From positions 14,918,963-14,982,962 of the forward strand of contig CM119265.1 of the NCBI GenBank assembly GCA_051294375.1: a DNA stretch of 64,000 nt, in the 5' to 3' direction. Numbering within the stretch: the first letter of the stretch is position 1; each line of letters opens with the position of its first letter. Below are positions 1-64,000 of this stretch, piece by piece. Under the pieces are notes generated by a model, which worked only from the letters and a program-made list of their open reading frames with translations, did not search any database and had not been told where the DNA came from. Both the position numbers and the translations under genes were made by a program. The DNA is from Paraspadella gotoi (taxonomy: Eukaryota > Animalia > Chaetognatha).

Positions 1-61
1 GCCTACTTTCAGCTAAAATCTACATAAAAAAACGAGAGAGAGAGATACAGAAAGAGAGATA

Positions 62-1231
62 TTAATTAGGCTTCGACACGGATAATTGTTCTAGTTGAGC
101 CGGTAACTTGGATGTTCCCTTCGTCTGATCGTTGCCAAGACCTCCGCTCCGACGCCGCGATCGAGGGCTCGGCGTCAATCGACCATTGGAGCCGCCTGTT
201 CGATGAACAATGTGATCGTGATAGATACCAGATGTCCGATAAACAAAAACAGGAAAAAACAGCACGAGGAAAACTCTTCTAATCTAAACCTGACGATTTG
301 GAGCCTTTTGATATCTTAGGCCTGGCGGAGACGTTGAGATGTCTATCTTCGGCCCGGTGAACGACGTAATCGGGCAGGCATGTTTTCACATCGATCAGGA
401 GAGGGACGTAATAGAATCTTTCCTCAATAGGATTTACGCTGGAGAGAAATTCGAGGAACTTTATAACCCGGGAACAGAAGAGGTTTTGGCCACAGAACGA
501 TGTTTAACGTCAAACCTCTTATCGTGCTGATCCTTGGAAAGAGTGCTCGAATCGAGGGGCCTCATGTTAGTCGAACTGGGTCGAGAGGTTGGACTCTTTG
601 GCGACGACGACGGCGACGAGATTCGACGACTTTTCCCTGAATAGTTAAAATTGTTTTTTTTTGGTTTAATACAAGCAATATATTACATACATACAAATTA
701 ACTGAATTCATAACAATTTACAAACCAACCATATTCAAGTTAAAAAAATAACCTGGGGTTTTCATCACCGAAACAACGCCGAGAAGAGTTTTTTCGTACA
801 ACTTTCTTCTATCCGCTTCCAGAATTTTCTTGATCAAGTGCAACTGAGAATCAGGAGTCGACGGATCGAGGATCTTTTTCTCCACTACCACGTATCCTTG
901 TCCGTTTTCTTCGGGACAAAGTCGCTTGGCCGCGTGATCCCTTTTAGGTAGGAACAGAGTTACTGATTAGCCGCATCAATGAAGCGATATCAACGAACCG
1001 TTTCGACACCTACAACGGATTTGCCTCGTCGAGTTCCATAACCAAGCCATCTTCCGAAGTCAGCTCCAGACGATTTTCGATCACCTTGACCGGCTCTTCG
1101 GCATTAGAGATCACCGGATCGTAGACATTTGCGGAAACTTTACGACGCACGAACCCCAAAAAATTCACGGTGGCCGAGTGGGGATTTGCGATGAAGTTAT
1201 CGTTTCTTCCGTGACGGAGGGTGACGAACAT
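62..1231 (-). CDS. CXorf65/C22orf15-like protein, multi-exon (exon1 1231-1014, exon2 940-753, Ser/Pro/Arg-rich exon3 ~637-62; probable frameshift errors)
   Basis: MFVTLRHGRNDNFIANPHSATVNFLGFVRRKV...LELTSEDG splices in frame (GT 1013-1012, AG 942-941) to DHAAKRLCPEENGQGYVVVEK; resembles the recalled CXorf65 pattern MFIxIKHG..NxNC..LLxYIR. Confidence 0.5.
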
Positions 1232-3389
1232 GGTGATTTCGAAGATCCGGTTCGCGATTTTTGAATTAGATTAATCGTGTTATTTTTCAGTTAAAATTGT
1301 CGGTAGGAAGCAGAAAAAGATAAGGCAGCGATAATTGTCGAAGCGTTCTTTAAATACTTGGGAGGTTGGCGAACTCGAAGTTAAACGCGGGAAGAAATTC
1401 TTTTCGATTTTACGACTTTCGGGTTAAAAATTCTTTCTAAAAAATCAGGAATGTGAGAAGTCACGGTTTTTGTTTTTGTTAGTTTTTTTTTTTTTTTTTT
1501 TTTTTTTTATTTCCGACAGTGCCTTTTTGTTTAAAATTAGGGGTGGCGCCAGAACTATCAGAATTATTAAATGACCTCGTTGTGGGCACTTAATAATTCT
1601 GATTGTCCTAGGGAAAATCTTCACAAGCATTGACAGTTTACAATTGCTTTCTTATAACGAATCGGCGGTCAGCGTTCTTCAATTAAAGCTTTTCATTCAC
1701 CCGTTTTTTTGTTTTCTCTTTTCAAAAAAATTGTTTCATGGAATTTACTTTTGTTCTCTCTTGGTAGACTAACCCAAATTTGACTAAATTTTTTCATAGA
1801 GCGGAAAAAGTAAAATTTTGGTTAATATAGATTCCTCCATAAATTTTTAAATTTGTCAGAACGTTTTTCTCTTTTTTTTCCATATTTTTTTGACACGCTA
1901 AACGTTTCTCTGATTACACAAAATTTCATGAAAAAAATAAAAAAATAATAGTACCAATAGTTAGTGTTATGTCTCGAATAGATGGAAAAAAACCTCGTTT
2001 AAATATTCGATCGGGAAGTGGGGTAACTAAGGCTTACCAATGGCATCCTCCACGCCAATCGTTCTCTCAAATAATTTTTTTTATTTAATACATTTGAAAG
2101 GGAAAAAAAGAAAATTCAGAATGCAGGTTGCAAAAAGGGTACAGATAATCTGGACATACTGACATGATAATCATGACCTTTTATGTCTTGTGAAATGGGG
2201 GCAGTAAAGAAACCTAAAAAATTCGATCATTAAGTCAGTCAATGAACCCTTTCCAATGGGCTATTCCGCGAAATTTTTTTTCTTAATTAAAACGGATGAT
2301 AAGTAATAGAATTAAATTCCTTGTATAAAGGTTGTTATATTTAAAAGAAAATTATCAATACAGATAAACACAATGATGTCTTGCTTAGTCAAATATGTTG
2401 CCAGCTATGTAATTTTTTAAAATTTTATTATGATAAACAAGCATGGTGTCAAGCTTTTTGTTTGCAGTTGAAGATAATGAAAAATGACAATTTTTTTTTC
2501 ACAGACAAGAAGGTAGACGTCCAGACTGTTTATATCAATCTGAAAATATTTTTGTATTTATCATTTTTCATATTTAAAAAAACATTTTAACCAGCTACTT
2601 CATAAATTTTTGCTTGTTTTTTACTTTAACTAAAAAATACAAGCAAATTTATAGAGTAGAGCAAATTTAATGGTAATCAAAATGTAATTTAGTCTTTCCT
2701 TTTTCATATTACGAAAGAAGAAAAAAAATTTCACATGCCTTCATTGAAATTTTTAATGCAAAAAACTGTTATACTTTTAACTCCGATTTAAATAAAAGCT
2801 GAGTAAAGATTTATGGATAAAATTTAATAAAACTATTTTAGAGAGGTGTCCCATGATTAGGGCTTTAATTTAATACCTCACCCACATTCTTACCTCTTTT
2901 CTTTTCAAAGTTATTCAAGAAAATAACTTTTTTACCGTTAGAGAACTAAGGATTTGAACTACGCAGTACAAATCTTTGTTAAATAAAAATTTTGCCAAAG
3001 TGGGAGTATCTCAATTTATCCTATTGGTACAATACCTAAATTTTAAAATAAAACCTAAAGAAAAATTTTCCGTCCTCTAGAGACATATCACTTTCAGGTG
3101 TACCCATCGTCTTACACATTTATGGATTATGCTGGAAGAAATCAGCAAAACGTTTTCTCTTTTTTTTAAATAGTTTGTACTAGCGCGTCAGAAATCTAAG
3201 AAGAAACTCGAAAATTTTATTCTGACAAATTTTGCCTTTCAAGGCTGACGTTTATGACTATATCTCGGAAACCATTGTAGGAATTTTAAAACGGTTTTTT
3301 GCAAGTGAATATTGATATCATCCTCCAGGGACCGGCATAAAAATATATTAAAAAATAAACTAATATTGGCTCTCGAGTGAGGTATCTAG

Positions 3390-4241
3390 TTAATAACTTT
3401 TATCTCTGTACTCACCTTTTCTTTGCTTTCGGCTGGGTAACGTTCGAGAATAATAAGATGGGGGATATTCGTGGTTTTCGTTTTCTCTCGTCGGTTGCGA
3501 TTGGTATTTAAAGTGATATCGCATTCTTGGCAAGCTTTGAGTGGGGCTACGGTCCGGGCGTAGGCACCCATCTGAGTAAACGTCTTTCGTATTAATGATG
3601 TGCGGTGACGGAATCCAAAGAGTGGCATTGCCGCTGAGCATATTATCGGAGCAAGCATTCTTTAATACCCCTTCTCCCTCTTCCCAGAAGCTCGCCGTTG
3701 GGAAATCGAAAGAACTTAATTCGTAGGCACTTCTCGTCATGTCGAAGGCCTCCGTCGAGTCACGGTACTTCGAGTCGGGCGAAAACGATACCCGCCTTTC
3801 TGGTGAGGTCAAACCTTTGATTCGAGGAACCGATCCCATGACCGGAAAGGTAGGTTTAGGTCGTTTAAAGGACGCGGGAATAAAGTTACTGTCAGAACGT
3901 ACCGACCACGACCGTTCTAGTTTCGACCGATTCTGTTCACGAAAATGTCGCGAATGCAAATGAGGCGGCGAAAAGGAATCGGAACGTCGAACAGAGTTAT
4001 TCACGACCGCGGGTTGAAAATGGGGTCGGGCTTCGTCGGCGGAATGCCGCGGCGTCACCGATGGCGAAGACGAGGAACGTAGGACCGTGTTCTCTGGGAT
4101 TATTTTTAGTTTCGCCTGTTTGGCGGTTCCGTCAGATTTTCCCGGCATTTTTGTGACTATATTAAATAAACTTATGAATCGAATGTATTTAGAAATTTTA
4201 TTCCGGGATAAGTTGACAGTTGTTTTTCTATTTTTTATCAT
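3390..4241 (-). CDS. Uncharacterised Ser/Pro/Arg-rich, probably disordered protein (likely start MPGKSDG)
   Basis: 283-aa ORF, GC-richer than flanks, contains RRVSF; no family recognised. Confidence 0.5.
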   Translation of the reverse strand: MIKNRKTTVNLSRNKISKYIRFISLFNIVTKMPGKSDGTAKQAKLKIIPENTVLRSSSSPSVTPRHSADEARPHFQPAVVNNSVRRSDSFSPPHLHSRHFREQNRSKLERSWSVRSDSNFIPASFKRPKPTFPVMGSVPRIKGLTSPERRVSFSPDSKYRDSTEAFDMTRSAYELSSFDFPTASFWEEGEGVLKNACSDNMLSGNATLWIPSPHIINTKDVYSDGCLRPDRSPTQSLPRMRYHFKYQSQPTRENENHEYPPSYYSRTLPSRKQRKGEYRDKSY

Positions 4242-4899
4242 CGGTAAAAGTAAAGAGGGAAAATCAACTGAAAAGAGATGTACGTAGTTGCGGGAATGAG
4301 TAATGAATTAGTCTTAATTGAATTAGAGAAGATTCGCATTCACAAGGTTAGAAGAAACTGATGATAACGCAGGAGCGAGGAGTTTAAATTACCTTTATTA
4401 TCTTAATACACACGATCGTGTCGATTTGACCCCGATTTGTCTTCAAAATATTGAACTTTCGAGAAGAATCGAAAATAAATCTGATATTTAATTCAAGTTT
4501 GGAAGACTTTGGTAGCATGAAAGTAAAAATAAAACTGGCTGCAAAAATTATATCAGTTAACTCCTAACCACTCTTGATTGCTTGATAGGATGAGATGAAT
4601 TTTTGGGTCTTACTATTGAGGCCTCGCCTTGGGCCGAGCATATAAATAATTATAATAAATATTATAATAAGGGAAAAAGTTTTTTTAAAAATAAAATTTT
4701 AAACAGATAATCTACTACGATTTATCATCACCTTGCGTGATAAGGGTGTAAAATAAAATAACACTAAATGAAGTAATTATCGTCTGACTGTTATTGTTTT
4801 ACGAATTAGTTAATGTTTCACAACATATCATAGAATAGATACATCTCAATCTCCCAATAAAAAAAAAAGATTAAAAATCTATTTAGTCGATTTAATATT

Positions 4900-7030
4900 T
4901 AAGTCAGCTCATTCTCTATCATTGGATTTTTTGAGTAATTTGTGTTCTGGAGCTCGAAGTTTAACTTGAAAACTGTAAATTGATTGAGTTGCGATTTTTT
5001 TATGACGAAAAAGTTTGACGTTTAGCACGAATTTTCAAAGGGCACGATCGTACGATAAAGATGAAAAAGTTGTATTCGCGACGAATGGGGTTGTAAAAAA
5101 TCGAGTCGGTCCGCCTTCCTCATATCCAGATTCGATAGTCGGCATCCTCGTCGTCGCGATCATCGTGATACTCGCCACATCGATCGGCCCGTTCATCACC
5201 AGGACGAAAGGAACACAAGTTATTCAGGGAGAGAAAGAGGGGGTGAGAGCTCGAAAGAGATTCATTATTCAATAGCTCGTCGTTCTCTGCGCCGATTTTC
5301 CGTTGAAAGGAGTTTTTTTCCTAACCGGATGAGCGGCGAAAAGAGAGGACGGAAAAAATGTCTCACCTTAATTACTCACTTGTTCGTCATTTTCTTAAAG
5401 TTAAACTTATTAATATATATATGGGTATACTATTATAACGTATGTATAAACAAATGGGCTCTATAATCTTATTATACAACGATGAACACATTAAAGTTTA
5501 TTCAATATCAAAATAACAACTTTTTTTAAACGAAGAATGATGTAGAACAGGCAAATTATAAATGGATACTGAATATGAAACTGCAATTCCAGTGATTAAC
5601 AATGAGATTCTGGTGTATAATTTACATCGTGTAAGAGCGAGACGAATTGAAACAAATCTTTCTGCCAAGACTATCTTATTCCCCCTTCAAAGGGCAGAAA
5701 TCAATCAATAGGCTTAAGCACTTCGATTTAAAGCAATAAGTTAAACGTGGGCCCAATTTAAAAATAAAATTTATTTAATAAAAAACCTAGTTTTTTTTCA
5801 TAGTTTAGTTATTCATGTTTTTAAACGAAACTCACCTTGAAAATAGATAGGGGATGCATGAGTGGGGACCACGATTACGGCACATTCGTCGAATTCGTCC
5901 ATTTTTTACGTTGAATTGAAGCTGTTTTAAAATTGTTCTGTATCATTCACACGACGAATCTTGGACAGGACCCGCATAGTTGAGGTTAACTCCGGGCTTA
6001 TCGTTTCCTTCTGTTAGTGTTCTCCGCAATTATCAATAATTAGGAGACAGCGATTCCCTTTTATTTTGCACAGTTCACAGACAAATTTGAAAAATACAGT
6101 CGCCGTTCTGAAGCCTACAGTTACTGGTTTCTTGTCCAAACCGGTTGAAATGAGACTCAGAAAAACGCTTTTTAATTATAAATTAATTTCTACTCTAATA
6201 TTGTTTTATTAAATTAGAGAGTATAATGGGAGAACAAAAATTGTAATTAGATATTCGTGTTAAAGAAGCAGTGACGAATTTTAATATCCTGAAGAGACAG
6301 TAATTATTGATAAGTGTTAATGACAGAACCGTTCAATATAAGCATTAAGCAGTCCCTGAGCTTCGGATCAGGCTGTAACACCATGTTACAGGCGGGTTAA
6401 GCGCCCCGTCCCTCTTAACTGCCAGACGACCTCAGACCCCGGACCTTTGGGTTGGGAGGCGAATGACTTGCCTCGGGCACCAATGGCCGCTGATGAACGG
6501 TTGGTGGATTTTAGTCCACCATAATCCGTTTGATATGAGTGTTCCTTTTATCACCCCCATATTATCGCTTCATCTATATAACCAATGGTCCTGGGGTCTC
6601 GCCCTAATTGGAACAGTTGTTGCGAAAAAGTAACGGAACGATCAGCAAACCTCCCGTCGGATCTGAATTCCCGAGAAGGAAGTTAACATATGGAAAATCG
6701 GAAGTGTGGCGGCTCTCAGGGGGCATCCTCTAGCACTTTAATTAAATTCTTTTTGAAGCCCAGGGCCCACGAAAGGTTACACTAATTGCCAATATCGAAA
6801 CAATTTGACTAGAAATTACTCACTAAACCAGAGAGTAAAGGCACATCATAATTACAAATAATTAACTCTGGAGAACCACCTGTATTTAAAACGTCTCGTG
6901 CTAACATTACATGCAATCATCCCCATTTCCAATATCGCCAGCGTCCTGCAATAGCTTTTCATGAATAATTCTATTCTTGAGGGAAATTGTATCTAAGTGT
7001 CAAGGAAAAAAGTAGGTAGTTTGAATAATT
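4900..7030 (-). CDS. Possible multi-exon unknown gene broken by sequencing indels
   Basis: GC-richer exon-like blocks (~4900-5385, ~5835-6150, ~6590-7000); donor CAAG|GTGAG at ~5836; frames differ between duplicate copies. Confidence 0.25.
6290..6523 (-). mobile_element. Solo LTR of the tRNA/twister miniature LTR element
   Basis: Full LTR TATGG...CTCTTCA on minus strand; TSD ATCC at 6286-6289 and 6524-6527. Confidence 0.9.
6349..6422 (-). ncRNA. Putative type-P5 twister ribozyme, intact core
   Basis: GCAGUU AA GAGG GA CGG GGCGCU UAA CCC GC [P3 hairpin] CCUGA UCCGAAGC UCAGG GACUGC. Confidence 0.75.
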
Positions 7031-7881
7031 TTGAAGTTTCAGTTTTTATTTCATAATTAAAGAATTGCCAAGCAGTCGAAACGAAACAAAATCAATCAAT
7101 CAATCAATAAATAAACAATATTCCCAATCATTGTACCATAAAATTTAATATAACAGCGAATATTAAATATTTTTATAGTAACTTCTAGATCTAGAGATGC
7201 CTTTGAGTAAAAGTTACACACCACACTTGTTTACAATAGTACATTAACTTTTTACTCTTTCCTAAAAAGTAAAGTGGGGGCAAAAATCAACGAGAAAAGT
7301 AGATATTTCATCGAGATTAAAATAAAAGTTAAAATGCAAAAGCATATGGATTTGAAAACACTATTTAACAATCAATCATCAACAATACATTTTTCTTAAG
7401 GGGTAAATAGTAATCAATTCGCTCGTATTCAAATCCAAACACTAAAATGATAACTGAATAAATAACATGCGTTAAACAAGGATATCGCTCTTTGGGACGT
7501 TATATTTAAATTAACTCGACATGTACGACACGATTTGTTTTTTTTTGAATAGGCAAAAAATCTACCTTGTAGTTAAGATATGACTAAATAAAAGATAATC
7601 AGTAAAAATTCAAGTATAAAGCAAATTTTATTTTCTTATAATGGTCCGACTATATAAACAGTTTTGTCGGTTTATCCGTCCGTCATATCTTATTTGGTTC
7701 ATATTAGAATACTGAATTATAAGAAATATGCAAAAAAATTAAGTACCTCCATCGTTCCATACGTTTATTCGTCCGTCTATCTTTAGCTTTGACCGGTCAT
7801 TACTCATGAGTGAATTAATTGATCTGAAATTTTGCGTGTAGCAAGAAAAGTTGTTGATTGAGCTTGAAATTAAGTTTGGAT

Positions 7882-7884
<3 letters not shown>

Positions 7885-7927
<43 letters not shown>

Positions 7928-7930
7928 TCT
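7885..7930. repeat. (TC)n microsatellite
   Basis: Direct read; shorter in the duplicate copy. Confidence 0.95.
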
Positions 7931-8333
7931 ATTTTTTTTCCCTTTGATCTTTTTTTCTTTACTTACCTTACCTCCCTGCTCCTTTGTATTCATACATTCA
8001 TATGACTTTTTTATAGGTTTTAATATACCTAAATATGTAAGTTGGATAGTAATTTAATTAGATATTGATTTTATATTTAGTATAATTTTAAAATTAATGA
8101 TAAAAAATTTTAGTTTTGAAACCTACTTATCCATAAGATCGAGATCCCGGTATGTGATGTGTAAACAACAAAGATATAACAAAGTATCAATAATTTTATG
8201 ACATGGCCATTGGAAACATGACAAATATGACATGACCAATGAAAAACAAAAAACAAAAACAGAAACCAGTTTTAAAATTAAATTGACCATCATTCTCTTG
8301 GGTAAAATAAATGAATAAATGAAAACAAGATTG

Positions 8334-11300
8334 TCATTCTTCCCTGAGTAATGTTTTGCTGACTCGAGTTCGCACACGAATGGATCGACGAAGCGGCAAA
8401 TGAGAAGAAAACTCTCGCAGAACGCATTGCTGAAACTTCGCTTGTCCTCTGGTAAAAATTTAAATTTAACAGGATTTTAAATCCCAAGTGAAATTTCATT
8501 TTAAAAGTTGTTAAGTTTTACCTGAGAATTTTGTTGAGATCCTGGTGCCTCTCCTCGTCCTCACACATTAGTTCAGCGTACTCATTGATGAACTCAATGA
8601 AAGTGTTGCTTATGCTGTCGAAGAGAGCGTCTTGAATTTCGATTTCGGTTCCAAGCGCCGACAAGACCTCACGCAATATGGGGATAACGTAAGTGGCGCT
8701 GTGATGAAAAATAGGCATTGTATGATAGCTATGCTTGACTCCTACTCGATTCATACTACCCGCTAACCTGTAGTCAACATCCATGTGGACGACCGCGACC
8801 GAAAGCGCTGCGATCCAGGCGCCGATATCCTCCACTTTTTTCGACTGAATTCGAGAGAGAAGCAAAGTCTCGATCATTTCCCCACCGCATGACAGAAGCA
8901 GGCAGGCGGCGTTTTCCAGGAGCCATGTGTCTCCGTGAAGGATGGTCACTTCGTGCATCAGAGTTAAAACTTCCCTAATTTGGTTTCGGTTATGTAGCTA
9001 CACGGTCACAGAACAGTAGCAAAAGACACTTATTAAAATTTGATTATATAATCCTAGTTTTGTCCCCTTGATTTTAAAATAATAATTTATATACATTTTT
9101 TACCAACCAAGAAGTTTTTCAATTCAATCTTATCAAATTAAAATTTTTAAATAATTTTAAAAATATTAATGTCTGTGATACAGGATATATTATTCTTTCA
9201 GTGTATGAAATTGGCACAACCAATATAAAAAATTATCTATTCATTTAATAAATAAGCTTTCTTTCAACTGACTTTGGGCAGGCTTTGGTGGTTAATGAAA
9301 TAGCAGGTCCCTGCAAGCTTTCAATCAAGACACTTTTATATATAAAGTTTATTCACTCCCAGAGTACCTGGCTACCCTATCAATGAAGTGGTATAATGTT
9401 TCAAAGAACGTTTCAGTTGTATGAAAAGACCATAATATTTATTAGTTAAAAAACCACTTCATGTTGACTTTAAAAAATGTTCAAATTTTAATAATATAAT
9501 CAGTGGCTCTCAAGCCCGGAGTCACTTTTCTTCATTTTTTTCTTCCAAATTTTAAGTTAATTTTTAACACTGATCTTGAAGTTATCTGATATAAAAAGAA
9601 AAATTTCTGGTGATAAAACATTTTTATTTTTTAATAGGAAAACGTGATGATTATGATATATAATTTTTGTGATACAATTTTGGTGATACATTTACTGCAA
9701 ATGATTATTTTTGCAAAATGTTTTTGCCTGTAAGAACAGTTAAGTATAACCTACAGCGAATCAATTTTACTTTTACCTGTGCGACCACAATGAAGAAGCC
9801 ATGTAAAGTGACCTCAAAGCGTCGGCTAAAGGAGAGAACCATTCTCGCGCGGCTTCGGATGAAGGCGGTGTCATCTCCCCCATATCTGACCATCGGATCG
9901 TGGGAAAACCAAAACGAGAAGAATCCAAAGGTCCAAAGAGGACGTATAGCAAAAAACTGCACAAATTATAACATTATGCTTTTTTTTTTAAATTATATCT
10001 AAACCTTAGGATATCTTAACGGTTAACCTCTAAGATACAGTAAAAAAACTTACAAGCATAAAAATACAGTCAAACAGAGACAGAAGAGCCCCACAAAAAT
10101 TTTATAACTTACGCTTTGATCTTAACAGTTCGTCCGTGTAAAATCCGAGTGATCCAGATTGCTAACTCACGCATTTCTAGCTTCCCGTTGCGCAACAAAA
10201 CTTGCTTAACGAATTTTCTAAAAATTTAACGAAACCGTTTCACGTTGACATTTTTGTTCTCCTCGTCTGGAAATTTTTCATCCACGAATCCTCTAGCAAT
10301 AACCTGAGTTTCATTTCAAGGAAAGGAAATTCTCCCGGAGCCTTCGATGAGAGAATATCGACGCGAGTCTTCATCATGCAGTGCTTCGAAAAGAAGTTGA
10401 ACGCGTAATCTGCCTCAGATTCTTCCCATCCAGCGACGAAAGTATGGAACATCTCGCCTGTCGTCGATTCAGTCCGAAAAAATAACTTATCCAACATATC
10501 AGAAAATGGACCGATAGATGGATATGATTATGATAGACAAAATCGTTTGCTTCTCTTGGCTTTTCCGTATTTTCTTCTGATTCAATTTCTACAATGCCAA
10601 ACACGCTTGAAAGGCTTACCTAGCAAGACCAGGCCGTCGCAAGAGTCGCGCGTGCATGCGACGGTTTGAGCAGTGAAGCAATCGAGTGACGCCCCCACAT
10701 TCATTAGAATTGGAAGTCGTCCGCGAGTGGGAATCAAGCAAGTTTTCCGCTTCAGATAAACTGCCAATTTGTGAACGTGATTAAGGGACGATCCTCGGAT
10801 ATCCCTGTTAATTGATTAGAAGAATATATAATATATATATAAAAGTTTGAGCAAACAATGTCGGATCTGCCCACGATCATTAGCGGTAATTAATAAATTA
10901 ATTAATTTGATCCGAATGTTTTTTTTAGGTCTTCTTGTCTCTGACCAAACAAAAGCAACGACGACGATGATGGCGATGACAAATAATGCCGATAACGATT
11001 GACTTGATTGAGGATTGATTAAATAATTAATTAATTGATAAATTGATTGATTGAATAATTAATAGATAAATAAAATGATTGATGAATAATTAATTGATTG
11101 ATTGACAGATTAATTAATAATGATTAATTAACTGATTAATTATTTTATAAATTAATACATCTTGTATTTATATTATATATTATATTATATTTAATATAAA
11201 AAGAAAGAAGCTTAATCAATTAGTAAAACGGGTTTTTTGTTTTTTTCATTTTAACTCATTTCCACTAAAACGATTCTTTCAAAACTTGATTTCCAGCTTC

Positions 11301-11851
11301 GTCACACATTTCCCTACCCACACACAAAATTTCATTCCAATCCAACCATCCAATCACAGAATAATTGGAGTTTTTTGCTAAGGTGGGACGGACGGACGAA
11401 CAGACATTTTTTTTGCATAAATTATTATTTATTATTCGATGTTCTGACATGATATAAGTGAATTAGGGGCGGACCGACGGACCGACAAAGTGAATTATAG
11501 TCGACTAAAAAAGCAGATCCAAGTAAAAATACATCATGAAATAGACCTGAAATGCAATGATTTCACATCGAGTCTCCGTCGGCCGCCTTTTGTATCGAAA
11601 TAGGACGAAACGCTATCTTCCATCAGCTTGGAGGTATTAGACAGTTTACCCAGACTCGCGAGGTCGACGAAGTCGAAAAGTCTGAAAAGTACCTCTGGTG
11701 AAAGACTGTTAAAAAATCCCAGAGGTGGCGGCGATGCCAGCGACGGCGAAGACTCCGTATGCCAATTTTTTGATGGAAAAACAACGTAAGATGCCAAACG
11801 GTTTAAACAAAACGGAACCGGTCGATACGTAGTTTTCCCGACAACAGCCAT
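8334..11851 (-). CDS. FBXO47: F-box only protein 47-like, about 5 exons (~11851-11547, ~10805-10113, ~9950-9777, ~8960-8521, ~8450-8334)
   Basis: F-box LGFFNSLSPEVLFRLFDFVDLASLGKLS, then LKRKTCLIPTRGRL, FVAGWEESE, LEMKLRLLL, LLYVLFGP, LADALRSLY, WLLENAACLLL, GQAKFQQCVL in the order of FBXO47 motifs. Confidence 0.85.
10843..11520 (-). mobile_element. Helentron-associated (HINE/DINE-1-like) non-autonomous element, family A, in FBXO47 intron (duplicate at ~18783-19465)
   Basis: Subterminal repeat GTCGGATCTGC, terminal hairpin GTTTG-CT-CAAAC, GTCC-type microsatellite; homologous to 33325-34050. Confidence 0.6.
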
Positions 11852-14357
11852 GGTGGACTGAAATGGACTGGACTGGACTGTACCATTTACAAAATATAAT
11901 AAAAAGCAATTATAATATTAAAACATACAAGAAGATGAAATCCAAAATAAGTAATTGCTAATTAATTTAGTATAGATCGAAATGAAAGGAATATAATTAA
12001 GCAAAGTCTTCTTCAGTTTCAATCTTTCCTTTCTTTTCCCATAATTCTCGAACAGCGAAAACACCCCTTTCACAAGTACTATTGGTCAAAAAAGTATCAC
12101 GATTCTTGGCGCGAAATCTCCACTCGCGCGGTAGGCATAACATGGTACGGATGACACTAACAAACAAACAACAATTGCATTATTATCAAGACTTTAACAT
12201 TCTTAAAAGTATATATATAGAAAGTCCAACCTATTAGGTGGTTTCGTAGATTTTCCTAAAGAATCAAGGTTATTTGGTGAAAGCTCTTCCCACTCCACCA
12301 TTTCCTCTTCAACCAATTTCCAAGAGGGTAAAGCAAAAATACCTCGTCGACATCCCTAAAAAGACGACAGCACGAAATTCGTATAAAAGGGAAATTTATT
12401 TGTATTTATTTTTATGCGTATTTATTGGTATAAATAAATATATTAATTAACAGCTTAATCCAAAGAGCCAGTTTAAGTTTTCCCCCCCTCGTATTTTGCA
12501 AACCTCGAATATTTTAAAAGATTCATTCTTTGAAGAGATAATGTTTTTCAATGGATCCACTAGGTTTTGAACGTTCGAATCTGAAATAAAAAAATATTTG
12601 CTCTAATTTATTTATGATCTTAACGGGGTTGACATAAAAACTGTTTTTTTTTAGGGTTTTATTGGTTTTTTGGGGAGTTTTTTAAATTGTAGATGTCAGA
12701 TTGTTATAAAAAATATTTTTAAAATATAAACTTAGGAAATATAAACTAAAGGAAAATGGTACCGAAGCCAGCACGATTATACTTTATCATTAAAATTGTA
12801 ATCGGGCATTGCCTAGGTTCACCCCGCCTATAAGCATGACAAGAGAGAGATCATAGAATGATACATCTCATCTCCCAATAAAAAAAAAAATTAATTATTT
12901 AGTCGAATATAAATATTTAAGAAGGCAGCTATTCTCTATCACATTGGAATTTTTTGTGTAATTTGTGTTCTGGAGCTCGAGTTTAACTTGAAAACTGTAA
13001 TTGATTGAGTTGCGATTTTTTTATGACGAAAAAGTTTGACGTTAAGCAGCGAATTTTCAAAGGGCACGATCGTAAACGATAAAGATGAAAAAGTTGTATT
13101 CCGCCGTCCGAATGGGGTTGTAAAAATCGAGTCGGTCCGCCTTCTCATATCCAGATTCGATAGTCGGCATCCCTCGTAGTCGCGAGTCATCGTGAGATAC
13201 TCGCCACATGCGATCGGCCCGTTCATCACCATGGACGAAAGGAACACAAGTTATTCAGGGAGAGAAAGAGGGGGTGAGAGCTCGAAAGAGATTCATTATT
13301 CAATTAGCTCGTCGTTCTCTGCGTCGATTTTAACGTTGAAAGAGTTTTTTTTTCCTAACCGGTGAGCGGCCGAAAAGAAGAGGAACGGAAAAAAATGTCT
13401 CACGCTTATACTCCACAATTGTTTCGTCATTTTCTTAAAAGTTTAAAACTTATTAATATATATATGGGTATACTATTATAACGTATGTATAACAAATGGG
13501 CCTCTATAATCTTATTATACAACGATGAACCACATTAAAGTTTATCAATATCATAATAACTTTTTTTAAAACAGAAGAATGATGTAGAACAGGCATTATA
13601 AATGGATACTGAATATGAAAACTGCAATTCCAGTGATTCAATGAGATTCTGGTGTATAAATTTTACATCGTGTAAGAGCGAAGACGAATTGAAACAAATC
13701 TTTCTGCCAAAGAATATCTTATTCCCTTCAAGGACAGAAAATCAATCAATAGGCTTAAGACTTCGATTTTAAAGCAATAAGTTAAACGTGGGCCCATTTA
13801 AAAATAAAATTTATTTAATAAAAAACCATAGTTTTTTTTCATAGTGTTAGTTATTCATGTTTTTAAAACGAATCACCTTGAAAATAGATATGGGGGATGC
13901 ATGAGTGGGGGACCACGATTACGGCACATTCGTCGAATTCGTCCATTTTTTACGTTGAAATTGAAAGCGTTTTAAAATTGTTCTGTATCATTTCACATAC
14001 GACGATCTTGGACAGGACCCGCATAGGTTGAGGTTTAACTCCGGCTTATGCGTTTCCTGTCTGTTTAAGTGTTCTCCGCAATTATCAATAATTAGGAGAC
14101 AGCGATTCCCGTTTTATTTTTGGCAAACAGTTCAGCAGAGCAAATTTGAAAAAATACAGTCGCCGTTCTTGAATGCCCTACAGTTACTGTTTCTTGTCCA
14201 AACCGGTTGAAATGAGACTCAGAAAAACGCTTTTTTTTAATTATAAATTAATTCTTAACTCTAATATTGTTTTATTAAATTAGAGAGTATAATGGGAGAA
14301 CAAAAATTGTAATTAGAATATTCGTGTTAAAAGAAGCAGTGACGAATTTTAATACCT

Positions 14358-14593
14358 TGAAGAGACTAGTAATTATTGATAATGTTAATGGACAGAACCG
14401 TTCAATATAGCATTAAGCAGTCCCTGAGCTCCGGATCAGGCTGTAACACGCATGTTAACAAGGCGGGTTAGCGCCCCGTCCCTCTTAACTGCCAGACGAC
14501 CCATGCCCGGACCTTTGGGTTGGGGAGGCGAATGACTTTGCCTCGGGACCAATGGCCGCTGATGAACGGTTGGTGGATTTTAGTCCCACAATA
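14358..14593 (-). mobile_element. Solo LTR, duplicate of the 6290-6523 insertion
   Basis: Same flanks as 6290-6523, error-rich. Confidence 0.85.
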
Positions 14594-16411
14594 ATCCGTT
14601 TGATATGAGTGTTCCTTTTTATCACCCCATATTATCGCTTATCTTTCAACCATGGTCCTGGGGTCTAGCCCTAATTGGAACAGTTGTTTGCGAAAAAAAG
14701 TAACGGAACGATCAAGCAAACCTCCCGTCAGGATCTGAATTCCGCGAGAAAGGAAGTTAACATATGGAAAATCGGAAGTGTGGCGGCCTCTCAGGGGGCA
14801 TCCTCTAGCACTTTAATTAAATTCTTTTTGAAGCCCAGGGCCCACGAAAGGTTACAACTAATTGCCCAATATCGAAACAATTTGACTAGAAATTACTCGC
14901 ATCTAAACGCAGAGAGTAAAGGCACATCATAATTACAAATAATTTAACTCTGGAGAACCACATGTATTTAAAAGCGTCTGCCGTGCTAACATTACATGGC
15001 AATCATCCCCCATTTCCAAATCGCACAGCGTCCTGGCAATAGCTTTTTCATAAATAATTCTATTCTTGAGGGAAAATTGTAATCTAAGTGTCAAGGAAGT
15101 AGGTAGTTGAAATATTTTGAAGTTTTCAGTTTTTATTTCATAATTAAAGAATTGCCAAGCAGTCGAAACGAAACAAATCAATCAATCAAATAAATTAAAC
15201 AATATTCCCAATCATTGTACCATAAAATTTATATACAGCGATAAGAATATTTTTAATAGTAACTTCTGATCTAGAGATGCCTTTAAGTAAAAAGTTACGC
15301 GACCACACTTGTTTACAATAGTTACATTATACTTTTTACTCTTTCCTAAAGAAGTAAGAGTGGGGGCAAAAATCAACGAGAAAAGGTAGGATATTTTCAA
15401 TCGAGAATTAAAATAAAGTTAAAATGCAAAAGCTTATGGATATTGATGAAAACAAGCTATTTAAGCAATGCAATTCATCAACAATACCATTTTTCTAAGG
15501 GGTAAATAGTAATTCAATTCGCTCGTATTCAAATTCCAAACACTAAAATGATAATGAATAAATAACATGCGTTACAGCAACAAGGATAATCGCTTTTGGA
15601 CGTTATATTTAAATTAAATCTCGACATGTACGACACGATTTGTTTTTTTTTGAATAGGCAAAAAAATCTACCTTGTAGTTAAGATATGACTAATAAAGAT
15701 AATCAGTAAAAATTCAAGTATATAAGCAATTTTATTTTCTTATAATGGTCGCGACTATATAAACAGTTTTGTCGGTTTATCCGTCCCGTTCATATCTTAT
15801 TTGGTTCATATTAGAATACTGAATTATAAGAAATATGCAAAAAACTTAAGTACCTCCATCGTTCCATACGTTTTTTCGTCCGTCCTATCTTTAGGCTTTG
15901 ACCGGTCATTACTCATGAGTGAATGATAATTGATCTGAAAATTTTGCGTGTAGCAAGAAAAGTTTGTTGATTGGCTTGAAATTAAGTTTGGATAAAATCT
16001 CTCTCTCTACTCTATTTTTTTTCCCTTTGATCTTTTTTTCTTTACTTACCTTCCTCCTGCTCCTTTGTATTCATACATTCATATGACTTTTTATAGGTTT
16101 TAATATACCTAAATATGTAAGTTGGATAAGTAATTTAATTAGATATTGATTTTATATTTAGTATAATTTTTAAAATAATGATAAAAATTTTAGTTTGAAC
16201 CTACTTATCCATAAAGAACGAGATCCCGGTATGTGATGTGTAAACAACAAGGATATAACAAAGTATCAATAATTTTTATGACATGGCCATTGGAAACATG
16301 ACAAATATGACATGACCAATGAAAAAAACAAAACAAAACAGAAACCAGTTTTAAAATTAAATTGACCATCATTCTCTTGGGTAAAATAAATGAATAAATG
16401 AAAACAAGATG

Positions 16412-19400
16412 TCATTCTTCCCTGAGTAATGTTTTGCTTGACTCGAGTTCGCACACGAATGGATCGACGAAGCGGCAAATGAGAAGAAAACTCTCCGCAG
16501 AAACGCATTGCTGAAACTTCGCTTGTCCTCTGGTAAAAATTTAAATTTAACAGGATTTTAAATCCCAAGTGAAATTTCATTTTAAAAGTTGTTAAGTTTT
16601 ACCTGAGAATTTTGTTGAGATCCTGGTGCTCTCCTCGTCCTCACACATTAGTTCAGCGTACTCTATTGATGAACTCAATGAAAGTGTTGCTTATGCTGTC
16701 GAAGAGAGCGTCTTGAATTTCGATTTCGGTTCCAAGCGCCGACAAGACCTCACGCAATATGGGATAACGTAAGTGGCGCCTGTGATGAAAAATAGGCATT
16801 GTATGATAGCTATGCTTGACTCCTACTCGATTCATACTACCCGCTAACCTGTAGTCAACATCCATGTGGACGACCGCGACCGAAAGCCGCTGCGATCCAG
16901 GCGCCGATATCCTCCACTTTTTTTCGACTGATTCGAGAGAGAAAGCAAAGTCTCGATCATTTCCCCACCGCATGACAGAAGCAGGCAGGCGGCGTTTTCC
17001 AGGAGCCATGTGTCTCCGTGAAGGATGGTACACTTCGTGCATCAGAGTTAAAAACTTCCCTAATTTGATTCGGTTATGTAGCTACACGGTCACAGAACAG
17101 TAGCAAAAGACACTTATTAAAATTTGATTATATAATCCTAGTTTTGTCCCCTTGATTTTAAAATAATAATTTATATACATTTTTACCAACCAAGAAGTTT
17201 TTCAATTCAATCTTATCAAATTAAATTTTTAAATAATTTTAAAAATAATTAATGTCTGTGATACAGGATATATTTATTCTTTCAGTGTATTGAAATTGGG
17301 CACAACCAATATAAAAATTATCTATTCATTTAAATAAATAAGCTTTCTTTCAACTGACTTTGGGCAGGCTTTGGTGTTAATTGAAATAGCAGGTCCCTGC
17401 AAGCTTTCAATCAAGCACTTTTATATATAAAGTTTATTCACTCCCAGAGTACGCTGGCTTCCCTATCAATGAAGTGGTATAATGTTTCAAAGAACGTTTC
17501 AATTGTATGAAAGACCATAATATTTATTAGTTAAAACCACTTCATGTTGACTTTAAAAAACGTTCATATTTAATAAAAACGTGATGATTATATGATATAT
17601 AATTTTTGTGATACAATTTTGGTGATACATTTACTGCAAAATGATTATTTTGCAAAATGTTTTGCCCTGTAAGAACAGTTAAGTATAACCTACACGAATC
17701 AATTTTACTTTTACCTGTGCGACCAACAATGAAAGAAGCCATGTAAAAGTGACCTCAAAGCGTCGGCTAAAGGAGAGAACCATTCTCGCGCGGCTTCGGA
17801 TGAAGGCGGTGTCATCTCCCCATATCTGACCATACGGATCGTGGGAAAACCAAAACGAGAAGAATCCAAAGGTCCAAAGAGGACGTATAGGCAAAAAACT
17901 GCAACAAATTATAACATGCTTTTTTTTTTTTAAATTATATCTAAACCTTAGGATATCTTAACGGTTAACCTCTAAGATACAGTAAAAAAACTTACAATTA
18001 TAAAAATACAGTCAAACAGAGACAGAAGAGCCCCACAAAAATTTTATAACTTACGCTTTGATCTAACAGTTCGTCGTGTAAAATCCGAGTGATCCAGATT
18101 TGCTAACTCACGCATTTCTAGCTTCCCGTTGCGCAACAAAACTTGCTTAAACGAATTTTCTAAAAATTTAACGAAACCGTTTCACGTTGACATTTTTGTT
18201 CTCCTCGTCTGGAAATTTTTCATCCACGAATCCTCTAGCAATACCTGAGTTTCATTTCAAGGAAAGGAAATTCTCCCGGAGCCTTCGATGAGAGAATATC
18301 GACGCGAGTCTTCATCATGCAGTGCTTCGAAAGAAGTTGAACGCGTAATTTGCCTCAGATTCTTCCCATCCAGCGACGAAAGTATGGAACATCTCGCCTG
18401 TCGTCGATTCAGTCCGAAAAAATAACTTATCCAACATATCAGAAACCGACGATGTGATAGGTGATTATGATGAGACAAAATCGTTTCGTCTGCTTCTCTT
18501 GGCTTTTCCGTATTTTTCTGTCGATTCAATTTCTACAATGCCAAACACGCTTGAAAGGCTTACTAGCAAGACCAGGCCGTCGCAAGAGTCGCGCGGTGCA
18601 TGCGACGGTTTGAGCAGTGAAGCAATCGAGTGACGCCCCACATTCATTAGAATTGGAAGTCGTCCGCGAGTGGAATCAAGCAAGTTTTCCGCTTCAGATA
18701 AACTGCCAATTTGTGAACGTGATTAAGGACGATCCTCGGATATCCCTGTTAATTGATTAGAAGAATATATAATATATATATAAAAGTTTGAGCAAACAAT
18801 GTCGGATCTTGCCCACGATCATTAGCGGTAATTAATAAATTAATTAATTTGATCCGAATGTTTTTTTTAGGTCTTCTTGTCTCTGACCAAGACAAAAGCA
18901 ACGACGACGATGATGGCGATGACGACAATAATGCCGATAACGATTGACTTGATTGAGTGATTGATTAAATAATTAATTAATTGATAAATTGATTGATTGA
19001 ATAATTAATAGATAAATAAAATGATTGATGAATAATTAATTGATTGATTGACAGATTAATTAATAATCGATTAATTAACTGATTAATTATTTTATAAATT
19101 AATACATCTTGTATTTATATTATATATTATATTATATTTAATATAAAAAAAGAAGCTTAATCAATTAGTAAAACGGGTTTTTTGTTTTTTTCATTTTAAC
19201 TCATTTCCACTAAAACGATTCCTTCAAAACTTGATTTCCAGCTTCGTCACACATTTCCCTACCCACACACAAAATTTCATTCCAATCCAACCATCCAATC
19301 ACAAATAATTGGAGTTTTTTGCTAAGGTGGGACGGACGGACGAACAGACATTTTTTTGCATAAATTATTATTTATTATTCGATGTTCTGACATGATATAA

Positions 19401-19795
19401 GTGAATTAAGGGGCGGACCGACGGACCGACAAAGTGAATTATAGTCGACTAAAAAAGCAGATCCAAGTAAAAATACATCATGAAATAGACCTGAAATGCA
19501 ATGATTTCACATCGAGTCTCCGTCGGCCGCCTTTTGTATCGAAATAGGACGAAACGCTATCTTCCATCAGCTTGGAGGTATTAGACAGTTTACCCAGACT
19601 CGCGAGGTCGACGAAGTCGAAAAAGTCTGAAAAGTACTCCGGTGAAAGACTGTTAAAAAATACCCAGAGGTGGCGGCGATGCCAGCGACGGCGAAGACTC
19701 CGTATGCCAATTTTTGATGGAAAAACAACGTAAGATGCCAAACGGTTTAAACAAAACGGAACCGGTCGATACGTAGTTTTCCCGACAACAGCCAT
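16412..19795 (-). CDS. FBXO47: Second FBXO47-like copy (frameshifted; probably an artefactual duplicate)
   Basis: Same exons and introns as 8334-11851, with scattered indels. Confidence 0.65.
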
Positions 19796-20782
19796 GGTGG
19801 ACTGAAATGGACTGGACTGGACTGTACCATTTACAAAATATATATAAAAAGCAATTGATAATATTAAAACATACAAGAAGATGAAATCCAAAATAAGTAA
19901 TTGCTAATTAATTTAGTATAGATCGAAATGAAAGGAATATAATTAAGCAAAGTCTTCTTCAGTTTCAATCTTTCCTTTTTTTCCCATAATTCTCGAACAG
20001 CGAAAACACCCTTTCACAAGTACTATTGGTCAAAAAAGTATCACGATTCTTGGCGCGAAAATCTCCACTCGCGCGGTAGGCATAACATGGTACGGATGAC
20101 ACTAACAAACAAACAACAATTGCATTATTATCAAGACTTTAACATTCTTAAAAGTATATATATAGAAAGTCCAACCTATTAGGTGGTTTCGTAGATTTTC
20201 CTAAAGAATCAGGTTATTTGGTGAAAGCTCTTCCCACTCCACCATTTCCTCTTCAACCAATTTCCAAGAGGGTAAAGCAAAAATACCTCGTCGACATCCC
20301 AAAAAGACGACAGCACGAAATTCGTATAAAAGGGAAATTTTATTTGTATTTATTTTTATGCGTATTTATTGGTATAAATAAAATATTAATTAACAGCTTA
20401 ATCCAAAGAGCCAGTTTAAGTTTTCCCCCCCTCGTATTTTGCAAACCTCGAATATTTTAAAAGATTCATTCTTTGAAGAGATAATGTTTTTCAAATGGAT
20501 CCACTAGGTTTTGAACGTTCGAATCTGAAATAAAAAAATATTTTGCTCTAATTTATTTATGATCTTAACGGGGTTGACAAAAAAACTGTTTTTTTTTAGG
20601 GTTTATTGGTTTTTTGGGGCAGTTTTTTAAATTGTAGATGTCAGATTGTTATAAAAAATATTTTAAAAATATAAACTTAGGAATATAAACTAAAGGAAAA
20701 TGGTACCGAAGCCAGCACGATTATACTTTATCATTAAAATTGTAATCGGGCATTGCCTAGGTTCACCCCGCCTATAAGCATG

Positions 20783-20807
20783 NNNNNNNNNNNNNNNNNN
20801 NNNNNNN
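20783..20807. other. Assembly gap (25 N)
   Basis: Run of n. Confidence 1.
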
Positions 20808-21008
20808 CTTTTAGTTGTGACCGCGGTGGCTGCATTGAGTAAAGCCTTAAGCTCATGAACCACTGGGTTACCGAGGATTCATCCTAACCAAGGGTTACCT
20901 AGCCTGCGGGAAAGCGTGAAGGACGGCCGTAAGCCGCATTTGGTGCGTGGCAAACCCCCAAGCCCAAGACCCGTTCCATGGCTGCAAAGAGAGGGGTTAT
21001 AGAGGTTA
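20808..21008 (+). mobile_element. tRNA(Met-like)-derived SINE
   Basis: Homologous to 25009-25203; A-box-like motif, CTCATGA anticodon-like loop, B-box-like motif. Confidence 0.55.
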
Positions 21009-22299
21009 GGCTTCGCGTACGATCGATGTCTTTTAGAACAACGAACTGAACTTCAATAATTACCAATCTTTTCTTGATCTCAACTAGTTAGTATGAAGCT
21101 TACTTCATTTAAAAAAACGGTAGTCTCAAGTTATCTCCATTCATTATCACTTAAACTTCCCAGGTAAAATTTCTAATGAGTTAAAAATACGGTAAGACAT
21201 GATTTCTTCAATGATTGTTTATCTAATCCCATTAACTGCGTAATTTTAAGATATAAGTATGTTCGAATTTTTAATGGTATAGATCATTTTTAAAGATCCG
21301 GAATTCCTCATAGAATTTACAGTCTTTTTACTTACATAAAAAAGTTTTTAGGCTTAAGACGCCACATTAAATGCTGATACAATTTTTTTTTTTCTTAAAT
21401 ACGCTTTCCCGATTATTTTTCTTCTCATTCTTTTTTCTTCTCTTTCTTAAATAATTTTCCTCTTCCCTCTTATCCTCCCTTACTTCTACTCTTCACTTAC
21501 GAATTTTTTGGCCCCTACCTTTTCTCTGCCACTCATGCACTTTTCCTCACATTTTTTCTCTCCTTCTCTCTCCCTTCTTTTTCGCCTTTTTCTTTCCAAT
21601 TTTCCCCCTCATTCTCTACCCTTTATTTGTCTCACTATATTTTTCTCCCTTTGCCCTATCTTTTTTTGCCTTTCGCCCTGTCTTTTTATTCTCTCCTCTT
21701 CTCTTTTTTCTTGTTTTCCATTCGTCTTCGCCTCATCCACATACGTTTACATTAAGCCAAATCAAAGAAAATATTTAAAATGCATTATTAAGAAAAGAAA
21801 ATCACGGTAGCCGCGTTGATTTTTCTTTCAATTTTGGTTGCCTAGCAAATTTAAGTAAATCCGACAGATTTTTGCGGAAAAATTTTCCGGCAAAATCTTG
21901 TCGATTTTTTGAGAAAAAACAAGTCCTGATGCTTCTCCAGTGGATTAAAAGGAAGCGGTTTTTTTTTGATTAATCAAGTCAGTATGATACCTGCAACTTT
22001 TAAAAAACTAATAAATGACGTTGAAATAATTCTTTATCAAAAATAAATGCAAGTCACAAAAAGTCACAAATAAAAGACGTCTTTAAAAATTATTTGTGCT
22101 AAAACCAGAAAAGTTTTTTTGATAATTTAATAGGTGTTAAAAGCTTATTCAACTAGGCCTATTTTTTCTGTAATTATAAACCAATTGTTGATTTATTTTT
22201 GTTTAACTAAATTATGAATAAAGACTGAAACTTCGCAACTTTTTGAACTTGTTACTTAAAATTAATTCATAGGCAAACTATAAAATGATTTAAGCTAAA

Positions 22300-23520
22300 T
22301 AAATTTACCCAGAGGTAAATGAAGATGAGAAGAACGGATTTCCAAAAGTAAAAAATTTTTCTCAACTTTCTTGCATTCAATCAGAAGGTCGTAAGTAAAG
22401 AATGGACAAAAATGGAACATAATTTTTTTGGCTAAAAGTTGCCAAAATGGTACATATTTATCATTAAAAACGGGTGGAGATGTTTTTAACGACATCCTTC
22501 GTTCGGCACCCTATTTTGTGTTGGGGTAAATCAAGTTTAATCAAACATTGGTAATAAACACTGAACAATAGTGAAAGAGTCGTTTTTTTTCCTTAATGCA
22601 TACGTTTGTAACGCGGAACCGGTTACGATAGTCATCTTCAGCCCACTTAGCACCTTATTCCACAAAATGTATATTAAGCTTAGTAAAGATGATATGATTT
22701 AAATTTTTATTGTAGTGGATTAAAAAATGCCAACCTTGGATCTTATACGAAATAGAAGACGAAAAAATACGGAAAAGTCGCCTCACCCCTGTCGTAACTT
22801 TATCAACTAGTATTTTATTAATAGGCTCTTTATTTATTAACTATCTGATAAATATATCTACAGAATCTAGTATTTTATTTAACTAATGGTAAAATCATTA
22901 CTGCATAGTCTGAATCTTTAATTACTTTTTCAACGATAACAAAGAGAAAAAGAAAATAATAAGATTGGTTACCAAAAGTGTGTATTGTTAGGATAAGCTA
23001 ACTGTCGGTCTTTAAAAGACTAAAATGAGAAGTATTATTGTCGCTTGAATCAAATAGAGCAAAAACGCCCCGTTGACAGCTGTGCTGTCGAGCTTGGGGA
23101 AGCCAGAACCTCCATAAAGGAGCGTAAAACTGACAAAATTAATAAGATTAAAGGAAAAGAATGATAATGGGCACGAAAACATTTTAAATTAACAAGTAAA
23201 GCAACATAAATTACTCAACAAAACTAAAAGTTTGAAAAAGCAGTAGTATCGTAATTAAACCATATTTTCGAGGAATCCAAATATCTGGATATTTTTTTGG
23301 CGTTTCGCTGCGGCCGCCACGTCTGGCTGCGCTGGACGAAAGCGTTGGAACGACTGAAAGGAACGTGGGTCGGAGCTGCGTCGGCCGAAGGAAGACGGAG
23401 CACCAAGTTCCTTGGTTTCATTGTAATAACCATAAGTAGGCACTTGAGAATTTCGCGAAAAGGGGGGCGCCAAGGGAGGACTCCTAGTCGAATAAAACTG
23501 GCATGAAATTTGATTTAAGG
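22300..23520 (-). CDS. Exon-like blocks of an unknown gene (partly duplicated at ~25200-26090)
   Basis: GC-richer ORF fragments such as YAPLWRFCFPKLDSTAVNGAFLLYLIQATIILL; family not recognised. Confidence 0.25.
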
Positions 23521-23754
23521 TTTCATTAGTATTATCCTAATCACCGATAGCCCAATGTCAGTTACACAATTAGCAGGAGACAAGTTTATTGTCTCCCAGA
23601 TATAAGTTACGAATCACAGTTCTAGCCGAAGGTCCTAAATGTGACGTATGAGTTAAAGTTTATTTTGTAATGCGCCATATCTCTGCATTGACCTACCAGG
23701 AGAGCCACCGAAACTGACACAAAAAAAAAAATCATATCTCTTTAACAACTAAGA

Positions 23755-24589
23755 ATAAAAATCTTAAAAAGCAATAGGATCGTCCGCAATTGCTAAGAAA
23801 AATCTGGATTGACGACAAATTTTGATACCAAAAAAAAACAAAATTTGAGAAAAGAAAAATAATTTATAAACAGAAAAAAAAAGAAGAAAAGAATAAATAT
23901 AAAGACAGAATAAAAGGAAAGAAAAATTCCATTCATTAAAAAAAAAAAAAAATTGTCAAAACGAAAATAAAAAATCCGATGTTGCGATAGCAAATGAATA
24001 ACATGCACGTATGCGATGCCCTAATTTTACGAGTTCAATCCTATTTCAATTTTTTTTTTAAATAAAAAACGCAGAGAAGAAAGGAGAAAAAAAAAAAGAA
24101 ATCAAAAGGCAGCAGCAGAAGCAGCAGGAGAAAAGAGAAAAAGAAAGAGCCCCTGCAGAGCCAGCTGCAAAGAAAGAAATCAAAGAGGCAGAAGCAGCAA
24201 GGAGAAAAGAGAGAAAAAAGAATAAGCCCCTGCAGAGCCAGCCTGCAGACTCGTTTTTTTTCCCTATGATTAGAATCAGTGAATAGGGAAAAGAGAGAGG
24301 GAGAGAGACATGTAAATTAAAAGAGAAAAGAGAGAGAGAAATATGAAATAAAAGAGAGAAAATTTGTTGTTTTGATAACGTAAACAAAACATATTTAAAT
24401 AACTGTCCAGCTCAATTTTAAAGCACATCGGTGATGAAGAAGCTGTATATAATTTTCAGCTTCCATACATCCAAATTTAATCAATACAAAAAGGGATCTA
24501 TAATTTGGAACGCCAACGCCGACGACGCCACTTATGGGCAAAGCGTTACAATATCGTCCGCAAACGCTTAGCGATTGCGACGATAAAAA
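23755..24589 (-). mobile_element. HINE-like family B (also ~26333-27136, partial ~44685-45205, ~48823-49635)
   Basis: Shared subterminal motif ATCGTCGCAAT, terminal hairpin ATCGTCGCAA...TTGCGACGAT, purine-rich microsatellite core. Confidence 0.55.
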
Positions 24590-24869
24590 TTTCATTGAAT
24601 AGCAACAATAATAAAACAGTTCTAGGTTGCTTCTCCTGCTTTTTGACTGTTAAAATTAACTTGCACCTGCACACTTAAACAAAAAACTACTAATTTGTTG
24701 TGTTGGACTAAAATTCTTGAAGGATCACTGAAAACTGTCAACAGTCAAACTGTCAAAAATTACCGGCTCCATCAGTTGACTCCCCTTGATATGAAACATT
24801 CATAAGGGTTTTGTTGGTGAGGCCTATTAGTTTGTGGAAGAGGTAGAATAACGGAGCAACATTGATTGG

Positions 24870-25007
24870 TATGGTGGACTAAAAATCCCCAACCGTTCAT
24901 AGCAAGCGGCCATTTGGTGCCGAGGCAAGTCATTCGCCCTCAAACCCAAAGGTCCGGTGTTCTAAGCCCGGTGGTCGTCTGGCAGTTAAGAGGGACGGGG
25001 CGCTTAC
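24870..25007 (+). mobile_element. Truncated 5' LTR, duplicate of the 27410 insertion
   Basis: Same upstream flank as 27410; breaks off at GGGGCGCTTAC. Confidence 0.85.
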
Positions 25008-25008
25008 A

Positions 25009-25203
25009 CTTTTAGTTGTGACCCGGTGGCTCATTGAGTAAAGCCTTAAGCTCATGACCACTGGGTACCGGGTTCATCCCTAACCAGGTACCTACCCTGC
25101 GGGAAGCGTGAGGACGGCCGTAAGCCGCATTGGGTGCGTGGCAAACCCCCAAGCCCAAGACCCGTTCCATGGCTGCTAGAGGGGGTTATAGATATAGAGG
25201 TTA
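25009..25203 (+). mobile_element. tRNA(Met-like)-derived SINE
   Basis: GACCCGGTGGCTCATTGAG (A box), CTCATGA, GGGTTCATCCC (B box), GC-rich body, TTATAGATATAG tail. Confidence 0.55.
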
Positions 25204-27409
25204 CGGATAGTCATCTTCAGCCCACTTAGCACCTTATCCACAAAATGTATATTAAGCTTAGTAAAGATGATATGATTTAAATTTTTTTGTAGTGGATTAA
25301 AAAAATGCCAACCTTGGATCTTATACGAAATAGAAGACGAAAAATACGGAAAAGTCGCCTCACCCCTGTCGTAACTTTTATCAACTAGTATTTTATTAAT
25401 AGGCTCTTTTATTTATTAACTATCTGATAAATATATCTACAGAATCTAGTATTTTATTTAACTAATGGTAAAATCATTACTGCATAGTCTGAATCTTTAA
25501 TTACTTTTTCAACGATAACAAAGAGAAAAAGAAAATAATAGATTGGTTACCAAAAGTGTTGTCATTGTAGGATAAGCTACTGTCGGTCTTTAAAAGACTA
25601 AAATGAGAAGTATTATTGTCGCTTGAATCAAATAGAGCAAAAACGCCCCGTTGACAGCTGTGCTGTCGAGCTTGGGGAAGCAGAACCTCCATAAGGAGCG
25701 TAAAACTGACAAAATTAATAAGATTAAAGGAAAAGAATGATAATGGGCACGAAAACATTTTAAATTAACAAGTAAAGCAACATAAATACTCAACAAAACT
25801 AAAAGTTTGAAAAAGCAGTAGTATCGTAATTAAACATATTTTCGAGGAATCCAAATATCTGGATATTTTTTTGGCGTTTCGCTGCGGCCGCCACGTCTGG
25901 CTGCGCTGGACGAAAGCGTTGGGAACGACTGAAAGGAACGTGGGTCGGAGCTGCGTCGGCCGAAGGAAGACGGAGCACCAAGTTCCTTGGTTTCATTGTA
26001 ATAACCATAAGTAGGCACTTGAGAATTTCGCGAAAAGGGGGGCGCCAAGGGAGGACTCCTAGTCGAATAAAACTGGCATGAAATTTGATTTTAAGGTTTC
26101 ATTAGTATTATCCTAATCACCGATAGCCCAATGTCAGTTACACAATTAGCAGGAGACAAGTTTATTGTCTCCCAGATATAAGTTACGAATCACAGTTCTA
26201 GCCGAAGGTCCTAAATGTGACGTATGAGTTAAAGTTTATTTTGTAATGCGCCATATCTCTGCATTGACCTACCAGGAGAGCCACCGAAACTGACACAAAA
26301 AAAAAATCATATCTCTTTAACAACTAAGAATAAAAATCTTAAAAGCAATAGGATCGTCGCAATTGCTAAGAAAATTGGATGAGACAAATTTTGATACCAA
26401 AAAAAAACAAATTTGAGAAAAGAAAAATAATTTATAAACAGAAAAAAAAGAAGAAAAGAATAAATATAAAGACAGAATAGAAAGGAAAGAAAAATTCCAT
26501 TCATTAAAAAAAAAAAAAAATTGTCAAAACGAAAATAAAAATCCGATGTTGCGATAGCAAAGATAACATGCACGTATGCGATGCCATTTTACGAGTTCAA
26601 TCCTATTTCAATTTTTTTTTTAAATAAAAACGCAGAGAGAAAGAGAGAAAAAAAAGAATCAAAGGCAGCAGCAGAAGCAGCAGGAGAAAAGAGAGAAAAG
26701 AAAGAGCCCCTGCAGAGCCGCTGCAAAGAAAGAAATCAAAGGCAGAAGCAGCAGGAGAAAAGAGAGAAAAAGAATAAGCCCCTGCAGAGCCAGCTGCAGA
26801 CTCGTTTTTTTTCCCTATGATTATGAATCAGTGAATAGGGAAAGAGAGAGGGAGAGAGACAGTAATTAAAAGAGAAAAGAGAGAGAGAAATATGAAAATA
26901 AAGAGAGAAAATTTGTTTGTTTTGATAAAACGTAAACAAAACATATTTAATAACTGTCCAGATCAATTTTAAGCACATCGGTGATGAGAAGCTGTATATA
27001 ATTTTCAGCTTCATACATCCAAATTTAATCATAAAAAAGGCGATCTATAATTTGGAACGCCAACGCCGACGACGCCACTTATGGGCAAAAGCGTTACAAT
27101 ATCGTCGCAAACGCTTAGCGATTGCGACGATAAAAATTTCATTGATAGCACAATAATAAAACAGTTCAGGTTGCTTCTTCCTGCTTTTTGACTGTAAAAT
27201 TAACTTGCACCTTGCCACACCTTAAACAAAAACTACTAATTTGTTGTGTTGGACTAAAATTCTTGAAGGATCACTGAAACTGTCAACGTCAACTGTCAAA
27301 AATTACCGCTCATCAGTTGACTCCCCTTGATATGAAACTTCATAAGGGTTTAGTTGTGAGCCTATTAGGTTTGTGAAGAGGGTTAGGAATAACGGAGCAA
27401 CATTGATGG

Positions 27410-28027
27410 TATGGTGACTAAAATCCACAACGTTCATACAGCGGCCATTTGGCCGAGGCAAGTCATTCGCCTCCCCAACCCAAAGGTCCGGGTTCTAGCC
27501 CGGTGGTCGTCTGGCAGTTAAGAGGGACGGGGCGCTTAACCGCCTGTAACATGGTGTTTACAGCCTGATCCAAAGCTCAGGGACTGCTTATATTGAACGG
27601 TCTGTCACTAACACATTTCAATAATTACTGTCTCTTCATTGGTGAGCCGACTTCCGAAACACAACACAACACAACACTTTCAGGCGACATGCCTACAACC
27701 TGGCGATGCACTTTCCACCCACACACATCAGACGAACTTTCACCAACAACAATTCACTGAAGAGACGCAACAGACTCTCCCTCGGGAGGGGGGATGTATG
27801 GTGGACTAAAATCCACCACCGTTCATCAGCGGCCATTGGTGCCGGAGGCAAGTCATTCGCCTCCCAACCAAAGGTCCGGGGTTCTATCCCGGTGGTCGTC
27901 TGGCAGTTAAGAGGGACGGGGCGCTTAACCCGCCTGTAACATGGTGTTACAGCCTGATCCGAAGCTCAGGGACTGCTTATATGAACGGTTCTGTCACTAA
28001 CACATTTCAATAATTACTGCCTCTTCA
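27410..28027 (+). mobile_element. Complete non-autonomous miniature LTR element (TRIM/retrozyme-like): LTR 27410-27638, PBS 27640-27651, PPT 27784-27794, LTR 27797-28027
   Basis: Direct repeats; TSD ATGG (27406-27409, 28028-28031); PBS TGGTGAGCCGAC; PPT GGGAGGGGGGA; no coding capacity. Confidence 0.9.
27903..27976 (+). ncRNA. Putative type-P5 twister ribozyme in 3' LTR (predicted cut 27926/27927); variant copy in 5' LTR at 27514-27587
   Basis: All core elements present: UAA, GA, T1 CCG/CGG, T2 GC/GC, P3, P4, P5. Confidence 0.75.
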
Positions 28028-28179
28028 ATGGCATTTTTTTCGCTGAAGGTGTTATTATCAAGATTTCGTCTTCTTGAGAAACTGGCAAGATGCTGCAACT
28101 TAATTTTTGAAGGCGTAATTTATGAAAAGATAAAAAAGTGGGTGTTAATACAACAGGTTTTTTCTATCATTTAAAAAAT

Positions 28180-28880
28180 TGTTCATAGCATCGACGACAA
28201 CAACATACAAATCAACCAGACGATCCCTACGTTTTCTTTCGTTCGTTTCTCGCTCTCCTGGACGAGTCGTTACCGGGGCTTACCTTAATGCCTTAGGTGC
28301 TTACTTGAACAGCGTTCTCGTGTCCAGAAGGGTAAATAGGAAAATTTGTGGGTTATATCCAACTTTTGATCATAGGACGACATTCCACCGATATATCGGA
28401 GGGTGATTTTTTTTTATCCTTGATTCGTTCCGATATTCCAATTTTTGCAACAAACGAATATTCATCATGCTCTTAAGGCTCCACCACAGAACAAGATAGA
28501 CACTCCTTTTTTTTTCTTGATCCCTCAACGAGATACATAGGAGAACAGGACATGCATGAGTGACTTTTCTTCTTAGAAGAAGAGCGTGTTGGAGGTCGAA
28601 AGAAGCCACCGATGCCTCAATCATTTAAGAACAGATTCTTTACTACTATGAGACGTCTTTTTTGCGTACATCGTCCTTAAGGGTGGTCTCAAGATTGATA
28701 GCGGATTTTAGGCGGTCTTTCGCTAATCGACACCAGAAATTTTCAATAAAGCTCATTCGTTAAATCAAAAGTGCTGGGTAAATGAATCTCGAAGTACGTT
28801 TGCGAAAGACCGCATGATAATTCAATCCCCCAGGATTTTATGTATCTTAGATCCGTGCAGGATTTGCAGAAAGACTCATT
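28180..28880 (-). pseudogene. Exon-like frameshifted coding block, unknown protein
   Basis: GC-richer block with broken frames; weak resemblance to the 31066-31890 gene. Confidence 0.25.
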
Positions 28881-29225
28881 TTTTCTTAAGACAATATAAT
28901 GTTTTTAATTAACAGGGGGTATGTGGATATCTTACATTAAACAATGAACGCAATTTCAAAGTTTGTACGCCGTAATCACTTATTCTCAATATTACAAATG
29001 TTCACCTAACTATTGTTAACTTTACTATTCGACGTCCGCAACCAACTTTAGTCAGCGGTCGGTGCTTTGTCATAACATTTAATTTTGTTTTCCCTCAAGC
29101 GTTGAGTTCTTCGTTTGCACAGTACAATATACAACTTTTTATAATTATATAATAAATATAGTTTTAAATTTTATTTTATTGATATTTTTGTTAAATTGTT
29201 TTTTGATATACAACTAGTTTATTAA

Positions 29226-29377
29226 GAAACATAAATTTCGGACTTCAATGTAAGCCTTCATCAGCGCAAAACGAATTGACTTGTTAAACAAATATTTTTA
29301 GAGACTCTCTTCAACTTTGTGAACAAGTATTTGTTTTCACAAATCAATTCGTTTTTGCGCTTATGAAGGCTTGCATT
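29226..29377 (-). repeat. Inverted-repeat element with degenerate hammerhead motif
   Basis: Minus strand CTGATGA-AGGCTT-acattg-AAGTCC-GAAA; arms ~29247-29297 and ~29325-29377. Confidence 0.45.
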
Positions 29378-29746
29378 AAGGGATGAACTGAGGCAAATAT
29401 TTTTTCTTAAATAGGTAATAGACAATTTTTTGGTTTACCTAGTAGTTAACTGAATAAAAGTTGGCAATTTTTAATTGAGGAAAGGATCTTTAAAACTAAG
29501 ATATAACTGATAAACTTATGATCTAATTTGCTTTAAAAGAGAAATGTTATCTTTAATAATTTGAAGCCAAATGATATTAATTTAAATATTGTATTCTATT
29601 GTAGTCTAACCTTGAGTTGCTCCCTCTATTTCCAGAAGACAACACTGACCTCCTTCTCCCAAAATGAGTTATTAGATATAATAAGCAAATAATATTTTTA
29701 AAAAGTGATATATTATGGTGGACTAAAATCCACCAACCGTTCATCA

Positions 29747-29818
29747 GCGGCCATTGGTGCCGGAGGCAAGTCATTCGCTTCCCAACCCAAAGGTCCGGGA
29801 TTTTAGCCCGGTGGCCGC
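29747..29818 (+). promoter_or_regulatory. tRNA-Gly(CCC)-like module in the LTR (internal Pol III A/B boxes)
   Basis: 72 nt; acceptor stem GCGGCCA/TGGCCGC; TGGTGCCGGAGG A box; T arm CCGGG..CCCGG (GGTTCTAGCCC in other copies); CCC loop with broken anticodon stem. Confidence 0.75.
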
Positions 29819-29821
29819 CTA

Positions 29822-29895
29822 GCAGTTAAGAGGGACGGGGCGCTTAACCCGCCTGTAACATGGTGTTACAGCCTGATCCGAAGCTCAGTGACTGC
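29822..29895 (+). ncRNA. Putative type-P5 twister ribozyme (predicted cut 29845/29846)
   Basis: Core nucleotides and both pseudoknots intact. Confidence 0.75.
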
Positions 29896-31065
29896 TTATA
29901 TTGAACGGTTCTGTCACTAACACATAACAATAATTACTGTCTCTTCAATATATATAATTAAATAGTATAGTTTAAAGAGTAAAACATTCATAAAATATAA
30001 AAATATAAGATAGTGAAACAAGTAATTTTGCAAATTTTCATATAAAATTAAAAAAATAACAAAATAGGATATTTTTTGGTATTAATTTTTAAACAAGATT
30101 GAAATTCAATTAGTTTTAGCCCAAATATTTTTAATGAAAGATAAAATAATTTTCTAAAAAAAATTAATAGCTAAAAATATGTTTGGTGTTTGGTGACAGG
30201 GGTTGGAGTCTATTATATAGTTGTTTTTAATTAAGATAAACATTTTTCAGTATGTTCAAGAATGTCATTTTTTACTTTTAGTTAAAGTCTTTGTTAATGA
30301 TGAAAAAATAGGAGAATATTTTTAGATTTTTTTTATTTGAAAATCATATCCATAGGATATTTACTTTCCATATCGAGCTCAAATTTATTAATATAATCAG
30401 CTAGGGAGGTATTGAGTAATCCATATCATATTCTGCAAAGAATTCTAATGAGCTTCAATATTCTAAATAAGATACAAAAACATTTTTGGACGACTTGAGT
30501 CTTGTGTACATTTTTACATCATCTTTGATCAAGGTTTTAATCTTGTCAATCATATCAGGATACAACTGAATACTTAAATTGCAAATCTCTTTAAATGTAT
30601 GCATCCTTATTGTTATTACTAATTTTTTTATTATCGGTTAATTTTTTTATTTATCAATGAATTAATTTTCTTTAATAATTTTATTAGTTATGGGTCTGGT
30701 AGTAGCCAAGTAGTTTACATACTTCATGCTGATTTTCATATTTCATACCATCTGGGAAAAGTATTTTTGGGCTTAAAATATAGTAATAACAAATTGAAAA
30801 TATAGTTGATAACGAAATTAAAACAATAAAAGAAAAAATATATTGTTTTATTTATCTTTAAAAATAAATATAAGCAAAATATTTTGATTCAGAAATTGCC
30901 TATCTTAATCAGGAAAATTCATTTCTTTACCTAGGAAATTTCAGTAACACTTTGCTCAGTTAATCAGGCAAAATATTACCGAAGTTCACCCCTTATTTCT
31001 TAAGCGTTTTAAATTTTTTTGATGTTCAAAGACATGTTAAAATATAACTTATATCTGTTAGTATA

Positions 31066-31890
31066 TTAAGCAACAACGTTCCAAACACGTATATCTCCAA
31101 ACACAAGAGTAAACTCGCTTACCGATTCTTTCATAGTCGTCAAATCGTCTGTTTCTGAAGGTTTTCTCTTCTGTGAAACGTCGACTCGGCTTAATTTTTT
31201 GCCTTTTTTGTTATGACAATCGAAGTAAGGGCCTTGGCTAGAAGTGGTACGCGAATCAATGCGACCAGTGGCAATTGTGCCGCAAATCTTTTTCGGATTT
31301 TTTTTAATCCAACAGCGAATATAGTTGTTATGCTTGTAATAGAGCAACAGGCCCATGTCGTCGAGATGAGCAGGATCTTTATTGTATTCCATGAGTCGAT
31401 TCCTCATGAAGTTACAAGTTTGGTTGGTCTTTTTACGAATGAGGAAACTGAGGAAATACGTAATGATAGAGACGAAATTTCCACCGACACCGAGTCATTA
31501 ATTGATGGAGATTTACAGGACATTTTACCTTTCATCCTTCAATATCGGTTCCACATCAAAGTTCATTTTCTTGCCGTAGATAAGTTTAGCCGCCTTGAAC
31601 CTGTAAGCTAGGTTTCCCTGGATGCTGGATTTTTCGATCTCGTCGCCAACAACATTAATTTTGGTAGTCGTGGAAGCATTTCCGCCCCACGAATGACGCG
31701 GGGCTTCCGGGGCCGGAAGGTGGATAGTGAGCTTTTTGCCATTAAGAAAATCGCGCCATCCATCGAGGAGACCTGTATCACAGAGCGAACGTTCCCACAG
31801 TCCCTTGGGTTCTGTTTTTGACGAGCGTTTTAGCTTTCTAAATCTATCAGAAAGTTTCTTGCTTTTTAAGCTCATTCTCTCTGTATCCAA
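31066..31890 (-). CDS. Unknown basic protein, probably 2 exons (intron ~31528-31448)
   Basis: 121-aa and 113-aa ORFs joinable via GTAAAA...TTTCCTCAG. Confidence 0.45.
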
Positions 31891-33072
31891 CTTGACAGAA
31901 ATGACTTTGGAATGATCAAATCATAGAAATATGATGAAGAAATATGTCATTGTGTGCACTGGATATTGGATAGTTGTATTTAGATTAATTAATTTAATTC
32001 AAGCTACTAAGTCGTTTCATTTTTATAAATATATCTTTGGCATGCATGTGGTAATTGGTGAAAGATTTTCAATAATTTGACTTATAAGCTTTTAACAAAA
32101 CATTTTTATCACAAAATGAACCAAAAATGTTATGATTTAGAATTAATAGCGGCTTTCGACGTATGAGTATACTATGAGTAAGTACAAAAATCTGCTTTCA
32201 ATCATGGTAAAAAAAGAAAATCTTTACAGTTTTCATTAACTTAAAAAATTTAACTATATATTAAAAAAGTGCGTATCTCGAACCTACTGGAGCCATGTGA
32301 AGTAATATTTCATTGCTTATAAAATGGTTCCGAATAGACTAATCAACTTAATTTGTTGTAATTTGATATGCACGATTCCTGTGGCCTATGGGAATACAAA
32401 TAGAACTATCGAGGCAAATTTCAATATTTGTTGACCCATGATATAGGGATATAGGGACAAAAATAAACAAAATTTTAGCCCTCGGGTCCTATATCTCCTC
32501 TAAAGAGGTTGAATATCGAAAATCACCTCAAGAGTTCTATTTTATAAAATTCCATCCGGGTGTTTGGTGGGAACCGTGTTTAGTAAAAAAAAAATTCGAT
32601 ATCATTTTAAAATCTGAAGCTTTATTATGAAAATTTGTAAAATTACTTGTTTAGCTATTTTCTATTTTTCTATTTTAAAATATTACTGTTCAATACATAT
32701 TTAATCTATATGATTTAATTATACATATATTATTTTTATCTTTATATCTTATCTTTATATAAAATATTTTATTTATTTGATATATCTGCAACTTTTTTAG
32801 TGTAAAATAGTTTTTTCCGCCGTTTCTCACGGTTTTCTAGATTTTTTGATTGACGGTTTTTGTCTCAAAAAAAGAAAGGAATCAAAATTTAAAGCTAATT
32901 CGTAATTGTAATTGGGCGTAAAATGAAAGCAGAATTTAAAGCGGGTGATGAGTTTTGGTCAGAGAAATCCTACAATTACTTTTAAAAGCTGAAAGCTACT
33001 ATCTAGGAAAAAGTATATCACATAATTCATTTATTCAATAAAAAGTATACAAAACATGGGCAAAACATTCTC

Positions 33073-33290
33073 AATATTTGGTATACCCTTCCTCGGCATC
33101 GACTACTGCTTGCATTCATCTGGGTATGCTCTTATAAAGCAAATTGAGATATGACAGTTAAATGTTTTTGACATCTTTAACGCAATTCTTTTCTGCCCTG
33201 ATGTTAATGTTGCGCATCTTTCCCTCTTTTCCGAGAGCTATAATAATACTTTTTTGAACCAGAAAGAGTTGCAAGGCCTTTAGAATTGCC
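33073..33290 (-). mobile_element. Tc1/mariner transposase C-terminal remnant (also ~53543-53770, ~57510-57560)
   Basis: Translates to ...MQAVVDAEEGYTKY*, matching the Tc1 C-terminal pattern R.QAVI.A.GG.TKY*. Confidence 0.6.
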
Positions 33291-33324
33291 AAATGAAAAA
33301 AAAATATTTAAAAAAATCACTAAC

Positions 33325-34050
33325 TTTATTAGTCGGATCTGCTTTCAGCAGATCTCGACTCTATAATTAACTTTGTCGGTCCGTCGGTCCGCCCTCTCAA
33401 TCTTGTTGGGCATTCACTTATATCATGTCAGAACATCGAATTATGATAAATTATGCAAAAAAAACCATGTCCGTCCATCCCACCTTAGCAAAAAACACCA
33501 ATTACTCGTGATTGGATGGATGGATTGGAATGAAATTTTGTGTGTGGGTAGGGAAGTGTGTGATTGAGCTGGATATGGAGTTTGAGTGGAAATGAGTTTA
33601 AATGGAAAAAACAAAAATATAATTTCACTATTTGAACACCAATTACTCAGAGTGGATGGGGCGATTGACTTGAAATTTTGTATTTGGGAAAAAGTGTGTG
33701 ATTAAACTGGAAATCAAGTTTCGATGGAATCGTTTGAGTGGAAATGAGTTTAAATGGAAAAAAAAAGAACCGTTTCACTATTGATTATGCTTCTTTTTCT
33801 TTTAAATGTAAATGCAAGATGTATTAATTAATAATAATTAATTAGTTAATTAATCAATTAGTCAATTAATAATCAATAATTAATTAATCAGTTAATTAAT
33901 CAATCAAAACAAACATTTTGGATCAAATTAATTGCATAATTAATTAAATAATTAACTTGAATAAATTAATTATTAATTAATAAAATAATTAATTATTAAT
34001 AATAATAATAATAATGATGTGGGCAGATCCGACATTGTTTGCTCAAACTT
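33325..34050 (+). mobile_element. HINE-like family A, complete copy
   Basis: 5' GTCGGATCTGC with adjacent inverted copy, GTCC repeats, 3' GCAGATCCGAC plus hairpin GTTTGCTCAAAC. Confidence 0.6.
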
Positions 34051-34308
34051 GTTCAAAATAAAAACAAATAACTAAATACCAAAAATGGTAGAAAACTAAA
34101 TAAATTTTTTTCGCCATTTTTCATTTGAAGTAACAATATTTTTTTGCCTGTAACTCCTAAACGATTTGACCTACAAAAAAATAAAGAGCTAGAAGATTCA
34201 ATGTTATTCGTAAACATTCTTTTTTTTTTTAAACAAATAAGTTTTCGAGTATATATCTTTTATTAAAAATGTGATATACTTTTTTCCTAAGATAGTAAAT
34301 GAAAGGTT

Positions 34309-35330
34309 TCACTTCTCTTCCGGACGGAGACATGGCTCAGCGACCTTCCTCATGATCCAGTCCTCGTACCTCCGGAGTAATGTCTCGCCTTGACAAAGCC
34401 GAGTCGATGCGCGATTTCGACTGCCGAGCCGCTTTTCACGTGATTTATGCTGTGAGATACGTGTCAGTTTATTTCCCAAATTCTGTACAGATTTCGCCAG
34501 CTTAAAAGCCTCGAAAATCATCAACATATATAAGTAAAAAAAATAAAAAAATAGAACGTTTAAAATAACTAAATTAAAATTGTACTGAACAATATGAAAT
34601 TGGTACAACCAATATAAAAATTATCCATTCATTTAATAAATAAGCTATCTTGCCCCTGACTTTGGACAGGCATTCTATAATGCTTATAAGTGCTTTATAA
34701 GGTTTTTAAGTATTGGCCAAAACAGGACTGCTGTTTTTCCAAATGTATAGTATTACCCTGTCTAATACTCGCCTGTAGAACACGAGATGATCATGATGTT
34801 TTTCCGGTTTGGGAAATCCGTACTTACGATCAAATTCTTCGCAATCAGCAAGCAGCGCCGACTTCAGCTCACTTAAGGGGAGGTTGACGGAACTTGGGAT
34901 CATCCCGTCGCGTTCCACGTCACGCTTTTCGCGGACGTCAATAAGCCATAAAGGCGAGTTTAAGTCGAACAATTCAATCAAGGCGTCGAAAGTTACATCG
35001 CATCGATTCGTGCGGGGCTGGAGAAAAAAGGTTTCCGAGAGTTTCTGGTCCATTAGCATTACTACAATGACAATTGATAAATCGACCTAATCTTCCTCAA
35101 TCTTCAGCCTTCACCCTCCATGCACTGTTCAGCGTTCACACTTAATCTAACATGCGTTACCCGCGACCGGTTCGTTTATTCTAAGGCCAAACCTTCTGTT
35201 TTCGGCTTTGATTATCGTAGCTCAGAGAGTCAACACTGAGGTTATAGGATTCTTTGGTCAAGTTTGACTTTCGGGGAAAGAGAACTTCTAATCGAGACGT
35301 CGATGCACGAGACCACAACTTGCGGATCAT
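34309..35330 (-). CDS. Single-domain rhodanese (TSTD1/TSTD3-like) lacking the catalytic Cys
   Basis: LIDVRE..E...GMIPSSVNLPL..F.RKYGFPKP..LVFY, spliced (GC donor 34772, acceptor 34450) to SINHVKSGSAVEIAHRLGFVKARHYSGG(Y)EDW; 5' exon uncertain. Confidence 0.75.
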
Positions 35331-35570
35331 TCCATAAAAAATTCCTAAAAAATTACTCGAAACCAATGAAAAATAATCAGAGTTAAAAATCACAAAGCAA
35401 ACCGAATTTGGCAACTGGATCATGAACGTAGTTCGAAAGATCATCGATTATAACTTGGAAAACTTGATAACCAAGTTTGCATCTACGTACTAAGTCAGAG
35501 TTAGGCAAACCAAAAAAATTCCCCTCCGGGATCTAGAAAACTTGGCGTTAAAAAGGCTACGTCCAATCCT

Positions 35571-36318
35571 TCACTTCCAGTCTATTGCTCCGTCGTTTTC
35601 GTCGGCGTGACGATAACGTACGACGGCGCGACAGCGTACGCAACGACAGCCACAACCGCAGAGCCGCATCCACACTTGAAGGCCCTTGCCTTTGCAAAGG
35701 CAAGCGTCGAAATCGGCGCTTGTCCTAGGTCGATTCTGAAAAGTGATTGCAGCGTCTGGGTTAATACAGGCGTCTCGCCTTCGATTCTTCCCCGAAACTT
35801 GCTCGATGCCTTACCTTAACGTACTCGGCAAACCGTTCGTCGTCATTGCAATCTCCCTTGACCATATTTTCTCTCTGAAAAACCGTTGTTAGATGACGAT
35901 AAGTGTCGACGGTCTTAGCATCTTCAGTTTTTACGGCTACGGGTTGGTTCGCTTCTAAGGCAAGAGATTTAGCGCAAGGATCATTGTGTATTGCCGTTGG
36001 AACCGCGGGATCGACGAGACTTCCAGTCTGGTGGAAGGGAGCCGCGTTAACTCCCGTTTGACCCACGACGCTGTTGCTCTGGCGAACTACTTGAATCTCG
36101 TGACAAGTTTGAGGATATCTGTAATCTTGAACTACGTACTCTACCAAATCCGGACCCTGCCAAAAAGTAAATTTTTATAATCGGAAATAAAATCCTCCCA
36201 CTTTTCTTTACTTTTCGCATCTTTGACGGTTAACTTTTTGAATGATCTGTTTATAAATGTCAAAACCAAATCCCCAACCCCCTACTGCCGAGAAGAAACT
36301 TACGTGGAGATTCGTCAT
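35571..36318 (-). CDS. Unknown 3-exon gene with Cys-rich C terminus
   Basis: MTNLH|GPDLVEYVV...FAEYVK|NRPRTSADFDACLCKGKGLQVWMRLCGCGCRCVRC..., canonical in-frame GT-AG introns. Confidence 0.5.
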
Positions 36319-39300
36319 CGGACTCTTATTCGTTTTGAATGTTAATTTGTTTACAAATAAAAAATTAAATTAAAACACTACCCCTAACCCCTTTCTACTA
36401 ACTTCCCTCGCCCAGCCCACTTCCTTATCTGCTACCCCTATTACCCTTAGCCCCTTAACCATGGGCTGGGCCAAAACGAGTACACTGTACTGGGTACTGG
36501 GTAGGTTCCAGACTCGCAAATAGAATTAAGCCTTTGTGCAATACAAGATAAAAATATTCTAACAGGACAGTTCGCATAAAAAATACCTGGTCTTTCGGTG
36601 GACTTTTCTTCATATTTAAAAATTCGCGGAGGTCAACTGTAATAAAAGTTATACTTTTAGAGTTACGCAAGAGCAACAATTTTAAGAACTTGTTAAACAA
36701 GTACAAAGTATGTTCCCGCTGAGTTTCCGGAACATCAGGCGTGTTTGAAACATTAGGATTCATTCGCAGTTAAAATCGATCGATCGATCGACCGACCGAA
36801 AAGGACTTAGTTGCTTGAGTTGCAAGCGTCGCTAGAGTTCTCATGGCGTAACGACAAATTTGTATACATTATGATAATTTACATATCTAATACTTGTGTT
36901 TGAACTGACGTTTAAATATTAACCAAATTTTCAAATTTCTTAATACCTTTATCTGGATATCCATCAACAAAAGTGCGAAGACTCAATGCTTGCGTCTGCT
37001 CTGTCATATTAGCTGAGAGGATATTGGAGGAGGTGCAATTGAATGCGACCACTGCCGGGTTACATGATCTGAAACGAACATTACATATTGTATAATATAA
37101 TGTATAGCTTAAATATTAATTCGTATGAGAGGCAAAGAGTTTTGTTTTTCCATTTAATCGCATTTCAACTCGCACGATTCCATAGAAACTATTTCTAACT
37201 TAATCATCCCTTTTCCTACCCAGACATAATTTCAACTTAATCCAAACATCCAATCTCGAGCAATTTGAGCTTAAAGTTAAGGGGGGGGGGACGGACGGAC
37301 AGATATACATTTTCTTTAAAAAAAAATGACGATGGGTCCACCTATAAATGAATTATAGTCAGACCAGTTCAGCAATTAACATATCCGACTCAAAAAGGCA
37401 AAAACGAATGAAGGACTAATCTAATTTTGTTCCCGATTACTAAGAAATACCGGCGTGAATTTATTTTTCGCTTTTGTTTCCATTGTTCAGTAGCTCCTTT
37501 GTTCGTAGGGTAACGGATTGGACTTCTTTCGCGCCAGCCATACATGATTAATATGTCAATTCTAAAATAAAAAAAATTACCATAAATGTTAAAAAATGTG
37601 AGCAATAAACGAAATGTCAATAGCTTTATAAAAATCGTTGCTATTAAGAATGTATCTCAAATATCAAATTGACGCAGGAAATGCAATCCCTAAATATAAC
37701 AACTATTTATAGCCAAATATAATCGATATAACATGTAACATATAAGACATCCGATCAACAGTTACGTACCACAGTCCTTTTAACAAAAATAATCTTTTGT
37801 TTAATTGTTAGAGCATCATCTGACGGGATAACCGAAAAATCTTTCAAAAAGAGCATCAAATTTATCTAACAAAGCATTAACGTTTCGTGATTATTACTAT
37901 TAGCAATTCAATTACAAATTAATAAATCTTAAATTTTTAAATTTTAAATAGCATAATTTTATTTAAAATTTTCTTGGCATATATGATTGCCGGCATTCCT
38001 GGAGATCAATGCCCTCTGGAGGCCTATCGGAAAACGAAGAGCAAGGTTTTTCTTAAAGAATTAACGGAAAAAAGAAGAGGAACGAAATGGAACGGAAGAA
38101 GATAATGTTTTGGGAAAAAAAATAAAGGAATTCAGATATCATAATTTTTTTAAATATTTTTTATTATTGTTATATAAAATTGGTACTACCAATATACATT
38201 TGGGTAAAAATTAAGGTTACAATAAATTATGGTTAAGAATAAATTAAGAATAAGTGTAAGTTAACTAAAAAAATAAATTAAGGTTAAAAATAAATTTAAT
38301 AAAATTCCACTTGTACGATGGAATCGTACGAGTGGAAATGAATTTAAATAAAAAAAACACAAAAATATATTTCACTGTTTAAACGCCAATTATTCATGAG
38401 TGGATGGGGCAAATGATTTGATAAGAAAGTATGTGATTAAGCTGGAAATCAACTTTCAATGGAATCGTTTGAGAGGAAATGAATTAAAATTGGAAAAACA
38501 TAAATCACATTTACTAAAATTTTTTTAATAATTTTAACCCATAATTACTCAAATTAATTATAATTGGATGGATACATTAAGATGAATTTTTTTGTGGGTA
38601 AGAAAGTGTGTGACGAAGCTGGATATAAAGTTTCGAAGGAATTATACAAATAGAAATGAGTTTAAATGATAAAAACCTAAGTCACATTTACATAAATCTT
38701 TTTACTAATTTTAACCCATAATTACTCGAATTAATCTTAATTGGATGGATGGATTGAGATGAAATTTTGTGTGGGTAGGAAAATGTATGATTGAGCAGAT
38801 GTAAAGTTTTGATGGAATCTCGGAATGGAAATGAGTTTGCATGGAAAAAAACTAAATCAAGTTAATTTTAATATTTATTATTTATGCTTTAATTAATGTG
38901 CTTTAATTAATGTTTTAATGAGTTAAATAATTAATTAAAATGAAAAAATTATGAAATTTGAAAAAATGATGTTAACTGAAAAAAAGATATAAGTTAAAAA
39001 ATGATGCAAAATAAAAAAATGAAGCAAGTTTAAAAAATGATGCAAGTGGAAAATGTAATGCAAATTGAAAATATAATAATAGTTAAAAAAATTATTTATA
39101 CTTTATTTATAATTATTTCTACCATAGTAACAGTTCAGTTTAATCCGTTGCAAGCGATTTACATGTATTGGCGCAGCCATTGGTTTGGAATAGTAGTATA
39201 GTACTATCTGTTTTGATCAGTTAGCATCACAAATTGAAAGAATTATCGGGATTTATCATCGGATTAGCTGATTACCGCTAAATTATCGTAAACAGATCCG

Positions 39301-39404
39301 ACATTGTTTGCTCAAACTTGTTAGTTGCGCCTCGAGTACTCGCGGAACAACTAAGTCACTTTTCGGTCGGTCTGTCGGTATATCTGTCCATCCGACTTAT
39401 AACG

Positions 39405-40460
39405 CTTATATTTGTATTTGCATTTATTCATACAGCGGGTCCGAGGACCATGGGCCACAGTGGTTTTACAAAAACACAAAGCAGATAACAGAGATACAAG
39501 CAGTAATACAATAAGTATGACATTAGAAAATTAGATTTCCAGGAACTCAGTAAATTTAAGCAATGAATAAATTTTTCCTAATAGAAAAAAGGCCAATTCT
39601 ACAAAAAAACAAAAAACTAGTTTCAAATATTAACGGAATATTACTTAAAAAGGCAATCGGACTAATGTGATTTCCCAAATGGTATTTATTAATATCTTTG
39701 ATATACTCCGGAACGAGCGGAGACGAGTTCATTAAACTAACAAATTGGGAATGTGCTCGTCTGAATATTCTTAATCGTAAGTCTCGTAAGCCTAATGAAT
39801 CTAAAACTATTTTATTAGACATTTTTCGGTTTTGTAATACATTTTAAAAATTTATTTTCTATTGATTCAATTTTTAACCACTTTCCATTAGACCTAGAAC
39901 AGAAACATGACATACTATATTCAAGTAATGATATCGCAAAGACTTGATACAATTCTAACATTAAGTTTATATCTAAATGATTATATTTAAATTTCAACTT
40001 TCGAAGCACGCCACAACGTTGTCGCATTTTCTTTTCTATAGTTTCTAAATGTTTACTCCATGTCATTTTATCATCAAAAGTTACGCCCAAAAAAACCGCT
40101 TCCCTTATTGTTTTATTCCCACCCCAAATAATTCTAAATTTAGGGATCTAAGTTACGCCTTCGTCTTTAAAAAATTATTAACTGACACTTCTCCGGCGCC
40201 AGTTTAAGTCTCCACTTACTACACCACCTCTGAATCGCATCTAATGTCCTTTTCATTTCAAATTGACACAACTCCAGAGAACTCTCAGTTACCCAATTAG
40301 CTGTATCGTCGGCAAATTGGCTGTTCCGAACAATCTTAAGGACTCCTTCGGTTATACTAAAGACATATATTGAAAAAATGTCCGGCGAAAGAATACCACC
40401 CTGTGGACATCCACACGCTTATAACTTGCCTATAGTTTGTTGCTCATTTGTTAAAAATTA
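39405..40460 (-). mobile_element. 5'-truncated non-LTR retrotransposon (LINE) reverse transcriptase fragment
   Basis: GCPQGGILSP (~40380-40410), QFADDTA (~40300-40320), GVTFDDKMTWSKHL, LLEYS; tail AATAAATGCAAATACAAAT. Confidence 0.85.
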
Positions 40461-40829
40461 AATCTAAGCGACTACTGGCGCCGCCTTTTGTTTTTAAAGA
40501 AATCTTATAAATTATAAAGAATAAATGACATAAATAAAAAGAAAAGTAATGCGGCGCAACACCTTGGAATAACCGTTCCTTGTTTTAATTATACATTCGA
40601 CTAAAAACGAGTCTAGCGGCTGAAAATTATGCGTCTCTTTCTTTATTTTTAGTTGCGCCACGAGTATTCGCGTAGCAAATAAGTCACTTTTTGGTTGGTC
40701 AGTCGGTCTGGCCCACTTCTGTTAAAAATGCATGTAATTTGCCTTTAGCCTTTTAATTGTTATTGTGTCTCTTTCTCTTTATTTCTCTATTTCTTACTTT
40801 GTAAAAGTTTTGTTTGTTAATTCTTTTTC

Positions 40830-40873
40830 TTCCACTGAAGATGACATAGAAACTTATGTCGAAATATATGGAA
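40830..40873 (+). ncRNA. Minimal type I hammerhead ribozyme (Penelope-like element type)
   Basis: UUCCA CUGAAGA U GACAUA gaaacu UAUGUC GAAA UA UA UGGAA. Confidence 0.65.
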
Positions 40874-40900
40874 AATTGATAAATTTCTTTTTTTGTACTG

Positions 40901-41005
40901 CACTCCATTATACTAACTGTGCATGAGATGACGTTAAAAGAAAAATTATATTATACTCCATTATACTAACTGTGCATGAGATGACGTTAAAAGAAAAATT
41001 ATATT
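40901..41005 (+). repeat. Exact ~53-bp tandem duplication
   Basis: ACTCCATTATACTAACTGTGCATGAGATGACGTTAAAAGAAAAATTATATTA twice. Confidence 0.9.
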
Positions 41006-41093
41006 AATTTTTTTAAATTGTTAACTATCAGCGAAGATAAAATTTTAAAATTTAAAGAAATTATACATTCGCGAAAGTAAAATTTAGCTAAAG

Positions 41094-41263
41094 TTTCCTT
41101 TCGCCGACCGCGGTTTTGGCGTCTTTTGAAAAACTACTTTTTAAAAAAAATAAAAAATATTAGCTAATTACCCTAATCCTAAACCCTCTTAACCATAACC
41201 ACCCCTAACCCAAAATCACCCCTAAACCAGGCTTAAACCCTAACCCCGGTCGGCGAAAGTAAA
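41094..41263. mobile_element. MITE with TIR TTTTACTTTCGCCGACC (also ~55798-55975, ~53303-53455)
   Basis: Terminal inverted repeats and CCCTAA-like internal repeats at three loci. Confidence 0.7.
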
Positions 41264-42144
41264 ATTAATAAATAAGCTATCTTGCCCCTGACTGGTGATT
41301 AAAGCTAATGAAGTAAAAGTACGACATCGTCTAGTAGGCAAGATTGGATTTGGATTTTATTTATTTGTTATAATTCTAAGCAAAAAAAATTATTACTTTT
41401 ATTAACAGTCTCCTTCCCATTTGATTTGTCTCTTAGTATTTAAAGTCAAAATATAATAATGTAAACTACAACAATGTCCAACTCCCAAGCAGATGGGATG
41501 AATAACAACCGAGTCTTCGATGATTGACCCCGAAAAGTTCACGTTCTTCGGCAATCATCTCCAACCATCGAGAGAAAAACGTTGACCAAAACTCGACGAA
41601 TCCGGTCACGACGACCGAGCACATCCCCCGATTCTTGACCCGAGGCAATCGCGAGAAAACCTGAGTGGCGTAGTTTCGCTAGGTCGAGTTTACGTCGCGT
41701 TGCCGATTGGACGATCGGACGCGGGGATTAAGGGGGGAAGGGGGGGGGCGGAGGGATGAGGGGGCGGGCGACGGCGAAAAATCCCTCGGCCTCGAATCCT
41801 CGCGGCCAACGACGTGGGATCGGGAGGAGTGACCGATCACTGACCGTCCGACTCGAGGGAAAAGCCTCGGTGAAACGCTCCAATTCTCTCATTCTCAATC
41901 CCTCTCTTTGCTAGACGAAAAACAAAACCTCTTTCGTCGTCAGCGATTACGCATCTCCTCTTCGTCTTCTACTATAGGACGTCAACCTTTTTTCACTCGA
42001 TTTGTTCTTTTTCAAATTACACTTTCAAGAATCTCAAAGCGTTTGTTTCGATGCTCGATCTCAAATTATATTAAGTAAAGACTAATTTTCTTTTCAACAA
42101 ACCTTCGGAATATGAATTTGTGATTCTTGCTTCAAGACGCAACC

Positions 42145-45100
42145 ATGACTAACACAAATGGTAGGTCGGCTGAATACTCTAATAACAATAACGCTACCCA
42201 GTACTACATAATTATTTTAAAACATAGTTGTGAGACTAGAAATTATTATCAACCGTAGCGGTTTATTGATCGTTCTAACGCCAAAACTCTTCATTCGTCG
42301 ACGATTAAGAAAAATAAAAAGTTAGGGTCAACGAGGATTGGCCACGTTGAGGACGATGATTCGTCTCGAAAATGATACTGCTTATCTGATTTCACGAGAA
42401 CTAAATTAGTTAGCGAGAGTTAACCTGTAGGTATAAAATAACATTGCAATTAAAAAAAAAGTAGGTGGCCACTTTAAATTTTTTTTAAATTGACTAAAAA
42501 AATATCATTATGATAAAACAAAAATATCATTCACCTTATAATTAGAAATCTAAAGCGTTTCTAAATTTTATTTATGCCAACAAAAATGATAAACGAGCGA
42601 ATAATTAATTGGTCTCAACTTTTGATTCTGGACGCAAGTTAACTTGCGGCGGACGCTGGAGCACGTTATCTATAAGACCAAATTCCTTGGCCTGATCAGG
42701 TGTCATGAATCTGTCACGCTCCATGGTCGGTTCCAGGATGGATAAGGGCTGGCCTAGTAAGATAATTGATACTTTGTGGAATAGGAAGAACTTATAAGAT
42801 TGATTTCTAGACATTGTGGTATAATATATAATATTAAAAATAAAATCGTTGTTGAAAATTCATTTCAAACTCTTCTAAGATTGATTTCATAATTTATATT
42901 CAGCGAACGAAAAAAGATGATTTCAAAAGTAAACATGAAAAAGCAACATTACTTTTGTATGTTCAAATAAATTTAATTACTAGTTAAACAAGGGTCTAGA
43001 ATTTAAAATTTATATTAATAAACATATAACATAATAGGTTATCTATTATCCCTTAAAATTTCAAAAAATAAACTGCAAATAAAATCTAATCAATCCAAAT
43101 ATATTAAAAATGTTAACTTCAAACCGGTGTGCCTTCCATATATGTTGTTAAGTTGCGATCTCATTTTAATGATTTCTTCAGCTTGGATCTTAATATCGGT
43201 GGCTTGTCCTTGTACACCGCCGCTTGGTTGATGGACCATGATCCGGGCATTTGGTAAACTAACAAATATCAAAGCATTAAACCTCTATAGTCATACTAAC
43301 TTTTAAAAAATCATTAGTTTTTTGGTCTTGGCTTGCCATCAAAATTGAAGAAAAGATTACCAGATTAAAATGAAATATTTCGTGATCAAAAGCATAAAGA
43401 TTTAAAAAAAGATTTTTGTCTTTGATGAAGACAGAAGTCTTCGAAATATTGAATTTTCTTTAATGAAAACTAAATTGAAATCTGGTAATCTTTTCTTCAA
43501 TTTTTATGGAACTCCAAGATAAAAAAACTAATATTTTTTTAAAACTACAATCCTTGTCAAAATGAACATTCTGAAAAACTACACATACCAACTTCTTATA
43601 CCTATGTCGCATTCCATTTGTTCCAGCGCAAAGAAGCAATGATCCCATGCTGCATGCTTGTCCAACGCACCACGTAGCAATAGGAGGAAGTACATACTGC
43701 ATTGTATCATATATAGCTAGGCCAGCAGTGACAGAACCACCTTGACATAAAAGTTAGGAAATTTACACAATCAAAATAAAAATTTTACATCCATTCAATC
43801 TTTCCCCCTACTTTGGACTGGTTATTGTGGGTTGAAGCCTTCATCCCTTTAAAAGTAATAATATTAGTTTACCAATTTCCTAAGTCAGATCCTTGTATTT
43901 TGATTCGAGCGAGTAGAACAATATTGGATTCCCAGAACTAATAATCTTGTAAGAGGGATGTGGCCCATTGCCCTAGCCTGTCCGAAGTCAGGAGACAATA
44001 ACTTATTTAATGAGTGGATAATTTTTTATTGATTGTACGAATTTCAAAGCAGGACTGAGCAAGCTTTTAATCGAGACACACAGTCCAGTTAATTAACTCG
44101 CAGGTCACCTTGTCTCCCTATCAATGAAGTGGTAAATTATTTTTTGAACAATTTCTTAAAATAACCACTTAAAGAATTAGATGTGGAATACTATTGTGTT
44201 CCCTCTAGCATTAATTACAATGAGTTGACTTATATTATTCAAGAAAGAGAAAGCTGAAATTATCAAGTGTGTGCCACACTCACCTGGGCTATTAATGTAC
44301 ATATGAATCGGCTTTTTGTTGCTCTCCGACTGAAGAAACAGCAACTGTGCAACAATCAATGATGAAACATCTGAAAAATTTTCGCCGTGATTTTTTAACA
44401 GGATATTAGGTATTCAAATCGACAACCATACAATCTTACCGTCGTTTATTCCGCCCATTACACAAATTATTCGGTCTTTCAGAAGTCTTGAGTAGATATC
44501 ATAAGACCTTTCTCCCCTTCCGGTTTGCTCCACTACAATCGGAACTAAACGTTGGTGAAAAGTTGCTGACAGTCGTATATTTTTTCGATGAATCCAGTTA
44601 AGGGACCACAGACTTTTCTTAGGAAGGATAATTTTCGAAAACAAAATTCTAATAGACATTCTTAATAAGATTTAAAACTAAAAAAAAATCTTAAAAGCAT
44701 AAGGATCGTCGCAATCACATAAGAAAAATCTGGATTGACAAATTTTAATACTAAAAAAAATCATATTTGAGAAAAGAAAAATAATTTATAAACAGAAAGA
44801 AAAAGAATAGAAAGGAAAGAAAGAATAGAAAGGAAAGAAAGAATCGGACGAATCAGCAGCGGCAGCAGCAGAGGCAGCCAGAAAAAAAGAAAGAAATCAA
44901 AAAGCAGCAGCAGAAACAGCAGGAGAAAAGAGAGAAAAAGAAAGAGCCCCTGCAGACTCGTTTTTTTCCCGATGAATAAGCATTGGGGAAAAGAGAATTA
45001 AAATTAATTAAAAGAGAAAAAAGAAAGAGGAGACAAAAAAATAAAATAGAGGATATTTGTTTGTTTTGATAAAACGTAAACAAAACATATTTAATAACTG

Positions 45101-48100
45101 TCCTGACCCAATTTTAATGATATCGATGATAAGAAGCTGTATATAAATTGTCAGCTTATAATTCGGAACGACGACGACGATAACGACGCCACTTATGTGC
45201 AAAACCACAGCAAAATGTGAAATTGAATTTTGGACATGGAAGCTAACTTAAGGCTTATAAGCACCAAAACTAAATATATGATAGACATAGCCGATGAAAT
45301 TTAAATGCTAATGTATACTGCATTAAAATACTCTATGATAAGCATAGGTTATGGAATTAAAATATTTTTTGTCAAAAATGTTTTTTTGAGTATACTAACC
45401 TAATTAAAAATATTATATTACTATATAGAGAAAAAATATTTTTTTTTAAATCTTAAAATTTTTTTATGGATTCTGATAGAGCATATAGCAATAGACGGCA
45501 ATCTCCGTTTTAACCTTTAATTTATCAACAAAAAGCTGATACTTCAGCAACTATATTTTAATTTTGTAAAACTTACTTATCTTCAAAAATTAGCTTACAT
45601 TCTCCAATAAATTAGATAGGTCCCCATTAAGACTTAATCTGTTTGCTATGAAAAATTTAAATCAAATTTATTTGGTTCATTTAAAAAATAAAATAATTTT
45701 TATATTGGTTGTACCAATTTCATAACTGTATAAAAATACTGTATAAAAAAATACTAAATATTTCATGATTCAATGCTTCTCTGCCAAAAAATCTGAACAA
45801 TGAGGGGTCAATAGTCTGGATTTCCAGACAGAGCCAGATGGTCAAGGATTTTGCCCTCGCTTTCCATTCACAATTTACACCAAAAGCTCCCCTTATAACT
45901 GGTTCAATAGCGGAGAAAAAAAATATTTATTCATAAAAAAGCAATTACGAGATGAAAATAATATACAAAATTACAAAATATAATAAAATATTATAGAGTT
46001 TTTGGGAATGTTAAAGTTTAGAGCGAAAAACAAGACAATTGTTACACGCCGCAGGGAAGTCTGGTTCGTTAGCCCTAAGGGTTTTTTTCTAGGTCAAGGT
46101 CGATATTTTCTTAACCTTCAAAACATACAATATCAAATCTTTCAACGCTTATAATCAAGATTCTCTTATAACAAAGTACAGAAGGAATTTCAGTCTTATT
46201 GACTCAAGCAAAAAAACCAGACAGTAAGCAAACAAACATTCTGGTCGGCCGAGATGGCCGAGAAACCCACCCAAACTCGCCTAAGAGGATTGGGAAGGAA
46301 GAATGAACGCGGGGGTCACTAACATGAAAGGATAACTTCCGTCTAAAAATGTATTACGAAAAATTAATTACGCAAAAACTTAACAAATTTAATTCGAAAA
46401 GAGAAACAAAAACAAAGTGTAGGATAATCAGCCCCTAAAATTGATATACTTATATATAACCTTTACAATATTAATAATAACATGGGCGTGAAACTAAGAA
46501 TATTTGAATTATAATCCTTTAAATTTTAATTGATCTTTCCAGAAAAGCTTGGTAGACCAGAGGAAGAAAACGGATTAATGCTCTGTAAAGTTTGCGGAGA
46601 TAAAGCATCCGGATTTCATTACGGGGTCTTTGCTTGCGAAGGATGCAAGGTATTTTCATCCAGATCACTTATTTATTAGTTTATATTACGAAATAAAATG
46701 TTAACAAGCCTTTCTTCTTTCAGGGTTTCTTTCGAAGAACTAAAAAATTTAACATTGAATATGAAAAATGCGAAAAAGAAGGAGGCTGCGTCATAGTAAG
46801 ATTATCGAGAAATCGATGCCAATACTGCCGAATGCTCAAGTGCAAAGCCGTTGGGATGAGTCACGATGGTAAATAAACTAAATAAAAGTAACAAAGTTGT
46901 CATCTTTTAACCATCTGGACTGACATTTAAAACTTGGGATTTTTTTTAATTTCAGCTGTAAGACTCGGAAGATGCCCCAAAAAAGATCGGCCAACAGCCC
47001 AAAACATGGTCGCTCCAGCGGCGGTTGCAAATCAATCACGATTGGAGCAGCTCGTCCTTAATATACATGAAGCTCACAGACAGACGCTATCTTCAATAGA
47101 AAAAGTAACCGAATTCGGAAATAAAACGGTTAGTCAACTAATGTTTTAAACAATATTTTTAGACTAAAAAGTTACGAAATTGGTATAACCAATACAATTT
47201 AGGAGATATCATGTAGGAAATTGCGCGCCAGATGTTACGAATCGCAGTTGAAAGCCCGAGGGGTTATTAACCTATATTTTGTTCGCAGCTCAGACCATTG
47301 ACCCAGTATCATAGAAATGATGCAATGACCCGAAAATAAGAATCGGCTTCAGGGACGGTCAAGCTGCAGATAGCCCCCCTGCCGTTGTACCCTAAAAGAC
47401 CGAATGAGTCACTCTGTATGAACAAAGAAAAGAGGTCAACGTCGAGAGAGAGTACGGGTTTATGCAAATGTTTCTAACAGATGACGTACTGAATCCCTCA
47501 TATCCTGAATAACGTAATCGTTCTCAGAAGTAAATCTATAGTTTCGGAAATCAGAGCAAGGTTTATCTTTTCTAAAAAAAGTAATAATAATAATAATAAT
47601 TTGTACGATCGGGGAATAAAGGGGGATTCATTTAATGAAAAAAAAAAAAAAATAGAAAAAAATTATAAATATGAACAATTGAACATAATATTTAAAAAAT
47701 TCAAGTACTTTAAAAATTATGAATAATGATAGATTAAATATATGATAAAAATCATTTGATTATTCCTCAAGTAATACCAACTTAAAAAACAAAGTTCATG
47801 TCATGAATGATGATAAAATTTTATATGTAGCAGATTGCTATTATCATAAATGTAAACCTGTGACAGTGTGAGATTAAAGGGTTTATAAAAGGAGCTCTTT
47901 TCGGGGCTTTATGTAAGGCTTCGAGAAGGCTTACTGAATCTGACCTCTTGGTAAATCTCCCTTGGGATGATAATCGCTGAAGTCAAGAATTGTTTGGCTC
48001 AAGTAATTTTTGCGTCAATACATGTAACTGATCGCAAATGAGGGCCAAAGTTTTATTTTGATTGAATGACCTATGTATTTTAAAAATAGGAAGAAATATC

Positions 48101-49193
48101 TTCAACCATTCATGATGTTAGAAGATTAATTATGTTATCAATTTTAGTTCTGCCAAATCAAGACGGAAGAAGACTTTGCATTGAGCTTAACATCTCGAAT
48201 TCCCCACATCATGAATCAAATCATCCGGTTCGCACGGAGCATTCCTCAGTTCTCGGGACTCAAATCTAATGATCAGCAATCTTTAATTCGCGGCGGATTT
48301 CTCGAAGTCTTCGTCGCAAGGACGGCTTTTGTCATGATTGCGGAGGAGGTAAGAATTGATCGTAATTACATTTCTTTTAATATTGGGTTAACTTGTAAAC
48401 TTGAACAAATTATATTAACGTTCCAGGATAAATTGATCATCCCTCCATTTCGTATGGAGTGCGAGAAAAGCGTTTGGGAAAATTTAGGCACCAAAGGGGA
48501 ATTTATCGGTTTTCTACATTCATTCGCGCAAAAATTTCAAGCGTTGGATCTTTTGGACGTTGAAGTCTCTATATTCGCTACCCTTCTATTGCTGTGTTCT
48601 GGTAAAAAAGATTTTAAAAAGTTTCTCCAAGTCGCACACAATTTAATTAATTTTATATTAATCTCTTAGATCGCGAAAATCTTAATGACGTAAAAGCCGT
48701 GACGCAAATCGAAGAAGATATTACATTAGCATTGCAAGGACAAATAAAGCTGAATCATGATAACCACTCTAGTCTTTTTCCAAAGTAAGTTAATACAATT
48801 TACTATCCACCTTAAATTCTAATAAAAAATCTTGAAAGCCGAAGGGATCGTCGCAATCACATAAAAAATCTGGTCCCATGACAAACTTTGATACTCAAAC
48901 AAAAAAATAAATAAATATATGAGTGCATAAATAAAATGAATGATGAATGGATGAATTAAATTTGAATTTATTTTATTAAAAAAAATTGAGATAAATTGCA
49001 TAGAGTAAATAAATTTAAAAACAAACTTGGCTTAATATATAAAAAAAATTAAATAAATAAATATATAAATAAGTAAATAAATTTAAAATTAAAAACTGAA
49101 TTAATTAAATTGAACGAATTTAATTGAAGAAATTAAATGAAATAAAGAAGGGGAAAATATGGTAAAATGATAATAAAAACACAGAGAGAGAGG

Positions 49194-49240
<47 letters not shown>

Positions 49241-51717
49241 GCATAACTTTCAGCCTCTGACAATTTTTTTTAATAAAAAACAGAGAGAGAGTGAGAGAGA
49301 GAGATTTTCAGCGAATCAAAAGAAACGGCGACTGAGAAAAAGAGAGAGAGAGAGAGAGATCCATATAAGGCCTCCATCACTCTTACAAGATAATGACATA
49401 GCAGGTCCCTACAAGTTTTCAATCAAGACTATCACAGTCTCATTTATATATAAATTATATTATAATAGAATATAAATAAAAGAATGTTTTGTTTATATAA
49501 AATGTAAACGAACAAGATTTAATATATCACCTCATCAGTTTTCAAGGACCTGAGAATACATATATATCTAAAGTTTCACCTTCATACAATTACAAATAAT
49601 ATCGTCGCAAGCGCAAGCTATTGCGACGATAAAAATTCACATACGAAAAAGTAATATAAAGCAAGCATTAACTTTTGTACAAAATTAATGGAATTAGAGG
49701 AAACAAATACGTAATTTTTTTTTAATAAACTCGGGATGCGATGCATTGTTAACGACTAAACTGTAAATAATTAAAAAAAGTTGGGTGCTAGAAAACAGAA
49801 GGAATCAAGGGCAGCGACATCAACTGCTGTAACGCAGTTTAAAATTGTTTACATATAAATTTAAACCTTCGACTCTGCCGATCAATTTCGTCCTATTCTT
49901 TGATGAAAGTAACTAAATGCCTACTGTTAGCTGTGGACAAATAACTAAATTTGTATTCCTTTAATTCCAGGTTACTTATGTGTATAACAGATTTACGCTA
50001 TATGTCAACAGTACATCAAGAAGAACTCATGAATATACAGTGGGATCCTATAAGACGCGGTAAAAAAAATTAATACCGTTTTCTCTTTGCATTGTCAATC
50101 AGAAAATTCTTACATTCCATTTAATTTTTTTTATAGCAAAATCGCAAACGTTCATGGAAACGAGTCCATCAAAACCCTTGGAATTTTCAGCACTACAACG
50201 TTTAAGTGGAATGATAAAACATCATGGAGAACGATTAAGCGCATTTCATGAAACAAAGCCGTGCGTCAAGTACAAACAAACTGATTCTCAACCTTCTCTT
50301 GGTGTGAATTTTGAACAAATTACAATGAGGTCCTTAGAAGCGATGGCTAACCTTGGCCAATCTTGCCCTCCGAAATCGTCTCATGTTGAAGATACAACCT
50401 GTTACCCAGGAACCCTGTTAACTCACCCGTATCCCTTTCCTACGCGAGAAATTGCCGCCGTGCGTCCTTCCGTTGCTTACCCTCAAAAATATCCTCTTAC
50501 AGAACATCTTAGTACGCTTTTTGTAAAAAACTACGCAACTAATACGGATTCTTCTATGAGTAAGTGACATTGATAAATGATTGCCTTGAATATCAAGACT
50601 AAATTATGAGTTCATAAAAAATTGCTCTTTTTCAGAACCGACTTCCAAAGCTACTGAAAGCCCCGAACAAGAAGAAATAGTTGTAGATAGCCCCCGATCT
50701 TCGCCACAAACGCGACAATTCTCAATCTCCCCGCGTAGTATAACTCGCCTTGAAGACGGTCACGAAGATGATACAGGCAGCGACCACGGAAGCCATGACA
50801 ACATCTCGATCGATTCCGGGAAAAGCTCAACTTCCGCCCATTCCGAAAGTTCACAATACAAACCCGAAAACAGCGATCCGATGCCGATTCCACATCAGGC
50901 AGGTTGCGGTTGCAAATCGTGCCATCACCGAAAGCTCACGGACATGGATAGCGGCTGCGAAGAAAGTCCCAAGAAAATTGGGCCTTTCCAGTTAAAAGTA
51001 ATTGCCAACTCTGAACAGGCGTCAGAAACGACTAGTGCAAACAAAAACTTTCAACAAACTTCTCCACAATCACCTTGTGTCCATCCGGAATATTACGAGC
51101 GCGTTAACACATATTTGTCTCAGCTTGCGTTAACGCAAAGACAATCGGCAATCGATCATGCCTTCCCTTTAACTCCAGTATCCAGCAGCCTTGCGTACAA
51201 TTCTATGCCTTACTATTATCCCTCGTTCACTCAAATAAGAATGCCGAACATTCCTCCGCCATCTTCTCACTCCACGCCTCTAACGCCAACTTTCCAAGAT
51301 CGTGCCTACGAAAAGAACCCCCCGTTTTTGGCTGGCATTCAAAACTCTATTTGCGACACTCCGACGACCTCAAAAACAATAACACCCACGTCAAAAAGAA
51401 CGACTCTCTTTAAACCTTATCTCCTAGACTCTCGGGGAAACAGCCCAACTAGTAAAAGACCAGCTTCTCCATTCCAAGAAATCTATTCCAAACGTCCTTT
51501 CCTGAATTCACCGACAAAATTACCGGTAGTCGAGCAGAGAAACTCATTGTCGCATTCCATTACTCCTTTGATGTCACCCACCGACGAATCGAACAAAGGC
51601 GCCCAAGTAGAGTTATCCACAAAAATCTATACTACTCCGAAACAAACCATAATAGTTAAAGATTTGAAAGAGAGAAGGAGAGCTTACATTAGAGAACTTG
51701 AAGAAGCGGCCGGTTGA
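42145..51717 (+). CDS. Nuclear hormone receptor, NR1 subfamily (E75/Rev-erb/NR1CDEF-like); DBD from 46543, LBD ~48090-50060, long C-terminal extension; putative first exon 42145-42160
   Basis: [27 protein letters not shown]...C..CVI...[28 protein letters not shown]; [46 protein letters not shown]. Confidence 0.9.
42605..44659 (-). CDS. CLPP: Mitochondrial ATP-dependent Clp protease proteolytic subunit, about 5 exons
   Basis: [99 protein letters not shown]. Confidence 0.97.
49180..49360. repeat. (GA)n microsatellite tracts within a HINE-like element
   Basis: Direct read. Confidence 0.9.
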
Positions 51718-54532
51718 TAATATATTATATTTGCGTATTTGTTGTCAGTTTTCCCGCGAGACCGTTTTTTCTCTAATTTGGAAATAAGGTTATCGGTTAG
51801 GAAAATAAACAATTGTTTTGATTTGACATTTGAATACATTAGTTTTTAATATATGATTTTTAATTATTGTTTTAAATGTTTTAGAAAACCCTCTCGCAGG
51901 ATCAGAACAGTTCAGAAAAGACAAGACACGTTAGTTATTGAAAATTTGGAGAAAATATGTACATTTAGGAGTTATATTCAAAATGAACCAAAGATTTGTT
52001 CATTTTAAAATGAATACTTAACAATTTTTTTATTTAAATATACTGATGTTATTTATCCTAGGAAATATTGTTTAAGTTAATAAACTTTGTTTATTTGTTT
52101 TAAATATAGATATTCTTAATGTAAGAATTATATAATTAATATATTTAAAAGTGCGCTAATCAAATTAAAAGTTGAAAAGCGATATAAAAAAAGAATGTAA
52201 TTTAAACTATTAAGAATGTCAAAATTTGATTGATCCATTTTAATTTTTTTTTAAATTAAAAGCAGTTTTGGATTTTTTAAAAGGGTGGACCCAAACGCTT
52301 ATGAGATTTGAATGAAATCTGATATAATTTGCAATATTAAAAATAAAATAAGGCTGGGTGAAACCAGATGAAACTGTTTTTGTAAATCGCTTCAATTGAA
52401 TTTCGGTCATTTTTTATCCATTTTTTTTGGTCCGTCATTTTTTTTTCTTCCCGTCATCTCCTCTCTTCTACAAGGTTTTTTTTCATTTCTTACTACCAGC
52501 ATTTTGGTTCAGATTCCTATCGATTTGTATAGAGATTTGCTCTTTTGTCTGCACCCACCTATTCTTCACTTGCATCGCTTTACACAAATTAGCACATTAG
52601 CATATTTTCAACATATTTTTCTAAAGGGCACCTTATGGTGAGATAATTTTTTTGAGGACAAAAGAACACTTCTTTAAAAGTCCTGTTTTTTTTGTGAAAC
52701 AAAACAACATTCAAATTAAATTTTTTTTCTATTTTAAGCTTTATTTACTAGAAGGCTCCCTAAACAAAAAAGCATTCAGTAAGACAAGATGTCTTATTCT
52801 TTTTTAAAAAACAAAAGAACATGCATAATAAATTTGATCTGCACCTGCTAGATTTTCCTTTGCACCTGCTTTTATACAAATCAGCAATTTTTATTTAAGT
52901 TTATATCATTCCAAATAATTTAATAATTTTTTAATTAACATCATTTTTTAAACAGAAAATCTATATAAATAAATATTATATCCTATTTTTTATCTTAATT
53001 TTTTTTCTTACCCATATTTTTTAAAAACTATATAAGTTAAAAAAATGATGCAAGTTAAAAAAATAATGCAAGTTAAAAAAATAAAGTTAAAAAATGATTC
53101 AAATTTAAAAAAATATTATTAATACCGCAGTAACAGTTTAGTTTAAGCCCTTGAAAGCGATTTACAAGTATTGGCGCAGCCACTGGTTTATCTTAAGTTT
53201 ACAAATCATCAATAAACAAATAATTTTTAAGATTAAAGGCTATAATAAATTTTTGAGATTAAAGGCTATAATAAATCAAGTAAATATTTTTTTTATCATA
53301 ATTTTACTTTCGCGGACTGGGGCAAGGGGTGGTTGTGGTTAAAAGGGTTTATGGTTAAAGGAATTAAATAATTTTTTTACATATTTTTTTAAAAAATAAA
53401 TATTTTTAAGTAATTTTTTAAAAGAGGTTAAAACCCCGGTCAGCAAAAGTAAAATTTTACGTTTTTCTTTATACTATCTAGGAAAAATTATATAACATAA
53501 TTCATTCATTCAAAAAAGTATACAAAACATGGGTAAAACATTCTCAATATTTGGTATGCCCTTCCTCGGCATCGACTACTGCCTGCATTTGTCTAGCCAT
53601 GCTCTCATACAGCAAGTTGAGGTATGACAGTGAAATATTGTTCCACATCTTTAACACAATTCTTTTCAGACCCGATATTGATATTGCATATCTTTCCCTC
53701 TTTTCTAAAAGGTATATTAGCACTTTCTTGAACCAAAAAGAGGTGTAAGACCTTTAGCATTGCTAATTTTTAAAAAAATAGAAAAAATAACTATTCGAAA
53801 TAAAAACATAACTAAATACCAAAAATAGAAGAAAACTAAATATGATTTTTTTCGCCATTTTTCATTTGAAGTAACAATATTTTTTGGCCTATAACTTTTA
53901 AACGATTTGACCTTCAAAAAAATGGAAGGAAACTACTGAAAACTAAATATGATTTTTTTCGCCATTTTTCATTTGAAGTAACAATATTTTTTGGCCTGTA
54001 ACTTTTAAACGATTTGACCTTCAAAAAAATGGAAGGAAACTACTGAAACTACTACTAAAGAACTTACCCTGAAAAAACTAATTAACTTGGATTAATTCAG
54101 AACTTTATGAAACTGATTTCGCATTTTTAAAATAAAACTATGACCAAGATATATATTGTTGTCCTTCATTTGCACAAACATCTTTTTTCTTGAATTTCAC
54201 TTTCTTAGTCTTTTAAATATCACCTAAAACTATTAACTACTTTCTTTCAAATATTAAATTTTACTTAACTATCCCTTAGTTAATTGCTTATTTATTCACT
54301 AGTTAACTGTTAAAATTTAACAAATAACAAGATTTTTATATATCGCTCATAACATAAGGAGCAAAAAGCAAATAACCGACTGCAAAATCCCGGTCGGCGA
54401 ATGTAAAAATAAGCTACAAAACCAATCACCAGTCGACCATAAATTGATTAGGTATGAACCAAAATATCAACTATAATATAATTTTTGTGCTATTATATGA
54501 TAATCCTTTCTTTTTCGTTGAAAATGATTTCA

Positions 54533-54683
54533 AGAAAAACAAAGTTTTTATTAGTTTTCAACGAAATTTGTTTTTTATTGATAAACAGTCATGTTTCGGC
54601 TTTAGCATTCAAGCCTTCATCAGCGTTTTCAGTTTCAATAAAAAACCGATTTTGTTGAAAACTAATAAAAACTTTGTTTTTCT
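54533..54683 (-). repeat. Long hairpin capped by a hammerhead-like motif (core 54583-54628)
   Basis: ~50-bp inverted arms; minus strand AAACG CTGATGA A GGCTT gaatgcta AAGCC GAAA CATG AC TGTTT. Confidence 0.55.
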
Positions 54684-54916
54684 CTAAATTTTTGTGCTTA
54701 AAAAAGTAAGCAGGACAGACAGACCGACTGACACCAACGTTATAAGTTATACGGGGGTTGCTTCGCGAGTCCTGGCTGCGTAAATAAAAAAAATTAAATC
54801 TCACCAACCGTAGCTTTCAACTTTTGTTTCGGTAGGCTTTCTAGAAGAGCAAAATTTTGAGAAAGGTGTATGAGAACTTCAATTCAAGCCGATTTTAATT
54901 TTTCATAGATTCTCTC

Positions 54917-57900
54917 ATTATAGAGAACCACAGGCGATAACTGCTTTAGTGGAATGAAGGTCGACTGCTGAGGCATAGTTGACGGGATACGGGAGACGTT
55001 TGACGCGGGAGAGAGCACGCTGAGCAGCGCGCATTCGCCCGTTGACATCGATGTCTAGAATTCGCGGTGTCGTCGGGATGGGGATCGGAACTACGGGAGA
55101 CGGTGACGAAGAAACTTGAGGAAGTTGAGGCAGCCAGATGTTGAGTCGTTCGGCACTGGGAATATCTGGACCTATTAATAAATGATTGTGATTAGCTTTT
55201 TTTCAACTTAGATAATGGGCTCCCGCTAAGTTCAAAATAACAACGGGCATGGAATTCCAGATTGGGTTTCAGTAGCCTTCCGCAGGATCCGAAGATACTG
55301 GATAGTGGATACACGACAAAGAAAGGCGAGGCTACTCCGCTACAGCGTCTTCAATCAGTGTCTACACTTGTTGTCACACGTTTTTTCATTGAGTTTGCAG
55401 CATTCAAGAATATTGGAAGATTCCCCTTTAAATCCAACAGATGCGACTTATTATTGTGCTTTTTTTAATTAAGACCATAAACCATAAAAATATTGAAAAA
55501 TTCGTTATACCCTTGGGCCAGTCTGTCTTGCAATCATCATCTTTCTTACGACGAGAGGAAATGGCACTTTGTACGCAGAGATTACCAAACGTTTCCAAAT
55601 TTATACTGTCTTCCAAAGTTGGTTTCCGTTGTAAAAGGCGGGGATGGCTTTTTGTTGCTTTGCTTGGCGATCTACGATTTTAAATGAATTTTAAATGAAT
55701 ATAGACGTTTTGTTTTCTGGAATGGAATGTTATGGCGTAATTATCAGATTAGCTAATTAGGAAAGTACCAACTGGGATAAGTCCAATTAAAGGAAAAAAT
55801 TTACTTTCGCCGACCAGGGTTTTTGTATCTTTTGAAAAATTATTTTTTTTAAAAAAAATTAAGAAAAATTATTACCTAATTACCGATTCCCTAAACCCTC
55901 ACTACCCCTAACTTTAAACCACCCTTAAACCATTATTAACCCTAACCCCCCTAAACCCGGTCGGCGAAAGTAAAATTAACCCCAATTGAGAGATACAGGG
56001 TCGGGATTCAAAATTTAAAAAATCCGTATCACTTTTTTATTTTGTGCTTTAGCTCATCAATCATCATACATGTCAAAAAATGGAATCTCAGAACTCTATA
56101 GCAAATTGGTGCAATGGTTTTTGCCCAGTAGCAAAAAGTATGTTTTATGGCGGACAAAAATCTACCAACCGTTCAGCAGCAGCCATTGGCGCCGGAGGCA
56201 AGTCATTCGCCTACCAACCCAAAGGTCTGGGGTTCTAGCCCGGTGGTCGCCTAGCAGTTAAGAGGGACGGGGCGCTTAACCCACCTGTAACACGGTGTTA
56301 CAGCCTGATCCGAAGCTCAGAGACTGCTTATATTGACCGGTTCTGTCATTAACACAACAATAATTACCGTCTCTTCATTGGTGAGCCCGACTTCCGAACA
56401 CAACAGCAACACTTTCAGGCGACATGCCTAAACCTGGCGATGCACTTTCCGCCAACAACACATCAGGCGACATGCCTCAACTTGGTGACAAACTTTCCAC
56501 CAACAACAACAATTCACTGAAGAGACGCAACAGACTTCTCCTTACGGAAGGGGGGATGTATGGTGGACTAAAATCCACCAACCGTTCATCAGTGGCCATT
56601 GGTGCCAGAGGCAAGTTATTCGCCTACCAACCCAAAGGTCCGGGGTTCTAACCCGGTGGTCGCCTAGCAGTTAAGAGGGACGGGGCGCTTAACCCACCTG
56701 TAACACAGTGTTACAGCCTGATCCAAAGCTCAGGGACTGCTTATATTGAACGGTTCTGTCATTAACACATAACAATAATTACTGTCTTTTCAGTTTTTTA
56801 TCTGATGCTGCAGTGGAATGCTATGAACGTGATATTTTATACAAAGAATTCCAACGACATTAGTTGTTGATTTCACAAGCTTACAGAGATCGCACTTAAC
56901 CAAAGTGGCCGCTACAGTATGAACTTAAGAAAAAAAACAAATGTTTACAACATTTTAATATTGCTTCTATTAATCAAGAATAAAAATAATTTTTCAGCTT
57001 AAAAACCACAGGGTTGTAAAAATAATATGTCCCAATAGATATTTCTGAGTTCTTCATTAGATCTCTTTAAAATTTTCTTTCTAGCATAGAAATGAGCAAC
57101 CAGCATGCATATTGTTAGTTTATGTTACAATTTCTGCCTGCAGCACCCTTTTAAATGATAAATTGATTCGGCTTGAGTGCACCGTTTTAAACTGAAAACC
57201 GGCGCGGAGCAAGTTCAACCAATGTTGCATTCTTCTCGGTAGCTCAGGGTATTGTAAAAGCATGAGAAAAATAAAACTTATATCAGAAAGAGAAAACATC
57301 AATGATTATTTTAATATATTATGAAATAAAATTTAATAATTATTTGCCATTGAAATCTAAGTTAAGTTAAGTTTTGAATCCCAACTTCTGTAAGATAACT
57401 TTCAAGGAATAGTAAACCATATTCCTTAATTTAAGAAAGCTTTAAAAGACAACTGTTGAAAAGTTTATTTATTCAATAAAAAAATATATAAAACATGGGT
57501 AAAATATTCTCAATATTTAGTATGCCCTCCCTCGGCATCGATTACTGCCTGCATTCGTCTCAAGAAAAAATAAAAGGAAACGACTGAAAGGAAATTCAAT
57601 ATAAATTCAAAAACATTCTGATTTTTTTTTAAAATCAAACAAGTTTTTGATTAGATATCCTCTACTAAAAATGTGATATACTTTTTTCCTAGATAGTATT
57701 GCACGCGGGTTCCATAAACATTGATAACGAAATGGTAATATTGCAACGTAAAATAAAATTACCTTTTGAGAATAGATTTTTCAACAAACTTTTCCGTCTC
57801 CGAAAGAAATGTATTTCCGGTGAGTAAAATAAATCCTTTCTCACGCTTGGAGTCGCCGAAACTACGAACATAGTAACAATAGGATTAAGGTATTTCGGGC

Positions 57901-58760
57901 CGCGAGTATTAATATAGAATTAACTTCGTAGAACAAACATTATACATACGTGTCAATCATATTCAACACCATTGAATGCCCCTTTCCTTTCAACAAGTCT
58001 TTTTTCGGCCAATCGTCTTGATACTATACGAATAAAGAAATTTTATTATTTCTATAATTACTGAATAGCATATGTACTATTATTTAGTATTGTGCATATA
58101 AAAACCATTTCAGTAACTATTTTGCAACCAGACAGCTCGTAGTCATAAATAAACTAAACGCAAAAATAGATTATTTTAAAATCTTTCCATTTAAAAAAGA
58201 ATGTAATAATTATTGAAGTTATTGTTAAAACCGGGTTCAAAGAATACCTTTCTCGTTTTCTTTTTTTTTGATTTGGGCGTTCTGTTCCCATCAAAAATAT
58301 ACATAAAAAAAGGCTCCCAAGAATAATCTGGGTCGCAAAACGTATAACTGAATCCCAAATCCATGTTTGAATTCGCGCGAGAACCAGGGAAATAGGTTTT
58401 CTCGCGGTCAAGAATGCTTTTTCTTAATCCATTAACTTCCAACATAATTAAAACGAGCAAAAATTAGGACGTAGTAGTTATGTTTATTTTAAATCCTTCG
58501 AGAACAAGATTAAACGTGTTTTCGGCTATGACTTGCGAAGATCTCTTTTGATATGAGACCAGAATGTGTCGAGAAAAATTTCGTGCGCTAGAAGAGAGGT
58601 TTTTTCGGCCAACATCAGCATATCGACGCAATATCGATGAATAATCATGTTTAGTTACTCTTTCATGCACAGGAAAAAGTGTCGATGAGACACGGAAAAA
58701 AGACATCCCAGTTGAAAATAATGATATTATTTTCAGCCAGTGCTTCATCGTCATCAAAAT
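54917..58760 (-). CDS. Unknown multi-exon gene or genes
   Basis: Series of exon-like ORF fragments ending ...RMRAAQRALSRVKRLPYPVNYASAVDLHSTKAVIACGSL*; no family recognised. Confidence 0.3.
56146..56792 (+). mobile_element. Complete miniature LTR element, second locus: LTR 56146-56377, PBS 56379-56391, PPT 56546-56556, LTR 56559-56792
   Basis: TSD GTTT (56142-56145, 56793-56796); PBS TGGTGAGCCCGAC; PPT GGAAGGGGGGA; internal region homologous to 27639-27796; twister motifs 56254-56327 and 56667-56740. Confidence 0.92.
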
Positions 58761-60234
58761 ACATACATATATTTGGCTATTTCACCGAAATATCTTAGTG
58801 AAAGTAATTCTAATATTAATAATGATTTACCTTATTTAAGTATATTTAGCGAATGGGTTGAGTGTGAAATGTATGTCGTAAACGTTTATTTCTTACCAAA
58901 ATAATTTTGAAAGAGATATACAATTTAAAGAAAAAATAGAGGAGATTGATTGGTAATTAGGAGCGAAATTCAAAGAAGAATTCATATCCGATATCGTGTC
59001 TGGAAACTTTTAAAATCGAGACTTCTTCCTCTCCCGCTTTATTTTCTCTTTCCTGGCTTTTTTCCTGTTTCATCAAGTCTAGATAACATTATAAATAATT
59101 TTTGTCTTTTCCTTAAAAGTCAGCTAATCATTATGATGAGGAAAGGAAGGATGATAAAAAAAAAATTCCAATCTTACGAACCAGAATTAAGACGCAGAGT
59201 CAGATCACGTTTAATTTGGTTTTTACCCTACTTATGATCATTTTTATTTCACTCGTTATCATATTTGATTCATAATCTTTTAGCTATAGTTGTCGTTTGG
59301 TATTCGGAAACTTAAGGTACTATATCCAAAAGTGTCAACCGCCCACAAAAATGGCAATCAAATAAACAAAAAAATTCATATGCCTTCATTAAAGTTTTAA
59401 ACAAATCCTGTCTAAACATTTTTGGATAAAATTTATAAAAACTATTTTAGAAAGGTATCCCATGATTAGATCTTTGATTTGAAATTTCGAAATTTCGAAT
59501 TTTAAACTATTTTACTGTATCATTCTAGCCAAATAATATTTTGTATTTATTTTTCCAGCATAACAGTCAGGAAAGGATGGCTTCTTATTAATACAAATAG
59601 TCAGATAAAGTAAATTCAATGACCAATTTTTTTTTTTCGGGCAAATGAATTTTATTTCTATTTTTCTTTGCGTCTTAAGTAGATTAAAAAATGATAGTTA
59701 AATAAGGGAAATTACTAATTAGTATAAATTATAAAATTGGAACCATCTTTAATTCTTAACTATAGAAAAAATAGAGAAAAGGATTCTCTGAGGACTAAAG
59801 AGCGGGACTTAACTAATTTATAGGATTCAGCATCGTCCACCGTATGTATAAGGGAGGAAGGAACTTTTGAATTGCAAGTGAGTCATGCCGCGATCTGTGC
59901 GGCCGGTTTTCTCTGATGCAACCGTTTCGCACATACGAGCAAAGAAGGAAACGGCGTAACGGGAAAAAAATATTTCGCGCATTATTATATTAATCAAAAC
60001 TTTATGATTTAAAACAACGTTTCTAAAGTTGTGTCAACCTATGAACAAAATATATTGTTCCATAGATTAAAAAACTTTCTATAAATTAAACGTAGCATAA
60101 ATATATATATTCTCCCCTGTTAATTTTCCTTGTTTAAGCACAACGAAAGTAGCCTGGGTGCTTGTTTACAAATACCGATTCTACGCAGTTACTGAACAAA
60201 ATGTAACCTTCGCTGACGAATTAAAATCGCAAGC

Positions 60235-63200
60235 TATGACAATCTTCGAGCCTCGCCCGCCATGGGGGATTCCAGGAGGTGGAAAAGGGGGCGTTCCACC
60301 GCCTTCCAATGTCCCCAGAACCACAAGTCATTACTACCATCAAAATTTAAACAGATATGGACAGCCCAAAATGCGACAACGACCCAAAAGCGATGAACAC
60401 AATCCTCCTTTACGGCATTTTTTAAGTCAGGAGAGTTCACGAAAAATTCCGACGCCACCAACCAAAACAAGCGGCAGTCCAAGAGAAGTAACGTTCGAAG
60501 TAAGTTATTTTCCGTGATTTAACTTTTGATGAAGCAATTCCAAGGTTTTGCGCTGCAATTGTTCAGTATAACAAGATTTATACAGCCTTAGCTTTCCGGT
60601 CACGGGATGATTATTCCTATTGATTATATGACTACTAGACCTTGCCAGAAAATTTGAAGTTTGTGATCCAGCTTAGTAGTAGGGCTCAAAACGAGCTTCA
60701 TACATGCGCGGATGTTTTACCATATTCCTTTTAAAAAAAAATTATGGGAAATGCTGCCAACTTTTAAAAAAATGCTGTTTTGTATTGGACTTATATATAT
60801 ATATATACTTATATGGCTTAGTATTTCATCAATTATTAAATTAAATTTTTGCTCATATGACCGAATTTCTTAATGATGACGTAGGATACGTGTGCGCAAA
60901 AAGTTACAAAACCTATCTGCTCTGCGACTATTATTGGCGCAAATAAAAATACGCCCTGAAATCCAATTTACATTTATACTTCAGGATAAGAAACAAATCT
61001 CAAGAACACTCTCGTTCGGTGCAATTATATTTGGAATGCTAATAGGAGCCACGGGAGGCGCTGGAGTGTTTTTTGGAATGTGGTGGTCTTTAAACTATAA
61101 TTTTTCCATTAGCGCAGGAATAGCCATTTCAGGTAAGAGGCAATGCCAATGGCTCCATTTTTTCACTTAATTATCAAAATATTAGCGTAATAAATTATAA
61201 TTTAATAAATATACAAAAACATTAACTTGGACAAAACCTAAGGTTAAATTCCCAGTATGGTGGGAGCAGGAGGCAAGTCATTCGCCTCCCAACCCAAAGG
61301 TCCGGGGGTTCTAGCAGTTAATAGGGACGGGGCGCTTAACCTGCCTGTAACACGGTGTTACATCCTGATCCGAAGCTCAGGGACTGCTTATATTGAATGG
61401 TTCTGTCACTAACACAATAATAATTACTGTCTCTTCACCAGTTTTATTTCAGTTAAAAATGTATTAATCTAGTTGAGATTCTTTCTATTGAATTTTTATT
61501 AAATTATACTGTAATTATTTGCCTCATTAGTGGGATTCGTAGCGGCAATTTTGTTATCGACTTCAGTTCATGCCCGCTGCTTAAGTTTATTGCTTCTACC
61601 TCAAATCGGCACCAGAGAAGGGCGTGCCATTATTTTGTCGATTATTTCTGGATTGATAATTACGGGGCCAATGGCTAATATTATTCAAAATTCACAGGTC
61701 CGTTTTACGAAACATATTAAATTTTACTTGATTGTGTAAAGAATAATACTTCCATATACTGCAGGAAGTAGGAAAGTCTCTGAGTTGCAGCTACGAAGTA
61801 TCGTACAACCAAAGTAAAATCTTGGCAGAAGTGGCGAAAGACCCCATGAATTCAATGAATGAAAAAATTGAAGGGAGTATCGAGCGAGCTAAAGCCTTTT
61901 CCGGAATAGTTGAGAAGGCAATAAGTGCCGTTCTCAAGAAAGTCGAAGTCTTTTCTAACGGTCTCGGAGATTTGGGACAAGGTAACTTTGGATAATGTTA
62001 TCTTCGAAATATGTACATTGTACAATATCTTAAGATTTTTTTCAAAAATAGGTTTAAGCATGGTAACAGAACGTTGTGAACTAGAAATGCATAATGTCAG
62101 AAATGCGTGTGTTTCTGGAATGGATCATGTATATCACACTTGTTTGGATAAAACAACTTACACAAAAACAAAATGCAACGAGGCACTTTCAACTGTAATA
62201 AATGGTGGAACATGTGACGTTCTTCAAGGTTCTGTTCAATAAATAAGACCATATACGAATAGCACTAAAATTTTCTTTAAGAATTAATAACTAGTATTAA
62301 CAACAGTATTAACAGGCAATAAATGCTGATATCATTTGATGTCCTTTTACAATCGATAAAACTAAAAAACAGATTTCACAAAAATAATAAATCAATCCAA
62401 ATGTAGGTATCGCTCAGACATGCATGGTTGTAGACTGGGGGCAGCTTTGTACATCGGTGGACTGGCTTGATCCCATTTCAAAACGTTGTAGAGAAGACAT
62501 GGGTGCCATTCGACGTGATTGTGAAGCTGCTATGACAGCTGTGGAAAAAGATTGTCGATGGATGGTGGGAAAAGCAGTCTCAGGTTATGAGCTTCTTCTT
62601 TTTCTTGTGATTGTCAGTGTTTTTCAAAATTTCACAACTTCATTTACAGGAGCATTATGCAAACCGGTTGATCTAGCAAAAATGACCTGTGTGGCTTTCA
62701 AGGAAGCTGATAGTTTATGCTCCTTAGCAACGGTTACGCAAGGAATGTGCAAGAGTCTGAATAAAGCAGCAAGAAACTTGGAATCATTCGGCGAAAGCGT
62801 AAATGAGGCATTTGATGAAGTCAGAGACTACTTCAAAGTTGATGCAGGTAATACTTAACGGTAATAACAAGTTTGACAGAAATATGTTCCAAATCATACA
62901 CTTATTCAAATTAAAAGGACCAGTTGACTGCCGACGGCCTTGTGAAAATACCAATTCTGTTCAACATTACCATAAGCAGTTATATAATATAATACAAAGT
63001 CCGACTACGTGAATTAAACTAAAGTTAGATTAAATTTAAAAATGAATAAATTATATAATGGATATTTTAATTGATAGCGCTTGATTTAATCAATAGTAAC
63101 AGAAATAAAATGTCATCTTGAAGTAGGCAAAAGTACAAATTCACAGAGAATTTTTTTTTCTTTAGTCGTGATTGGCGTCGCGAACACAACCCACAATACG

Positions 63201-64000
63201 TCGAAATCGAGGGAGCAAATTCAAGCTGCGATTAATACAGAAATAGAAGAGAGAACACAAACGCTTCGTTGGTTAACAGACATTGCTGGAAAACTACTTC
63301 CACTCACCATTCTTTTCTTATTAATTTCTTGTATTTTGTATATGAGAAAATATTTAAAAAACATAGAACACGATAACAAGTATATAACACCTAAATTTGC
63401 TGAAATTGACGACACTCTCGGAGCTTCATTTGGAAAATCCGAGAAACTAATGCCGCTTAAGCCACATGAGAAGGAAAGGTGAATGTAATGTTTATTGGGA
63501 AATGTGATCACTAAGTAATAAAGACAATATTAAATATGAAATTTTCCCTTACCCCAAGATATCAAGTTATACGCGGAGGATGCTGTGGACTGAAAATAAG
63601 TTGGATGGCAATAATTAAAGCAATAATTCCAATTATTTTGCACATGATCTTTTGTGCGCTCATTTGTCTTGGAGATTTTGGATTGTGGCTCATTTTGGCG
63701 GTTGCCAAAAAGCATGGATCTGTTGAATACAATGTGGAAGGAACGGCGAAATCAACCTATGAAATTAAGGTAAAATTAGTTTTTTTTTTTTTTTTAAATT
63801 ATTTTTGAATTATTCTTGGAACTTGTACCCTTACAAGGGTGATGGAATATTTGCAACTCTTCTGAAGGACTTCGTAGAGAGTTTATCCATGACCAAGAAA
63901 TACGAGATTAACGTATCTTCAGAATATTGTCTTCCTGAAGCCGTCCCACCAAATTGGAAACTAATTATGATTTGTCTTGGGCTGTACCTTTTGTCATTGT
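60235..64000 (+). CDS. DC-STAMP-domain protein (DCST1/DCST2/sneaky/SPE-42 family), 3' end beyond the window
   Basis: ARCLSLLLLPQIGTREGRAIIL..IITGPMANIIQN..SLSCSYE, Cys-rich ectodomain, YMRKYLKNIEHDNKYIT..F..ID..LMPLKPHE. Confidence 0.9.
61256..61437 (+). mobile_element. Solo LTR with internal deletions, in a DCST intron; twister motif 61314-61387
   Basis: TATGG...CTCTTCA; TSD CCAG (61252-61255, 61438-61441). Confidence 0.88.

Follow-up and report, generated by a model that had tools for sequence, protein, structure and literature searches.

Genomic context and copies of the element

The window, i.e. the whole 64-kb stretch of Paraspadella gotoi DNA analysed here, contains a divergent nuclear receptor gene on the forward strand (46530-48669), which consists of two zinc-finger exons and a ligand-binding exon and for which no homolog passed the search, as well as a DC-STAMP-like gene; these two genes identify the host as an animal. 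Two tandem segmental duplications (4827-20782 and 20808-27538), which share 93-97% identity and contain many indels, lie around a gap of 25 Ns (20783-20807). They are likely assembly artefacts, which double F-box/FBXO47-like exons. A SINE head of tRNA-like type, joined to a GC-rich body, was found at 25009-25192 and 20808-21003; it gave no meaningful Rfam match. A long AT-rich hairpin with weak microRNA-family scores (29251-29373), located between the full copy F1 and the solo LTR at 29714 introduced below, is probably a small inverted repeat.

A BLAST search with one LTR as query found nine LTR copies in the window. Seven of these, which a preliminary description of the same DNA had already listed and which were all recovered, represent five independent insertions: two full copies of the type LTR-internal-LTR (F1, 618 bp; F2, 647 bp), both non-coding, and three solo LTRs. 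The search added a copy at 14358-14592 and, at 24870-25006, a piece from the 5' part of the LTR; they lie in the duplicated segments beside the N gap. These two have flanks in common with the 6290 solo LTR and with F1, and we treated them as assembly twins, not as independent insertions. The piece of F1 LTR at 24870-25006 ends one base past the ribozyme cut site predicted below, which is probably chance because this position is the end of an assembly-repeated segment near the gap. Note that single-base details of single copies are unreliable, since the assembly is noisy. The features are as follows:

27406..27409, +: left TSD of F1 (ATGG), flanking direct repeat
27410..27638, +: 5' LTR of F1, 229 bp, with several single-base indels (BLAST)
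27442..27509, +: tRNA-like segment of the F1 5' LTR, B box at 27491-27500; predicted Pol III internal promoter
27513..27588, +: twister-like module of the F1 5' LTR, with a T1 mismatch and P2 one C short; predicted cut after 27537
27639..27796, +: internal region of F1
27640..27651, +: PBS of F1, tRNA-Trp-like, one C missing
27784..27794, +: polypurine tract (PPT) of F1, 2 nt ahead of the 3' LTR
27797..28027, +: 3' LTR of F1 (BLAST); 5' hairpin at 27799-27818
27830..27898, +: tRNA-like segment of the F1 3' LTR; A box from 27837, B box at 27880-27889
27902..27977, +: P5-type twister-like module of the F1 3' LTR, all parsed features present: P5, P2 (2 pairs and a bulge), GA, T2, P3, P4
27917-27919, +: T1 strand of this module, followed by the 6-nt palindrome (27920-27925), UAA (27926-27928) and the loop (27958-27965); predicted cut after 27926
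28028..28031, +: right TSD of F1 (ATGG)
56146..56792, +: full copy F2; LTRs at 56146-56377 and 56559-56792, PBS at 56379-56391, TSD GTTT
6290..6523, -: solo LTR, TSD ATCC (+ strand), twister features intact
29714..29947, +: solo LTR, TSD ATAT
61256..61437, +: solo LTR with 5' internal deletions, TSD CCAG

The perfect 4-bp TSDs that had been reported for the five independent insertions were exact in all five cases (ATGG, GTTT, ATCC on the + strand, ATAT, CCAG); given the composition of the window, the chance of a single exact 4-bp match is 0.0056. Four of the TSDs do not extend to 5 bp, and the ATAT case, which lies inside an AT run, is ambiguous. Variable TSDs and a tail of simple repeats or of A, as expected for a SINE, were looked for in the window and not seen. 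The LTRs have the termini TA..CA, not TG..CA, and their 5' hairpin, also described earlier, folds in the prediction. The internal regions are indeed homologous: they measure 158 bp in F1 and 181 bp in F2 and are 78% alike. They carry a TGG-type primer site that starts one base past the LTR, and are terminated by the purine tract, which stops two bases short of the 3' LTR, in agreement with the PPT proposed before. The PBS quoted in the preliminary description is found without deviation at 56146 only; the copy at 27410 is one C short, and this C is present in short-read contigs. With the tRNA-Trp PBS published for the wasp gypsy element Gypsy-32_NVi and for Helenus-2_SyJa, the PBS agrees in 13 of 14 letters.

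The LTR family is high-copy, with 15,987 contigs of the short-read run X2 mapping to the 234-nt LTR. The summed short-read depth is about 10^6 on the LTRs versus 205 on the upstream flank, where depth is not to be read as copy number. Across the LTR, most variants in the short-read contigs are C>T or G>A changes at CpGs, which suggests that the host methylates this repeat at its CpG sites. LTR-matching contigs elsewhere comprised two short ones in organism B and one in a biofilm run, and contained no divergent relatives for covariation.

tRNA-like segment and twister-like module of the LTR

At LTR positions 35-104, the acceptor stem and the T arm of a tRNA-like structure are paired, and the D and anticodon arms are mostly unpaired. 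From the cloverleaf suggested previously, we retain the acceptor stem, the T arm and the A and B boxes, but not the D and anticodon arms; neither ARAGORN nor Rfam called a tRNA on the LTR. The B box contains GGTTC, and the strict A box TRGCY is absent from the LTR. A looser A box combined with a B box at tRNA spacing gave three matches in the window, all of them LTR copies, and boxes at this spacing arose in 10 of 30,000 shuffles. A variant accounting for 12% of the X2 depth brings back the A which we take to be usual in the A box. The LTR is predicted to hold a tRNA-type internal promoter for Pol III. The sense strand of F1 is free of TTTT, the first T run being 7 nt beyond the end of the element; this absence alone is not significant, as 330 of 3,000 shuffles also lack TTTT.

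Behind the tRNA-like segment follows a module which was parsed against the Schistosoma twister table (PMC8501958) and the Rfam consensus. Its order is P5, P2, GA, three T1 bases, six bases, UAA, P2, GC, P3, P4, P5; P3 comprises 7 bp, and P4 consists of 5 bp with an eight-base loop. UAA, GA, the P4 loop and the complementarity of both pseudoknots are complete in four of seven independent LTRs. The fold is a probable member of the twister class in P5 permutation with a vestigial P1; the earlier assignment of a twister-like fold received independent support from the descriptor, the model R2 and the phage comparison described next. A twister descriptor matched four times in the 64 kb, always in LTR copies, and twice in 415,522 dinucleotide shuffles; as a positive control, it recovered 44 of 66 phage loci. 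The model R2, built from 23 phage P5 twisters, placed the eight full-module LTR copies on ranks 1-8 and in the predicted register, with scores of 15.2-23.8 bits (E 0.0013-0.1), the next match reaching 11.5 bits. These E-values are rough; the training set included the T1 variant, chosen after the LTR had been seen, and the descriptor was likewise tuned with knowledge of the LTR.

The T1 pairing of the module, GACGG/UCCG, was traced among phage sequences. P1, P2 and P4 all formed in 34 of 50 distinct P1-type phage matches with this pairing and in none of eight mismatched T1 controls, and 16 of 31 P5-type matches with the compensated T1 pair were well formed. Rfam called a twister at six of eight tested P5-type loci with the variant T1 pair and missed ten of ten well-formed P1-type phage loci that carry it. 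Judged by these comparisons, the pairing is a natural covariant. In the rice twister, swaps of the T1 pair remain active and P1, P2 and P4 tolerate mutation, whereas deep mutagenesis found the T2 guanine to be essential (PMC5113685); P1 of twister ribozymes has also been reported to be dispensable. P2 strands of 3 nt occur in 3 of 17 natural twisters, and P3 of the LTR module resembles P3 of Schistosoma twisters. The majority sequence of the short reads retains every catalytic and pseudoknot position, the only changes in the core being of the CpG type and amounting to 3-11%. At least eight variants that reach 10% or more in X2 lie outside the catalytic core or preserve pairing; they are few in number, and the list excludes four sites private to the reference copy. 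A loosened T1-variant pattern applied to prokaryote genomes gave nearly exclusively chance matches (2 of 120) and was set aside.

Other results do not fit a canonical twister. The comparison with Rfam that had been proposed as a check gave nothing at gathering threshold in the whole window, including twister RF02684 and the type III hammerhead, and in three sub-regions a cutoff as loose as E 10 brought up neither a twister nor a tRNA. A model R1, trained on 22 canonical phage twisters only, had no significant match (best E 0.3). The exact 20-nt module core was absent from the metagenome contigs, and a short-P1 pattern had one phage match, which we take as chance. P1 is a self-complementary 6-nt palindrome unable to fold alone, and none of the phage P5 twisters examined has a P1 as short as this one. 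P2 consists of two pairs with a bulge or a C-A mismatch, except in the copy at 61256, where it has three pairs. P4 is closed by an A-U pair, which occurred in none of 11 phage matches. When pseudoknots are left out of the prediction, the fold compatible with a twister is less stable, by about 8 kcal/mol, than a hairpin that blocks it. Because P1 is reduced to the palindrome and this hairpin competes, ribozyme activity is uncertain.

CpG-type breaks in T1 or T2 affect three of the seven independent LTRs, and no full copy has two intact modules. Both LTRs of F2 carry G>A at the essential T2 guanine. This shared change can be explained by parallel CpG decay, 3 and 4 of 12 CpGs having been lost in the F2 LTRs; it could also mean that the ribozyme is dispensable.

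Relation to Helenus elements, retrozymes and other twisters

The preliminary description knew of no similar family. This did not hold for the overall architecture: Helenus/TRIMp3 elements (Kojima 2024, PMC10886601) are miniature animal LTR elements with a tRNA-like LTR promoter, PBS, PPT and 4-bp TSD, whose Pol III transcription is a prediction; most Helenus families have an A box TRGCY and YGG. The element shares with them a length below 1 kb, the lack of coding capacity, two LTRs with tRNA-like boxes, the occurrence of solo LTRs, an internal region bounded by PBS and PPT, the 4-bp TSD and a gypsy-type primer. Unlike Helenus/TRIMp3, its boxes are followed by a twister module, in a position at which a T run is found in many Helenus, and unlike most of them, its A box departs from TRGCY. 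The element is a Helenus-type TRIM, in which all tested Helenus/TRIMp3 features except the strict A box were found. The promoter within the LTR is already known for animals from Helenus; the twister is the new part.

The element was not recovered from the consensus supplement of PMC10886601: its PBS string had no match there, and four twister loop strings gave one unrelated match in the whole supplement; line breaks may hide some matches in both cases. No twister was seen by eye in any of the animal consensus sequences of this supplement. However, the LTRs of Helenus-2_SyJa and Helenus-2_SyUm from Synergus wasps (Data S1 of the same paper) appear by eye to contain a complete type III hammerhead, with full core, three stems and complementary loops, behind the B box. 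In the portion of the article consulted, ribozymes are mentioned only in a reference title, and the author does not remark on the hammerhead. Both these families and our element have the LTR order B box, ribozyme motif, 3' end and a tRNA-Trp primer, although the motif is a twister here and a type III hammerhead there, and no sequence likeness was seen. The Synergus LTRs, as read by eye, would carry another ribozyme class in the same LTR slot.

With plant LTR retrozymes, as described by Cervera et al. 2016 (PMC4918200), the element shares a ribozyme motif in both LTRs, a 4-bp TSD, PBS, PPT, the absence of coding sequence, a predicted unit-length RNA without terminal repeat, and a ribozyme blocked in the predicted fold; plant retrozyme circles also fold with a blocked ribozyme. 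It differs from them in having a twister-like motif instead of a hammerhead, a Trp-like instead of a Met primer, tRNA-type boxes and an animal host. The predicted unit is 389-413 nt here versus 600-1000 nt in the plant elements, the circles being predicted only. Lacking a hammerhead, the element is outside the definition of plant LTR retrozymes but is predicted to work alike.

Order and identity of GA, T1, UAA, T2 and P4 loop are those of type-P5 twisters (Rfam RF02684), and P3 and P5 are present; unlike RF02684, P1 is the 6-nt palindrome, P2 has two to three pairs, A-U closes P4, and the score is below Rfam detection. A palindrome-capped weak stem beside the cut site is also found in the dimeric type I hammerheads of non-LTR retrozymes from the axolotl (PMC7229834), which represent another ribozyme class and whose elements have no LTR, PBS or PPT; dimer action of the LTR module is speculative. 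The twister T-variants of Perere-3 (PMC8501958) likewise represent weak-P1 twisters in an animal retroelement and have a similar P3, but are of the P1 type, and the non-LTR element that bears them at its 5' end is autonomous.

Published work describes LTR retrozymes in plants and animal retrozymes without LTRs, PBS and PPT, and one review mentions unpublished insect elements with type III hammerheads. The literature searched, which lay outside most subscription journals, Repbase Reports and Dfam, contained neither an LTR element with a twister nor a dimeric twister, and likewise no Helenus with a ribozyme and no LTR retrozyme from an animal; within this scope, the novelty claimed earlier was upheld for the LTR ribozyme. 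A circle route for LTR elements was found described only in plants.

Predicted mobility and competing readings

The reading we favour, and to which we assign about an even chance, is that the element is an animal, Pol III-driven LTR retrozyme moving via a small circular RNA. By analogy with known systems, Pol III would start near LTR position 35 of the 5' LTR and read through the element. The twister would cut the same site in both LTRs, releasing a unit of 389 nt (F1) or 413 nt (F2), which would hold every part of the element once. The RNA ends would be kept together by P5, by a stem around both LTR domains, and by an internal segment that can pair with the LTR end and the primer site. A host tRNA ligase might then close the unit into a circle, and the circle, as template, might replace the first strand transfer (after Cervera 2016, 2020). 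Reverse transcription would presumably be primed by tRNA-Trp, and a Ty3/gypsy helper would reverse-transcribe and integrate the element with a 4-bp duplication (after Kojima 2024).

A speculative addition concerns P1. Since it is palindromic, like the palindromic loops of dimeric hammerheads, the self-complementary 6-nt P1 might pair between the two LTRs and complete a double twister, in which case only transcripts with two LTRs would cut well. The computed self-pairing energy of the hexamer is -8.3 kcal/mol. In predicted folds, however, the inter-LTR P1 formed only once the sequence was trimmed to expose the hexamer, and its pairing probability in whole transcripts was 0-0.02, which is why this step is speculative. 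More tentatively than the retrozyme reading as such, we propose that animals have true LTR retrozymes, namely Pol III-driven TRIMs that captured ribozymes at least twice (the twister, and the type III hammerhead of Synergus) and possess circular-RNA mobility; here, the palindromic P1 of a double twister would need the second LTR for its completion, with the consequence that solo LTRs would stay uncut and full elements would release a circle.

One consideration against the retrozyme model is that a Pol III read-through RNA would have a long terminal repeat and could transpose uncut. The module might be a captured, inactive or dispensable twister relic in a Helenus-type TRIM that relies on ordinary strand transfer from linear Pol III read-through RNA. 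The vestigial P1, the imperfect P2, the unusual closing pair of P4, the competing hairpin and the T2-breaking change common to both F2 LTRs all agree with a relic, as does the lack of a twister loop motif in most published animal Helenus LTRs, as far as the supplement was covered. A relic would not explain that the core is kept in the short-read majority with CpG-type changes only, that departures from the consensus are compensatory, and that two wasp families carry a hammerhead, as read by eye, in the same slot; we regard it as rather unlikely, though a serious contender. More doubtful appears a slow but active twister that trims the 3' end of the read-through RNA in the 3' LTR, replacing a T-run terminator and leaving a linear RNA with a repeat of about 100 nt. 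The place of the twister is where many of the Helenus LTRs inspected by eye have a T run right behind the tRNA-like part, and F1 has no sense TTTT, a weak point given the shuffles above. Against this reading, both LTRs have the same sequence: a cut in the 5' LTR would eliminate the repeat, after which the RNA could be rescued only as a circle.

That the resemblance to a twister arose by chance in a GC-rich, hairpin-rich LTR would agree with the negative outcome of Rfam and R1 and with the tuning of the descriptor and R2, yet is very improbable in view of the rare descriptor matches among shuffles, the full-length R2 alignment in the predicted register and the natural covariation of T1. A tRNA-derived SINE or a Penelope-type pseudo-LTR element, whose paired copies would be tandem insertions, could account for the tRNA-like head, and Schistosoma RTE elements are headed by twisters (PMC8501958). 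Both readings were rejected and have hardly any probability left: TSDs of fixed length flank whole LTR-internal-LTR units and solos at all five insertions, the 5' and 3' ends are identical, PBS and PPT are in place, and there is no A tail.

If the twister of the proposed retrozyme works, circle-based retrotransposition of LTR elements would gain an animal case and a second class of ribozyme, and twister ribozymes would have a defined natural job. A working twister would also suggest how the RNA ends are set when a Pol III promoter lies within identical LTRs. The overlooked wasp hammerheads suggest that ribozyme screens of TRIM libraries would yield more.

Two side observations concern phage twisters. 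The phage contigs L067-L139 carry several dozen well-formed twisters of the P1 type that have the pseudoknot variant GACGG/UCCG. On phage contig L046, two twister ribozymes lie in direct tandem, with a six-base link common to GAGGG of the first and UAA of the second.

Follow-up and report, generated by a model that had tools for sequence, protein, structure and literature searches.

LTR elements of the window

The window, i.e. the whole stretch of 64,000 nucleotides analysed here, is of animal character: the neighbouring genes are a nuclear receptor, FBXO47 and a DC-STAMP-like gene. The nuclear receptor gene (46697-48669) has zf-C4 and Hormone_recep domains and an unusual hinge, and no close relative of it was found in homologue searches. 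Decayed reverse-transcriptase fragments are present on the minus strand at 39815-40721 (RVT_1, E 8e-13), and the lone reverse-transcriptase fragment among the scanned frames, at 40170-40418, looked LINE-like by eye. Two tandem duplications, 4827-20782 (8 kb) and 20808-27538 (2.4 kb), contain many homopolymer indels around an N gap, and are probably uncollapsed haplotypes of an unpolished assembly.

The 74-nt motif at 29822-29895 (plus strand), which an earlier note had described as a type-P5 twister ribozyme in an LTR, indeed lies inside a true LTR, a 234-bp repeat with TA...CA ends and a 4-bp target duplication. This flagged copy is a solo LTR (29714-29947, plus strand, duplication ATAT). In the fold of the whole LTR, a 7-bp hairpin forms at the 5′ end (29716-29735), and an 8-bp helix (5′ arm 29736-29743, partner 29902-29909) encloses a tRNA-like domain and the twister domain.

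Two full elements were found, both on the plus strand. Element 1 (27410-28027, 618 bp, duplication ATGG) consists of an LTR (27410-27638), an internal part (27639-27796) and a second LTR (27797-28027). Its 3′ LTR motif (27903-27976) is intact, while the 5′ one has a deleted C and a change in T1. Element 2 (56146-56792, 647 bp, duplication GTTT) is divided in the same manner (56146-56377, 56378-56558 and 56559-56792); both of its motifs, 56254-56327 and 56667-56740, have a G>A change in T2, and the 3′ motif also a change in T1. Between them, the full elements thus have four motifs, three with damaging changes.

Two more solo LTRs were identified. The first (6290-6523, minus strand, duplication GGAT, intact motif at 6349-6422) has a twin at 14358-14593, within the 8-kb assembly duplication. 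The second (61256-61437, plus strand, duplication CCAG) has an internal 5′ deletion, and its motif (61314-61387) forms a straight 3-bp P2 (CCU/AGG). Finally, a partial LTR (24870-25006, plus strand), which duplicates the 27410 copy, stops a single base beyond the predicted cut site, where another repeat follows. This is most likely a contig end, a coincidence of about 2%; less probably, it could be a ligation chimera of cleaved RNA. Because the 14358 and 24870 copies sit in duplicated segments, they were set aside, which leaves 5 insertions in ∼53 kb. All five independent insertions have a 4-bp target duplication, and none a 5-bp one.

In run X1, which consists of contigs whose RNA origin is only guessed, 800 contigs fell on the element and showed loose ends where the LTRs terminate. 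The joints going backwards in these contigs are there because the element has two LTRs; neither they nor the depth of the run has any bearing on expression or on circles.

A twister-like motif outside the family profile

Re-reading the sequence gave the same letters at 29822-29895 as in the earlier note. Set beside the Rfam Twister-P5 consensus, as it aligns to two true viral members, the motif has GA, U^AA, GC and U-NNN-AA-GC, all in type-P5 order. Its parts are P5 (29822-27 with 29890-95), P2′ GAGG (29830-33), GA (29834-35), T1′ CGG (29836-38), a self-complementary linker GGCGCU (29839-29844, plus strand) in place of the P1 hairpin, the predicted cut site U29845^A29846-A, P2 CCC (29848-50), T2 GC (29851-52), P3 (29853-71), P4 (29872-76 with P4′ at 29885-89) and the loop U-CCG-AA-GC (29877-84). 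One detail had been misread: P4′ of the flagged copy was given as UCAG(G), but the actual letters are UCAGU, and the outer P4 pair is broken. T1 (CCG/CGG) and T2 (GC/GC) are able to pair, and 4 of the 8 aligned copies are fully intact. An alternative register with GA-GGG as T1′ was ruled out by a G-G clash with CCG and by the loss of P2.

How often such an arrangement is expected by chance was estimated with a relaxed type-P5 descriptor, which allows a P2 of 3 or 4 nt, a linker of 2-25 nt and closure by any Watson-Crick pair. It was loosened after the motif had been seen, and does not count P3, P5 or U-1. With both strands searched, it matched the window at exactly four places, the copies at 6349, 27903, 29822 and 61314 whose core had been called intact. 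No match was obtained in 3 x 20 Mb of Markov random sequence, and the calculated chance of a match is 1.4e-8 per base, ∼7e-6 per LTR and ∼2e-3 per window. A strict descriptor, with a 4-bp P2 and a G-C closing pair, found nothing in the window.

Family profiles gave a different answer. Over the window, Rfam at gathering scores returned no match to the motif, the score of RF02684 not being reached, and a search of two LTR copies up to E 10 reported nothing. A custom model, R1, based on 12 natural P5 twisters, with the misaligned L050 and L054 left out, gave matches to the loop region only, insignificant at E 0.68-3.5, 6 of 9 being on LTR copies. A metagenome scan for the motif yielded 23 matches, about the chance number, none of them homologous. 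In viral scans with the motif's own T1, none of 78 loci passed the descriptor with a 3-nt P2, and 3 distinct weak matches were found among 120 loci with a 4-nt P2. The claim of a type-P5 twister therefore stands for the anatomy; it does not for recognition by Rfam or the custom model, nor for the consensus, of which the 4-bp P2, the P1 hairpin and the G-C closing pair are all missing. We conclude that the motif is real and non-random, yet outside the family profile.

These three departures were compared with what is tolerated elsewhere. P2 has a 3-nt strand making two pairs plus a bulged pair or an A-C mismatch, against four pairs in the consensus; in the accessible text of PMC5408937, alteration of the four-pair P2 'might disrupt' the active site. 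P1, called minimal in the earlier note, is replaced by the 6-nt linker, a length that does not allow a normal P1 hairpin, and whose pairing is possible only between two copies; the same text describes P1 as dispensable. The P4 closing pair is A-U in all 8 aligned copies, against a G-C given there as essentially invariant. In the rice twister Osa-1-4 (PMC5113685), an A-U closing pair (G23A/C32U) had a relative activity of 0.85 and a CCG/CGG T1 (C27G/G47C) one of 0.86, and every change of G13 brought it below 0.2; these values were counted along the rows of the supplementary matrix, and the 2-hour end point masks slower rates. Natural twisters tested in bulk showed imperfections in P1 and P2 without loss of cleavage, as far as the available text of PMC11662667 describes. 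Among the 402 viral and prokaryotic loci of our own scans for comparison twisters, all four viral type-P5 twisters with a 3-nt P2 strand (L050:37-103, L054:37-103, L055:37-94 and L305:38-89) were above the Rfam cut-off, at 38-52 bits, and all had a strong P1 hairpin. Each departure is therefore tolerated when alone, and the present motif combines all three. As an aside, viral contigs L170 (59-113) and L189 had a weak twister-P1 match (36.9 bits, cut-off 67.2, E 3e-6).

Folding was computed with ViennaRNA, in nested folds without pseudoknots. In copy 27903, P5 and P4 formed with probabilities of 0.93-1.0. P2 had a probability of 0, the favoured hairpin burying T1′ and T2; this competing hairpin lies 7.8 kcal/mol below the twister-compatible nested fold, in a calculation that ignores pseudoknots. 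In the same kind of folding, P2 was also below 0.1 in two natural-twister controls. P4 fell to 0.33 in the flagged copy because of a G>U at 29889.

Variation among copies adds little to this picture. Six copies, 97% alike and making five distinct rows, gave no pair out of 27 changing on both sides, and no outside homologues were found for covariation. The claim that T1 covaries is thus correct as a compensated difference from other twisters, and does not extend to the copies themselves. In copy 61314 the A-C position of P2 becomes A-U, a single anecdote at a CpG site. Variable columns amount to 8 of 74 in the motif and 33 of 157 in the rest of the LTR (6 of the 8 copies), a weak difference. 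Among X1 contigs, one substitution reached a share of at least 5% within 27903-27976, in the P3 loop; 8 indel rows were left out of this count. The T2 G>A found together with other diagnostic bases in both LTRs of element 2 is equivalent to a change of G13, and may reflect the copying of a dead motif, an error of reverse transcription or parallel CpG decay. Judged from its sequence, the motif very probably folds like a type-P5 twister, and probably has the corresponding activity.

A Helenus-type element and its possible cycle

A tRNA-like stretch (29747-29819, plus strand) ends three bases upstream of the motif. ARAGORN found no tRNA in the LTR at its default threshold, and called this stretch a 'possible pseudogene' tRNA-Gly at the 80% threshold only; Rfam gave no tRNA match for it. 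At the lowered threshold, noisy with 32 calls over the window, a cloverleaf was placed at the matching position in 4 LTRs. A box A-like sequence is found at 29755-29766, and a box B-like one at 29798-29808, degraded in the flagged copy and of the GGTTC type in its sisters (4 of the 6 copies listed). Another tRNA-headed repeat, SINE-like, is present at 25009-25195 and 20808-21003, both copies being error-rich. It contains words reminiscent of a twister (GGACGG, TAAGCCGC and CCCAAGCCC), has no valid loop or P4, and found no match in Rfam.

The internal part of element 2 starts with a primer-binding site, TTGGTGAGCCCGAC (56378-56391, plus strand), identical over 13 of 14 bases to the published tRNA-Trp site of Helenus-2_SyJa and Gypsy-32_NVi. 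It ends with a polypurine tract (56546-56556, plus strand), followed by TG and the 3′ LTR; in element 1 the tract is at about 27784-27794. Both full elements have the primer site and the tract and, more completely, the whole layout of a motif in each LTR, primer site, purine tract and 4-bp duplication. No Pfam match was obtained in two scanned frames of element 1. Helenus TRIMs, as defined in the accessible part of PMC10886601 (Kojima 2024), make 4-bp duplications in animals, and a tRNA-Trp primer with 4-bp duplications is given as typical of the CsRn1 Gypsy lineage in that of PMC3630058. Four features that the earlier note does not mention, namely the tRNA-like stretch, the polypurine tract, the primer site and the self-complementarity of the linker, together give the element its identity, which is almost certainly that of a Helenus-type TRIM. 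The 4-bp duplications, the primer site, the purine tract and the lack of a tail ruled out a SINE, a Helitron or a tandem non-LTR retrozyme. An autonomous partner was not found in the window, none of the 85 open frames scanned having a Gypsy domain.

Ribozymes are not mentioned for Helenus in the available text of PMC10886601, where the word occurs only in the title of a reference. Inspecting its published sequences by eye, we nevertheless recognised a type III hammerhead right after the tRNA-like stretch in Helenus-2_SyJa-LTR and Helenus-2_SyUm-LTR, both from wasps, in the order GUC, helix I, CUGAUGA, helix II, GAAA, helix III, with 12 complementary bases between the loops. Most animal Helenus LTRs there end, also by eye, shortly past box B and have no twister loop. 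As most of these published LTRs have no ribozyme, the class can transpose without one. The wasp hammerhead, in an element of equal class and primer type and in an equal slot, is the best outside support for our motif, and suggests that the slot is functional.

The reading that we favour, at a probability of roughly one half, is that of a Helenus-type TRIM whose divergent, likely self-cleaving twister-like motif makes it work as an animal LTR retrozyme. In the 5′ LTR, RNA polymerase III would start at the tRNA-like stretch, and would then read through the element, as no T-run would stop it. The motif in each LTR would then cut at U^A, by analogy with a conserved G as the base and an A as the acid, and release a monomer of 389-413 nt with a 5′-OH and a 2′,3′-cyclic phosphate. 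A host RtcB-type ligase would close it into a circle with a single whole LTR, the primer site and the polypurine tract. This circle would be copied and integrated by a Gypsy element that uses a tRNA-Trp primer and is CsRn1-like, to judge from primer and duplication length. The retrozyme model and RtcB circularisation are taken from the accessible text of PMC4918200 and PMC7229834. Element 1 has no T4 run and element 2 one at its very end, an absence which is insignificant at 22-23% T. Cutting into 389-413-nt monomers is likely, possibly only as a two-LTR dimer, and we give the complete retrozyme cycle about even odds.

Closed as circles, the predicted cut-to-cut monomers (motifs mutated) fold more stably than shuffled sequences, with z of -2.8 and -1.7. 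In these predicted circles, the internal region is paired to the LTR end and to the primer site, and the motif is held in an inactive rod. The predicted pairing joins 27629-27645 to 27742-27770 in element 1, and a like pairing is seen in both full elements. On these models, the primer site may be structurally gated.

The missing P1 hairpin could be dispensable, or could be supplied by the palindromic linkers of the two LTRs pairing with each other. GGCGCU pairs with itself over six bases, two pairs being G-U, which has a ∼5% chance for a random 6-mer; 7 of the 8 aligned copies keep it unaltered, and only the error-rich duplicate departs from it. When the linker forms P1 in a swapped dimer, the computed energy is -51.1 kcal/mol; two monomers in the twister-compatible fold give -39.4, two misfolded monomers -54.8 and the best cofold -66.0. 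For element 2, the natural two-LTR transcript favoured swapped P5 pairing (0.57-0.78), which was not so for element 1 (0-0.15); values for the linker duplex were no higher than 0.09 and 0. From this modelling, a swapped-dimer twister is possible. Some ribozymes of metazoan non-LTR retrozymes are active only as dimers, according to the available text of PMC7761336. The solo LTR 61256-61437 lies in sense orientation within a probable intron (61133-∼61531, splice sites placed by eye) of the DC-STAMP-like gene (Pfam E 0.0018 on a later frame), with its twister core intact and its box A region deleted. A dimer requirement would explain how an LTR with an intact core persists in a sense intron, for this one case.

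Among the other readings, we consider it unlikely that a decayed twister sits in an ordinary Helenus TRIM, does not cut, and leaves the element to move in the usual way of LTR elements, from a Pol III transcript that stays uncut. The simultaneous loss of three consensus features, the preference for the competing fold, the lack of a profile match and the many published Helenus without ribozyme all point that way, as does the T2 change in both LTRs of element 2: since the two have it in common, the element may have been copied although its motif was probably dead. However, the majority form keeps all catalytic and pseudoknot bases, and the T1 and P4 changes are compensated and each known to be active singly. 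Indels aside, the lone substitution at a share of at least 5% among X1 contigs falls in the P3 loop, and wasp Helenus have a hammerhead in the matching slot.

Also improbable is that the motif cuts mainly in the 3′ LTR, as a maker of Pol III 3′ ends, and that a linear RNA uncut at its 5′ side, which retains a repeated region, is copied without any circle. An LTR lacking an internal T-run terminator fits such a substitute, the competing fold would leave cleavage partial, and for Cassandra the template copied is a linear Pol III RNA bearing short repeats at its ends, in the account accessible in PMC10886601. But with the motif in both LTRs the 5′ copy should cut too, the cut-to-cut monomers are more stable than shuffles as circles, and plant LTR retrozymes of matching layout are described as accumulating as circles. 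Accidental resemblance, the 74 nt being a structural or packaging domain unrelated to twisters, is very improbable: although neither Rfam nor the custom model supports the motif and the descriptor was fitted after the fact, its chance per LTR stays at ∼7e-6 even so loosened, and twelve fixed bases, two pseudoknots and three helices are found in canonical order.

We finally consider a broader extension of the retrozyme reading, speculative and rather doubtful as a whole: tRNA-Trp-primed Helenus would be unrecognised animal LTR retrozymes driven by Pol III, whose slot accepts different ribozymes interchangeably, a hammerhead in wasps and a twister in the present element, the twister being an obligate dimer. 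If true, the palindromic linker would form P1 only across the two LTRs within a single transcript; full elements would be cut into circles, and the many solo LTRs in host introns would stay silent.

Comparison with known systems

Plant LTR retrozymes, as described in the accessible text of Cervera et al. 2016 (PMC4918200), likewise have a ribozyme in each LTR, a primer site and a purine tract, 4-bp duplications, solo LTRs, no coding capacity and a Gypsy-type helper. Proper to them are the type III hammerhead, the tRNA-Met primer, circles of 600-1000 nt, and cleavage and circularisation that have been shown. The present element is in contrast animal, and has a twister-like motif, a tRNA-Trp-type primer, an internal tRNA-like promoter and a predicted monomer of 389-413 nt; no hammerhead core was found in its LTRs. 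Reviews and a July 2026 preprint (10.64898/2026.07.22.740005) present LTR retrozymes, in the text available, as primarily of plants and with type III hammerheads, and we found no report of a twister in an LTR element, or of an animal LTR retrozyme, in the open-access literature. Metazoan non-LTR retrozymes (PMC7229834, bioRxiv 10.64898/2026.07.22.740005) share the animal host and monomers of 170-400 nt, but have type I hammerheads in tandem repeats, and are stated in the accessible text to be without LTRs, primer site or purine tract. The reading favoured here would, if true, break both the plant and hammerhead view of LTR retrozymes and the LTR-less view of animal ones.

With type-P5 twisters (RF02684), the motif shares the order and identity of GA, UAA, GC and U-NNN-AA-GC, the T1 and T2 pairings, and P3, P4 and P5; it differs in having a 6-nt palindromic linker and an A-U pair where the family has an 8-bp P1 hairpin and a G-C closing P4. 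The T-variant twisters at the 5′ end of Perere-3, an RTE element (Liu et al. 2021, PMC8501958), also have a weak or missing P1 and also serve a retrotransposon, but an autonomous non-LTR one, with a type-P1 layout and a single ribozyme at the 5′ end. A retrozyme function here would be a second role for twister in retrotransposition. The motif moreover offers a cheap test of whether dimerisation can switch on a natural twister. To our knowledge, the biological role of twister ribozymes is mostly unknown.

Like Helenus TRIMs as set out in the available text of PMC10886601, the element is below 1 kb and non-coding, with two LTRs, a tRNA-like stretch, a primer site, a polypurine tract, 4-bp duplications and many solo LTRs. 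The nearest are Helenus-2_SyJa and Helenus-2_SyUm of Synergus wasps, the tRNA-Trp-type primer site being common to all, and several wasp families have TA...CA ends as well; five short words of the element gave no matching family in the accessible supplement. The difference lies after the tRNA-like stretch, where ∼130 nt with the twister-like motif are found here and a short tail in most published LTRs. If the retrozyme reading is true, Helenus and retrozymes, two classes described apart, would be joined. The element is a variant joining known kinds, a Helenus-type TRIM with a twister-like motif in a retrozyme layout.
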